A stretch of DNA of 51,563 nt from Oligoflexales bacterium (GTDB lineage: Bacteria > Bdellovibrionota_B > Oligoflexia > Oligoflexales > RGVZ01), in NCBI GenBank assembly GCA_947476525.1, contig CANJQY010000003.1, forward strand, positions 1 to 51,563. The letters are read 5' to 3'. The position numbers and the translations under genes are program-made. Shown piece by piece: positions 1 to 51,563 of this stretch (position 1 is its first letter; the number at the start of each line of letters is the position of its first letter). The notes under the pieces are model-generated. The model saw only the letters and a program-made list of their open reading frames with translations, had not been told where the DNA came from and searched no databases.

Positions 1-521
1 GCCATCAGCGGGAACAATCGCCACGAGTACGACGATTCTTGGTGTTGCAGGAAGTGCTGTTTTGACGCCCGCCGATTGTAATACAGCCGGTCAACAGAAT
101 TGTGTTGCGAAAACCACATACTTTGCAGGTACCGCGTGCGCAGCGAACGGCTCGGCCTGTTACCTGCCAACCTATGTCCAAAGCTCCCAAGACAAAAAAG
201 CGATCGACTTCTCGACGATTGACGCCACAAAAATGCTAACCACCTCTACCGTGTCGGGAGTGGTCGGAACGATTATAAACCAAGGCTCCTTGGCCCTCGC
301 GGCCACATTCCCAGGTGCAGGATACTATTCTGGCATAAGTGCCGCGCCATCAGCGGCAACAATCGCCACGAGTACGACGATTCTTGGTGTTGCAGGAAGT
401 GCAGCTTTGGCGCCCGCCAATTGTTCTACAGCCGGTGGCCAGAACTGTGTAGCGACTGGCAGTTACTATGCAGGAACCCTGTGCGCAGCAAACGGCTGGG
501 CTTGTTACCTGCCAACCTACG
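1..521 (+). repeat. Internal coding repeat, 345-nt (115-aa) period, Cys-containing
   Basis: 1-~176 aligns with 346-~521 (gccatcagcgg.aacaatcgccacgagtacgacgattcttggtgttgcaggaagtgc...tgttacctgccaaccta). Confidence 0.9.
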
Positions 522-1814
522 CTGCTACCACTCAGCCTTTCAAGGCTATTGATTACGATAATATTTCAGCCAATGCAGCTAAAATGCAGACTACACTTTC
601 TGTCGCTGGTGTGACAGGCACGATTGACCTCACAAACCTCACAGCCGGCAACATTAAATCAGGAGTCACCATCGCCGGGATTGCCGGCGACTACCCCTCT
701 GCGACCTATGCGCTTTCAAGTGCTCAGGCCGGCACAGCAGATCTTGAGAATGCGAATTTTGATGCCCAAGTGAAATCAGCCACTGCCTTTGAATATTGGA
801 ACTCTGCAGGCACTCGCCAAACAGGTGCCGGTGATGCAGATATCACGGCGGGAAATATCGCAAACGGCGTTTCAGTCTTTGGACTTTCAGGCACCCTCAC
901 AGGAGGCACAGCTCCTAATGCGTGGGATGTTCGCGTAGGTACTGTGGTCAACGGCGTCACGGGCAAACTTAAGGTCAACTGCCGTAACCGTGTTCGTTCT
1001 GCCGTGTACAATTCCGACGCAGCGGTTGGGTCACTGATCAATACAGGCATCACATCAGGCACGGCTATCGACTATTGGGACACCATTGACGACTATAATG
1101 TTGCCGTCTCAGGGCTTCCAACAGATGTCGTGACGGGATATGCCGGATGGACTACTAACAACGATTGTGGAGGCGTGGAAGCCTCAACCGATGATGTCAA
1201 CGTTTGGAAAGATGTCACCACAACTGGTGACGGTACGACTGCGTCAACTTGTGCTGGAACGGCTGCCCACTGCACCATGAAAGATAAAATCACAACCCTC
1301 CAGTGGAGTAAAATGGCCAACTTTAGCTTTACTAATTCGACTACGACGAACCTCAGCGCCACTCTTGTGGTTTCCTCTACGACCGGCTTAGTCGCAGGAA
1401 TGGTTGTCGCGGGAACTGGTATCCCCGCAAGCACTTATATTCTAAGTGTCGTCAATGGAACTAATCTAACCATGTCAGGGAATGCGACGGCCACAGCATC
1501 GACTGTGACGGTCACCGTAAACACCTCCCTCTGGAACGGAGCTGTGGCCTATTGCGATGGACTCAATCATAACGGTGCCACCGACTGGCGTATTCCTACT
1601 CAAAAGGAATTGCTGGAATCCTACGCCCACGGAGTGAGGTCTGCGGCCTCAGCCAATTGGATCACCGAGGCTCAGATTGACGCCGATTATTTCTGGTCCG
1701 GGTCCTCGGTTTCCTACAATACTAATTTACGCCTGGTACGTCAGCCGTGCTAAAGGCAGCACGAGCAACGGCAACAGCAAGACCAATCCTAACCAGGTCG
1801 TGTGTGTTCGCTAG
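2..1814 (+). pseudogene. DUF1566 (Lcl C-terminal / CLec fold) surface or fibre protein, probable DGR target; 5' end outside window; +1 frameshift at ~1727
   Basis: Frame is open from base 2. C-terminal motifs KDKITTLQWSK...WNGAVAYCDGL..G.TDWRIPTQKEL...YFWSGS are typical of DUF1566. Removing one T from TTT at 1726-1728 restores NYAWYVSRAKGSTSNGNSKTNPNQVVCVR*, the typical CLec ending, with stop at 1812-1814. Confidence 0.85.
1691..1814 (+). other. Candidate DGR variable repeat (VR)
   Basis: The last ~120 nt of the DUF1566 gene are rich in NNC/NNT codons (agc acg agc aac ggc aac agc aag acc aat cct aac), as expected from mutagenised AAC/AAT template codons. An RT remnant lies immediately downstream. 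No template repeat seen. Confidence 0.7.
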
Positions 1815-1878
1815 TGTTCCCCGGCATCCTGTTGTTTTTGCATTCTTTTTTAACGTTATTTGCTAATTCATCAAAAGT

Positions 1879-2480
1879 TTATATTTCTGTAAAATGGTGG
1901 CCATCATAATCCCAAAGTTCCTCAGAATCTGCAGATAATCCGGTAGTTGCTGTGGAAAATAAATCTGAAATGGTAGTGTTCAAAACGTGGTTTCTAAGTT
2001 TTGTAGTTGAGGTGTTTTTCAGCGAGCCATAGTCACCACGGACTACGCAGGTATTTGAGATGTCATATTGAGAAACCGTTTTGCAAAGTTGCTGCCGAAG
2101 GCGAAACGAGTCGGCATGTCCAAAATGCCCTAAGTAGCTGTTGATGCGAGGGATTAAGTCATTGAGATCGTCGTCTGGACCGAGTGCAGACAAATTGACC
2201 ACATGCGCAGCAGCTTTAATAACGCGTTTACGTGGGTACGTCCGGTTAGGCAGATGAAAGCCCCGAGATGATCCAGGCCCCGAGCAAGAGACGTTAGCAA
2301 AAAATTGAGTACGTAGATTTCCAATCGGTAGTCCTTTGCCCGCAACGACTTTGAACAGGCTTTTGTGAGGGGGGAACCTGAGCTAAAAACTTGGGCGATG
2401 ATGCCAATCGATGCTGATTTGGAGCGACGGGGTTGTGACGAATCGTGGTCCGGACCAAATCTCGAATCCGGCAACTAAAA
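1879..2480 (-). pseudogene. DGR-type reverse transcriptase remnant (frameshifted, internally deleted, 5'-truncated)
   Basis: Stitching minus-strand frames gives IRDLVRTTIRHNP...LAQVP/PHKSLFKVVAGKGLPIGNLRTQFFANV // LARGLDHLGAFI/PNRTYPRKRVIK...IPRINSYLGHFGHADSFRLRQQL. These match RT domain 4 (GLPIGNLTSQ..AN), domain 7 (GIDFLG) and the DGR C-terminal NSYLGH motif. The YxDD region is missing at the ~2290 junction. Confidence 0.88.
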
Positions 2481-2531
2481 TCGTCAACCAAGAATAATCG
2501 CGAAGAGAGTATAATGTGTGTTGCTACTACA
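2479..2531. repeat. 53-bp junction element, copy 1 (ends in TGTGTGTTGCTACTACA)
   Basis: 46/53 identical to 8849-8901 by manual alignment. Confidence 0.85.
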
Positions 2532-2556
2532 CATTCGCTTTGAGGCGCAAAAAGGG

Positions 2557-2610
2557 TGTCGTGCCGCAATAATCAATGTTGATGAATTCATTGATTATTT
2601 CGGTACTACA
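2557..2610. repeat. TGT...ACA-bounded imperfect palindrome (MITE-like hairpin A)
   Basis: Arms TGTCGTGCCGCAATAATCAATG / CATTGATTATTTCGGTACTACA, 19/22 complementary. A second, degraded copy starts at 9882. Confidence 0.8.
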
Positions 2611-2791
2611 GCTCGCAAAAATTCTTCGGTTGTTTCGCCTTTGCGAAGTGAAAGTGACAGCGAGGCAAGACACTTGCTTAGAAGTTCAATAAGAATGACT
2701 TTCTTACTAGTATATTTGTGAATACTTTCACAGAATATCATGGTAAAATGTGAATTTAACCTCGTTTTAGAATGGTAAATAGGGTGGAGTT

Positions 2792-4114
2792 GTGGCATTT
2801 GATCGAATTAAGTACCTAAATATCATAAAGTTATGGTATGAAAAAGAAAAACCAAAACCGTTGCTACTTTGGGGGGCGCGACAGGTTGGGAAAACCCACC
2901 TGATGAGACGTGCTGCAGAGATGCATTTTCCCAATAATTTATACCTAAATTTTGAAAAGGAAAAAGGCTTAGCGGAACTCTTTCGAGAGTCTCTCGCTCC
3001 TGAAAAAATTATATATAATCTTTCGCTTCATCTTGAACGAAAAATTGACCCAACGTTAACCGTTTTAATCTTTGATGAGATTCAAGAATGCGATGATGCA
3101 CTGAACAGTTTAAAATATTTTGCCGAATCGACTCATCCATATAAGGTGATCGCAGCTGGATCTCTCCTGGGTGTAAAAAGGAGCAAAAAAGGCTTCCCCG
3201 TTGGGCAGGTGCAGTTTCTTGATATCCATCCTCTCAGTTTTGTCGAATTTCTAGAGTTTAAAGGTCACGCAAAACTGAGCAAGGAACTGGCTCGCGCAAC
3301 ATCTCCTCAGGATTTTCCACAAGCCTTTCACGCATCCCTGCTGCAACATCAAAGAGAGTATTGTTGGACAGGAGGCATGCCCGAAGTTGTAACGACTTTT
3401 GTTAATAATCCTTCAAACCCAAAAGGCGTACGGGAAGTTCAAAATCAAATATTACAATCCTATCAACTGGATTTCGCAAAACATGCACCTTCTGATCTTG
3501 TTAGTAAAATTAGCGCAGTTTTTGACCAAATCCCGCAACTTCTTGCAAAGGAAAATAAGAAGTTTACCTACTCTGGTATCGGAGCAAATGCCAGATCTCG
3601 CGATTTTTCCGACGCTCTGACTTGGCTGATTGACGCTCGCATAGTTCAAAAGGTTAAAAATATTTCTCGAATTGAACTTCCTTTAGCAGCTCACGCGTCG
3701 GCCAATATCTTTAAAATTTATCCATTAGACGTTGGACTTCTCGGAGCGTTACTGGAGGTGCCAGCAAAAACTATTTTGGAATTAGAAGGTGTGTTTAACA
3801 ATTTTAAAGGTGCCTTGGCAGAATGTTTTGTTGCACAGGAACTTTTAGCACATGAATTCGAAAAACTTTATTACTGGACCAGCCAGGGAACTGCAGAAAT
3901 TGATTTTGTCATTCAAAGAGAAACCCAAGTGCTTCCTCTTGAAGTTAAATCTGGGGTAAATGTGAAATCAAAAAGCCTTAAGTCCTTTGGTGACCAATAT
4001 CCCCTATGTAAACTTTCTCGCTGCTCAACAAAAAAATTTGAAGTGCAGGGCAAGGTTACAAACTACCCACTTTACGCCATATCGTTGTTTGCCAGAAATG
4101 TGAGCGACGTCTAA
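2792..4114 (+). CDS. AAA+ ATPase, AAA_14 + DUF4143 (COG1373) family
   Basis: Walker A GARQVGKT, Walker B LIFDEIQ, TGGMPE, FKIYPLDVGLL and C-terminal EIDFVI...PLEVKSG nuclease-like motif. Confidence 0.92.
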   Translation: MAFDRIKYLNIIKLWYEKEKPKPLLLWGARQVGKTHLMRRAAEMHFPNNLYLNFEKEKGLAELFRESLAPEKIIYNLSLHLERKIDPTLTVLIFDEIQECDDALNSLKYFAESTHPYKVIAAGSLLGVKRSKKGFPVGQVQFLDIHPLSFVEFLEFKGHAKLSKELARATSPQDFPQAFHASLLQHQREYCWTGGMPEVVTTFVNNPSNPKGVREVQNQILQSYQLDFAKHAPSDLVSKISAVFDQIPQLLAKENKKFTYSGIGANARSRDFSDALTWLIDARIVQKVKNISRIELPLAAHASANIFKIYPLDVGLLGALLEVPAKTILELEGVFNNFKGALAECFVAQELLAHEFEKLYYWTSQGTAEIDFVIQRETQVLPLEVKSGVNVKSKSLKSFGDQYPLCKLSRCSTKKFEVQGKVTNYPLYAISLFARNVSDV

Positions 4115-4204
4115 AACATCAGAAATTTTGCCTGCAAGTGATAGCAGCCGGCTGAAAACTACAGTATTTGACCTACAGGGGATAAATCCATGGATTATGC
4201 CCTT

Positions 4205-4366
4205 GCACAGCTTATTTCTTTAACGTCGTCATGAAAGACCCAACCGGATCAGTGGACATGGTGGTTTACAACGGCGTCACGGCGACGCCTTAAGACGGCG
4301 GAAGATTGAAAGGTGGCGATATCGATTTATTGATCGTTGTTGAAGATGAGCCATTTGCACGCAAGT
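4205..4366 (+). repeat. Direct repeat copy 1 (copy of the DUF285 gene 3' end plus nucleotidyltransferase fragment start)
   Basis: Aligns with 8507-8674 with ~6 substitutions and one 6-bp indel. Confidence 0.93.
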
Positions 4367-4470
4367 ATGCATTCTCTAGGGGTGAATAGCTGGCAATAAA
4401 TCCGCAATCTTCCAAATCCTGCAAAACGGCAGATATCGAGTTGCTATAGCCATCTTTGATACTCCTTGAC
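4367..4470 (-). pseudogene. Short internal fragment of a probable archaeal-ATPase (COG1672-like) gene
   Basis: SISAVLQDLEDCGFIASYSP resembles the winged-helix segment L..LE.CGFI..Y.P of these ATPases. Very short match. Confidence 0.4.
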
Positions 4471-4478
4471 ACTAGCTG

Positions 4479-4570
4479 TTTGGCCAATTATAGCATTTTT
4501 GTATGTAATTGGCCAAAATATAGAAAGATTTTTTGGCCAATTATGACATTTTTGTATCTAATTGGCCAAA
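4479..4570. repeat. Two tandem 39-bp palindromic units with four TTGGCCAA cores
   Basis: 4479-4517 and 4532-4570, each TTTGGCCAATTA-N15-TAATTGGCCAAA; 53-bp period. Confidence 0.9.
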
Positions 4571-4777
4571 GTTCCCGATGCCGGTCAAGAGTTTGGAAAA
4601 CATTCCCGCGTTTACGAACTTTTCGTCATCAGAATAAGTTAATGGACGACGTTTGTAATGGACGACGTTAGTCACCAAATAAGCAGCTAAAATCCCTATA
4701 GCAAAATAAAATTTATCGTTATTTAGCCATCAAATTCAGCTAGTTGCCACCCCCCCCCAGTTCTTGAGTTGGTGAGC

Positions 4778-4804
4778 TAAAGTTTTGATGGGTTTTGCCG
4801 ATAA
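4778..4804 (+). promoter_or_regulatory. Sigma-28 (FliA) promoter
   Basis: TAAAGTTT-N11-GCCGATAA, an exact match to the FliA consensus, ~70 nt upstream of the ATG at 4876. Confidence 0.85.
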
Positions 4805-4875
4805 GAAATTTGTAAGTAGAAGGATTCGTTTTTATTGGTATTTTGTGACGATTTTTAAGAAAAGTGGGGGGCTGG

Positions 4876-7800
4876 ATGAATTTTCAAAATATTTTAATTT
4901 ATTTAGCCTTGAGCACCCTTACGGCAGGCTGTAAGAGTGAAATTAAAGTGGCCTCCTTAGTCCGCGGATCAAGTAGCACCGACGTCCCAACGATTGTCAT
5001 TGGCGAGCCCTCAGCACTCATCGCGATCGCTACAGACTTGATCACGTTTGACGTCGTTTATACCAATGCTGTGAGCATGGACCTTACCGCAGCAGACGTC
5101 GTCATTTCGGGAGGCCCTAAGGCCACCGCAACGATTGTTTCCAGCACAACGGAAAAAGCAACGGTGCAGCTGACTAATTTTACGGGTGATGGACCTCTTC
5201 AGATTTCCATTGCGGAAAAAACATCCGTCGGTCATAGAAAAAAAGAAGATAAGGGCGCAGGCCCGAGCACTGTCGTTACCGTTGATAATACGAAGCCACT
5301 TGTACCCAACCTGACGCCGGCAAGTACCACTTACACGGGCTCTCAGGTGATGACGTTTGCACAAAACGCCACTGCAGATGTTAACTTTAAAGAATTTAGA
5401 TATACGACCACGGGCACAGCCCCGACCTCGTGTAGTGACGGCACGGCAAGCACAGGCACTTATACGGCCACCGGTACGGTGACCCAGACGATCAAGGTGG
5501 TTGCGTGTGATAAGGCTGGACTCATGTCGGAGACCGCGGCGTCCTCCACTTTAACGTATGCGACAGCAGGTCCGACAGTCACAGCTGTGACCTCAACAAA
5601 AACGAACGGTTCTTATAAAGTGGGCGAAGTGATTGGGATTACGGTTACGTTTTCTGAATCTGTAACCGTTACAGGTACGCCGCAATTGACTCTTGAAACC
5701 GGTACTACTGATGCGGTCGTCAATTATACAAGTGGATCTCCTGGCCTAACCTTAACCTTTAACTACACGGTTGCGTCCGGAGATACGTCCGCAGATCTAG
5801 ACTACGCTTCGACGACAGCCCTCGCCCTCAACGGAGGCACGATTAAAGATACAGCCCTCAACAACGCCACTCTCACCCTCGTCGCCCCAAGCACGACGAC
5901 CGGTGCTACGATCGCCAACGGCAAGGCCATCGTGATTGACACCACTCTGCCAGTCATCGCCTACACGTCGATATCTCCGACCTCTCCAGGAACCAGTGCA
6001 ACACCATCCATTACAATGTCTCTTTCGGAAGCTTCTTCAGCCTCATCTCTGGAATTATTTAGCAACGTTGGATGTACCACATCAATCTCTACTGCGGTGC
6101 CCGGAACCTCAGGCAGCAACGCGGTGACGACCTCCACGTTGACAGCCAATGCGACTACGACTATTTACGCAAAAATGACAGACGTCGCAGGAAACGCATC
6201 AACCTGTACGAGCATGGTCTCTTATCTTTACGACACTCCTCCTACAGCTGGAACGTTTTCGGCTTCTACCGGTAAAACTGTGACCGGCTTCACACTCAAT
6301 TGGTCCGTGGCCAGTGACGTCGTCACAACGGCTGCAAGCTTACAATATTTGGTGTGTTCTGGGGCATCAACCGCTGCCCTTGACACGGTGGCAGAATGTG
6401 ACGGGGCGACACAAGAAATGGCTTACACGGCCAACGTATTGACACTAGCTATCACGGGGAAAACGGCCTCTACCACCTATTACTATAACGTTATCGTTAA
6501 AGATGCGGCGGGCAACAAATCACTCTACGACGGCCTCACTCAAGCCACCAGCACCACTCCGACCATTAGCATCACGGATCCGGACGGCACCGGTGACTCG
6601 GTCTCGGAATCGACCTACCCTGTTGCTATCACGGCAGCTGCCCCCGACACGGTTGGGACGATCAATCTGTATTACCACACAGTCAACACCAGCTGCACCG
6701 CAGGACTTTCTGGGTGGACCTCGATCGTGAGCTCACTTGCCGAAAATACCACGTCCTATGCGTGGAATACCACAGCCCTAGCTAGCGGCAAATATTACGT
6801 CTGTGGAGTCATCACGGACGGTTCCTCCACCGTGTACTCGGTGTCCTCAGGGATGTTGACCGTCAAAGCGTTTATTAGCACCTGGGATACGACAAAAACG
6901 GGTTCAGCTAACACGACTATTGTCTTGCCACTCAGCAGCACCGGTACCTACAACTTCACAGTTGACTGGGGTGACGGATCATCCAACACCATCACCGCGT
7001 GGAATGACGCCAACAAAACCCACGTCTACGCGGCGGGTGGAACCAAGACCCTTACCATCACCGGAACTTTGACCGGATGGGTTTTTAACAACACTGGCGA
7101 CAAGAGAAAGATTACGAATATATCCCAATGGGGATCCTTTAGATTCGGCACCATGGAGGGCGGCTATTTTTACGGCGCAAACAATTTGACCATCACCGCC
7201 ACAGATATCCCGGACCTCACTGGCACAACAAGCATGAACCAAGCATTTAGAAACTGTGGGTCGCTGACAACTGTTCCCAGCATGAATAGCTGGAACACCG
7301 CAGCAGTCACCAACATGTCGTTCATGTTCAGCTATGCCAGCACCTTCAACCAAAATATCGGCAGCTGGAACACCGCTGCGGTCACCGACATGTCGAGCAT
7401 GTTCTTAGGCGCCAGCACCTTCAACCAAAATATTGGCGGCTGGAACACCGCAGCGGTAACGGCTATGTCGAGCATGTTCAACAGCGCCAGCACCTTCAAC
7501 CAAAATATCAGCGGCTGGGTCACCACAGCGGTTACTACTATGGCGAACATGTTCCTGAGCGCCACCGTCTTCAACCAAGATATCGGCAGCTGGAACACCG
7601 CTGCTGTCACCAACATGTCGTCCATGTTATACGGCGCCACCGTCTTCAACCAAGATATCAGCAGCTGGAACACCGCAGCGGTCACCAACATGTCGTTCAT
7701 GTTCTACGGCGCCAGCACCTTCAACCTAAATATCGGCAGCTGGAACACCGCAGCGGTCACCAACATGTCGTCCATGTTCTCTGGGGCCTCCGCCTTTAAT

Positions 7801-8601
7801 CAGAACATTGGCAGCTGGAATACGGCAGCAGTCACGAATATGTTCGAAGTGTTCTACTATGCCACCGCCTTCAACCAAAATATCAGCAGCTGGAGCACCG
7901 CAGCGGTCACGACTATGTATGGCATGTTCTACGGCGCCACCGCCTTCAACCAAGATATTAGCGGCTGGAACACCGCAGCAGTCACGAGTATGCGGAGCAT
8001 GTTCTACGGCGCCACCGCCTTCAACCAAGATATTAGCGGCTGGAACACCGTAGCAGTCACGGAAATGACGAGCATGTTCACCCTTGCCACTGCCTTTTCT
8101 ACCCTCAATTATGATTCATTTTTGATTGCTCTCACGAAGTTCCCAGTCAAAGCAGCGGCAATTTGGCTAGGTGCGGCTGCAAAGTACTCTAACGGTACAG
8201 CTGCCACTGCGAGAGCTGCGCTTGTAGCACAATCCCCAGCTTGGACAATCACTGACGGTGGAGTTAACACAACCTGGCCTACCTCAGGGGCTTTTGCGGC
8301 GACGACGAATCTTGCGGCGACGACACTTACACTTAATTGGACCAAGGGGTCGGATACAGGTACGGCTCAGAATTTACTTGAATACTATGTTTGCACAGCA
8401 GCTACAGCGAACTCCATCGATACCGTTGGAGAGTGTTTAGCCGCCGCAGGAGGTAGCGGCTGGACCGCGGATATCGCAACAATGAATGTGACGACGTTGA
8501 CTGCTAGCACAACTTATTTCTTTAACGTCGTTATGAGAGACCCAACCGGATCAGTGGACATGGTGATATACAACGGCGTCACGGCGACGACTACGCCTTA
8601 A
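4876..8601 (+). CDS. Large surface lipoprotein: Thr-rich Ig-like domains, two FN3-like domains, PKD-like segment and DUF285 (BspA-type) repeats
   Basis: Lipobox LTAG-C. VDWGDG motif. Eleven 25-aa repeats WNTAAVTNMSSMF.GA..FNQ.I.S. Two homologous TLNW...YxxNV..xD FN3-like units. Confidence 0.9.
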   Translation: MNFQNILIYLALSTLTAGCKSEIKVASLVRGSSSTDVPTIVIGEPSALIAIATDLITFDVVYTNAVSMDLTAADVVISGGPKATATIVSSTTEKATVQLTNFTGDGPLQISIAEKTSVGHRKKEDKGAGPSTVVTVDNTKPLVPNLTPASTTYTGSQVMTFAQNATADVNFKEFRYTTTGTAPTSCSDGTASTGTYTATGTVTQTIKVVACDKAGLMSETAASSTLTYATAGPTVTAVTSTKTNGSYKVGEVIGITVTFSESVTVTGTPQLTLETGTTDAVVNYTSGSPGLTLTFNYTVASGDTSADLDYASTTALALNGGTIKDTALNNATLTLVAPSTTTGATIANGKAIVIDTTLPVIAYTSISPTSPGTSATPSITMSLSEASSASSLELFSNVGCTTSISTAVPGTSGSNAVTTSTLTANATTTIYAKMTDVAGNASTCTSMVSYLYDTPPTAGTFSASTGKTVTGFTLNWSVASDVVTTAASLQYLVCSGASTAALDTVAECDGATQEMAYTANVLTLAITGKTASTTYYYNVIVKDAAGNKSLYDGLTQATSTTPTISITDPDGTGDSVSESTYPVAITAAAPDTVGTINLYYHTVNTSCTAGLSGWTSIVSSLAENTTSYAWNTTALASGKYYVCGVITDGSSTVYSVSSGMLTVKAFISTWDTTKTGSANTTIVLPLSSTGTYNFTVDWGDGSSNTITAWNDANKTHVYAAGGTKTLTITGTLTGWVFNNTGDKRKITNISQWGSFRFGTMEGGYFYGANNLTITATDIPDLTGTTSMNQAFRNCGSLTTVPSMNSWNTAAVTNMSFMFSYASTFNQNIGSWNTAAVTDMSSMFLGASTFNQNIGGWNTAAVTAMSSMFNSASTFNQNISGWVTTAVTTMANMFLSATVFNQDIGSWNTAAVTNMSSMLYGATVFNQDISSWNTAAVTNMSFMFYGASTFNLNIGSWNTAAVTNMSSMFSGASAFNQNIGSWNTAAVTNMFEVFYYATAFNQNISSWSTAAVTTMYGMFYGATAFNQDISGWNTAAVTSMRSMFYGATAFNQDISGWNTVAVTEMTSMFTLATAFSTLNYDSFLIALTKFPVKAAAIWLGAAAKYSNGTAATARAALVAQSPAWTITDGGVNTTWPTSGAFAATTNLAATTLTLNWTKGSDTGTAQNLLEYYVCTAATANSIDTVGECLAAAGGSGWTADIATMNVTTLTASTTYFFNVVMRDPTGSVDMVIYNGVTATTTP
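7291..8100 (+). repeat. 75-nt coding tandem repeat, 11 units (DUF285)
   Basis: tggaacaccgc-type starts every 75 nt from 7291 to 8041. Confidence 0.95.
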
Positions 8602-8674
8602 GACGGCGGAAGATTGAAAGGTGGCGATATCGATTTATTGATCGTTGTTGAAGATGAGCCATTTGCACTCAAGT
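8507..8674 (+). repeat. Direct repeat copy 2
   Basis: Aligns with 4205-4366. Confidence 0.93.
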
Positions 8675-8829
8675 TGAGCGGTCGACGTTTCGAAATAATT
8701 GCTGATTTTAAGAAAAATATCGGCGACCGCCGCATTGACCTCTCAATTTTATCCAAAGGTGCCATAAGCACTGAGCCATTTTGGATTGCGACCTTTCCTC
8801 CCGCGCGCCAGCTTCATCAGTGGAGTTGA
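8602..8829 (+). pseudogene. N-terminally truncated minimal nucleotidyltransferase (MNT antitoxin-like)
   Basis: KGGDIDLLIV...IGDRRIDL is present, but the upstream FGSR motif is replaced by the end of the DUF285 gene. Confidence 0.75.
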
Positions 8830-8848
8830 CGGGCATTTTTTCGACAAT

Positions 8849-8901
8849 AATCGTCAACCAAAAGAAATTGCGAAAAGCGTACAATGTGTGTTGCTACTAC
8901 A
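8849..8901. repeat. 53-bp junction element, copy 2
   Basis: 46/53 identical to 2479-2531. Confidence 0.85.
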
Positions 8902-8960
8902 ACCTGAAAATCTCAAATTTAAAAATTAGATTTACATAGAAAATCCAGAGAAATTGAACC

Positions 8961-9007
8961 TGTGCTACCGCTTTATTAAGATGGCAGGTTAATAAAGCGG
9001 TAGTACA
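8961..9007. repeat. TGT...ACA-bounded palindrome (hairpin B)
   Basis: TGTGCTACCGCTTTATTAA-N9-TTAATAAAGCGGTAGTACA, 18/19 complementary. Confidence 0.85.
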
Positions 9008-9028
9008 CGCCTATCTCAGCTGCCGGGC

Positions 9029-9068
9029 TTGCATTTATAAGAATGGTAGTGTATAATTTGTTATAACA
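9029..9068 (+). promoter_or_regulatory. Sigma-70 promoter and palindromic operator of the mazEF-like operon
   Basis: TTGCAT-N17-TATAAT (9029-9057), palindrome TGTTATAACA (9059-9068), then GGAGG RBS. Confidence 0.8.
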
Positions 9069-9077
9069 GGAGGTCCT

Positions 9078-9323
9078 ATGATTTCGCAAAGAATTAAGAT
9101 CCGAAAAATGGGCAACAGTCACGGAATTTTAATACCTCAAGAAATTCTTAAAAGCATGCAATGGGAAGCTGGTCAATTTGTTGATCTAATCTTGGAGTTA
9201 AATGCATTGGTACTTGCCACGCCAGTGCCGACTTTAAATGATTTAGTAAATAGCGTTCCCAAGAAAATGAAAATCAAAGAAGTTTCCACTGGGAGGCCTG
9301 TTGGAAAGGAGAAGGTTGACTGA
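9078..9323 (+). CDS. mazE: AbrB/MazE family antitoxin
   Basis: KIRKMGNSHGILIP...TLNDLV...TGRPVGKE; overlaps the toxin start (TGATG). Confidence 0.9.
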   Translation: MISQRIKIRKMGNSHGILIPQEILKSMQWEAGQFVDLILELNALVLATPVPTLNDLVNSVPKKMKIKEVSTGRPVGKEKVD

Positions 9324-9646
9324 TGTATATACCTGAACGTGGTGACATCTGCTGGTTAACATTTGATCCTCAAGCCGGGCACGAACAAATGAAGCGCCGC
9401 CCTGCTCTGATTATTTCTGAAAAAATATTTAACGCAATTGGTTTAGCAGTTGTGTGCCCAATTACTTCTGCGTCTCCTAAGCATGGCTTTCATATTAAGC
9501 TACCAGAGACGCTTCGAACTGGTGGATGCGTCATGACAGAGCAAATTAAAAGTTTGGATTTTATTTCACGTAAGGCAGAATTCATTGAATATGCTCCGTT
9601 TGGATTTATTCAACACGTTAGATCAATTGTTGCCCAATTCATTTGA
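9323..9646 (+). CDS. mazF: MazF/PemK family endoribonuclease toxin
   Basis: YIPERGDICWLTFDPQAGHEQMKRRPALIIS...VCPITS...EQIKSLD. Confidence 0.95.
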   Translation: MYIPERGDICWLTFDPQAGHEQMKRRPALIISEKIFNAIGLAVVCPITSASPKHGFHIKLPETLRTGGCVMTEQIKSLDFISRKAEFIEYAPFGFIQHVRSIVAQFI

Positions 9647-9881
9647 GATTCTCTTAGCTTTTGAAATCTGATATCTTGTTAAAGGCATCAGGTTTTGGTC
9701 ACGAGCTTTGTTGCCCTGCGTCAATTCAGGACTTCTTATAGGTAGATTTTGCTGAAAAAGGTCCGAAATAAAGTCGCCCCCTCTTGGGTTCTAGCCCATT
9801 TTTTTGCCACTAATCATTGGTCTCACTCAATCGATCCTAAACCTTCCTACATCAATCTAATCCACTAGGTCTGCTGCCATC

Positions 9882-9925
9882 TGTAGTGCCGCAATAATCA
9901 ATGTCTATGAATTCATTGATGATTT
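9882..9925. repeat. Degraded copy of hairpin A
   Basis: 40/44 identical to 2557-2600; begins TGTAGTGCCG. Confidence 0.8.
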
Positions 9926-10072
9926 TATGTAGCTCTGATATGAGCCGCTTTATGCTTGAGCACCTCAAAAAACTTCAATTGCTTCTGAAATTCGTTTGGC
10001 GAGTTTTAGGTCAACTTTTATCAGACCTATGGGCGTACTATTCGTCTCCACCACGGCTCCACATGTCGTGTT

Positions 10073-10450
10073 TTACCACAATGCTTTGTTGTAATTTGCA
10101 CGAATGTGCTGATCTCGCGTGATCAAATATCCATTTTCTATACGGGCATGGCACGTAATGAGCCGATCAAATGGGTCCCTGGTCCAAGATTCACTCAGTG
10201 AATGCTCAATGAGAACATTGAGGGGAATATTGTGAATCTGCAAACCTATTTGATCGTAAAGCTGTGACGTCACTTTGTCGGCCTTCTCTTTAATTCGCTC
10301 TATCTCATACAGGTACTGCAGTTCCAATTTCACAAGAGGTGAAATAAAGAGATCATTGTCCTCAAGTCGAGACTTCACGGCATCGCTGAATTTGTCTAGC
10401 TCACCTTGGTATAACCAAATACAGGCATTTGTGTCTAAAAAATGAATCAT
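10073..10450 (-). CDS. PIN-domain (VapC-like) toxin
   Basis: FLDTNACIW...ISP...E...RDPFDRLI...LITRD; ATGA overlap with the antitoxin. Confidence 0.92.
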   Translation of the reverse strand: MIHFLDTNACIWLYQGELDKFSDAVKSRLEDNDLFISPLVKLELQYLYEIERIKEKADKVTSQLYDQIGLQIHNIPLNVLIEHSLSESWTRDPFDRLITCHARIENGYLITRDQHIRANYNKALW

Positions 10451-10674
10451 CGCAGCTTCCATTCTTGCGTCCAATCGATATGCTCAAAATTGTCTGAGTC
10501 TTCGCTTGTGAGCTTTCGTGGCTTGAGTTTGCTAAGTTTAGAATATCGCTTACTTACAGAAATAATTTTCAACAAATTGCCATTTCGCTCAATTTCAGCA
10601 GGCTTTCCGGTCCTTATGATTTCATCTAAAATTTTGTAGACTTCTTGACGTAATTTTGAGGCCGTAAGGCGCAT
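10447..10674 (-). CDS. Phd/YefM family antitoxin
   Basis: LTASKLRQEVYKILDEIIRTGKPAEIERNG, directly upstream of the PIN toxin. Confidence 0.88.
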   Translation of the reverse strand: MRLTASKLRQEVYKILDEIIRTGKPAEIERNGNLLKIISVSKRYSKLSKLKPRKLTSEDSDNFEHIDWTQEWKLR

Positions 10675-10695
10675 GAGTATATCTCCTAGGCTGTA

Positions 10696-10741
10696 TACGT
10701 ACGTACATGATAAGCATACGTACGTACGTTTGAAATGTCAA
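10696..10741 (-). promoter_or_regulatory. Sigma-70 promoter with two palindromic operators
   Basis: Minus strand TTGACA-N17-TATGCT (10741-10713). TACGTACGTA palindromes at 10696-10705 and 10717-10726. Confidence 0.8.
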
Positions 10742-10796
10742 CCATACACGCACCCAATCGGTAGATATTGTGTGTTGATGCTACAGCGAGCTTCAG

Positions 10797-10825
10797 TTGA
10801 CGCTGATATTCAATAGCGGTACAAT
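10797..10825 (+). promoter_or_regulatory. Sigma-70 promoter
   Basis: TTGACG-N17-TACAAT; GAGGAGG RBS at 10857-10863. Confidence 0.75.
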
Positions 10826-10868
10826 ACTGCATTGACTCAACTTCTAATCGCAAATTGAGGAGGTGGCT

Positions 10869-12884
10869 ATGCGCTTCGCAAGAATTATATGCATGCTGGT
10901 TTTCATGTCGTTATTGACCCACTGTGCAACTAAACGGTCACCGTCTGCAAGTAAGGCGCAAGCAGCCTCCAACTCGCCGTATCAAGGTCTAGACAATCAA
11001 GATCTCACAAGGCTCATTGTAAAAGCCAACGGTGACTGGAATAATGCTGAGACGAAGATGGCTTGGCTAACGCTGGCGAGCAATTTCCTCGGACACGTGG
11101 ACTCGGTGCGTCGAGCCATTGTCGCAATGCCGCCAAGGCGTCCGGCAGCGGGACTTAACCTGGCCGCAGAAACGCCTGCGATTGATGCTCTCGCAGAGCA
11201 AAAACTTCAAATGCAATGGGCAGAACAATCGGCTCGAAGCGGGCTAGATCAAAGCCGATTAATGCTCGATTACGACCGAGCGAGCGGTGATTATGATATT
11301 CGGCGCCAAGAATTGCTTAAAGGCTATGACAAGCAAACATTTGACAATGCCATCTCCGCAGCCAAAACTAACGTGGAAATACAAGGCAATCAAATAGAAA
11401 ACTTTCAGAAGCTGATTGAGGCCAAGAAAAAAATTATTGAGAATCAAATTCTTGGAAATTACGCAAATGCATTTAATTCTTATGTCCGCTCTTATCATGA
11501 GTACACGTTAACTATAGCCACCGTAATGCGGGGTGCCAAAAAGGTATCACAAAAAGCAAGCGTCCTTGCCAATTCTATAATGGAGTATGACAAGAGAGTG
11601 AGGCATTGTGCGTCAGCTCAAACAGCACAGACAAATCAAAATATGCGGACTGCAATTAGAAATCTCGCATTGGCTGACTACTCCAAATTGCTCATTCAAG
11701 CTGAGAGCTCTGTGGCGCCCCGTGTCCAGGCAGTAACAGATCTGCCTCACGGCAGCGAGTGCCTAGAGCTGGGGCTGATCCAGGCCAATATGGATGAATT
11801 TCCGTCAAGCTTTGCGTCGGATGCTTATCCAGTGGCGAGTCCGATCTTCAGACTGATTGTAGATTCCAATCCACGGGGGTCGGTGGCCGCCAGGACAATT
11901 GCTGCCTGCCCTGCATTGGAGTCAGGCGGTGATCCCCTTGGTCTACGCCCGCATGCTGCTCAAATGATGGGAATATCTGGCAATATTCAGACAGCCGCCG
12001 ATTCTCTTGAGGTGGTCAACGGCTACTTTTCAAATTCAATTTCAAGTGCCTCAGAGATTGTGCCCAACTCAAATGTACCGGATGAGACGGCTCCTACATT
12101 GGGTCAGCAAATTGAGGTAGGGTCAGCAGTAGATTTAGGGATGGCTTATTTGACGGATGTACCAAGGGCAGATAATCGTGAATTGATCATTCCTTTTCCA
12201 GCGACGCCATTTCAGGTAACCATGCAAGTTGCAAAAGGCCAGATTGAATTTCGTAGCGCAGGTGCGACTGCACCAGAGAAGCCGTATTGCAGTGTTCGAC
12301 CGAGCGATTCAATAGGAAAACAAAATTTAAAAATTTTTGTTGACTCAGTTCGAAAATATGAAGCTCAGCGAGCGATCAAACTCCGCCGGGATCTTGAGGT
12401 CGCAGGCGTGCGTTTTGATAATGCAGGTAAAATTCAATTAGACAGCACGCCCTACAACGGTGGATCACTGGCAACGACTGACACGACAAGAGTCAACGCT
12501 TTGGTACGCCGTGGTTTGTTCTTGGCTCAGCAATGCACACGAATGACTGTCGAACACGTCGAGCAAGCAGAAGTCAGTGCCGGCCAAACAAGTGTGACGT
12601 TACCACAGGCAACGGATGTATCTGTCGGCTTGAATAAATATACGTTCTTTTACCCACCATATTCGTTGGGCGACGATCAGACGACCCTTGGCAGTGCTAT
12701 GGTAAAGGCGACTAGAACTTGCATGGACAATGCGTTAATGTCTTTGTCTCAAAGCCAGCAAGCATTGTCGGCGGCGTCTGAATTTTATAAATTTTTCGGG
12801 GAGGCTGCCAATATTCACGCCCCCGCAGCGCCGATCCCTTATGTTCCCAATCCCCCGCCGGGCTCGATTGTTTATGGACGCTGA
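10869..12884 (+). CDS. Hypothetical lipoprotein with coiled-coil N-terminal region
   Basis: Long ORF with strong RBS and lipobox-like LLTH-C; no family recognised. Confidence 0.75.
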   Translation: MRFARIICMLVFMSLLTHCATKRSPSASKAQAASNSPYQGLDNQDLTRLIVKANGDWNNAETKMAWLTLASNFLGHVDSVRRAIVAMPPRRPAAGLNLAAETPAIDALAEQKLQMQWAEQSARSGLDQSRLMLDYDRASGDYDIRRQELLKGYDKQTFDNAISAAKTNVEIQGNQIENFQKLIEAKKKIIENQILGNYANAFNSYVRSYHEYTLTIATVMRGAKKVSQKASVLANSIMEYDKRVRHCASAQTAQTNQNMRTAIRNLALADYSKLLIQAESSVAPRVQAVTDLPHGSECLELGLIQANMDEFPSSFASDAYPVASPIFRLIVDSNPRGSVAARTIAACPALESGGDPLGLRPHAAQMMGISGNIQTAADSLEVVNGYFSNSISSASEIVPNSNVPDETAPTLGQQIEVGSAVDLGMAYLTDVPRADNRELIIPFPATPFQVTMQVAKGQIEFRSAGATAPEKPYCSVRPSDSIGKQNLKIFVDSVRKYEAQRAIKLRRDLEVAGVRFDNAGKIQLDSTPYNGGSLATTDTTRVNALVRRGLFLAQQCTRMTVEHVEQAEVSAGQTSVTLPQATDVSVGLNKYTFFYPPYSLGDDQTTLGSAMVKATRTCMDNALMSLSQSQQALSAASEFYKFFGEAANIHAPAAPIPYVPNPPPGSIVYGR

Positions 12885-13036
12885 TCGACTGGACTGGATC
12901 ACTATGCCAAAATCCTGAAAAATGGCCTGTTTTAGGCTGTTTTAGAGCGACATTTGGATTGAGGTCCTGCATAGCCCACATATCAGCTCGGTAAGATGGA
13001 CCGATGAGGACCGGTAACACAATGCGGCATCAAGAC

Positions 13037-13651
13037 TTAGTTTAGATAAGCGCTAGTTGACACCAAAGGCATGATGGCATTTGATGCGGTACGCACAAGT
13101 CCCATTCTAGTTGTGACGGTCGTCCACATTTCCGCCCACGGCGTATTAAACACGAGGACTCGGTCCATTGGTTGCAGGGCCCAGGCTCCAGACCTAATTT
13201 CATCGTCTAATTGACCTTTACTCCAGCCTGCATAGCCCACAAGAAATCGGTATGGGTTTAAGCTGTTGTGGGACGGTGCTGCTCCAGCTGCAATTTCATC
13301 AAGCGAGGCGGCACTTTCGTCTAATAGGGAATCTAACACGCGACCTGAAGTGCTTAGGTAAACTCCCTGGCCCACGTCAGTGTCGTTGGTCGCCGGTTTA
13401 CGGGAGTGGAGTATAATAGCGGTGCCTGTATCAACGGGGCCGCCATACCAAGCAGGAATGGCTGATGGTACGTCTCGGTCAATGAGGCTTAGCATAGACT
13501 TGAGGGGGACGGTGCTTGGGCGATTTAAAATAAAACCGATGGCTCCCTCGCTGTTGTGCTCAGCAAGAAGGAGGACTGTTTTAATAAAGTTGCCGTCAAG
13601 CATGCTGGGCATACCGATAAGCAAACATGGAGCGGAAATATGCGTAATCAT
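13037..13651 (-). CDS. yqgE: YqgE/AlgH family protein
   Basis: LLIGMPSMLDGNF..TV..L.EH..EGAIGFILNRP, GGPV, GYAGWSKGQLDDEI..GAW. Confidence 0.95.
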   Translation of the reverse strand: MITHISAPCLLIGMPSMLDGNFIKTVLLLAEHNSEGAIGFILNRPSTVPLKSMLSLIDRDVPSAIPAWYGGPVDTGTAIILHSRKPATNDTDVGQGVYLSTSGRVLDSLLDESAASLDEIAAGAAPSHNSLNPYRFLVGYAGWSKGQLDDEIRSGAWALQPMDRVLVFNTPWAEMWTTVTTRMGLVRTASNAIMPLVSTSAYLN

Positions 13652-14038
13652 CCGTGATCACCATCCGTGTATAAATTGTTTAAATACTAATTTAAAGATT
13701 AATGTCTGCTCTTTATAGAGACTACGAGACTCCAAACTAGTTCGTCAACCACTAAATGACCATTGCGTTTGTTTTTCCAGGAAGTTTCGGAATGTGGCAG
13801 AGTGGGGCAGTGTTTTATACCTAAACTTATTTACTAGATTGGCAACAAACCATATTTTTGCAAGTAATTCTCTTGATTATGGCATGAATCCTTTGGCGGG
13901 CAAGCGCTAGCGCAGGTATTAGGTTTAGTTATAATACACTTTTGCAGGCGCAAATTTTAGGGCAATTGTTAATTTTCGTACTATAATAGGTAAATAGCTG
14001 CACACCGTAGGTAACTCGTCACTTAGAATGCAGCCGTG

Positions 14039-14094
14039 AGTCATCAGTCATCAGTCATCAGTCATCAGTCATCAGTCATCAGTCATCAGTCATC
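14039..14094 (+). repeat. Heptanucleotide VNTR (AGTCATC)x8
   Basis: Eight perfect copies, ~40 nt upstream of the ATG at 14136. Confidence 0.97.
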
Positions 14095-14135
14095 AGCAGC
14101 AAGGCCCTTTTGTTAACGTCATAGCCTTAGGATGA

Positions 14136-15164
14136 ATGAAAATGGAAAAAAAACTAGGATTTATTCTGATGTTTGGTTGGCTGCCGGCCACAATATCTTT
14201 TTCTCATCAACTAGATCAACGCATCGGTGGTTACAGTTCCTCTGGGGGCGAATCACGTTCAATGGCAAAAATAAATGGACGTGCAGATGTTCCTGCCATG
14301 GCGTCAGGTGAGGTTCAGTCGTCACTCAGTATCAACGCGACCATTGAAGGAGTTAGCATTGAAGGTGACGAAAAAAATGAATACATGAAAAAGCATTTTC
14401 CAACTGGCCAGCGCCTTGATCAAAATTTTGGGTTGGATAGTGATTGGACATTTTCAAAGACTTCAAATTTTACATTTGGCGGCAGTGTCTCAGGTGATGG
14501 CGTGGTTAAAACCACATCAAAGAGAGCCTCGGCAGGGCAGTGGTTGTTCGCAGATCAGCTGCGCGTTGGAGTTTACGGATCCACTTCAGAAACAAAACGC
14601 CCGGAGGCGGGTTTTCTTGACTACGACTCAGTCACACTGGTATTCAAATCGCGCACTGTGGCAAACACCGGCGGGTTGTCCCTGAAAGCAATTTTAAATC
14701 CAACCACCATTGTCACGGCAGACTACGCCAGTGTGCAAAGTACGGACAGACCTCATCTCCAGAGCTGGGCTGCGGGAGTTCGTGAATTTATTGCTGCCTG
14801 TGAGTGCTCAGTTCACGGAGATGTCGCAAGAGTGATAAATCTAGGAGCGCTAAATACCAATATGTCGACAGGACAATTAATGGGTACTCAAGCCACGGTC
14901 TCCTATTTACAATCGCTTTGGAAAGATGGCCACGGTCGTTTGGCTTATCGCTATGCACGTGAAGATGAATATACCAGAGCCTACAATGATCACCTTGCGT
15001 TCGGCTCCGATAGTTTTACCGCCGCAGTCTCCCACGAATTTCAAAAAGCAAGAATAGGGGGTCACGACCGACCCCTACTCATGGATTTGGCCGCAACAAG
15101 ATATCTCGACAATGCAAGTTTTTCCGGTACGACGATGGAATTGGGAGCAACCGTTAAATTTTAG
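14136..15164 (+). CDS. Outer-membrane beta-barrel protein, DUF3570-like
   Basis: Signal peptide, amphipathic beta strands, terminal Phe; directly upstream of a DUF4266-like gene and thioredoxins. Confidence 0.6.
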   Translation: MKMEKKLGFILMFGWLPATISFSHQLDQRIGGYSSSGGESRSMAKINGRADVPAMASGEVQSSLSINATIEGVSIEGDEKNEYMKKHFPTGQRLDQNFGLDSDWTFSKTSNFTFGGSVSGDGVVKTTSKRASAGQWLFADQLRVGVYGSTSETKRPEAGFLDYDSVTLVFKSRTVANTGGLSLKAILNPTTIVTADYASVQSTDRPHLQSWAAGVREFIAACECSVHGDVARVINLGALNTNMSTGQLMGTQATVSYLQSLWKDGHGRLAYRYAREDEYTRAYNDHLAFGSDSFTAAVSHEFQKARIGGHDRPLLMDLAATRYLDNASFSGTTMELGATVKF

Positions 15165-15202
15165 CGTGCGTAAATTATTGAATCAGAAAAGGATCGTAAA
15201 AA

Positions 15203-15487
15203 ATGAATGATCAATTTCAAATCAAATCGATTTCTAAATTTAACGAACGTTTTTTGCTGCAAAGCGCACTTTTGGTCTTGGGAGTAGCGCTCAGTGGTCT
15301 GGGGTTAAGCAGTTGTCGGAGCATTCGTCCCTACGAAAAAGAATATTTACTCCACCCGACAATGGACGACAGCCGCGTCGAAAGCCTCTCTGCTCCCTAC
15401 GGGAAAACGAGGCGCCCATCCGAGAGGTTAGCGGCTTCGGGGGGCGGCGGAGGTTCTTCGGCGTGCCCCACTTGTGGAGGGAAGTAG
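15203..15487 (+). CDS. DUF4266-like small lipoprotein
   Basis: LSS-C lipobox, IRPYEKEYL.HP.M, Gly-rich tail ending in a Cys pair (GGGGGSSACPTCGGK). Confidence 0.75.
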   Translation: MNDQFQIKSISKFNERFLLQSALLVLGVALSGLGLSSCRSIRPYEKEYLLHPTMDDSRVESLSAPYGKTRRPSERLAASGGGGGSSACPTCGGK

Positions 15488-15489
15488 AA

Positions 15490-17214
15490 ATGCGCAGTCT
15501 GGTAAATACATCTTCAATCACATGGCCGCTGATTTTGCTGTCGTCCATTCAAATGCTTAGTTGCGGATCTAAAATTAATCCTATCGTAAAACTAAATCGG
15601 CCGATCGCAGGTGAAGAATTTGTGGATCTTGACGCCATACAAATGCTTAAGCTGCAAGACGGCACACCCGTAACGATCGGGCAGTATATGCGCGATCAAA
15701 AATTGCCATGGCTGGTTTTGTCGTTTGGCAGTAAAGGCTGTGGGATATGTATGGAGAAGGCTCGGTATCTTCAAGCTAATTTGGTTAACGGCGGCTACGA
15801 AGCCCTTGGACTCGCACCTGAGCCTCAGAATAAAGTGGAGCTAATAGGAGTATTTACTGACCCAAAAGAAAACCGTGATGAGCTCCTTGGTCTGGTCGGC
15901 AATACTGAACTACCGCTAACACTGATGAATTGGTGGGATCCTAGTCACGAAGTCATGATGAAATACTTTCAGGCTGCAGGACGGGGCTTTACCGTGCCGC
16001 TGACGGTGATGCTGTCTCCACGCGGCATCCTGTGGCGAGTAAATAGCGATGATAAAATTTCGATTGAAAATCTAATCCTAAAAATTGCTAACACCATTTC
16101 TAGTGATGCCACGCCTAGGCCACCGTTACCTCCAGCTCCAGAGCCCCCTGCACCGCCTGTGAGAGTTTCTCTCTTGGGTTCCGAAGTCCCAGGCCGCTTA
16201 GACGGTTCTGTGGTGACGTCTTGTGTGGACCGTAGCCAAATGACGCTCGGCTCGATGTTGCCGCCGGTGGCCGGAGGCTTGCGTGCCGTGCTGGTGCACA
16301 AGGGCAGCTGCGGCCCAGGAGGATCCTGTGGCGAGGCTCGAGAGGCCATCAAAGCTTGGCAATCTGCATGCACTCAGATGCCTGGCGTGCTGTGTTCCTT
16401 TAAAGAAGTTGTGGTCGACAATGGGCTGTGTAGTTCTGATCCGGACTTGGTCTCAGGTGGAAGTGAATTTTACGAAACCTTTGCCGATCACTTTAATTGG
16501 GGCTACAAGCCAATAGACGTGGGTCAAGGGAAAACAAAATTACCCGAGGTCAATGGTCCGCTCACCTTAATTTTTGACAGTGAGGGACGGATCGTGTTCT
16601 CCAACGAGGGCGTGATAGGTTCATACTTGGCCGAAAGAATGTCAAAGGATCAATTGCAGGGACGCGCTCCTGGACCAGATTTCAACGTGGCTTTGAATAT
16701 AATTCCGACAACCAATTCAGATGCAAACTATTTAGCGACGTTTAGCGCCGTTCGCTCACGCTCCAAATATACGATGGTGATGTATTGGAATACCCAATGC
16801 AGCAGTTGCGTCGAGGAAATTGACGCCTGGCATTCCCACGCTGATTCTGCCTACAATTTCTGTTTGGCTCACGCTGATTTTTGCCAAGTGACGGCCCTCG
16901 AAACCGACACGGATGGCTCACCGCCCTTGGCGTACCTGAAGAATTTGATTGTTTGGGACCCTTCTGACCGGTTTGATTTTAGTTGGCAAAAAAATGGTTG
17001 GAATATGCCGCTTATGGTCGAGGGTGAGCCGCTTGCCAATGGCAATGCGCCCCAGGGGTGGTACCGCGGTTGGTTCCGAGCGAAATTTGGGTCGAGCGAG
17101 CCTCGAGTGGTGCTTTTTGACCGCGAAGGAAAAGTTCTCAGCTCGTGGAAAAGTCTTCCTGGAGACGATGGGGCACGAGACTCGATTGTTGCATTGTTTA
17201 ATGGGGCCCGTTGA
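15490..17214 (+). CDS. Multi-domain thioredoxin-like lipoprotein
   Basis: MLS-C lipobox; FGSKGCGIC and YWNTQCSSCVEE CxxC motifs, each followed by a P-x-x-x-L/F strand; Pro-rich linker. Confidence 0.75.
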   Translation: MRSLVNTSSITWPLILLSSIQMLSCGSKINPIVKLNRPIAGEEFVDLDAIQMLKLQDGTPVTIGQYMRDQKLPWLVLSFGSKGCGICMEKARYLQANLVNGGYEALGLAPEPQNKVELIGVFTDPKENRDELLGLVGNTELPLTLMNWWDPSHEVMMKYFQAAGRGFTVPLTVMLSPRGILWRVNSDDKISIENLILKIANTISSDATPRPPLPPAPEPPAPPVRVSLLGSEVPGRLDGSVVTSCVDRSQMTLGSMLPPVAGGLRAVLVHKGSCGPGGSCGEAREAIKAWQSACTQMPGVLCSFKEVVVDNGLCSSDPDLVSGGSEFYETFADHFNWGYKPIDVGQGKTKLPEVNGPLTLIFDSEGRIVFSNEGVIGSYLAERMSKDQLQGRAPGPDFNVALNIIPTTNSDANYLATFSAVRSRSKYTMVMYWNTQCSSCVEEIDAWHSHADSAYNFCLAHADFCQVTALETDTDGSPPLAYLKNLIVWDPSDRFDFSWQKNGWNMPLMVEGEPLANGNAPQGWYRGWFRAKFGSSEPRVVLFDREGKVLSSWKSLPGDDGARDSIVALFNGAR

Positions 17215-17271
17215 ATCACAGGAGAAAGTTCTAGAAAAATAAACGAGTGATCATTTTATGTCGGAGACTAT

Positions 17272-17784
17272 ATGAAGTTAAACACTAGTTTTTTAAACGT
17301 AGGAATCATGATTCTTGTCAGTGGCGTCTGGTCCTCGGCCGCCCTAGCGGTAAAGGTTGGTGACGTGCTGCCTAAAGTCACGATCAACGATCATGATGGC
17401 AAGTCGCAGCAGCCGTGGGCCGGTAAGGCAACACTCATCAATTTTTGGGCTACATGGTGTGACGCTTGTAAAGTAGAGCTTCGGGAAATGGAAAAGGAAA
17501 TGGTTAAGGTGCCTGCGCAGTATCAAGTTGTGTTTGTTAGTTTAGATAAAGACCCTGCCAAAGCAAAAGACTGGATGACAGCAGAATTCAAAGGGTCTAA
17601 TAGCATGAGTAAAAATTTATTTCATGACGGATCATTCACAATGGCTGAGGCCTTGGGGATTGAAAGCTTTCCGTTGACATTGATTGTTGATTCCACCGGA
17701 AAAGTCATCAAAATACAAGATGGCTTTAAAGATGGTCAAGGCTCGACGGCCATGCTGTTTGATTCGTTGAAAATGCAGAAGTAA
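17272..17784 (+). CDS. TlpA/ResA-like thiol-disulfide oxidoreductase
   Basis: LINFWATWCDACKVE...FPLTLIVD..GKV; signal peptide. Confidence 0.92.
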   Translation: MKLNTSFLNVGIMILVSGVWSSAALAVKVGDVLPKVTINDHDGKSQQPWAGKATLINFWATWCDACKVELREMEKEMVKVPAQYQVVFVSLDKDPAKAKDWMTAEFKGSNSMSKNLFHDGSFTMAEALGIESFPLTLIVDSTGKVIKIQDGFKDGQGSTAMLFDSLKMQK

Positions 17785-17849
17785 TCTATAACACAGATGC
17801 GTGACAAGACATTCGGGAAATTGGTCGGCCATCATTGGCCGCACTATGC

Positions 17850-18022
17850 GGTTCTGTCGCTAAAAAAGTGAATTGACGAAACCGCCCGTTATGGCGATTA
17901 AGGGCTAGACTGCGAGTGAATAGAATTGTTGGGCCGGCGTCTGATGCCTGCCGTTCGTTTTTCGCATTTGTCCCTTTCGAATCATGTGCATGAGCTCAAT
18001 TCCAGCAATCGTGGCCGCGGCT
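17850..18022 (-). mobile_element. IS6-family remnant (terminal inverted repeat plus transposase C-terminus)
   Basis: GGTTCTGTCGC terminus at 17850. AATIAGIELMHMIRKGQM...TPAQQFYSLA* is the typical IS6 transposase tail. Confidence 0.85.
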
Positions 18023-18068
18023 GCTAACACTAGGTTGTCTTCTAAATAGGGCCCTCTTCGGCAAAAGG

Positions 18069-18105
18069 AAAAAATCCCCCAGAAAGAAATAATTTCTGGG
18101 GGATT
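18069..18105 (-). terminator. Rho-independent terminator
   Basis: 13-bp perfect stem AATCCCCCAGAAA/TTTCTGGGGGATT with a T-run on the minus strand, just after the 18141 stop. Confidence 0.8.
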
Positions 18106-18140
18106 GTTTTGATTTAAACAAGCCAAGCTTCTAAATGAAC

Positions 18141-18839
18141 TTAGATGCCAGTGGTGCTAACGTCTGCTGAATCACCGCGGAATTGGTAGACCGTGTTGGT
18201 TTCATTAGACTGGATGACGGTAGACACTTTAAATTTCGCGCGAAGTGCGAGAGACGAAACTGGATTTAACGTGGTACCAACGTTTAATGCAGAGACGCTC
18301 GTGACCTTGTAGTCAACCGTGTAGCCCCACAAGACGCTTAGATTGCTTGGGATAACCGATACGGTTTCTAGGTACCGTCCTTTGCCTTCATACTGTCCAC
18401 CGAATTGATGAACCGTAGTCAAGGTGACATCGTAAACCGTCATTCCATATGGATTTGTTCCCCAAAGGCGCACGCTGGTGCTCTGAATGTCCGAAAAATT
18501 CGAGAGCTCTGCACTTGAGGTCAAACCTTTTGGTAATGCGTTTGCAAAATCAAACTGGACGTTTGTGACGGGTTGGTTGGCCTTTACAATGTCCCATATT
18601 TTTTTACCCATGTTGATGATTTGATCAAGCACGACATTGGCCTCTGCGAGGTCTGCAGATGACTCACTAAAGCCAGAGACCAGTTCTGGGTTTAAGTTGA
18701 TGCGGTCAATGGTAGCGAATGCGTGGTCTGGAGTTTCTACGATGGCGGAGTGCATGGTGATGGTATCGTTGGCTGACGCTGCGAAAGAATTGCCGGAAAT
18801 TGTAATAAAAACTAAAGAAACTAGAGACTTAAATTTCAT
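18141..18839 (-). CDS. Secreted hypothetical protein
   Basis: Signal peptide MKFKSLVSLVFITISGNSFA, followed by a terminator. Confidence 0.8.
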   Translation of the reverse strand: MKFKSLVSLVFITISGNSFAASANDTITMHSAIVETPDHAFATIDRINLNPELVSGFSESSADLAEANVVLDQIINMGKKIWDIVKANQPVTNVQFDFANALPKGLTSSAELSNFSDIQSTSVRLWGTNPYGMTVYDVTLTTVHQFGGQYEGKGRYLETVSVIPSNLSVLWGYTVDYKVTSVSALNVGTTLNPVSSLALRAKFKVSTVIQSNETNTVYQFRGDSADVSTTGI

Positions 18840-19098
18840 AAAACCCCCAAAAAAATTGTTAAGCACATTTATTATGAGGTATGTATAACATCTGAAAGTA
18901 TATTTCAATGATTATTTATTTATTCTTAATATTTTTACTATCTTATTAAATGATTTACATAATATTAATAAACTATGCGTAAATTGCTGAAAATACTTCT
19001 AATTGTTCTAAAAACGCTCTACTCTCATTCTTGGAATAAATTGACAGCGATAGCCCCCAGTTTCAAAAAATAAGTGACCGAGGGCGGTCTTTCACCAA

Positions 19099-20139
19099 TT
19101 GAAAGTGGCGGTTTTGAAACTTCTGATCATCCAGTTCAGGCAACTTGGCGATATTCTGCTGACCACCCCCGTGCTTTCGGCAATAATGGCGGAGAATCCG
19201 AATTCAGTTGTAGATATCGTCACCTACCCAATGGGACGCCTCATCCTTACCGGTAACCCCGAAGTTCATCGGCACTGGGTGGCTCCGCAAACAGGACTAC
19301 TAGCTAGTGTCGCGTTTGTTTTCGAGATTCGCAGGCAGCGTTACGACGTGGTCCTTGATTTTATGGGGACGCCTCGAAGTGCCCTATTGGCCCGCCTGAT
19401 CAATGCTGGAAGAAGAATCGCCTTTGCCAGTAAACGGTCTGGTTTTTTCTCGGATGTCGTGCCCCGCGGTGCGGCCCCTGATTACATTGTCAGAGAGAAG
19501 TTTCAATTGTTGGTCCCACTTGGGATCAGGCCTGGTAGCGAGCACCTAACCCTCCCCTGGACTTCTGGTGATGCCGAAGTCGCAAAGAAATTTTTGGGAG
19601 ACAATCCAGCCATCAACCTCAGCCGCCGCCGCGTCATGCTCAGTCCGACCCACCGTCGAACGGAGCGAAAATGGCCAAAAGCTAGTTGGGTTGAGCTCGC
19701 AAACTGGCTTGTCACCGAGCAAAAGGCGGCAGTGGTCTGGGTTTGGGGACCTGGCGAAGAAGCCGAAATTGACGAACTTAATCAACTGACCGCACAATTG
19801 GGGACCAAAACGCCCAAGGCTTCATTTAAAGAGCTTGCGGCATTGGTGGCCTCGTCAGACCTTTTCATCGCCAACAGTAACGGCCCAAGCCACATTGCGG
19901 TGGCCGTAAACACACCTTCCATCCAGATCCACGGGCCGACGAGTGCCGTGTGCTGGTGCCCCCTATCTGCTCGTCACAGGGGCCTACAAGGCGAGACCAT
20001 GGCCGGTATATCCGTATCGGAGGTCAAGCGTGTGGTCAGCAACATGTGGCCTTTAGTCGACGCAGGAGCCGATGGCCTAAGAAATCATGGCTTGATTACG
20101 AGTGAGCGCGAGGCCCTAGTGGTTCGCCCAGATTTGTAA
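19099..20139 (+). CDS. Glycosyltransferase family 9 (LPS heptosyltransferase-like)
   Basis: LIIQFRQLGDILLTTP, KWP, DLFIANSNGPSHIAVAV.TP...HGPT. Confidence 0.92.
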   Translation: MKVAVLKLLIIQFRQLGDILLTTPVLSAIMAENPNSVVDIVTYPMGRLILTGNPEVHRHWVAPQTGLLASVAFVFEIRRQRYDVVLDFMGTPRSALLARLINAGRRIAFASKRSGFFSDVVPRGAAPDYIVREKFQLLVPLGIRPGSEHLTLPWTSGDAEVAKKFLGDNPAINLSRRRVMLSPTHRRTERKWPKASWVELANWLVTEQKAAVVWVWGPGEEAEIDELNQLTAQLGTKTPKASFKELAALVASSDLFIANSNGPSHIAVAVNTPSIQIHGPTSAVCWCPLSARHRGLQGETMAGISVSEVKRVVSNMWPLVDAGADGLRNHGLITSEREALVVRPDL

Positions 20140-21451
20140 AAATAGATTCGGTCCTGCGATTGGATTCACGCAGTTGACTGGAAGAAAGGCCCAAGTGGGC
20201 TGTCGCAAAATTTTCTTCACTGCGTAGGTCGATGTCAAAAATTCCGGGATCATCGGTTGCAATCACAAAATTTAAATCATTGTCCGCAAACCGTTTCAAC
20301 GGATGGTGAGACTCTGAGGTCAAGCCACCAATTCTCATGTTGGAGGTGGGGCAAGATTCTACGATCGGTCCCAAGGCTTGAACCATCGACATGGCGGCAT
20401 TTTGAAAGAGTGTTGTTTGTTCAACGAGGTCTCGGTCATAAAACCAGTGGGTTTGACCTTCCTTAATTGACAATTCCGCCCGTCGCGCAAACCACCCGTA
20501 GTCGCCAGAGGTAAAGCCAAAATCGTGTAGGGTCCCCCTAAACTGCCGCAGCCAGCGAAACGTATCCTCAGTTTCAGAAGGGGACTCCTTGATCACTTGC
20601 CCGAAAAGCGAGTTGCAGTTCAGGCCGAGGGCTAATGCGTGTCCAAGGCGGTTAGCTCCGATTTGGGCGGCCTCGACACACCAACGTGCGGCTGAATGGA
20701 TGGCGATATCCTGCCACATTTCTCCAACATGATATAGGATACCGAGGTGGTGCGTGCGTCTGAGGTTGTCGTTTCTTACTTGTTGAAAAAGAGTTTTTTT
20801 TGCTGACGGGAAATGAGTGTGTTCGCTCGCACAAAAATCGATGCCAGTAATCCACTTGGCAAGGTCAGGGTGCGTGTCTAAAAAATGAGTTAAAAACTGA
20901 TACGAATCGAGGGCTGCAGTGTCTTGACGCGGCAACGAAATGGCCAGCCTTGGATGATACGAGGCCGAATCATAGGAGCAAGCTGCCTCTGTCAATTGAC
21001 GAAGGTATTTGATTCGGTCTTCTAAGGAGAGGGCCATAGGCAAGAAGGCTCGATATTCTTTGTAGCCGCCTTCTTTTGCATGCTGCTCGAAAACGGCAGT
21101 GGCTAGGTCTAGATCATCAGGAATCGCCGGGAACAGGGCGATCAATAAATTAAATTTCGCCTGAAAAATTTCAAAGGGAGCGGGCGAGGTGAATAGAACA
21201 TCTTTTTTGAAGGTTTCAAAACTACCTCCCTTTCCCCACCAGTTTTCTGGATCTAGGGTCACACCTGTAGATTTTTTAAATTCTGCAAGAAACCACTGGA
21301 AACGAGTGGGGTGCTGTTTTCTCCGCTCGTCTCCGAGCCGAAACAAGGCTTCTTTTGGCAGGCAACCATATAAATGAAGGTGGCACTCGCTTTGAAGTTC
21401 GCCAAGATGTTGGCTTTGCAGCATAGGGTGTTCACTTTGCAGATCATTCAT
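20096..21451 (-). CDS. Adenosine deaminase-like amidohydrolase
   Basis: ECHLHLYG, GIDF..SE, YHVGE, RLGHAL, ESCPTSN, IATDDPGIF. Confidence 0.88.
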   Translation of the reverse strand: MNDLQSEHPMLQSQHLGELQSECHLHLYGCLPKEALFRLGDERRKQHPTRFQWFLAEFKKSTGVTLDPENWWGKGGSFETFKKDVLFTSPAPFEIFQAKFNLLIALFPAIPDDLDLATAVFEQHAKEGGYKEYRAFLPMALSLEDRIKYLRQLTEAACSYDSASYHPRLAISLPRQDTAALDSYQFLTHFLDTHPDLAKWITGIDFCASEHTHFPSAKKTLFQQVRNDNLRRTHHLGILYHVGEMWQDIAIHSAARWCVEAAQIGANRLGHALALGLNCNSLFGQVIKESPSETEDTFRWLRQFRGTLHDFGFTSGDYGWFARRAELSIKEGQTHWFYDRDLVEQTTLFQNAAMSMVQALGPIVESCPTSNMRIGGLTSESHHPLKRFADNDLNFVIATDDPGIFDIDLRSEENFATAHLGLSSSQLRESNRRTESIFTNLGEPLGPRAHS

Positions 21452-23006
21452 GGGGACCTGCAACCGGCGCGGTGGTGGGGCGTTGCACGCCGTACCTAAT
21501 TTCCTTTGAAAATAAGACGGCGACCTCAGCCGATTCATAGCGAATGAGCACCGACTCTGCTCGGTCCACCTGCCAAAGTCCTGCGGCGGCACCTTTTCGT
21601 TTTTTTATTTGATGGCGCCTTGCGACGTAGACTTCCCCTTCACGGGAGTTTGAGCGGTCTGAAAAATGCAGGGCCAAGACGCCCGCTGCGCGTAGAAGGG
21701 CTGCTGGCAGACCGTCTTTAAACCCATTGCCTGCAACGATGACGTGACTACCGTGCCCACCCCCGGCGACGTGAAGCCACCAGTCTTGAGACTTTGAGGC
21801 CTTAACTACTTTGTCACTTTCCTCTGCATTTCGTCCGACCACGATATAGGATCCGGCTGAAACTTGAAAACAGCGGCCGACCGCGGCCTTAAGATGCTTT
21901 ACCGCGTGCGGTGTAGTGTTTTTCGCGGTTTTTTTCGCGGTTTTTTTCGCGGTTTCTTTCGCGGTTTCTTCGGCGGGCTTTCTCTCAAGGCGAAGCTCGC
22001 GAAGAATATTTAAGACGTCTAATTCTGATAATTTGGTAACAGAATTCCGCAATTGTTCAAGGACCGCCTCAAAGTGCCCAATGTCAGAGGTTAAGGCATC
22101 TACTCGCGGCCTTCCAACACTTATACTGCGTTCTAGTTTTTTAATTTTTACGAAGGCCGCCTCTAAATTGGCACCCGCCGAGAGTTCAGAGTCAAGCTTG
22201 ATCGTTCTCGGTTCTTCCCCTGTTTGCGTGCTGTCAAGGTCGAGAGCGAAGGCTTCAGGTTTAACCAGCCAAATGAAATTTCGCAGTAATTCGGCGTCTT
22301 TTTTGGCGTTGAGTAACATGGCCGCAGCCGGAATCTTTCCCAGGTCTTGAGCCAAGGTCTTCCTTAGTGTTTTAAGTCGCCTTGAAACTCGGTCGCGAGC
22401 TGCCCTTTGGTATGGTGGAATAGGGGAGTTTTGGTTGTCGCAGGGGGAGGTGCCTAGTGTGGGTTCCTTGGATTTTTTCTGGTCCATTGAAAACGTGTGA
22501 TGAGCCCACGCATTAAAACCGGTGACTTCCAAATCCTCTGCCTCGACATGCTCCAAAATGGCTTTTTTTGGTACCGTGTATCGCGCCTTTTCCCGAAAGC
22601 GGGCGATGCTAGTCTTGTCAACAATAACAGTAATTTCTCGGTCTGGCTTGGTTGAGAGTACGAGGTAGATGGCCGAATCTTGACCAGACGAAGTTTTTCC
22701 GTGGCAGGACAGGCGAAGAAATTCATGCTTCGCCCCGTGGCTACTTTGCTGATTAGAGCTTATTGGTTCACTCAAGGCGATGCTGGTTAGGGAACCGGCG
22801 GTCAGGTGCTTTCGAATGAGGGTGGCTATTCCACCAGCAGTTAGCGTTAGCGCAGGTTTTTCGTCTGTAAAAACCACTGGTCCCTCGGGATTTGTGGGTG
22901 ACAGTTCAAGGAAACCCTTGCGACGCGTAAGGCCGTCGTGGGTGGAGCATTGGAAGATTAGGGATCCATGGTCAGACTGCCAGCATTTACCGAGGGTGAT
23001 TTTCAT
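21444..23006 (-). CDS. NFACT/RqcH (FbpA, DUF814) family protein
   Basis: I.LD.ELSAGANLE..F.K.KK; C-terminal NFACT-R with VGRNAEESD...DWWLHV....GSHVIV...AA.LA..FS. Confidence 0.85.
   Translation of the reverse strand: MKITLGKCWQSDHGSLIFQCSTHDGLTRRKGFLELSPTNPEGPVVFTDEKPALTLTAGGIATLIRKHLTAGSLTSIALSEPISSNQQSSHGAKHEFLRLSCHGKTSSGQDSAIYLVLSTKPDREITVIVDKTSIARFREKARYTVPKKAILEHVEAEDLEVTGFNAWAHHTFSMDQKKSKEPTLGTSPCDNQNSPIPPYQRAARDRVSRRLKTLRKTLAQDLGKIPAAAMLLNAKKDAELLRNFIWLVKPEAFALDLDSTQTGEEPRTIKLDSELSAGANLEAAFVKIKKLERSISVGRPRVDALTSDIGHFEAVLEQLRNSVTKLSELDVLNILRELRLERKPAEETAKETAKKTAKKTAKNTTPHAVKHLKAAVGRCFQVSAGSYIVVGRNAEESDKVVKASKSQDWWLHVAGGGHGSHVIVAGNGFKDGLPAALLRAAGVLALHFSDRSNSREGEVYVARRHQIKKRKGAAAGLWQVDRAESVLIRYESAEVAVLFSKEIRYGVQRPTTAPVAGPHE
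21921..21968 (-). repeat. 12-nt coding tandem repeat x4 (K[K/E]TA)
   Basis: TTTCGCGGTTT[T/C] x4 on the plus strand. Confidence 0.9.
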
Positions 23007-26000
23007 TCACTCGTATCGTCCCGTCATGCCAAGGGTTTGGACCAGTCGAATTAAGTTGTTTGTAAGTTCTACGTCGTAGCCGGCGTTGAGAGAGACTTTG
23101 TAGGCGTCGAATTCTAGCTCAAGTTTCAATTTGGCTTGGCCTTGATCCTTAGAGGCGAGTTCGGCGACTTGTGAAAGTTTTGCAATGGACTGCTGCACGA
23201 CTTCGGCGCCACATATCTTGGCGGGTGAATTTAGTTTTTCCCTAAGATCAAAATTTACGGTGAAAGATTTTACGGACTGTTGCCGCACCTCTTCCAAAGT
23301 CATGATGCGCTCTATTTTCATTCTTAACAAGCTGCCATCTGGCAGTTTTTTGATGGAGGCTTGAACCCACACAGGAGTTCCAACGACCGGGAACGCTAGG
23401 GGGATATCCTTTTCAAACATCATCCCTTCGACAGTACCGGAAGGATCATCTAGAGCGACGAAGGCTCTAGGGCGTTGATCTTTTTTTCCGATACCGATAT
23501 TCGCCCCTTGAAATATTGCGACGATCTGAATTTTGTCGCGTCCGGAAACGGTCGCAAATTTATGGGCGCCCGCAAGAGTTGTTTTGCTAAAACGTTTGGC
23601 GTCTGCTTTATAGAAATCCATGGGGTGACCGGTGAGGTATAGGCCGATTAATTTGCGTTCTTCGTCGAGGTCTTCAAGAGTGAAGGGATGTTTTTTGCTA
23701 GGGTCTCCGAGCCAGTCCGGGTGTGCGTCTTGACTGGTCGACAGGTTTTGCGAGTCTTGTTCTTCGCCAAAATCGAAGACTGATTTTTGGCCGCTTTTGT
23801 TGGCGTGGAAATGGGTTTCGCTGTACTTAACTAAAGTTCCGACTATCGACATCATATGATCGCGCGTCATGCCAAATTGGTCCATGGCTCCGGTTTTGAT
23901 GAGTAATTCCATGGTTTTTTTGCCGACTTTACCGTGGAGGTTTACGCGCCGCGCCATGTCAAACAAATTTAAGAAGGCTCCATTTTTTTTTCGTTCGCAG
24001 ACCAGAGATTCAACCGAGGATGCGCCAATACCTTTGATAGCGGCCAGTCCCCAGCGAACAGTGTTTTTAGTTGGGGACGAAAACTCGAGAAAGCTTTCGT
24101 TGATGTTTGGCGGCAGAACCACCATTTTCATACGTTTACAGTCGACCGCGTAGCTGATGACTTTGTCTGTTTTGTCCATGTCGACGGTCATGGCGGCCGC
24201 CATAAACAATTCAGGAAATTTATTCTTAAGAAATGCTGTTTGGTAGGCGATCAAGCCGTAGGCTGCGGAGTGTGATTTGTTGAACCCGTATTCAGCAAAT
24301 TTTGCCATCAAATCAAAAATCTGCTCAGACTTTTCAACGTCTAGTTGGTTTTCGGCAGCCCCTTTTAGGAAACGATTTTTTTGTTGATCCATTTCGGATT
24401 TGATTTTTTTGCCCATCGCACGGCGCAGCATGTCGGCCTCGCCAGGGGTGTAGTTGGCGAGAATCACGGCAGTCTTCTGTACCTGTTCTTGGTAGAGAAT
24501 AACCCCGTAAGTTTCCTTTAGGATCTCTTCAAGCTGCGGCAGTGGATAAACGATTTGTTGCCGTCCATGTTTTCGTTCGACAAAGTCGTCAACCATTCCC
24601 GAGCCAAGCGGGCCGGGACGAAAAAGAGCTACAAGGGCGATAACGTCCTCAAAGCAGCTTGGCTTTAATTTTGCGACAAGTTTTTTCATGCCGTCGCCTT
24701 CAAGCTGGAATACGCCTGTGGTATTAGCTTCCGAGATTTCTTTATAGACTTCTTTGTCTTCCAATTCGATGGCCGAGAGGTCAAATTCAGGGTCTACGGT
24801 CGCCCTGATTAGTTTTACGGCGCAGTCGAGGGTGGTCAAGGTTTTTAGTCCAAGAAAGTCGAACTTAACGAGTCCGATTTTCTCCGCATTTTTCATTTCA
24901 AATTGGGTAATCAAGCCACCATCTTCGGTGGCAAAAACAGGAAGGTAATCGTCCATGGGACCATCCGACATCACGATGCCGGCAGGGTGAATACCAGTTT
25001 GGCGATTGAGGCCTTCTAGTTTTGCGGTGATATTCAAGATTTCTTTGATGGCGGAGTCTTTTTCCGCCTCTTCCACAAGTCGAGGCTCTGCCTTCATTGC
25101 AAGGGGAATGGTGGCTTCGACCTCTTCATTATTTTCGTTAAGAACTTTATTAGGAATTAGTTTTGCAATTTTATCGGCGCGGCCATAGGATATTTCCATG
25201 ACTCGAGCCACGTCACGCACTGCAAGCTTTGCCTTCATTTTTCCGAACGTTGCAATTTGTGCGACTTGGTTGCGTCCGTATTTTTGATTGACGTATTCTA
25301 TGACTTCGCCGCGCCGGAATTGGCAAAAATCCACGTCAAAATCTGGCATGCTAATACGTTCTGGATTCAGGAAGCGTTCAAATAGGAGGTTGAATCGCAG
25401 TGGGTCAAGGTCGGTTATTTTGAGTGCATACGCCACCAGCGAGCCAGCTCCGGAGCCTCGGCCTGGGCCTACGGGAATGCCTTGGTTTTTCGCCCAGTTT
25501 ATAAAATCTTGAACAATCAGAAAGTAGCCTGGAAATTTCATTGATTGGATCACTGAAATTTCATATTTGAGACGTGCTCGGTAGATGTTCTTTCGTTCCT
25601 CGTTGAACGATTCCCCATAAATTTTTGAAAGATATATGAGACGTTCCTCAAGCATTTTTTCGGACAGTTCAGAAAGGTAACCAGCCTCGTCAACGCCCTC
25701 AGGTAGGGGAAATTTTGGCAGGAAATATTTTCCAAAGGTGAACGATACGTTGCATTCGTCAGCAATTTTCAAAGTATTGGCGATAGCGTTTGGGTATTTT
25801 TTGTAGGTGGCAATAAACTCTATGTTGTCCAGCAAGTGAAACCTAGCGTGACGATTACGTCCACGTAGTTGTTTAAACGTTAAGCCTGCTTTGATTGCAA
25901 CAAAGACGTTTTGCGCCATGGCAAACGACGGGTCTAGGTAATGAGCGTCGGCTGAAGCGACTGTTGGTAATAAAAAATAGGAGGCAAGTTCGTTGAGGTC

Positions 26001-26693
26001 TGCCATCAATTTTGGCTGGCCTTCGAGTCGATTATCGATCAGCTCGACATAGTAATTTCCGTCGCCAACATAGGCGTGAACCGAATCGATATGTTCTTTT
26101 ATAGCAGCGACAATGCGTTGTTCGCTTGGATTTTTAGAGTCAAATGTGAGGGCACCTTCTGGCTGTATATGCCGAAGTAAACCGACCAAAAAAGATAATT
26201 CGCTGAGGGAATCTCCCGACATGGCAATCATGTCACCAGACCACTGTTCAAGTTTGGCCGTTCGGACGATGGGAACATCTTTTAGTCCATCTATGTAACC
26301 GGAACTGACGATTTTACATAAATTTTTGTAGCCGCGAAGATTTTTGCACAAAAGGACTAAGTGGAAGGCTCCCACTTCGGGATAGACTTTATTGGCTGAC
26401 GCAGCGATGCTCAGGGTTATGGGGTGGCCTTCAAAATAAATTTCGCTGCCGATGATCGCCTTGATGCCCTCAGCTTTAGCGTAATTATAAAATTCCATCG
26501 CCCCAAACAGATTGCCGGAGTCGGTGATAGCGACCGCTTTATGGCCCCATTTTTTGGCCGTTTTAACTAAATCCTTGGTACGAATTGTGCCATCGATGAG
26601 CGAGTACTCGGAGTGGACGTGTAAATGCACGAAACCTGCCTCGCTAGGCTGAGGCGGCAAGTCTGGCGCAGATTTTGTGGAGACGTCAGTCAT
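23007..26693 (-). CDS. dnaE: DNA polymerase III alpha subunit
   Basis: FVHLHVHSEYSLIDG PHP domain, GPGRGSGAGSLVAY, ERISMPDFDVDF, KFDFLGL, YGFNKSHSAAY. Confidence 0.98.
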   Translation of the reverse strand: MTDVSTKSAPDLPPQPSEAGFVHLHVHSEYSLIDGTIRTKDLVKTAKKWGHKAVAITDSGNLFGAMEFYNYAKAEGIKAIIGSEIYFEGHPITLSIAASANKVYPEVGAFHLVLLCKNLRGYKNLCKIVSSGYIDGLKDVPIVRTAKLEQWSGDMIAMSGDSLSELSFLVGLLRHIQPEGALTFDSKNPSEQRIVAAIKEHIDSVHAYVGDGNYYVELIDNRLEGQPKLMADLNELASYFLLPTVASADAHYLDPSFAMAQNVFVAIKAGLTFKQLRGRNRHARFHLLDNIEFIATYKKYPNAIANTLKIADECNVSFTFGKYFLPKFPLPEGVDEAGYLSELSEKMLEERLIYLSKIYGESFNEERKNIYRARLKYEISVIQSMKFPGYFLIVQDFINWAKNQGIPVGPGRGSGAGSLVAYALKITDLDPLRFNLLFERFLNPERISMPDFDVDFCQFRRGEVIEYVNQKYGRNQVAQIATFGKMKAKLAVRDVARVMEISYGRADKIAKLIPNKVLNENNEEVEATIPLAMKAEPRLVEEAEKDSAIKEILNITAKLEGLNRQTGIHPAGIVMSDGPMDDYLPVFATEDGGLITQFEMKNAEKIGLVKFDFLGLKTLTTLDCAVKLIRATVDPEFDLSAIELEDKEVYKEISEANTTGVFQLEGDGMKKLVAKLKPSCFEDVIALVALFRPGPLGSGMVDDFVERKHGRQQIVYPLPQLEEILKETYGVILYQEQVQKTAVILANYTPGEADMLRRAMGKKIKSEMDQQKNRFLKGAAENQLDVEKSEQIFDLMAKFAEYGFNKSHSAAYGLIAYQTAFLKNKFPELFMAAAMTVDMDKTDKVISYAVDCKRMKMVVLPPNINESFLEFSSPTKNTVRWGLAAIKGIGASSVESLVCERKKNGAFLNLFDMARRVNLHGKVGKKTMELLIKTGAMDQFGMTRDHMMSIVGTLVKYSETHFHANKSGQKSVFDFGEEQDSQNLSTSQDAHPDWLGDPSKKHPFTLEDLDEERKLIGLYLTGHPMDFYKADAKRFSKTTLAGAHKFATVSGRDKIQIVAIFQGANIGIGKKDQRPRAFVALDDPSGTVEGMMFEKDIPLAFPVVGTPVWVQASIKKLPDGSLLRMKIERIMTLEEVRQQSVKSFTVNFDLREKLNSPAKICGAEVVQQSIAKLSQVAELASKDQGQAKLKLELEFDAYKVSLNAGYDVELTNNLIRLVQTLGMTGRYE

Positions 26694-26948
26694 GGTGGCT
26701 AGGATCACTCCGAAAGGCCGCAGATTTTAATTTAACACGGCATTATTTCTTAAGTTTCGATCCTACCTTCCGCCTGGGCCTGGTATCAAGGCCCATCGAT
26801 TAGGAGGCAAGGATTTTATATGAAAGTCATGTCCTGCATACCTTTAACCGACATTTGTCTGGGTGCATGCCTATTTTATAATCAAACTTACGGCGACACC
26901 GGTGGTAATCAAACAAGTTTTAAAAAAAGTTCCGATTGACCCTGCAAT

Positions 26949-28526
26949 CTACTCCCACTCTATTGTCGCCGGTGGCTTGGTTGTAATGTCAAAGACCACG
27001 CGGTTTATTCCTGAGACACGGCGAATGATCCGGTCGGAAACCAGTGTTAGAAAGCTAAGGGGTAAATCGGCAACACCAGCGGTCATTCCGTCACTCGACG
27101 TAACCGCTCTGAGAGCGATGGTTTGTTGATAGGTTCGGTTGTCTCCCATGACGCCAACACTTTTGATGGGCAGGAGTACAGCAAATGCCTGCCATGGGAC
27201 ATGATAGAGCTGCTTCTCGTGTAGTGCCGAAATAAAAATATCGTCGGCTTCTTGAAGCATTTTGACGCGGTCAACGGTGACTTCGCCTAATATTCGTACG
27301 GCCAGTCCGGGCCCTGGAAACGGATGTCGTTGAATCAATTCTTCCGGCAAACCTAGTTGCAGGCCGACCGCGCGAACCTCATCTTTAAACAACCACCGAA
27401 ACGGCTCCACTAGTTTTAAGGCTAAGCGGTCAGGCAGACCTCCCACATTGTGATGGCTCTTGATGACTTTTGCACCGGCACCGTGACCGGCCGATTCGAT
27501 GACATCAGGATAGAGTGTGCCTTGGCCTAGATGCGTAAACTCCTTATGTTTTTTTGCATAAGTTTCAAACTCTTCAATAAAAAGACGGCCAATAATCTTG
27601 CGTTTTTGTTCGGGATCAGTCACACCTTTGAGCTCTCGGAAAAATAAATCTCCAGAGCTAAGTAGCTCCATGTGCTGAAGGCCTAACACCTTTAATTTTT
27701 CCGAAACCCATGGCACCTCATTCTTACGGAGAAGTCCGGTATCACAAAAAACAGCGGTAACTTTTTCCGGTCCAAGAGCCCTCATCAGGAGGGCTGCGGT
27801 AACGGTCGAGTCCACACCACCACTGCACGCGACTAGCACGTGGCCCGAGCCAACTGTTTCTTTAATGTGGTGGCACAGGGAGTCAACTCGTGCCTGGCCA
27901 TCCCAGTCTAGCGTCATTCCACAAAGATTTTTTGCAAAGCGGCGCAGTAAATCAGCTCCCTTTTCGCTATGGGCGACCTCAGGATGGTACTGCAAAGCAG
28001 CAATGGGCAAATGGACGTGGACAAGGGCGGCCAGGACGTGCCCGTCCGTTTCGGCAGCAATCTGATAGCCTTGTGGGATCGTCCCAATATCATCGCCGTG
28101 ACTCATCCAAACGGTTTGAGTGGTAGAGCCCTCCTCAAACAACACCGAAGCCGGCCCCGTGGTCGGTACGACGTTCATGGTGGCCCTACCATACTCTCGT
28201 TTTGTGGCTGCGCGAACTTTGCCGCCAGCCCTTTCGACCAGTAGTTGCATTCCGTAACAAATTCCCAATACAGGAACGTTTAGCTTCATTGCCCACTCCG
28301 GTAAACTACGGCTTCCCTCTTCGTAGACCGAGTCGGGACCACCCGATAGGATGATCCCTCTAACCGTTAGTCCAACTGGTGGCGCCGTGACGCGGCCATC
28401 AATGACCTCGCTGTAGGCACCAACTTCACGCAAGCGCCGAGCGATTAATAAGGTATATTGCGAACCAAAATCAAGAACTAAAATCCCCTGATTTTGCGGC
28501 CGATTTGAAAGTATTTTTTCAGGCAT
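26949..28526 (-). CDS. guaA: GMP synthase (glutamine-hydrolysing)
   Basis: LDFGSQYT, GICYGMQ, QYHPEV, SGGVDS, IKSHHNVGG, KPPATIEWE. Confidence 0.99.
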   Translation of the reverse strand: MPEKILSNRPQNQGILVLDFGSQYTLLIARRLREVGAYSEVIDGRVTAPPVGLTVRGIILSGGPDSVYEEGSRSLPEWAMKLNVPVLGICYGMQLLVERAGGKVRAATKREYGRATMNVVPTTGPASVLFEEGSTTQTVWMSHGDDIGTIPQGYQIAAETDGHVLAALVHVHLPIAALQYHPEVAHSEKGADLLRRFAKNLCGMTLDWDGQARVDSLCHHIKETVGSGHVLVACSGGVDSTVTAALLMRALGPEKVTAVFCDTGLLRKNEVPWVSEKLKVLGLQHMELLSSGDLFFRELKGVTDPEQKRKIIGRLFIEEFETYAKKHKEFTHLGQGTLYPDVIESAGHGAGAKVIKSHHNVGGLPDRLALKLVEPFRWLFKDEVRAVGLQLGLPEELIQRHPFPGPGLAVRILGEVTVDRVKMLQEADDIFISALHEKQLYHVPWQAFAVLLPIKSVGVMGDNRTYQQTIALRAVTSSDGMTAGVADLPLSFLTLVSDRIIRRVSGINRVVFDITTKPPATIEWE

Positions 28527-28586
28527 AAAGATTCCTAGTGGAGAGGTTCACGGAGGGATCACAACAACACAAAAGTGCGCCGATTT

Positions 28587-30065
28587 TTAAAGATCAGTTT
28601 TATAATTTGGAGCCTCTCGCGTGATGTACACATCGTGCACATGGCTTTCGCGTAACGCAGCATTCGTGATCCGCATGAATTCTGTTTTTGATTGTAAATC
28701 ACTAACGGTCCGTGATCCCGTATATCCCATGGCACTTCTGATACCCCCGACAAGCTGGTATATTTGTTGTGACAAGGGGCCTTTGTAAGCCACTCGGCCC
28801 TCAATACCCTCGGGTACAAACTTTCCTTGCTCGTCGATTTCTGACTGAAAATAGCGGTCTTTGGACCCTTGTGTCATTGCTCCAAGGCTGCCCATTCCTC
28901 GGTATGTTTTATAAGTTTTACCCTGATAAATAATAATATCTCCGGGGGACTCGTCAGTTCCTGCGAACAAGCTGCCGATCATCACAGATCCTGCCCCAGC
29001 AGCGAGTGCTTTGACAATGTCGCCGGAAAATTTGATGCCACCGTCCGCAATCACGGGAATTTTTTTTGTTTTGCCGGCTGCTGCACAATCCATGACTGCG
29101 GTGAACTGTGGCACCCCAATACCTGCAACAATTCGCGTCGTGCAAATGGATCCAGGGCCGATTCCTACTTTGACGGCGTCAACCCCACAGTCGATCAATG
29201 CCAAAGTGGCTGAGGCCGTGGCCACATTTCCAGCAATTAATTGAAAGCCATATTTTTTTTGAAACGATGTTTTGACGCGGCGTACGGTGTCTAAAACGCC
29301 TTGGCTGTGACCGTGGGCGGTATCAATAACCAGTACATCCACCCCACATTCTAAAAGTGCGGTGGCTCGTTCCATAACGTCTCCCCCTGCACCCAGAGCG
29401 GCACCCACCAGGAGTCTGCCACTGGAATCTTTGGAGGCGTGCGGATGCTCCTGCTGCTTCAAAATATCTTTAATGGTAAACATCCCTGCCAGAGTTTTGC
29501 CATCTGCGGCGAGCACAGGTAGTTTTTCAATTCTATGCTTATGCATAATGTCGACGGCTTCCCCTGGTGACGTGCCGAGGGGGGTGGTCACGATTTTTGC
29601 GGTCATGACTTCGTGGACAGGCCGCTTTGTGTTTCGCTCAAACCGAATATCTCGCCCTGTAACAACGCCAACTAATTTTCCATTGTCCACGACCGGAAAG
29701 CCACTGAACCGAAATTTTTGCATGATGGCGATGACATCACCCACAGTGTCACTAGGCTTAACACATACAGGATCGGTGACCATGCCGCTTTCGCTTTTTT
29801 TGACCTTTCGCACCTCCATCGCTTGAGCTTCGATGGACATGTTTTTATGGATAATGCCAATTCCCCCAGCCTGAGCCATGGAGATGGCAGTGGTCGATTC
29901 GGTTACGGTATCCATAGCAGCCGAAACTAGTGGTACTTTAAGATGAATTTCACGAGTAAACTGCGAACCCAAATCGGTTTCGTGGGGTAAGACCGTTGAG
30001 TGCTGAGGCACGATCAAAATATCGTCGTAAGCAAATCCGTCGCGGAAGGTGCGTTCATTTCCCAT
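28587..30065 (-). CDS. guaB: IMP dehydrogenase
   Basis: [12 protein letters not shown] pair, [26 protein letters not shown]. Confidence 0.99.
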
Positions 30066-30324
30066 AAGCTCTCCATAAAGTAAATTTTGGAACATTAAAG
30101 AACAAATTGAAGAACAAATTGAGAAACACTTAGTCTAAATTGGTGCGCTCATTGATTTTAGACCACTTTTGCTTTGCGTCAACTATCCATTTTTAAAAAC
30201 TTGATGAAGGGGACTTACCTGCGAGGCAGCGGAATGGTAGACTACCGCCAAAGTTTGTTATAAACTTCTGGCCTAAGTGGGTCACTGAGGGCGTTACACA
30301 GCCCAAAATTCAAAGAGGTCAACC

Positions 30325-31305
30325 TTGCGTCTGTTGTTAATTTGTCTCGATAATATTGGCGACCTGGTTTTTACGTCGAGTCTCGTGATGCCCCTAAAGG
30401 CAAAATACCCTGATGCAAAATGGACCATATTGTGCAAAGACTATGCGTCTGACGTCGCTCGAAGCTTCGATATTGATGCCGACGTTGTGGCAGCAGATCC
30501 TTGGTGGATGAAATCTCCGGGGAGGACTGCTGGTAGCATGTCTGCCCTACTGAAGGCCGTACGTTACTGTCGAGCCCAAAGACCGGAGATAACGATTGTT
30601 ACATCTGTTAACTGGCGAGCTGCTGTCGTAGCTTGTTTGGTCGGATCGCCTATACGAGTGGGATTCCATCGCCTTAAATCGTGGATCTTCCTGACACATA
30701 GAGTTTTAGTACATAACTGGTCGCAAACACCACTGCCCACTGCGCTTTCACAATTGTTGCCGGCGTGTGGAGTGATGATCAATTCTAGTTGTCCGCCCCC
30801 ACTTTCCATCAAGATAAAGCATGTTCCGGTTCTGGCAAAGCCTCTTCCAAGTCAAGAGTTCATAGTCTTGCATCCATTTGCAGGTAGTCTTTCCAGGTGT
30901 TGGCCGCTTGCGCAATGGGGGATCCTGGCTCAGGAAATTCGCTCACGCGGGCTGGTTGTTATGTGGATGGGACGTGAAGATGAGGCTGGCAAGATATTAG
31001 ATGAGATCCCAGAGTCAGCTCAAGATGGATGGATGTACCAAATGAACCAAGGGCAACTCGGCTGTAGTTTGTACATCACCTCCAAGGCCAAAGGCATGAT
31101 CGGCAACGATTCTGGCCCAATTCACTTTGCTGCGGCTTTGGATGTGCCAGTTCTAGGTTTCTACCTTCCAAGCCTTTATCCAAGTACGGTTTCAAGTGGT
31201 CAAGCTCCCCGTTATTTACTCCACCGGCCGTCTCCTGCGGATCTCAAAATGGAGGACGTATTGGTAGAAGTAAAAAAGTTACTTGGCCCGAATTCTACTG
31301 CCTAA
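30325..31305 (+). CDS. Glycosyltransferase family 9
   Basis: LDNIGDLVF, LHPFAG...RCWP, IGNDSGPIHFAAALDVP. Confidence 0.9.
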   Translation: MRLLLICLDNIGDLVFTSSLVMPLKAKYPDAKWTILCKDYASDVARSFDIDADVVAADPWWMKSPGRTAGSMSALLKAVRYCRAQRPEITIVTSVNWRAAVVACLVGSPIRVGFHRLKSWIFLTHRVLVHNWSQTPLPTALSQLLPACGVMINSSCPPPLSIKIKHVPVLAKPLPSQEFIVLHPFAGSLSRCWPLAQWGILAQEIRSRGLVVMWMGREDEAGKILDEIPESAQDGWMYQMNQGQLGCSLYITSKAKGMIGNDSGPIHFAAALDVPVLGFYLPSLYPSTVSSGQAPRYLLHRPSPADLKMEDVLVEVKKLLGPNSTA

Positions 31306-31430
31306 AAAGCTTTGGGCAATAATGTCAGATGACTAGCGAATACAGGCTCCTACATGATAAAATATATGTACTGTGAAATGGGGAAGTCCTTCACATGTTT
31401 TTTTGGGAATATATCTGTCCAGGAGCCTTT

Positions 31431-33623
31431 GTGCATTTAGGAAAGTTCTTAAACAAAACTGTCGCAACGCTGGTCATTTTTGAGCATGATTTGATCCGCA
31501 GCATGATGCAAGATGTTTTGCGAAAAAATGGCTTTAATGCGCGCGGCGCAAAGAATTCAAAAGACGCGATTTCTTTTATCGAGGCTGAAAAATTCGACTG
31601 GATTATCATGCCATACTTCCCAAATGAGCGCCTGACGGCAATGCATATTTTGGGGCTTGGGATTCGTAATCCACATTGGCGTTCGATTCGCATGTCTCTG
31701 TTAGTTGGTGAACGGGCAGGTGACTGTAGTGATGCTGATATTGCAGATGCGATGAAATACGGTTGCTTAAGCTATATGAGGGGGCCGTTCACTCAAGAAT
31801 CATTTGATCGAGATATCAAACAACTTAAGGAAAGAATGTTGGCTCACGGATTTTTATCAGATTTGGTTTCAGCAACCTATTTGAGGAGTATTGCCATTGA
31901 TTTACCGTTAAAAGAAGCGATCACAAAAATGGAAGCGGCGATAGTGAATCTATACCCTGGGGATTTTTCGATTTTGATGGAATCGGCAGAGTCCTGCCGA
32001 AATGTCGGATCTTTTGAGGAAGCCCTTATTTTATGCAGTCAGGCACGCTTGCTGGAAGATCCAAAAACAACTGTGGCCGAAAAAAAATACAATGACGTAC
32101 TGGACGACATCAAAAAGTCAGGGGTCGAACTCGGCCGAGTTTTGACGTCGAAAGATATCCTGGGATTTGACAACGCGGTCATTATAGATAGCGATACTAC
32201 CGTTTCTGGAATGATCTCTCGCTCGTTAAAAGCAGTTGGCGTGGCGGAAATTAATATTTTCAGTGATGGCCAAGAATTCATGGATTGGCTTGGGGACAAT
32301 GAGCCTGATGTCATCATCATGGAATGGCGTATACAGAAAGTTTCGGCGGCCAAAATTCTGCAGAGAGTGTCGGCTAGACCCAATAAAAATCCTCCGCAGT
32401 TTGTGGTGGTTAGTTCTTCCATTGCGCAAGCCGATTTACCGATGTTAAAAGAGTTTGGTGTAGGTTCCGTGGTGGAGAAGCCTTTTGGTAAACTTGCACT
32501 TATGAGTGCTTTACTTAAGACTCATGCGGGTAACCTGCAGAAGTCGGGAGTTTACTTTGAACAGCGAATTCGCGCATTTATTCGCGCAAAGAAATATCAA
32601 AAAGCGCTAGAGCTTTCAAAAGATTTTTTTGCCGACGCTCAGGTTGGCAAGGGACGTAAACTTTTGGTCCAGTCTGATTTTTTGCTAGCTTCAAAAAATT
32701 ATTCAACCGCGAGAACAACCTGCCTAAAAGGCATGTCGTTGCCTCACGATCCTATTTACGGACTTCAGATCTTGGGCAAAGTATTTATGGCCGAGCGCAA
32801 CTTTCCGGCTGCGATGAAGTGTTTCGATCGAGTCCAAACTCTCGCACCTGTGAACGTGGAACGAATTTGCTTGATGGCAATGGCCGAAGCAGAGCAAGGG
32901 AACCCAGAATCCTCAGGTAAATTGATGGATACTGTTAAAGAAATGGATTCAAAACATGAAATGGTGCTTGAGACTAGTGTCACGGTGGCCTTGGTGCAAG
33001 GGGACGTCGTCGGCGCAAAAAAAGCCGTGGGAGACCTACCCAACATTATGGGGGTCGTGGCCAACCAAAACAATCGCGCGGTTGCGATGGTGAAATCTGG
33101 TAGCCTTGAAAAATCAATTGATATTTATGAAAAAACTCTCGAAATATTGCCTGAAAAATCCCGCGATGCCCATGACATTGTTGTTTGGAATTTGGCCTTA
33201 GCCTATATCAAAGCTGGGAATTTGGAGAAGGCTGATTTGATCCTGCTGAAAGTCAGTGATGGCAAGCCTAGCCGTATTTCGCGCAAAGCCGTCGAATTGC
33301 GTAAAAGAATCGCTACAGCAGCTTCGACGGGTGTTCCATTGGCATTGAAAACCGATGATCCTGAGGCGAGCAACAGAGCCATGAGTCTTCTCGGCACAAG
33401 TAGCTTGGCCGCCAGCGGGTCTCGAGCTGAGGACGAGGACTTATTATCTAAAATGTCCTCGGACAACATCAGCGTGCTGTCGTTGGTTGATTTTAAGCCT
33501 GGGGATTTAGGATGTTTTCAGTTGATGCCAAATACGGAAGAGTCCAAAGACAATCTAGCGGAAATTCTCAACTCCTTGCCGACGATCAAAACCAGGTGGA
33601 AGATTGCGGTGCCGCCTAAGTGA
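31431..33623 (+). CDS. Response regulator-like protein: two atypical receiver domains plus TPR repeats
   Basis: REC-like IIDSD...PDVIIMEW...VVEKPF and an N-terminal REC-like unit; TPR-like NNRAVAMVKSG.LEKSI..YEK.L; AGGAG RBS before GTG. Confidence 0.8.
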   Translation: MHLGKFLNKTVATLVIFEHDLIRSMMQDVLRKNGFNARGAKNSKDAISFIEAEKFDWIIMPYFPNERLTAMHILGLGIRNPHWRSIRMSLLVGERAGDCSDADIADAMKYGCLSYMRGPFTQESFDRDIKQLKERMLAHGFLSDLVSATYLRSIAIDLPLKEAITKMEAAIVNLYPGDFSILMESAESCRNVGSFEEALILCSQARLLEDPKTTVAEKKYNDVLDDIKKSGVELGRVLTSKDILGFDNAVIIDSDTTVSGMISRSLKAVGVAEINIFSDGQEFMDWLGDNEPDVIIMEWRIQKVSAAKILQRVSARPNKNPPQFVVVSSSIAQADLPMLKEFGVGSVVEKPFGKLALMSALLKTHAGNLQKSGVYFEQRIRAFIRAKKYQKALELSKDFFADAQVGKGRKLLVQSDFLLASKNYSTARTTCLKGMSLPHDPIYGLQILGKVFMAERNFPAAMKCFDRVQTLAPVNVERICLMAMAEAEQGNPESSGKLMDTVKEMDSKHEMVLETSVTVALVQGDVVGAKKAVGDLPNIMGVVANQNNRAVAMVKSGSLEKSIDIYEKTLEILPEKSRDAHDIVVWNLALAYIKAGNLEKADLILLKVSDGKPSRISRKAVELRKRIATAASTGVPLALKTDDPEASNRAMSLLGTSSLAASGSRAEDEDLLSKMSSDNISVLSLVDFKPGDLGCFQLMPNTEESKDNLAEILNSLPTIKTRWKIAVPPK

Positions 33624-33656
33624 ATTGAACAACATTCTCCTGATTGAACCTATATC

Positions 33657-35204
33657 TTAGTAATTTTTTGCAAAAATGACTCGCACGTTTGTTTGTCGAC
33701 CAGTGAATAGACATTTGCCGGCAGGGGCATTGTCGTTCAGGGGAATACATCGGGCAGAAACTTTTAGGGAGGCAAGTTTGTCGTTAATTTCTTTGGCGGC
33801 GTCGGCTTCTGGAGACCAGTAGGCCACGGCAAAACCACCATGAATTTCAGGTTTTTCTTCATTTTTTGGGGTAAACCATTTTGCAAATTCTGAAAAATCA
33901 GTGAAGGTTTTTGTTTTAGATTCGCGAAGGGCTAAGGCGCGGTCAAAAAGGTTTTTTTGGATGGTGTCCAGAACCGTTGTGATAGTGGAGACGAAGTCAG
34001 TGCGAGTGACGGTTTTTTTCTCTTTGACACCCATGTCACGACGCGCCACAAAAAGACTGTCGGCAGCCATATCCCGAGGGCCGACTTCAGCGCGGATTGG
34101 CGTCCCTTTTTTGATGTGTTGCCAGGTTTTTTCGCCCCCACGCAAATGATCCCTTACGTCGAGTTCTACTCGTAGCCGTTCACCCATATAGGTTTGTGCC
34201 TCAAGTTCCTTTTTGACTTTTTTACAGTATTCAAGAACGGGACCTTTCTCCTCGTCATTGCGAAATATTGGCAGCAGCACCACGTGTTTAGGTGCTAGAC
34301 GCGGCGGTAATATCAAGCCATCGTCGTCGGAGTGAGTCATGATCAGACCGCCAATGAGACGTGTGGAGACTCCCCACGAAGTGGTCCATGCAAATTCTTC
34401 GGTGCCTTCTTTACTTTGGAATTTTATGCCTGATGATTTTGCAAATGTTTGACCTAGAAAATGGCTTGTGCCAGCTTGGAGAGCCTTACCGTCTTGCATC
34501 ATCGCTTCGATGGTGTAAGTGTTGACGGCTCCAGGAAATTTTTCGCCCGGAGTTTTTTCGCCTTTGATCACTGGCATGGCCATGTATTCGTGAGCAAACC
34601 ATTCGTAGACGTCCAACATTTGCATGGTTTCTTCGACGGCTTCTTGGGCATTTGCGTGAGCGGTATGCCCCTCTTGCCACAGAAATTCTGCGGTGCGTAG
34701 GAACATTCGCGTGCGCATTTCCCAGCGCATGACGTTGGCCCATTGATTGATGAGGATGGGAAGGTCTCGGTAACTTTGCACCCACTTCGCGTAGGACGCA
34801 CCGATAATGGTCTCTGATGTTGGACGAATGATTAAAGGCTCGTCTAGCTCACCGGCGGGTACTAACGTACCATTTGGACCCGGCTCCAGCCGGTGGTGGG
34901 TAACAATGGCGCATTCTTTGGCGAAGCCTTCAACGTGCTCCGCTTCCTTTTCAAAAAAGCTTTTAGGGATCAGCATTGGAAAATAGGCGTTTACGTGACC
35001 GGTGTCTTTAAATTTACGGTCTAAAACTTGCTGAATATTTTCCCATATGGCATAACCCCAAGGCTTAATCACGGGGCAGCCGCGAGTAGGGGAGTTCTCG
35101 GCGAGATCTCCAGCTTTTATAACTTGCTGATACCACTCAGGATAATCGTCAAATCGGGTTGGCGTGATGGCTGTTTGTGGGGCTTTTGTCTGAGGTTGAT
35201 TCAT
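33657..35204 (-). CDS. proS: Proline--tRNA ligase (archaeal/eukaryote-like type)
   Basis: RPTSET, QWANVMRWEMRTR.FLRT.EFLWQEGHT, LQAGTSHFLGQ, SWGVSTRLIG, C-terminal FAKNY. Confidence 0.98.
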   Translation of the reverse strand: MNQPQTKAPQTAITPTRFDDYPEWYQQVIKAGDLAENSPTRGCPVIKPWGYAIWENIQQVLDRKFKDTGHVNAYFPMLIPKSFFEKEAEHVEGFAKECAIVTHHRLEPGPNGTLVPAGELDEPLIIRPTSETIIGASYAKWVQSYRDLPILINQWANVMRWEMRTRMFLRTAEFLWQEGHTAHANAQEAVEETMQMLDVYEWFAHEYMAMPVIKGEKTPGEKFPGAVNTYTIEAMMQDGKALQAGTSHFLGQTFAKSSGIKFQSKEGTEEFAWTTSWGVSTRLIGGLIMTHSDDDGLILPPRLAPKHVVLLPIFRNDEEKGPVLEYCKKVKKELEAQTYMGERLRVELDVRDHLRGGEKTWQHIKKGTPIRAEVGPRDMAADSLFVARRDMGVKEKKTVTRTDFVSTITTVLDTIQKNLFDRALALRESKTKTFTDFSEFAKWFTPKNEEKPEIHGGFAVAYWSPEADAAKEINDKLASLKVSARCIPLNDNAPAGKCLFTGRQTNVRVIFAKNY

Positions 35205-35382
35205 AAATTTTGGCTCCAAAAATGGGCATCATCGTCACGAAAGTACGTGACTTAAGTGAATAGGATCGAGGTCAAGGGACACTCAGTGAGGGCATGATGT
35301 TACAAGGAATACGCCAGCAAGCAAAGCTAATAAATTTTTTGCGGCAATTTGGTCGTTTTTTTGTCAATCTCTTGGAGAACAA

Positions 35383-35418
35383 TTAGATGATAAGTTAGAT
35401 AATAAGTTAGATAATAAG
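35383..35418 (+). repeat. 12-bp tandem repeat x3 (TTAGATRATAAG)
   Basis: Three copies in the proS/ade divergent intergenic region. Confidence 0.85.
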
Positions 35419-35473
35419 GGGCGTTCATAATTGGACTAGATGGTTGTTCACAATCATGACGAAACGGAGACCT

Positions 35474-37315
35474 ATGATTTCAAAAGCAAGTATTCATGAA
35501 TCCGAGCAGACAGTCGCGCGATTGCAACACAGGATTAGTGTGGCGCGAGGTGACCAGCCTGCGAGCCTTGTCATCCGTAATACCCAGTGGCTAGACGTTT
35601 TTTCTGGTGCGTGGCAATCGGGAGATGTGGCGATTTTTGATGGCGTGATAATTGGAGTTGCCGATTCATACGAAGGGGCCGAAGTGATTGACGGCGAAGG
35701 TGGGTTGCTGGTTCCTGGATTTATCGATGCCCACGTGCACGTCGAGAGCTCAATGATGACTCCCAAACAATTTCTTCGAGCCGTATTGCCTCGCGGCACA
35801 ACGTCAGTTATTTGGGACCCGCACGAAATTGCCAATGTTAAGGGTGTGCGAGGCATCCAGTGGGCCTTAGATTCGACGGAGGCCTTACCGCTAGGTTTTT
35901 TTGTGATGGTGCCAAGCTGTGTTCCCTCGACCAGTGCTCCGATGCAACTAGAGTCCAGTGGCGCAGAACTTTCCGCCGCTGATATTCAACATTTTGCCAA
36001 ACATCCTCGGGTGCTTGGATTGGCTGAAATGATGAATTGGCCTGGGCTGGTTGGAGGTGATCTTGAGGTCATGGAAAAATTGGTTGCATTTCAGGACAAA
36101 AAACGCGATGGGCATTGCCCAGGACTTTCCGGAAAACTCCTTAACGCGTATGGTGTTGCGGGAATTCACTCGTGCCACGAATCGACCAGTATGGCCGAGG
36201 CTCGCGAAAAATTAATGAAGGGCATTCACGTTTTAATTCGTGAGGGAAGTTGCGCCAAGGATGCCGACGAATTACTGCCGATCTTGGATGCTTGGACGTC
36301 AGCGACGGTGGGACTTTGCAGTGACGACAGAAATCCTTTAGACATTGAAGAAGCGGGACACCTCGACTGTATTATTAATAAGGGTTTGATTTCAGGAATT
36401 GACCCAGTTGCAGTTTTCCGTGCGGCTTCTTTTTCCGTAGCAAAAATGTACGGACTTGAAGATCGGGGAGCGATTGCACCCGGGTACCAGGCAGATTTGG
36501 TGCTGGTCAGGCCGGTGGCGAGCAAGAGGGCTAACGGTATGGAAGTTGATTTTAGTCAGGGGATTAAGGTCTCAAACGTTTGGCGTGGGGGAATCTCGGA
36601 AGCAAAGCTTCTGGGAGAGTTGTTCGGTAGTGAGTCGCCGTCCACGAATTCAAATGCTAGTGATCCGTTTTTTGGCGAAAAAAATTTACATATAAAGTCA
36701 AAGATTATTTTGCCGTCCGACTTCAAGATTTCCGCAAATGGAGACGGAGCCATCAAAGCCCGGGTTATTGGAGTGCGGCGAGGGCAAATTGTGACCGAGG
36801 CTTTGGTGCATGATGTTGTGGCAAAAAATGGCCAGATTATGGCCGATTCAGCAAAGGGTCTCAATAAAATTTCTGTCATTGAACGTCATCATAAAACTGG
36901 CCGAATGGCTACAGGACTCGTTTTTGGTCTCGACCTAAAATCAGGAGCCATCGCCACGTCCATCAACCACGATTGCCATAACGTGATAGTAACTGGGTCT
37001 AGTGATGAATACATGGCCGAGGCGGTGGCACAACTTCGCAAGATTGACGGTGGTATCGTGGTCGTGGGCGAGGGTGGTGTTAGCTGCATGATGCCGCTTT
37101 CGATTGGTGGCCTTATGACCAACGAATCACCGGAAATTGTCGCCAACAAGCTGAGGGAATTGAAAAAACTGGCAAAAAAAATTGGTTGTCAGCTAGAAGA
37201 GCCATTTTTGCAGATATCATTTTTGGCGTTGCCCGTGATTCCAAAATTGAAAATTACCGACCGAGGGCTAGTTGACGGTTCCAAATTTGAGATCGTCACG
37301 GTAGAATTAGTGTAA
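35474..37315 (+). CDS. ade: Adenine deaminase
   Basis: PGFIDAHVHVESS, DPHEIANV, GLAEMMN, DGHCP, CHE, IREGS, SDD, HDCHN, LALPVIP.LKITDRGL. Confidence 0.97.
   Translation: MISKASIHESEQTVARLQHRISVARGDQPASLVIRNTQWLDVFSGAWQSGDVAIFDGVIIGVADSYEGAEVIDGEGGLLVPGFIDAHVHVESSMMTPKQFLRAVLPRGTTSVIWDPHEIANVKGVRGIQWALDSTEALPLGFFVMVPSCVPSTSAPMQLESSGAELSAADIQHFAKHPRVLGLAEMMNWPGLVGGDLEVMEKLVAFQDKKRDGHCPGLSGKLLNAYGVAGIHSCHESTSMAEAREKLMKGIHVLIREGSCAKDADELLPILDAWTSATVGLCSDDRNPLDIEEAGHLDCIINKGLISGIDPVAVFRAASFSVAKMYGLEDRGAIAPGYQADLVLVRPVASKRANGMEVDFSQGIKVSNVWRGGISEAKLLGELFGSESPSTNSNASDPFFGEKNLHIKSKIILPSDFKISANGDGAIKARVIGVRRGQIVTEALVHDVVAKNGQIMADSAKGLNKISVIERHHKTGRMATGLVFGLDLKSGAIATSINHDCHNVIVTGSSDEYMAEAVAQLRKIDGGIVVVGEGGVSCMMPLSIGGLMTNESPEIVANKLRELKKLAKKIGCQLEEPFLQISFLALPVIPKLKITDRGLVDGSKFEIVTVELV
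37247..37315 (+). repeat. ade 3'-end direct repeat, copy 1
   Basis: 67/69 identical to 39943-40011. Confidence 0.95.
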
Positions 37316-37486
37316 GCTGCTGCGCTGCCTCGAGGAAAAGATCTCCAAGGTCGTAACGGCTTATAAATACGTCCAAATATATAATTTTTACATTGTTCAC
37401 CTAGGCGGTGAAGATAACTCTGTTCTAATTTGATTTGATTTCTGACCGATATGTTTGAACATTTAAGGCCGCCGGCCGAATGATCA

Positions 37487-39871
37487 ATGTATTATTCACC
37501 CAAGGAAATCATGAACATGTCACACGCAAAAACACCCATGGATCTTCAAGCGATATGGAAACATTTTAAGAAGAGTATTCCCGTCCTCTTAATCTGTGCT
37601 TTTTTGAACGTGATCATGATTGGTTTTTTGTACGCACACTACACCGGGCGCCTTGGGGCAGCGGGTACCGTCCTTGTGACGTTAGAGAACAAACTTCTTG
37701 ACATGAGGTTTGTCAATCGAGGCCTACAAAAACCAAGTGGGAAAATTGGAATTTTAGCGATCGACGAGCGTTCCATTCAAAAATTTGGCCGTTGGCCGTT
37801 TACGCGTTCTATTTACGATAATGCCTTTATCAATCTGAAAAAAGCGGGAGTTGAATGGATTGGCTTTGACGTTCTCTGGGATTCACCGGAACGACCATTG
37901 CTTGCAGATGCCATGTCTGATATTTCCAAAATCCGAACCGGGGCAACGGACAAAATCCAGGCTTGGGAGCGTATTCAGTCGATGAAAACGGCTGGAGTTG
38001 CCGATCAATCCATTTTTAGGGTGATGAGCAACTTTGGCAAAATTGTGCAAGGCTTCGTGTATTACGGTGTCGAGGAAAAAGAGAGTATCGCATCTTTAAA
38101 AGGACATGAATTTCGGGCCTTGGACGCCATGCAAGGGTCCGTCATTTTTGCAGCGATCATGCCGGAAGGGTTTGACATTAAGAATTATCCAGAGTTATCC
38201 ATTGGTGCGGTGATTCGCAATAGCGACGCGATTGCTTCAAGTACTCCACACTTTGGATTTTTCAACAATGATCCAGACGACGATGGTGTCGTCCGGTGGG
38301 TGAATCTGGTTAAATCGGCCAATGGAAATCTTATGCCTTCTATGTCGCTCAAAATGGCGTCGGCCATGACAGGGCGAGACCTTGTCGTTGTTTTTGACAA
38401 GATTGGCGTCGAAGAAATCATGCTGTCAAATCCAGACAATGACAAGGACGTTATCAAGATTCCGGTTGATCCGCAGGGCCAAGGCAAAGCGCTTTTAAAT
38501 CACCTCGGACCTTCGCAAACACTTCGTCACATTTCCTTGGTCGATGCTTATGAGAATTCTTTTGCTCAAAAAGATTTGAAAGCCCTTAAAGGCATGAGCT
38601 TGATGATGGGACCTACCGCTATGGCCATCAACGACATGAGGGCCAATCCATTTGAGGCGACCTATAACGGAGTGGAGCATCACGCGAGCATGATCGATAA
38701 TATTGTCGGAAATAAATTCTTCAAACGTCCTGCCGATATCTATCGACTAGAGATGAAAGTGGTATTGGTGCTTGGGATTTTCTTTTCTATCATGTTGACC
38801 TACACCACGGCGCTATCTAGCGCTGTGGGCGTTGTGATTTTCTATGTCGGATACTTTTATATAGACCGTCTGATGTGGTTCAATAAAGGAATATGGGTGT
38901 ACATGGGAATGCCGTACATCCAAATTACCGGACTTTTTATGACAGTGACGCTGTACAAATATTTTACGGAAGAAAAAGAAAAAAAGAAGGTTAAAGGGGC
39001 TTTTCAACATTATTTATCGCCCGACGTCATGCAAAGTGTGTTGGACAATCCTGATAAATTGAAGCTCGGAGGAGAACGCCGAGAATGTACGGTGTTCTTT
39101 AGCGACGTCCGCGAATTTACGACAATATCCGAAGCTTTGCCGCCGGAGGATTTGGTGGAACTTATGAACGACTACCTCTCGCCGATGACAGAAATTATTC
39201 TGCGCAGTGGCGGTGTGTTAGATAAATACATTGGTGATGCGATTATGGCCTTTTGGGGGGCCCCCCTAGACCGCCTAGATCAGGCAGATGTTGCAGCGCG
39301 ATCAACCCTGCTAATGATGGAGAAGCTAGAAGAGCTTCGAAGAATATTCCCAACCAAAAATTTCCCAGTTATTGATATTGGGTGTGGTGTGAATACGGGG
39401 ATGATGTCAGTGGGAAACATGGGAAGCGCCGAGAGATTTGCTTATACGGTTATGGGGGACGCCGTCAACTTAGCAGCTCGCCTGGAATCCATTACGAAAG
39501 AGTACGGAGTGAGAATTATTTTCAGTGAATATTCAGTGGCCAAGTTTAAGGATAAAAATATTTATTTCTTACGAGATTTAGATGATATCGTGGTCAAGGG
39601 TAAAAGGGATCCGGTCAAGATTTATGAGCTTCTCCATCCAATGGTGATGCCTACCGAGGCTGGACTAAGGAACTTGCTCGGAGAATTTTCGGAAGCTCGT
39701 CAGGCTTATCGTGCCCAAGATTGGAAAAAAGTACGAACACACTTAGGCTCATGCCTGCTACTGAAACCAGACGATGGACCAACAATAAAATTATTTGAAC
39801 GAATTGAAAAAATGGAGACGTTGCCATTTATTCAAAACTGGGACGGGGTTCATGTATTTAAACACAAGTAA
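37487..39871 (+). CDS. CHASE2-domain class III adenylate/guanylate cyclase
   Basis: AIDERSI..FGRWP, D.DGVVR and GVE.HA (CHASE2); three TM helices; FSDVREFT, DKYIGDAIMAFWGAP, YTVMGDAVNLAARLE, VKGK. Confidence 0.95.
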   Translation: MYYSPKEIMNMSHAKTPMDLQAIWKHFKKSIPVLLICAFLNVIMIGFLYAHYTGRLGAAGTVLVTLENKLLDMRFVNRGLQKPSGKIGILAIDERSIQKFGRWPFTRSIYDNAFINLKKAGVEWIGFDVLWDSPERPLLADAMSDISKIRTGATDKIQAWERIQSMKTAGVADQSIFRVMSNFGKIVQGFVYYGVEEKESIASLKGHEFRALDAMQGSVIFAAIMPEGFDIKNYPELSIGAVIRNSDAIASSTPHFGFFNNDPDDDGVVRWVNLVKSANGNLMPSMSLKMASAMTGRDLVVVFDKIGVEEIMLSNPDNDKDVIKIPVDPQGQGKALLNHLGPSQTLRHISLVDAYENSFAQKDLKALKGMSLMMGPTAMAINDMRANPFEATYNGVEHHASMIDNIVGNKFFKRPADIYRLEMKVVLVLGIFFSIMLTYTTALSSAVGVVIFYVGYFYIDRLMWFNKGIWVYMGMPYIQITGLFMTVTLYKYFTEEKEKKKVKGAFQHYLSPDVMQSVLDNPDKLKLGGERRECTVFFSDVREFTTISEALPPEDLVELMNDYLSPMTEIILRSGGVLDKYIGDAIMAFWGAPLDRLDQADVAARSTLLMMEKLEELRRIFPTKNFPVIDIGCGVNTGMMSVGNMGSAERFAYTVMGDAVNLAARLESITKEYGVRIIFSEYSVAKFKDKNIYFLRDLDDIVVKGKRDPVKIYELLHPMVMPTEAGLRNLLGEFSEARQAYRAQDWKKVRTHLGSCLLLKPDDGPTIKLFERIEKMETLPFIQNWDGVHVFKHK

Positions 39872-39942
39872 ACAGATTCCACTGAATATGGTCGAAATCA
39901 AGGCGCCAGAATGGTAAATTGGCGTCGACTGGGATTCCTAAC

Positions 39943-40011
39943 TTGAAAATTACCGACCGAGGGCTAGTTGACGGTTCCAAATTTGAGATAGTCACGGTAG
40001 AATTGGTGTAA
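39943..40011 (+). repeat. ade 3'-end direct repeat, copy 2
   Basis: 67/69 identical to 37247-37315, ending exactly at the TAA. Confidence 0.95.
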
Positions 40012-40054
40012 CTTAAAATCTCGGCCGCCTCTAAAGTTCATCAGGAGTTTAAAT

Positions 40055-40624
40055 ATGAAAGTAATGATCGACGAAATTCGTTCTGTATTAAAAACTGGCG
40101 AAGTTGACGCGACTCAAGTTCGGCTGATTCAAGAGGTGGTCATGGATGCCATGGAGACCATGGTAGAGCGAGTCTCTGGTCGTGATTTTGAGGCGGGTCG
40201 TTACCTATTATATAAAGACCAGGATTTTGGGTTCGTCGTAATGATGCTAGTCTGGGCACCGGGGCAGCAGACTCCCATCCACGGCCACGGGACGTGGGGG
40301 GTCGAAGCGGTGATCAAGAATCGGGTCCGGGTAACTAACTATTGTTGTGAAACGTTAGAAGCGAAAGAATTAGGATCGGTCGTACTGCCTCCGGGTTCCG
40401 TGGCCTACGTGTTGCCACCTGATGCAGATATTCATAAAGTTGAGCACTTTGGAGGTCCACAAGCGATCACCATTCACGTTTATGGAAAAGAACTGCTTGA
40501 GAATTTAGTGTTCGTTCGTGGGGTGGGTTTAAAGGGAATGCCATGCTCGGTCAAAAATTTGCCCGCAGAGCTAGACTGGTTTTATGACTTGAAGTGGAGT
40601 TCAAGCGAAATGCCAACAGCCTAA
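40055..40624 (+). CDS. Cysteine dioxygenase-like cupin
   Basis: WAPGQQTPIHGHGTWG...DIHKV...ITIHVYG. Confidence 0.88.
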   Translation: MKVMIDEIRSVLKTGEVDATQVRLIQEVVMDAMETMVERVSGRDFEAGRYLLYKDQDFGFVVMMLVWAPGQQTPIHGHGTWGVEAVIKNRVRVTNYCCETLEAKELGSVVLPPGSVAYVLPPDADIHKVEHFGGPQAITIHVYGKELLENLVFVRGVGLKGMPCSVKNLPAELDWFYDLKWSSSEMPTA

Positions 40625-40690
40625 CCAAGAGTCAATTGGTAGCATCTTGCCGCGACGAACAACGCGGAGTTCGGCCTTTTTCAGCAGAAT

Positions 40691-41575
40691 CTAATTATGG
40701 TCATTTTCAGCGTCTTGGACGATATGTGTCAGGCGTCTATAAAAGCGTTCCCATGTTTTAGGATCTTTCAAGATTGCACGATGAGCGGTGAGCCACGCCA
40801 CGTATGATGGGCTAGTAAATTCAAAATTTCCGGTGGCATGCCTCACTGGTCCAGAGGACAGGTAAGGCATTGACGTTTCATAAAAATTGTTCCAATGAAA
40901 ATTTGCGGCCTCAGCGATCGTTTGTTCAATGCTTTCTAAGTCTTTTGGGGCTCCATGGCAGGAGGTGTAGTCGCCAAACCAGCCAAATGTAGCTGATAGC
41001 ACGTGCCAAGGAAATTTTGAGCTTGGGCAATCGACGTAACTAACGGGGTCAATCGTCAGTAAGTCCTTCAGTTTCATTTGTGGATTTAGCGCAACTTGAT
41101 AAGCCGTGCGCATGGCGAGCCATGCGCCGTGGGAATGGCCTGCAATGACAATATTCATTTGTGGGGTAGAGGGCGCATCATCGGGGTTTTGTGCGATGAG
41201 TTCTTGTACATCGTGACGCAGTTTGAGGCTGATGGCTAATGGTGCTGATTGTGCTTCCAGGAGTTCTGGGGCCGACCAAGGTCCAGATGGCGTGCGTGTG
41301 TATAGATAGAAACGTTCGGTAAGATCCGCTGGGTGTTGCGCAAACCCAGCGTCAAAACAACCGTAATATAATTTTGCATCGGGATGATCTTTAGCTATTT
41401 TCATGAAATAACTGACGGGCGCCAAATTAGAGACCGTGCATGATAGAAAACCTTGGAGGTAAATAAAGCGCAGTGGTCTGTCGGACGCGAACGCAGGGTC
41501 ACACAACATCCCAACGCAGAGTGCCGCGGGTCCCAGTGCTATTTTAAAAGGCAAATGGCTGAATAATTTACGCAT
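40691..41575 (-). CDS. Secreted alpha/beta hydrolase-fold protein
   Basis: Signal peptide, IAGHSHGAW nucleophile elbow, LTIDPV. Confidence 0.75.
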   Translation of the reverse strand: MRKLFSHLPFKIALGPAALCVGMLCDPAFASDRPLRFIYLQGFLSCTVSNLAPVSYFMKIAKDHPDAKLYYGCFDAGFAQHPADLTERFYLYTRTPSGPWSAPELLEAQSAPLAISLKLRHDVQELIAQNPDDAPSTPQMNIVIAGHSHGAWLAMRTAYQVALNPQMKLKDLLTIDPVSYVDCPSSKFPWHVLSATFGWFGDYTSCHGAPKDLESIEQTIAEAANFHWNNFYETSMPYLSSGPVRHATGNFEFTSPSYVAWLTAHRAILKDPKTWERFYRRLTHIVQDAENDHN

Positions 41576-41725
41576 AGTAGTTATATTAATGCCAGAAGTT
41601 TTGGCATGATGCAAACAAAATAGCACATAGGGTCTGTCGGCGCCTTCGGCCAGGAATGAGGTTCTGGGAGTTAAATCTAATAACAGTATTGAAATTGTCA
41701 GGACAACACGGTACTGAATGAGATT

Positions 41726-42700
41726 ATGGTTAAAATAGACAGAAAAAAATTCGATAGAATCAATATTGAGATTATAAACACCTGTAATCTCAAGTGTTCT
41801 TTTTGCCCGACACCCGAACGCCCGACAGCCAAAATGTCGGTCGAGCAGTTTTCTAGTCTTGCGGCGACCATTGCCCCGATGACCAATGAGGTCGTACTGC
41901 ATCTTTTAGGCGAGCCCTTGTCGCATCCAGAACTCGGGGGTATTTTGGCAGCGGCCCATAAAAATGCACTTCCCATCAATATTGTGACCAATGGTTTATT
42001 GTTGACAGGGGAGCGTGTGGACTTGGTTTTGAATTCAAATGTTCGTCAAGTGAGCATTTCGTTGCAAAGTTTTTCCGACAACTTTCCAAATCAAGATCCT
42101 ACCAACTATGTTCACCGTGTGAAATCTTTCGTGGACCGTGCCCTTGCGCACAGGCCTGATATGTATATTAATCTGCGTTTTTGGGATCTTGAAGGGACCA
42201 CACCAGATCAAACTAACCATAACCAAGATATGCGTCAGATTATTTCAGAGGAGTTTAAGTTTTCTTGGGACGACATCAAGGTCGACGTGCGCCGTCGGAA
42301 AAATCACCGATTAACGGGGCGCCTGTACCTGCATTTTGACTCAAGATTTCTTTGGCCAAGCCGTGATAATGAGGTGCAACAGGAATCAGGTTTTTGTCAC
42401 GGGTTAACCGGCCATTTTGGAATTCATGCAGACGGAACTTTAGTGCCGTGTTGTTTAGATCACAAAGCCGATATTCCTTTAGGCAATGTTTTCACACACT
42501 CCGTCGAGGAAATCTTAAACTCACCGCGAGCTACCGCTATGCGCAAAGGATTCGAAAAAAATGGACAATTGGCTGAAGATCTTTGCAGGCGATGCGGGTT
42601 CATTACCCGTTTTAAATCAGCGCGGCCGCAACCTTCTAAAATAAGTGTTCCCTCCTCCCGCAAAGGAAATTTCGATGCCTCGCATCCTATCTCGTCTTGA
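41726..42700 (+). CDS. Radical SAM / SPASM (twitch) domain protein
   Basis: CNLKCSFC, GEP, TNG, C...GT.VPCCLD...LGN...CRRC. Confidence 0.93.
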   Translation: MVKIDRKKFDRINIEIINTCNLKCSFCPTPERPTAKMSVEQFSSLAATIAPMTNEVVLHLLGEPLSHPELGGILAAAHKNALPINIVTNGLLLTGERVDLVLNSNVRQVSISLQSFSDNFPNQDPTNYVHRVKSFVDRALAHRPDMYINLRFWDLEGTTPDQTNHNQDMRQIISEEFKFSWDDIKVDVRRRKNHRLTGRLYLHFDSRFLWPSRDNEVQQESGFCHGLTGHFGIHADGTLVPCCLDHKADIPLGNVFTHSVEEILNSPRATAMRKGFEKNGQLAEDLCRRCGFITRFKSARPQPSKISVPSSRKGNFDASHPISS

Positions 42701-43286
42701 ATTTGTCGACATGCCGTGGAAAAATGGACGCGGTCACACGTCCGAAATATTTAGGATTGACGCCAACGGCCGGATGGTGTTTCGCATATCGTCGGCCGAG
42801 GTGAGTGCATCTGGAGAATTCAGTGATTTTTCTGACTATGATCGAAGCTTAGTCAATATTGGCGCTGGTGAAATGTTTTTAACACACGGCGAGACAAGCG
42901 TGAGCAGTCATGGAGAGCCGCTCTTGCCCTTAGGTGTAGCACACTTTGATGGTGGAATTAGGACTCATTGCCGCGTCAGTGAGGCCACACGAGATCTCAA
43001 TATTTTTTGCGACAGAAATACCTATTTTGCATCGACGGTAGTTCGTACATTAATAACACCTGAATTTTTGCCTGTGCCAGCTTTGTCGAATACTTTTATT
43101 TTTGTCGTAACTGGCTCATTAGTGGTGCAAAATATTGATAAAATTCAATTTTTTGTCCAACAAGGTGACGCAGTGCTGCACGAGTCTCAACCTACGTTGC
43201 AGCAGGATCGTTGGATGCTGGCGAGTGCATCGAATTTTCCGTGTGTGGTTGTAACCGTAGTTTTTAGGAACGCAGCCAGCGACTAG
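42675..43286 (+). CDS. hutD: HutD/Ves family protein
   Basis: MPWKNGRGHTSEI...RISSAEV...FS.F..YDR...DLN. Confidence 0.88.
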   Translation: MPRILSRLEFVDMPWKNGRGHTSEIFRIDANGRMVFRISSAEVSASGEFSDFSDYDRSLVNIGAGEMFLTHGETSVSSHGEPLLPLGVAHFDGGIRTHCRVSEATRDLNIFCDRNTYFASTVVRTLITPEFLPVPALSNTFIFVVTGSLVVQNIDKIQFFVQQGDAVLHESQPTLQQDRWMLASASNFPCVVVTVVFRNAASD

Positions 43287-43336
43287 CTAGGTATCGACGC
43301 TTTCATTATAAGTATAGGTGGTGATTTGACGGTGGG

Positions 43337-43813
43337 TTAGCGATCCACAAAGGCAAAATAATCTTCTTCTACTTCTTGAAAGCTCGTAATTTTCCGACAT
43401 TTACTGCAAGCCACCTCACTCACACCATCTTGAGCAGCTAGCGGTAGATTTTTGCCTTTGACAAAGAGATACATCTGCTCATGCTCGCAGTGTGCGCAAA
43501 CGTACCGAGCGTACACAGAAACTATTTCAGCGGTGTTTGTAAATCGTGGAATCATATTAATTTGTTGGATTATATCTGGGGTGCACTTTTCATATCGAAC
43601 TTGCCTGGAGGCACACAATGCACCAATAAAATTAATCCAGTGTAGGACACCACATGAATTTATTTTATCCACGTTGCCGAAATTGATAATGACGTTCTGG
43701 CCAAGTGATTTAAGATAGGGTGTCAGAATTTCCTCTGAATTTTCATCGATATTTCCAGTGTACGAGAAAGTTTCCCATTCTCCATCCACGGTGATCTCGG
43801 TAAAACCCTGCAT
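43337..43813 (-). CDS. STAS-like protein with C-terminal Zn-ribbon
   Basis: G.IDE...V..INSCGV..W STAS-like core; CAHC...CSKC; ends EEDYFAF. Confidence 0.7.
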   Translation of the reverse strand: MQGFTEITVDGEWETFSYTGNIDENSEEILTPYLKSLGQNVIINFGNVDKINSCGVLHWINFIGALCASRQVRYEKCTPDIIQQINMIPRFTNTAEIVSVYARYVCAHCEHEQMYLFVKGKNLPLAAQDGVSEVACSKCRKITSFQEVEEDYFAFVDR

Positions 43814-43859
43814 AATTCCCTCTTGTAGCTTATAGACTGAGGTTCAGCTTGCAAAAAAG

Positions 43860-43933
43860 CGATCCCAGGTGGACTCGAACCACCGACTTCCTGATTAGAA
43901 ATCAGGTGCTCTATCCAGCTGAGCTATGAGATC
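43860..43933 (-). tRNA. tRNA-Arg(UCU), CCA not encoded
   Basis: GATCTCATAGCTCAGCTGGATAGAGCA-CCTGA-TTTCTAA-TCAGG-AAGTCGGTGGTTCGAGTCCACCTGGGATCG folds as a cloverleaf with anticodon TCT. Confidence 0.96.
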
Positions 43934-44099
43934 TCTTTGCAATACCTCTCAGGTCTTGAGAGGCGATAGGCTATCACTTCCAGTTTGTAAAATAAATACA
44001 AACCGCAAATAAAGGCATTTTGCCGACAAAAAAAACATTGTATTGGACGGCGTCTCAATTTGTAAGCAATTCAGCGAAGTTTTTGGCTGATGCCGACTT

Positions 44100-44621
44100 T
44101 TAACAAAAAGTTATGGTTTGAGTGAGGAGGGATGTCAGGAGTAGTCGGTCTGCATCTGGGGCAAGGTTAAGCAGCCGGCGGTAGCGTCGTGCAAGTGCGA
44201 GCTCCACTCGCTGGGCACTGGCTCCCAGGACGGGTTCCTGAACGACAGGTGGCATGAAGCGCGAAACTTTGGCAGCCATAGTGCTAGTAAGAGCAGTGAT
44301 CTCCGAGGGGTCGCTATCCGGAAGCCCCCTTTGGGCAAAAATGAGGCCGATTAATTGGCGAAGTGCCGAGTAATGGCAATCAGTCCGGTTAAGTGCCGAG
44401 GTCCCAGAACGGTGCAGGGACGCCGACGTTCTTTGCTTTGCCGCATAAAGTGCTACGGCCACGTGTTCCAACTGAAGGGCTGAATTGAGTGCATTAATAT
44501 AAGGGGTGTTTTTGTATGTAAACGAGGCTGCAATAGGAGATCTGCCAAAAGCGCCTGCTGCCGAAAGGGAGGGTAAGCTTCCTGGATATGTGGCCTGGCT
44601 GTATGCACTAGGAATTCGCAT
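44100..44621 (-). CDS. Hypothetical protein, possibly ferritin-like helical fold
   Basis: LNSALQLEHVAVALY...H...L...VELAL.RRY pattern. Confidence 0.55.
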   Translation of the reverse strand: MRIPSAYSQATYPGSLPSLSAAGAFGRSPIAASFTYKNTPYINALNSALQLEHVAVALYAAKQRTSASLHRSGTSALNRTDCHYSALRQLIGLIFAQRGLPDSDPSEITALTSTMAAKVSRFMPPVVQEPVLGASAQRVELALARRYRRLLNLAPDADRLLLTSLLTQTITFC

Positions 44622-44744
44622 CTTGGAACGTCCTTGATTATAAAATAGGCAGTCCATTGACTCTAAGGCATCTGGGTCATTATATCAAGGTTTATGTTTT
44701 CTTAGTAGTGAAATATATGGCAGTCCGTCAATCCTGATGACCAC

Positions 44745-45713
44745 TTAGAACCTATAGCCGAGGCCGACCCCTAGGACCGGAAGCATTTTATTGGTGTATT
44801 TTAACAGTTCTGCCTTGGTCTTAGCTTTCACGTCTTCCTCACTTTTGCCCCGCAATTCAGCAAGAGCTCCGGAAAGCTCCTCCGCATTTCCTTGTGAGTC
44901 GACTAATTCGGCCACAATTTTTGTGTTTTCTTTGGTCCGAAACGGGGCAAATATTCCAGCTTCAGCCAATACAGTCCAAGCCGGCGTGATGGGTAGAAGC
45001 CAGCCTGTCGCGGCACGTGCCGTATAGCTAAGGAGTTTTACGTCGGCCTTAAGAGAGAGTTGGGTCCTCGTCGTAATGGCTGCGGAGTCGTCGCCGCAGG
45101 GTGGCTCTTTGGCTGCTTCTGCGAGACTACAAATTCTAATAGGCGAGACCGCTTGGCCCTGAATTCGAATGGACCGAACCCCGAGCCCTGCTGACGAATA
45201 CCAAGTTCCACCAAAGGGATGCCAGACAGCCCCTGTATAAAAATGCGGGCCCCAATCAATTTTAAATTTAATATCGAAGGCAGGGTAGGCGACAGCTATG
45301 CCTTTTTGGGCGTCAGCCTTGATCAGGTCACTCGGCATAGAAATATCTACCTCAACCGGCATCGGTGCACTGAGACCAGCTGTAAACGCTAAATAGGGAG
45401 AAACGGCATATCGATAATCTATTCGCGCAAGCTCGGGTATGGAGGCTAAAACTCCCCAAGTATGGCGACGAGTTTTCGATGGGGCCGAGGAAAACTGGGC
45501 CTCGTCCTCACTAGGAGCACGTAGCTTTGCGGCTCGTTTGCTGTGGAGTTTCTCAACGGAGGCTGCACCACCAGCGGTCCAGCTGGGTGGAAGTGCTTCT
45601 AGTGACTTATCTGTGGGGTCGGCCGCTGCCATAGCGATGGCTGATCCTACTATGGCAATCGTTGCAATCACAGTAATCGTAGTAACCGAAAAAAGGGAAA
45701 AAATGGAACGCAT
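44745..45713 (-). CDS. Hypothetical outer-membrane beta-barrel protein
   Basis: Signal peptide; ends PVLGVGLGYRF. Confidence 0.75.
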   Translation of the reverse strand: MRSIFSLFSVTTITVIATIAIVGSAIAMAAADPTDKSLEALPPSWTAGGAASVEKLHSKRAAKLRAPSEDEAQFSSAPSKTRRHTWGVLASIPELARIDYRYAVSPYLAFTAGLSAPMPVEVDISMPSDLIKADAQKGIAVAYPAFDIKFKIDWGPHFYTGAVWHPFGGTWYSSAGLGVRSIRIQGQAVSPIRICSLAEAAKEPPCGDDSAAITTRTQLSLKADVKLLSYTARAATGWLLPITPAWTVLAEAGIFAPFRTKENTKIVAELVDSQGNAEELSGALAELRGKSEEDVKAKTKAELLKYTNKMLPVLGVGLGYRF

Positions 45714-45986
45714 AAATGGACTCTAGTCAGCGGTTAAAGTTAACCTGCGATGAAAGTGAATAAGTATCCAATATTGCTATGATTGTAAATGAATTTTAAT
45801 TTTATATCAAGAGCGTTTGGCTAAAAAAATAGAGACCCAAATGGGGAGGCCGCGAGGTCCTTTCGCACGTGTTGCGCGTCAATTAATTTTGCAATGGTGG
45901 CGTATTTGAGGTATGATCGACGGTTCATTGACAAATAAGTCGATATAGTAGTATAAATTATAATTTGATTCTTGTGCGAGGTTTAC

Positions 45987-46220
45987 ATGCGTATCGAAGA
46001 TCCTACAGGCGAAAAAAATTTTCTTCATGATATTAGCAACGTGATTGCCATTGTGCAAGGTACCGTTCAGATGTTGATTCGCAAAATTCAAAAAAATCCA
46101 GACGAAGCAAAAATGGAAGACATTGTTGCGAAGTTAGAGGCAACGACAAAATCGATCACGCGTTTGATTGATTTGTTGAATGCAAGACGCGACGTTCACC
46201 GGGCTTCGGAAGCCAAATAA
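45987..46220 (+). CDS. Small stand-alone HisKA-like helical protein
   Basis: FLHDISNVIAIVQG H-box; no ATPase domain. Confidence 0.65.
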   Translation: MRIEDPTGEKNFLHDISNVIAIVQGTVQMLIRKIQKNPDEAKMEDIVAKLEATTKSITRLIDLLNARRDVHRASEAK

Positions 46221-46316
46221 ACCAAAAAAAGCTCTAAAATCATTGGCTTAGGGTGGTTGAATTTAAAAGATTTTACATCGCAAAGTATCTTTAATTGTAA
46301 TTTGGATTCTTATTTT

Positions 46317-47246
46317 ATGTCAGTGATTATTTCTGATCGACAAAACGAGAGGCTTAATGATCGGCTGTCAAGGCTGGTGCCTAAGACTTCTGAAAAATCG
46401 GCATCGATCGTTTGTGGAATTTCGACAGATTGCCCGACGTGCAAGAACCATAAAGGGGTGCTTTTAGAGGCGGGTCCTTCCACGGTAAAGGCCTCTCTTT
46501 GTGCATGCGTCAAAAACTGTGGAATGTGCTCTGCAAGCTGTCTTAAGCCTGTAGGAAATAGCGTGACTCCTTGTGCCACGCCCAGTCCTCGCAAAATAAT
46601 TGGGCTAATCAATGAAGCACATATTCCGTCACGATACCTAGATGCAGATCTCGAAAAATTCGACGCGTTTAGCCCGACCGATCGTTCGCAAAACATGGCC
46701 TTGCAAAATTGGATTCGCGGGATTGAACCAGGTAAAAGTTCTGGACTTCTTTTGAGTGGCCCGGTGGGAATGGGGAAAAGCTGGTTTCTTGCTGCAGTCG
46801 CTAAGAAATTGGCATTTAAAGGTATTAGTGTGCGTTATACCGACTTCTTTCAGTTGGTGCACGAGCTAAGGGAAGCTTACGCAAATGATCTTTCCGACAA
46901 GGCGAGCTTACGGCCTCTTCAAAACGTCGACGTTCTTATTATTGATGAGCTTGGAAAAGGGCGTAATTCTGAGTGGGAACTTAGCGTCGCGGATAGTCTG
47001 ATCAGCGAGCGGTATAATGGCAATAAGTGCATCATCGCCGCTACCAACTATCCTTTGACGGGTTCTACGGATGATCACGCAAAACGCGAGATTGACTATT
47101 TAAGATCCGACAAACCGAGCACCAATCAAATGAACACGACATTGTTTGAGCCCCTCAGTCAAAGGATTGGAGCACGAATGTTTTCGCGGTTGTCAGAAAA
47201 TTGTATTTGCATGCCTGTTGTGGGTGTTGATCGCCGTCGCAGGTAA
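46317..47246 (+). CDS. DnaC/IstB-like AAA+ ATPase with Cys-rich N-terminus
   Basis: IPSRY, GPVGMGKS, LIIDELGKG, I.ERYN, ATNY, IGARMFSRL. Confidence 0.88.
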   Translation: MSVIISDRQNERLNDRLSRLVPKTSEKSASIVCGISTDCPTCKNHKGVLLEAGPSTVKASLCACVKNCGMCSASCLKPVGNSVTPCATPSPRKIIGLINEAHIPSRYLDADLEKFDAFSPTDRSQNMALQNWIRGIEPGKSSGLLLSGPVGMGKSWFLAAVAKKLAFKGISVRYTDFFQLVHELREAYANDLSDKASLRPLQNVDVLIIDELGKGRNSEWELSVADSLISERYNGNKCIIAATNYPLTGSTDDHAKREIDYLRSDKPSTNQMNTTLFEPLSQRIGARMFSRLSENCICMPVVGVDRRRR

Positions 47247-47250
47247 ATCC

Positions 47251-48162
47251 ATGCTCAATCAAACTGTCCAATTGTGTCGAATCCCATTTCTAAAAAAGTG
47301 GTCGCCAGAAAGTCATTTTTTTGGATTGATCGCTTCAGACAAAGGCTTGACTCTCAACCCCACGTTATTTGCTTGCTGTGGTGGTGACGGTGTGATGGTT
47401 GATCCTCAGAATCCTCGGGATGCCGCTTTGTGCGGTTTAAAACGGCGCTGGAATTTGCTTTTTAAGGTCGTGGATGCGTGGACCGACATGCGCGTTCAAC
47501 GAAATGAAACAGGCCGAGATGAGCATTTTAAGCCGTTGTGGTCGCAGAATCCTGCGGCGGCCAGCCGAAGGGTTAAGGTCCTTGACAATTTGTTTAAGAG
47601 GCATCTGGATAGTTTTTTACGCTCCTCAAAAGGAGCTGTATTGAAGGTCGCTGACGAAGGGTCTTTTGCGTCATCGGAAGATCGGTTGCCGTGGCTAGTG
47701 GCGGCGACGATGGCTTGGCATTTTGAGGCTTTAATATTGGTGGCTCGGATTGGAGTGTCACCGCTTCCATTTTTACAATGGGGTGAGATGCTGGGCAAAC
47801 ATCCGAACGTGCGGTGCATCGTGATGGTCGAAGGAGTTTCTGAGCTTTGGTCGCCCAATCGTCTTGAATCCTTGGAGGCTATCATCTCGTTTGCATCGGA
47901 ACGGCTCCTGCCGATTTGGCTGTTTGAGGAGAGCGTGGCGGCCCCAGGTGCCGTTGCCAAGCAAACAAATTCTTCTCCATCCACTGCTGGAAATCGACCT
48001 AGACCAAGTTTTTTTAAAGCAGTAATGAATAAGAGAATGACTAACATCAGGAGCAAGGCGGCCATTGAGTGGCTTTCTGACCAGGGTCGAAGCCGCTTAA
48101 GTGAAATCTGTGACGTCCCGCTACTGATGACACAAGACTCCACAATTCCAAATCTAGTTTGA
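47251..48162 (+). CDS. Hypothetical protein
   Basis: Long ORF starting 4 nt after the DnaC-like stop; no family recognised. Confidence 0.65.
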   Translation: MLNQTVQLCRIPFLKKWSPESHFFGLIASDKGLTLNPTLFACCGGDGVMVDPQNPRDAALCGLKRRWNLLFKVVDAWTDMRVQRNETGRDEHFKPLWSQNPAAASRRVKVLDNLFKRHLDSFLRSSKGAVLKVADEGSFASSEDRLPWLVAATMAWHFEALILVARIGVSPLPFLQWGEMLGKHPNVRCIVMVEGVSELWSPNRLESLEAIISFASERLLPIWLFEESVAAPGAVAKQTNSSPSTAGNRPRPSFFKAVMNKRMTNIRSKAAIEWLSDQGRSRLSEICDVPLLMTQDSTIPNLV

Positions 48163-48275
48163 TGATTTAGCTAATTAGTCCATAGCGCAAAAACGCCAGG
48201 GACATGTCCTGAGCCGCAGGCGAAGGATCCCGGCGAATCACCACGGGCGTTTTAAAGCTATTTGACCGCATTTCC

Positions 48276-48302
48276 TAAAGTTTAGTCCCATTTAGCCGAT
48301 AT
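48276..48302 (+). promoter_or_regulatory. Sigma-28 (FliA) promoter
   Basis: TAAAGTTT-N11-GCCGATAT, one mismatch from consensus. Confidence 0.8.
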
Positions 48303-48345
48303 CTTAGCAAGCAAAGTGCTTAGACATCACAGGGGGGGGATGCTT

Positions 48346-49083
48346 ATGCGTTATTCAATCCTAACAGGACTAATGTTTACCAGTATTTTTTTTGTTGTTT
48401 CGAGCGAAAGTTTTGGCGTTGATCCGAAGCCAATCGAGAGGAAGATTGATAATTCGGATATTATGGCCCGAGTGCAATTGATTGGCGTCATTGCTGGTGG
48501 GGCTACAAAAACTTCGGGAATCGCCGTCATAAAAGATTCGGTCACTGGACGAACGTACGCCATTAAAACAGGCGATAGTCTTCCTGGTGTGGCTCACATA
48601 AAATTGACCAGTGTTCGGCGAGGAGAGGTGGTGTTTAATAGTTCCGGAAAGCAGTATTTAGTGCGTCTAGTTAACTCTTCGGTAGTAAGCGGCGCAAATG
48701 ACCACGCGAACACATCGGGAGACTCTGGCAAAGATATTGGTACAGGCTTATTTGACCAGTGGAATGAATATAGAAGTTCAACAAGTAATGAGTCTACGCA
48801 TCAAGCTTACGTGAGCCCAACTGTGATTTCGTCACCTGAAAAAGATCTTCCACGAGGTTCAATGGTACAGGGATCGGACTACGTTCCTCAAATTAAAAGT
48901 GAAAATATTGCTAACCATGTACAAGAATATAACGGTTCAAATTATTTAATTAAGCCAATCACAGATAAACTGCATGAGCGCGAATCGTCTCCTCAGCAGA
49001 CCGCAAACGACTGGACGCTTCGCAACGGTACGAACGAAAATAGTGACGCAGCCGTAGATCAAACGAATGACGATGAAGATTAA
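48346..49083 (+). CDS. Exported protein with GspC/PilP-like HR domain and disordered tail
   Basis: Signal peptide; LIGVI......GIAVIKD..TG.TY.IKTGD.L....L..V.R.EV. Confidence 0.6.
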   Translation: MRYSILTGLMFTSIFFVVSSESFGVDPKPIERKIDNSDIMARVQLIGVIAGGATKTSGIAVIKDSVTGRTYAIKTGDSLPGVAHIKLTSVRRGEVVFNSSGKQYLVRLVNSSVVSGANDHANTSGDSGKDIGTGLFDQWNEYRSSTSNESTHQAYVSPTVISSPEKDLPRGSMVQGSDYVPQIKSENIANHVQEYNGSNYLIKPITDKLHERESSPQQTANDWTLRNGTNENSDAAVDQTNDDED

Positions 49084-49157
49084 AATTTAATTAAAATCGC
49101 AGGCCCATTCAACGCAATCCCACAATCGGCATCTACGCTAATGGAGCCTCGTGGAAA

Positions 49158-49664
49158 TTATTCGTGGGGACTATCGTACCAGCCATCTTCTTTTCGGCGA
49201 TCATGAATTAAAGCCCAAGCAGCTCCACAAAAAAGCTTTCCTGCTGCCGTTAAATCTGGATCGTCCATCGTCGCTTCAGCGCGCACAACAATGTTCAGCT
49301 GGTCGCACTCAGAGCTGACTTCCCTTAAGCGAGGTAAGTCAGATTTGGCTTGAGATAACGTGTCGAAAAAAACAACCGCATAGCGGCGATTTTGTGGCTT
49401 TGTCGCCGAAGCAGTTTCAGCGGAGGGCCGCGATACTGTTTTGCGCGGGATTAGCGCACTCTGGAATTGTGCATTTTTATTGGCAGGGCGGTCTACTTGG
49501 GGCTGGCCTTGCTGGTGGGCGCGTTTATCATTGGATGATTGTTGAGCCCCGTGTTGGCGTTTGGGCTGCCGTCCATTTTGACCGGCGCCATTTTGACCGG
49601 CGCCATTTTGACCGGCGCTGCCGCTTTGATTTCTATTTTTTCCGCCTCGTCCACGTCGTGACAT
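49158..49664 (-). CDS. Hypothetical protein with low-complexity R/G/Q/N N-terminus
   Basis: ORF with (GQNGA)n repeats and a globular C-terminus; AAGGA RBS. Confidence 0.7.
   Translation of the reverse strand: MSRRGRGGKNRNQSGSAGQNGAGQNGAGQNGRQPKRQHGAQQSSNDKRAHQQGQPQVDRPANKNAQFQSALIPRKTVSRPSAETASATKPQNRRYAVVFFDTLSQAKSDLPRLREVSSECDQLNIVVRAEATMDDPDLTAAGKLFCGAAWALIHDRRKEDGWYDSPHE
49573..49617 (-). repeat. 15-nt coding repeat x3
   Basis: CCATTTTGACCGGCG x3 on the plus strand. Confidence 0.9.
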
Positions 49665-49672
49665 TATCATTC

Positions 49673-49747
49673 CTTTTGTTTGCAGCCTAAGCCTTTTGTT
49701 TGCAGCTCTTAGCCTTTTGTTTGCAGCTCTTAGCCTTTTGTTAGCAG
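49673..49747. repeat. ~21-bp tandem repeat at the glyQS stop
   Basis: AGCCTTTTGTTTGCAGCTCTT x2 plus two partial or variant copies; the last contains the glyQS stop codon. Confidence 0.88.
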
Positions 49748-51273
49748 GTAGCAGACTCTGCATTCATTCGCTTTTGAATGATGCCAAGGGCTTCATCAAT
49801 TTTAATTCGTTGTTGAGTCGCCGTGTCTCGATCACGAATCGTAACTGTGTTGTCGTCGAGCGACTGCATGTCAACGGTGAGGCAATAGGGAGTACCGATT
49901 TCGTCGTGACGAGCATAGCGCTTTCCGATCGACTGCTGTTCATCGTAGCTTACGTTAAGGCCGGCTTGCCGGAGAATGCGGATGATCTCGCGAGCTTTTT
50001 CGGGCAGGCCGTCTTTTTTGACTAGTGGCAACACGGCGGCTTTGTAGGGTGCCAGTTTGGGGTGAAGTTTTAACACCACTCGTGATTTGTCCTTACCTTC
50101 ATGATCGACGCCGTGTTCTTCGTGGTAGGCGTCAAGGAGGAAGCACAGGACGCTGCGCGTAAGTCCTGCAGCTGGTTCAATAACATAGGGGATGTAACGC
50201 CAGCCGTTTTTTCCGGTGGTTGGATCTGGCTTATTTTGATCAAAATAGCTTAATTTAACACCGGTAGCTTCCGCATGTTTTGTAAGGTCGTAGTTGGTTC
50301 GTGAAGATATTCCTTCTAATTCGCCCCAGCCCCAAGGGTACATGTATTCGACGTCAAAACATCCGTCACTGTAATGGGCCAGTTCGTCTTCATCGTGAGC
50401 ACGAAGGCGAAATCCTCCACCATTATTAGCATAACGTTTATACCACGCCATTCGCTCACCACACCAATATTTCATCCACTCACCTTGAGTTCCTGGCTCG
50501 CAAAAGAATTCCATTTCCATTTGCTCGAACTCGCAGGATCTAAAAATATAGTGTTCGACAACAATCTCGTTTCTAAAACTTTTTCCGACCTGAGCAATGC
50601 CGAAAGGAACTTTCATGGACATCGATTGTTGGACATTTAGGAATTGGACAAACATGCCTTGTGCAGTTTCGGGGCGTAAGTAGACGGCCGTTTTTGCCGC
50701 AACTTCATCCACCGCAGCACGCCTCTGCTCCGCAGTCATGTGTGGTTCTATCGCGGCCAGCATATCAGTGGTTGGATCAACTGGCCCGAGGCTAGTGCGG
50801 AACATGAGATTAAAGTTACGCTCGGAGCTTAAATTTGGACATGCGCAAACTGGGCAGACGTAACCGCACGTGGCGACGGGAGCTTTTAATTTTTCAGCAG
50901 AAGTTTTTCCGCCTTTGTGAAACGTCATAAAAGTGCCGACTGGATGAGTCGGAGCTTTGTCAGCCCTAAAACGTTCCCGGCAATTTAAGCAGTCCACGAG
51001 CGGGTCAGAAAAACCGGATAGATGACCGGAGGTTTGCCAGACACGCGGATGCATCATAATACTTGAATCCAGACCTACGATATCTTCACGCTCATAAACC
51101 ATCGACCTCCACCATTCATTGGAGATATTGCGCTTAAGCTCTACTCCAAGTGGACCGTAATCGTAGCAACTTCTGAGGCCGCCGTAAATTTCTGAACTTT
51201 GAAAAATAAAACCGCGACGCTTACAAAGCGAGACGATTTTTGTCATGAGATCAATTGATGGTTCCTGTGACAC
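49741..51273 (-). CDS. glyQS: Glycine--tRNA ligase (homodimeric alpha2 type)
   Basis: CKRRGFIF.SSEIYGG, YLRPETAQG, GKSFRNEI, FEQMEMEFF, PYVIEPAAG, IGKRYARHDEIGTP. Confidence 0.98.
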   Translation of the reverse strand: MSQEPSIDLMTKIVSLCKRRGFIFQSSEIYGGLRSCYDYGPLGVELKRNISNEWWRSMVYEREDIVGLDSSIMMHPRVWQTSGHLSGFSDPLVDCLNCRERFRADKAPTHPVGTFMTFHKGGKTSAEKLKAPVATCGYVCPVCACPNLSSERNFNLMFRTSLGPVDPTTDMLAAIEPHMTAEQRRAAVDEVAAKTAVYLRPETAQGMFVQFLNVQQSMSMKVPFGIAQVGKSFRNEIVVEHYIFRSCEFEQMEMEFFCEPGTQGEWMKYWCGERMAWYKRYANNGGGFRLRAHDEDELAHYSDGCFDVEYMYPWGWGELEGISSRTNYDLTKHAEATGVKLSYFDQNKPDPTTGKNGWRYIPYVIEPAAGLTRSVLCFLLDAYHEEHGVDHEGKDKSRVVLKLHPKLAPYKAAVLPLVKKDGLPEKAREIIRILRQAGLNVSYDEQQSIGKRYARHDEIGTPYCLTVDMQSLDDNTVTIRDRDTATQQRIKIDEALGIIQKRMNAESATC

Positions 51274-51563
51274 GCGTCAGTTCTCCTGCCATTGGTTTAT
51301 CTAGCTGTTATACCTTGAGAAAGCGAGTCTGACAAACAAAAGGTAAGGTTCACGGGGGGTTGTCCACCTGAGGTGCGTGTAAAGAGGGCATATATTGGAG
51401 ATTTACTGGCCGATGAGCCATGTTTTTCGAAAACGACCAATAATTATGAACCGCGGGGGGCTCTGTATTTTTTGTTAGAAACGCCTCATTTCCTAGATAT
51501 TTGACTGAAATTGCTGCTATAATTGAGATATCCGAAACGGCAATGGTTCTTCAGCCGAGGTGA

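Follow-up and report, generated by a model that had tools for sequence, protein, structure and literature searches.

TGT...ACA junction motifs of a toxin-antitoxin/defence island in a Bdellovibrio-like bacterium are probable tips of insertion sequences and miniature derivatives

Overview

Insertion sequences and miniature, gene-less elements derived from them have accumulated in a toxin-antitoxin/defence island of a Bdellovibrio-like bacterium, and the TGT...ACA motifs that separate its modules are most probably their tips. Within the 51,563-nt stretch of DNA that was analysed (the window), all six end-type elements lie between 2.4 and 10.8 kb, and the remaining ~41 kb, mostly housekeeping genes, contain none. 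A preliminary description had proposed an undescribed cassette or recombination system; this finds no support, since the sites do not fold like attC, the adjacent genes are not co-oriented, and an integrase is absent, and we regard the junction motifs as ordinary mobile-DNA debris. Of the two options it offered, that of ends left by a TGT/ACA DDE transposase of the IS481 type largely holds. The hairpins represent ends of an IS481-like rve element, and the 53-nt element, here named E53, behaves like a terminal inverted repeat. We consider it probable that E53 forms the outer portion of such a repeat in a non-autonomous, MITE-like family of the Bdellovibrio lineage, and that the hairpins and the segment 9882-10050 derive from an IS481-like insertion sequence. 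A literature search gave no description of either the E53 MITE family or the IS481-like IS in Bdellovibrio, and both are apparently undescribed. The features concerned are the following.

1879..2474 (start ~1879), minus strand: remnant of a DGR-type reverse transcriptase, lacking ~160 N-terminal residues and the motif-5 region, with a frameshift
2381..2480, plus strand: inner part of a long E53 end, encoding part of the reverse transcriptase remnant on the minus strand
2479..2531, plus strand: E53 copy 1, a transposon-type terminal repeat with its outer tip ...CTACTACA at 2531 and its inner side leftward
2557..2610, no strand: hairpin A, where two left-end (IRL-type) tips of the IS481-like IS, inverted relative to each other, form a 54-nt mini-element
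4202..4366, plus strand: duplicate of 8504-8674 (adhesin 3' end and start of the nucleotidyltransferase fragment), families D6 (97%) and D7 (92%)
8849..8901, plus strand: E53 copy 2, outer tip at 8901
8961..9007, no strand: hairpin B, where two right-end (IRR-type) tips of the IS481-like IS, inverted relative to each other, form a 47-nt mini-element
9882..10050, plus strand: truncated IS481-like IS, left terminal repeat and first transposase codons
10064..10080, plus strand: proposed fourth site, outside the family
10737..10785, plus strand: E53 copy 3, diverged and reduced to GTCAACCA, the TGTGTGTTG...CTACA tip and the 24 nt that separate them

E53 copies in the window

Copies 1 and 2 agree at 46 of 53 positions (manual count), as first reported, and belong to repeat family D10, in which 2474-2531 and 8844-8901 are 84% identical across 58 nt. 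The recurrence of the 17-bp core was also borne out, with plus-strand matches at 2515, 8885, and 10769 when up to three mismatches are allowed; these three matches compare with 0.05 expected, and none of 100 shuffles reached three. The site at 10769 is a true third copy, because GTCAACCA sits exactly 24 nt upstream of TGTGTGTTG. The supposed weak copy at 10064 differs at 7 of 17 positions, a distance that 268 17-mers of the window equal or better, and is noise. The feature actually located between the MazEF genes and Phd-PIN is an IS left end, at 9882. A 17-mer scan of the window detected no same-type inverted partner for any of the three E53 copies.

The E53 family in Bdellovibrio sp. ZAP7

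A strict E53 pattern scan of 185,579 species genomes returned 27 loci, ten of which represent nine distinct copies on six contigs of one MAG, Bdellovibrio sp. ZAP7, the only genome scanned in which E53 is multi-copy. The other 17 loci are single matches in unrelated taxa, with no likeness outside the pattern; for 17 fixed bases, we estimate that ~70 chance matches are expected in such a scan. A relaxed search of the ZAP7 loci and the window yielded 16 distinct tips, three in the window and 13 in ZAP7.

The boundary of the family at its tip is sharp. Each of the 22 alignment columns on the inner side is shared by 14-16 of the 16 copies, against 5-9 for the 15 columns beyond the tip; at the tip itself conservation falls from 16/16 to at most 9/16. 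In the ZAP7 copies similarity always ends exactly after ...CTACTACA. E53 thus shows the dispersed copies with a sharp common boundary that characterize a MITE family, its 16 tips being spread over the window and six ZAP7 contigs. On the inner side, similarity extends up to ~138 nt from the tip in three copies (L004, L015b, and L023) and 92-111 nt in L001, L007, and L020, and six copies end at -44 to -57 nt. Copy 1 of the window is orthologous to ZAP7 L011 2001-2049 and lacks 74 internal nt that the long form in L004 contains. Inverted E53 pairs occur in ZAP7 at L020 1993-2206 (214 nt), L023 1337-1530 (194 nt), and L020 947-1000 (54 nt); these are short non-coding elements with inverted repeats at both ends, again as in MITEs.

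Hairpins A and B and the IS481-like insertion sequence

Each 53-bp copy had been described as being followed by a hairpin, and both hairpins are real. The arms of hairpin A (2557-2578 and 2589-2610) are 22 nt long and 86% identical, with a fold z-score of -4.74, and those of hairpin B (8961-8979 and 8989-9007) are 19 nt long and 95% identical, with a z-score of -6.49. Each of them consists of ends of an insertion sequence, IS481-like with an rve (DDE) transposase, that abut one another. The arm of hairpin A is the left end of this IS, which is followed by transposase residues 31-68 in the window and by residues 1-120 in L025. The arm of hairpin B is also found at L023 210-228, where it overlaps or includes the stop codon of a transposase fragment, and the whole hairpin recurs at ZAP7 L016 3500-3546 and travels with the MazEF module.

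The truncated copy at 9882 is 86% identical to L025 over 171 nt. The left terminal repeat (IRL) is translated within residues 13-27 of P0004, which align to 9882-9926, and P0004 residues 31-68 align to 9937-10050 (79% identity, E 1.6e-9). The earlier statement that no recombinase is encoded in the window is accordingly correct for intact genes but not for fragments, since 9937-10050 encodes a 38-residue piece of a transposase N-terminus. Between the repeats, the transposase fragments of L023 (1-213) and L025 match P0004, P0006, and P0009, full-length proteins with rve_3. The best NCBIfam model for these is IS481 (NF033577), at 89-112 bits and thus far short of its cut-off of 224, followed by IS3 at 74-87 bits. 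The nearest plasmid-borne transposase relatives are at most 31% identical.

IS481-family elements have imperfect terminal inverted repeats starting with TGT and produce a short direct target duplication. The repeats of the present IS are likewise imperfect and start with TGT (left tip TGTAGTGCCGC..., right tip, reverse-complemented, TGTGCTACCGC...). All these tips are alike, namely TGTAGTAGC in E53, TGTAGTGCC at the IS left end, and TGTACTACC or TGTGCTACC at the IS right end, so that a TGTAGT-type tip is common to E53 and the IS. The likeness between E53 and the IS repeats is limited to ~9 tip bases.

Chimeric units and synteny with ZAP7

An IS left tip is paired with a right end of the E53 type in three units: L015 1982-2049 (68 nt), 9882-10785 of the window (904 nt, enclosing Phd-PIN), and L025 1766-2189 (424 nt, enclosing transposase residues 1-120). 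As had been anticipated, synteny breaks coincide with the motifs, similarity between the window and ZAP7 either starting past the tip of E53 copy 2 or stopping at an IS tip. ZAP7 L016 is 99.2% identical to the window over 600 nt starting at 8902, the first base beyond the copy 2 tip, and L011 matches the window as far as the TGT of hairpin A, at 2559. Identity between the window and ZAP7 reaches 99.2% in the MazEF module but 77-94% in its neighbours. Transposon ends thus mark the joints where toxin-antitoxin and defence modules swap between close relatives, and six previously unannotated non-coding features of the window gain an annotation as IS or MITE ends.

Target duplications, orientation, and a possible mechanism

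Several observations do not sit easily with the interpretation of E53 as a MITE end. An abutting target-site duplication is absent in 10 of the 11 elements examined: no abutting direct repeat of at least 4 nt was found at the three E53-E53 pairs or the four IRL-E53 units, nor any abutting duplication at the three hairpin B copies, and the loci included no complete IS with both flanks. The eleventh element, hairpin A, has an 8-nt direct repeat, CGCAAAAA, located 3 nt outside each end. Solo E53 copies all share a single orientation, three of three in the window and five of five on ZAP7 contig 30, which random MITE insertion does not predict. The inner ends at -44 to -57 nt and the two-box copy 3 fit a discrete ~50-nt site equally well as a decayed end. 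Neither the window nor the ZAP7 loci yielded a full-length element in which E53 ends enclose a transposase gene, so that the transposase acting on E53 is a putative one.

A DDE transposase provided in trans, the IS481-like one or a close relative, would cut at the ...ACA tip and move the elements. Repeated insertion, internal deletion, and rearrangement beside the ends would then leave solo ends where toxin-antitoxin, ATPase, and adhesin modules meet, and homologous exchange between direct copies may also have contributed to them.

A more ambitious version of this scheme is conceivable, though we hold it rather doubtful: E53 and the IS481-like left end would together define cargo-carrying non-autonomous transposons, such as 9882-10785 in the window, whose mobilization and reshuffling would depend on one DDE transposase acting in trans. 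Combined with one-ended events at solo E53 copies, this could build an integron-like array of toxin-antitoxin and defence modules in one orientation without a site-specific recombinase, GTCAACCA, the 24-nt spacer, and the tip forming the minimal recognition unit. If true, it would provide a small, testable model of transposase-driven island assembly.

Alternative interpretations

Alternatively, E53 could mark one end, the right one, of a bigger transposon with cargo, of Tn7-like, Tn5053-like, or similar type. Repeated insertion of such a transposon at a single chromosomal site, always in one orientation, and loss of the transposition genes and left ends from older copies would have produced an array of right ends with cargo. 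Tn7-like elements have a multi-gene transposition module, a 5-bp duplication, and several transposase-binding repeats per end. The common orientation of the solo copies agrees with this proposal, as do the length of the E53 end (up to ~138 nt), the mildly enriched GTTGnC-like motifs repeated in it (26 similar 14-mer pairs against 7.6 expected, a number reached by 2 of 200 shuffles), the toxin-antitoxin and defence-type genes beside E53, and the TGT...ACA termini. Nevertheless, we consider it unlikely: neither the window nor nine ZAP7 loci contain TnsA/B/C, TniQ, or other transposition genes, only IS481-like rve fragments being present; no 5-bp duplications occur at the elements examined; and the symmetrical 54-214-nt pairs and the IS481-like tip better fit an IS or MITE.

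Several features would also suit a site for a site-specific recombinase, either integron attC-like or Xer/pdif-like, at which modules are exchanged as cassettes: the window and ZAP7 have different modules between their E53 copies, in permuted order; the copies are repeated directly; and E53 is a discrete ~50-nt unit with two conserved boxes at a fixed spacing. This explanation appears quite improbable. E53 is unfolded on both strands (z +0.04 to -1.53 for the three window copies and the 146-nt long form), in keeping with the initial remark that the sites are not attC-like. Compared with the dif sequences given in PMC2731167, its left arm and central part match the XerC side of Neisseria dif at 6/11 and 4/6 positions (manual count), but the arm on the XerD side, which according to the same source is the better conserved side of dif sites, matches at only 3/11 positions in Neisseria and 2/11 in Bdellovibrio bacteriovorus HD100. 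The XerD box is thus absent, as had been noted, and the Xer-type 11-6-11 site offered as the second option is not supported, the whole 28-mer matching the HD100 dif of PMC2731167 at 8/28 positions (manual count). The window encodes neither a tyrosine nor a serine recombinase, Phage_integrase giving no match among the 43 ORFs scanned, and genes just outside the tip are co-oriented with E53 in only 7 of 13 cases. In addition, the similarity boundary lies at the tip rather than in a central crossover region, and inverted mini-pairs with only 10 tip bases on one side suit transposon ends, not a core recombination site.

A third possibility, that segmental duplication has spread E53 as a mere promoter or operator piece copied from toxin-antitoxin operons, is highly improbable. 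In its favour, a TATAAT or TACAAT lies 16 nt from the end of E53, the GTCAAC box of copy 3 is the -35 of the minus-strand Phd-PIN promoter (TTGACA, 17 nt, TATGCT, 10741 to 10713), and the island does carry segmental duplications (D6, D7). However, copies 1 and 2 contain neither sigma-70-type promoter calls on either strand nor a complete sigma-70 promoter (-35/-10 at 16-18 nt), the flanking genes face either way (the same 7 of 13), and the ZAP7 copies lie on six contigs with unrelated flanks on both sides and also form inverted pairs, unlike a segmental duplication.

Relation to known systems

As terminal repeats, the elements resemble IS481-family insertion sequences and their MITEs in having an rve transposase best matched by the IS481 model, TGT...ACA termini, a transposase stop codon inside the right repeat, and short gene-less derivatives that retain both tips. 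They differ in the sub-cut-off model scores and the lack of target duplications noted above; furthermore, the tip is all that E53 has in common with the IS repeats, and no autonomous E53 parent is found in the window or the ZAP7 loci.

Cargo-carrying non-autonomous IS derivatives are known as mobile insertion cassettes or 'transporter IS'. The unit at 9882-10785 is similar in comprising an IS left end, a transposase stub, the Phd-PIN pair, and a correctly inverted E53 right end, but this candidate has no target duplication and its two ends are of different sequence types.

The pdif modules of Acinetobacter plasmids and the cassette arrays of integrons likewise consist of small toxin-antitoxin and accessory modules with a recurring short site, in an order that varies between relatives. 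The pdif sites of Acinetobacter plasmids alternate in orientation, whereas the E53 sites all have one orientation. E53 also differs from both systems in lacking folding, an integrase, and a XerD-type arm (as judged from the dif sequences of PMC2731167), and in the mixed orientation of its neighbouring genes.

Reverse transcriptase remnant and other island features

The reverse transcriptase remnant said to adjoin copy 1 is real: an exhaustive search found 137 relatives, whose alignment begins at residue ~9 of the remnant ORF, and 12 of 13 checked contain RVT_1, the remnant itself having no Pfam match. The segment 2381..2480, which encodes part of it, is 97% identical over 100 nt to L004 1817-1916 and accompanies E53 in both places. 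The truncated nucleotidyltransferase reported before copy 2 does match NTP_transf_2, but weakly (E 0.011, profile positions 30-75 of 93). The start of this fragment is included in the duplicate at 4202..4366, which is the scar of an earlier rearrangement within the island.

Accessory stretch and E53

The window has a G+C content of 47% and is a chromosomal piece, in which housekeeping genes predominate from about 13 kb on, among them those for DNA polymerase III alpha subunit, GMP synthase, IMP dehydrogenase, and prolyl-tRNA synthetase. The first 11 kb form an accessory stretch, whose modules, according to the preliminary description, are separated by TGT...ACA junction motifs of a candidate undescribed cassette or recombination system. 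Judged from the sequence, these motifs are instead probably the ends of an IS481-like insertion sequence (IS) and of a related MITE-like family, piled up in a toxin-antitoxin/defence island. Of the two options put forward earlier, this matches the ends of a TGT/ACA DDE transposase: the hairpin arms are IS481-like ends, and the 53-nt element, hereafter E53, has the anatomy of a terminal repeat.

Features of the accessory stretch, in order
2-1753 (+), gene for an Lcl_C-domain protein
1879-2474 (-), reverse-transcriptase remnant
2479-2531 (+), E53 copy 1
2557-2610, hairpin A, two inverted left ends of the IS481-like IS
gene for a DUF4143 ATPase, matching PADLOC candidate family PDC-S01
gene for a DUF285 repeat protein of 1245 residues
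nucleotidyltransferase fragment (weak)
8849-8901 (+), E53 copy 2
8961-9007, hairpin B, two inverted right ends of the IS481-like IS
genes for MazE and MazF
9882-10050, truncated IS481-like IS copy (alignment to the transposase relative P0004)
genes for PIN and Phd
10737-10785 (+), E53 copy 3

The ATPase is the sole candidate defence match of PADLOC in the window, and PADLOC returned nothing informative on E53. The Rfam scan of 1-14000 (E up to 1) identified no known RNA, its two matches lying far under their gathering scores (23.4 vs 90 bits and 22.2 vs 50 bits).

The duplication of E53 is real. A recount gives the same 46/53 identity as originally reported, and the wider 58-nt segments 2474-2531 and 8844-8901 share 84% identity. 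With up to three mismatches, the 17-nt core has three matches in the window, all on the + strand, against 0.05 expected, and none of 100 shuffles reaches three. In copy 3, GTCAACCA stands exactly 24 nt before TGTGTGTTG, with a spacer whose sequence is not conserved. The core thus recurs at 2515, 8885, and 10769, but the fourth site proposed, at 10064, has 7/17 mismatches and is attributed to chance, since 268 window 17-mers match at least as well. Both hairpins that follow E53 are genuine, with fold z-scores of -4.74 and -6.49, far better than shuffles.

IS481-like ends

L023, a locus of the metagenome-assembled genome Bdellovibrio sp. ZAP7 that begins at a contig end, opens with the 70 3'-terminal codons of a transposase gene, whose stop codon lies inside ...TAATAAAGCGGTAGCACA, the hairpin B arm with one mismatch. 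rve_3 is found in longer relatives of this fragment, P0004 (351 aa), P0006 (331 aa), and P0009 (312 aa), which score best against the NCBIfam model IS481, far under its cut-off, and second best against IS3. The hairpin A arm is translated as part of the predicted N-terminus of P0004, 9882-9926 aligns to its residues 13-27, and 9937-10050 aligns to its residues 31-68 (79% identity, E 1.6e-9). In the ZAP7 locus L025, the hairpin A arm precedes the codons for transposase residues 1-120. These alignments identify hairpins A and B as IS ends and 9882-10050 as a truncated IS. E53 and the two IS ends have similar tips: that of E53 is TGTAGTAGC, that of the IS left end is TGTAGTGCC, and the IS right end has either TGTACTACC or TGTGCTACC. 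An abutting target duplication is absent from 10 of the 11 elements examined; hairpin A is flanked by an 8-nt direct repeat (CGCAAAAA) that stands 3 nt away from both ends.

Correctly oriented pairs of an IS left tip and an E53 right end, facing each other, occur three times.

Units formed by an IS left tip and E53
L015 (ZAP7) 1982-2049, 68 nt
L025 (ZAP7) 1766-2189, 424 nt, enclosing transposase residues 1-120
Window 9882-10785, 904 nt, enclosing Phd-PIN and the transposase stub

Window 2557-8901 is a less clear fourth candidate, since hairpin A brings a second tip of its own.

Distribution and anatomy of E53

A two-box E53 pattern, scanned across the species-representative genomes of 185,579 species, gave 27 loci. 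Ten of these, amounting to nine distinct copies on six contigs, come from a single record, ZAP7; the other 17 are single matches in unrelated taxa that share the pattern alone, and about 70 chance matches are estimated for 17 fixed bases in that sequence volume. The arrangement of the window is absent from the matches, which places its genome outside the species representatives, while two window segments 94% and 99% identical to ZAP7 mark its organism as a close relative. No match to the E53 long form was found in 72,556 plasmids, and the literature search found no description of such an E53 family or IS481-like IS in Bdellovibrio. Toxin-antitoxin, Fic, AlbA_2 or STAND/DUF4143-type genes lie within 2 kb in all eight ZAP7 E53 regions, a count that comes without a background rate.

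A relaxed search within the fetched loci yielded 16 distinct E53 tips, of which 13 belong to ZAP7 and three to the window. In an alignment anchored at the tip, 14-16 of the 16 copies keep the inner 22 columns and only 5-9 the outer 15, so the similarity ends exactly past ...CTACTACA. Inward, it extends for about 138 nt in three ZAP7 copies (L004, L015b, and L023) and for 92-111 nt in three loci (L001, L007, and L020). Copy 1 and its ZAP7 orthologue L011 correspond to the long form minus 74 nt internally, followed by a 100-nt piece that is also found beside E53 in L004. Three inverted forms occur in ZAP7.

Inverted E53 forms in ZAP7
L020 1993-2206, pair, 214 nt
L023 1337-1530, pair, 194 nt
L020 947-1000, mini-form, 54 nt, one side keeping only 10 tip bases

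An outer tip with a sharp boundary, inner conservation over a longer stretch, and short inverted pairs without genes make up the anatomy of a transposon terminal repeat with MITE-like miniatures. Solo copies all point in one direction (3/3 in the window, 5/5 on ZAP7 contig 30), and six copies are cut on their inner side at -44 to -57 nt from the tip. No autonomous E53 element was seen in the window or the ZAP7 loci. In L023, the tip of an E53 pair abuts a truncated transposase gene, whose continuation is missing from the opposite flank, which indicates a rearrangement beside the end rather than a simple insertion. The lack of abutting duplications and of an autonomous element, the one-way solo copies, the inner cuts, and the L023 flank mismatch leave room for one-ended or recombinational events, which we rate as secondary processes acting on transposon ends.

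Two further arrangements were seen in ZAP7. At L015 3562-3593 (contig 30), partial tandem copies of an E53 tip come after it, first a 12-nt GTTGCTACTACA and then an 8-nt piece; slippage at the end or aberrant transposition could have produced them. The 214-nt pair is centred in a perfect 11/12-nt palindrome (L020 1982-2218; cgaaaatagac / ggtctattttcg) upstream of an antitoxin-PIN operon, and may have inserted into an operator.

Alternative readings of E53

E53 could be the right end of a larger Tn7-like cargo transposon, as the end is long and GTTGnC-like repeats are mildly enriched (26 pairs vs 7.6 expected, a number reached by 2/200 shuffles), but neither a transposition module nor 5-bp duplications were found in the window or the ZAP7 loci, and we consider this unlikely. 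A site-specific recombinase site, either integron attC-like or Xer/pdif-like, is very unlikely. Against attC, E53 is unfolded on both strands (z +0.04 to -1.53, the 146-nt long form included), integrase is absent from the window ORFs scanned, and the genes outside the tip are co-oriented with E53 in only 7/13 cases. The XerC-box likeness noted previously holds for the XerC side alone (6/11 + 4/6 against the Neisseria dif entry), whereas the XerD arm, the side described in PMC2731167 as the better conserved, matches that of the B. bacteriovorus HD100 dif listed there at 2/11, and the last 28 nt of E53 match this dif at 8/28. On these grounds, both the Xer and attC readings were rejected. That E53 is a copied promoter or operator fragment is highly improbable: the opposite-strand promoter of Phd-PIN does use the GTCAAC box of copy 3 as its -35, but no sigma-70-type site was called within copies 1 or 2.

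Synteny with ZAP7

In the comparison with a relative proposed earlier, breaks in similarity do fall at the motifs. From 8902, the first base beyond the tip of copy 2, 600 nt of the window are 99.2% identical to L016, and to the left of this base the two are unrelated. L011 matches 1912-2559 at 93.7% and ends at the TGT that opens hairpin A; the adjoining Lcl_C gene is only 77% identical. The module order is permuted, MazEF preceding Lcl_C/RT on ZAP7 contig 30 and following it in the window. The MazEF module including hairpin B (8902-9501 vs L016 3441-4040) is 99.2% identical and neighbouring shared segments 77-94%, a difference that suggests recent transfer of this module. The cargo genes of the window and ZAP7 are not orthologous, the ATPases matching only locally (26-43%) and the PINs at 23%.

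Reverse-transcriptase remnant

The remnant beside copy 1 is genuine: 137 proteins are related to the corresponding 165-residue ZAP7 ORF (L011 1512-2009, -) at E up to 0.001, and RVT_1 is present in 12 of the 13 checked, one fused to bAvd and two to MutS_I. The ORF aligns to full-length proteins in two blocks, residues 9-67 near 165-220 and 78-162 near 269-353, which implies the loss of the catalytic motif-5 region and of about 160 residues at the N-terminus. The Lcl_C domain is associated with diversity-generating retroelements. The bAvd fusion among the relatives and the adjoining gene with its C-terminal Lcl_C suggest that 2-2474 may be a decayed element of this type; no template/variable repeat pair was found between the 3' part of the Lcl_C gene and the rest of 1761-12000.

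Other repeats

The 98-nt 3' end of the DUF285 adhesin gene and the start of the nucleotidyltransferase fragment (8504-8674) are duplicated at 4202-4366 (92-97% identical), a rearrangement scar within the island. Two 39-nt direct repeats (4479-4517 and 4532-4570, 92%), each a TTGGCCAATT...AATTGGCCAA palindrome overlapping a - strand sigma-70-like site, lie upstream of a 65-residue ORF (4290-4487, -) and resemble operators of a small gene that regulates itself. A 56-nt repeat containing a GGCCA...TGGCC palindrome, at 17794-17849 and L025 1674-1729 (84% identical), lies directly downstream of a thioredoxin-like gene in the window and 36 nt outside an E53 tip in ZAP7; being a separate repeat, it was rejected as a flank for empty-site comparison. 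Short tandem arrays with units of 7, 12, 15, and 21 nt occur at 14031-14103, 21904-21984, 49573-49618, and 49667-49749, partly in or adjoining coding regions. The 3'-terminal 93 nt of the adenine deaminase gene (37223-37315) have a second copy at 39919-40011 (91%), 2.7 kb downstream, after a CHASE2 cyclase gene.
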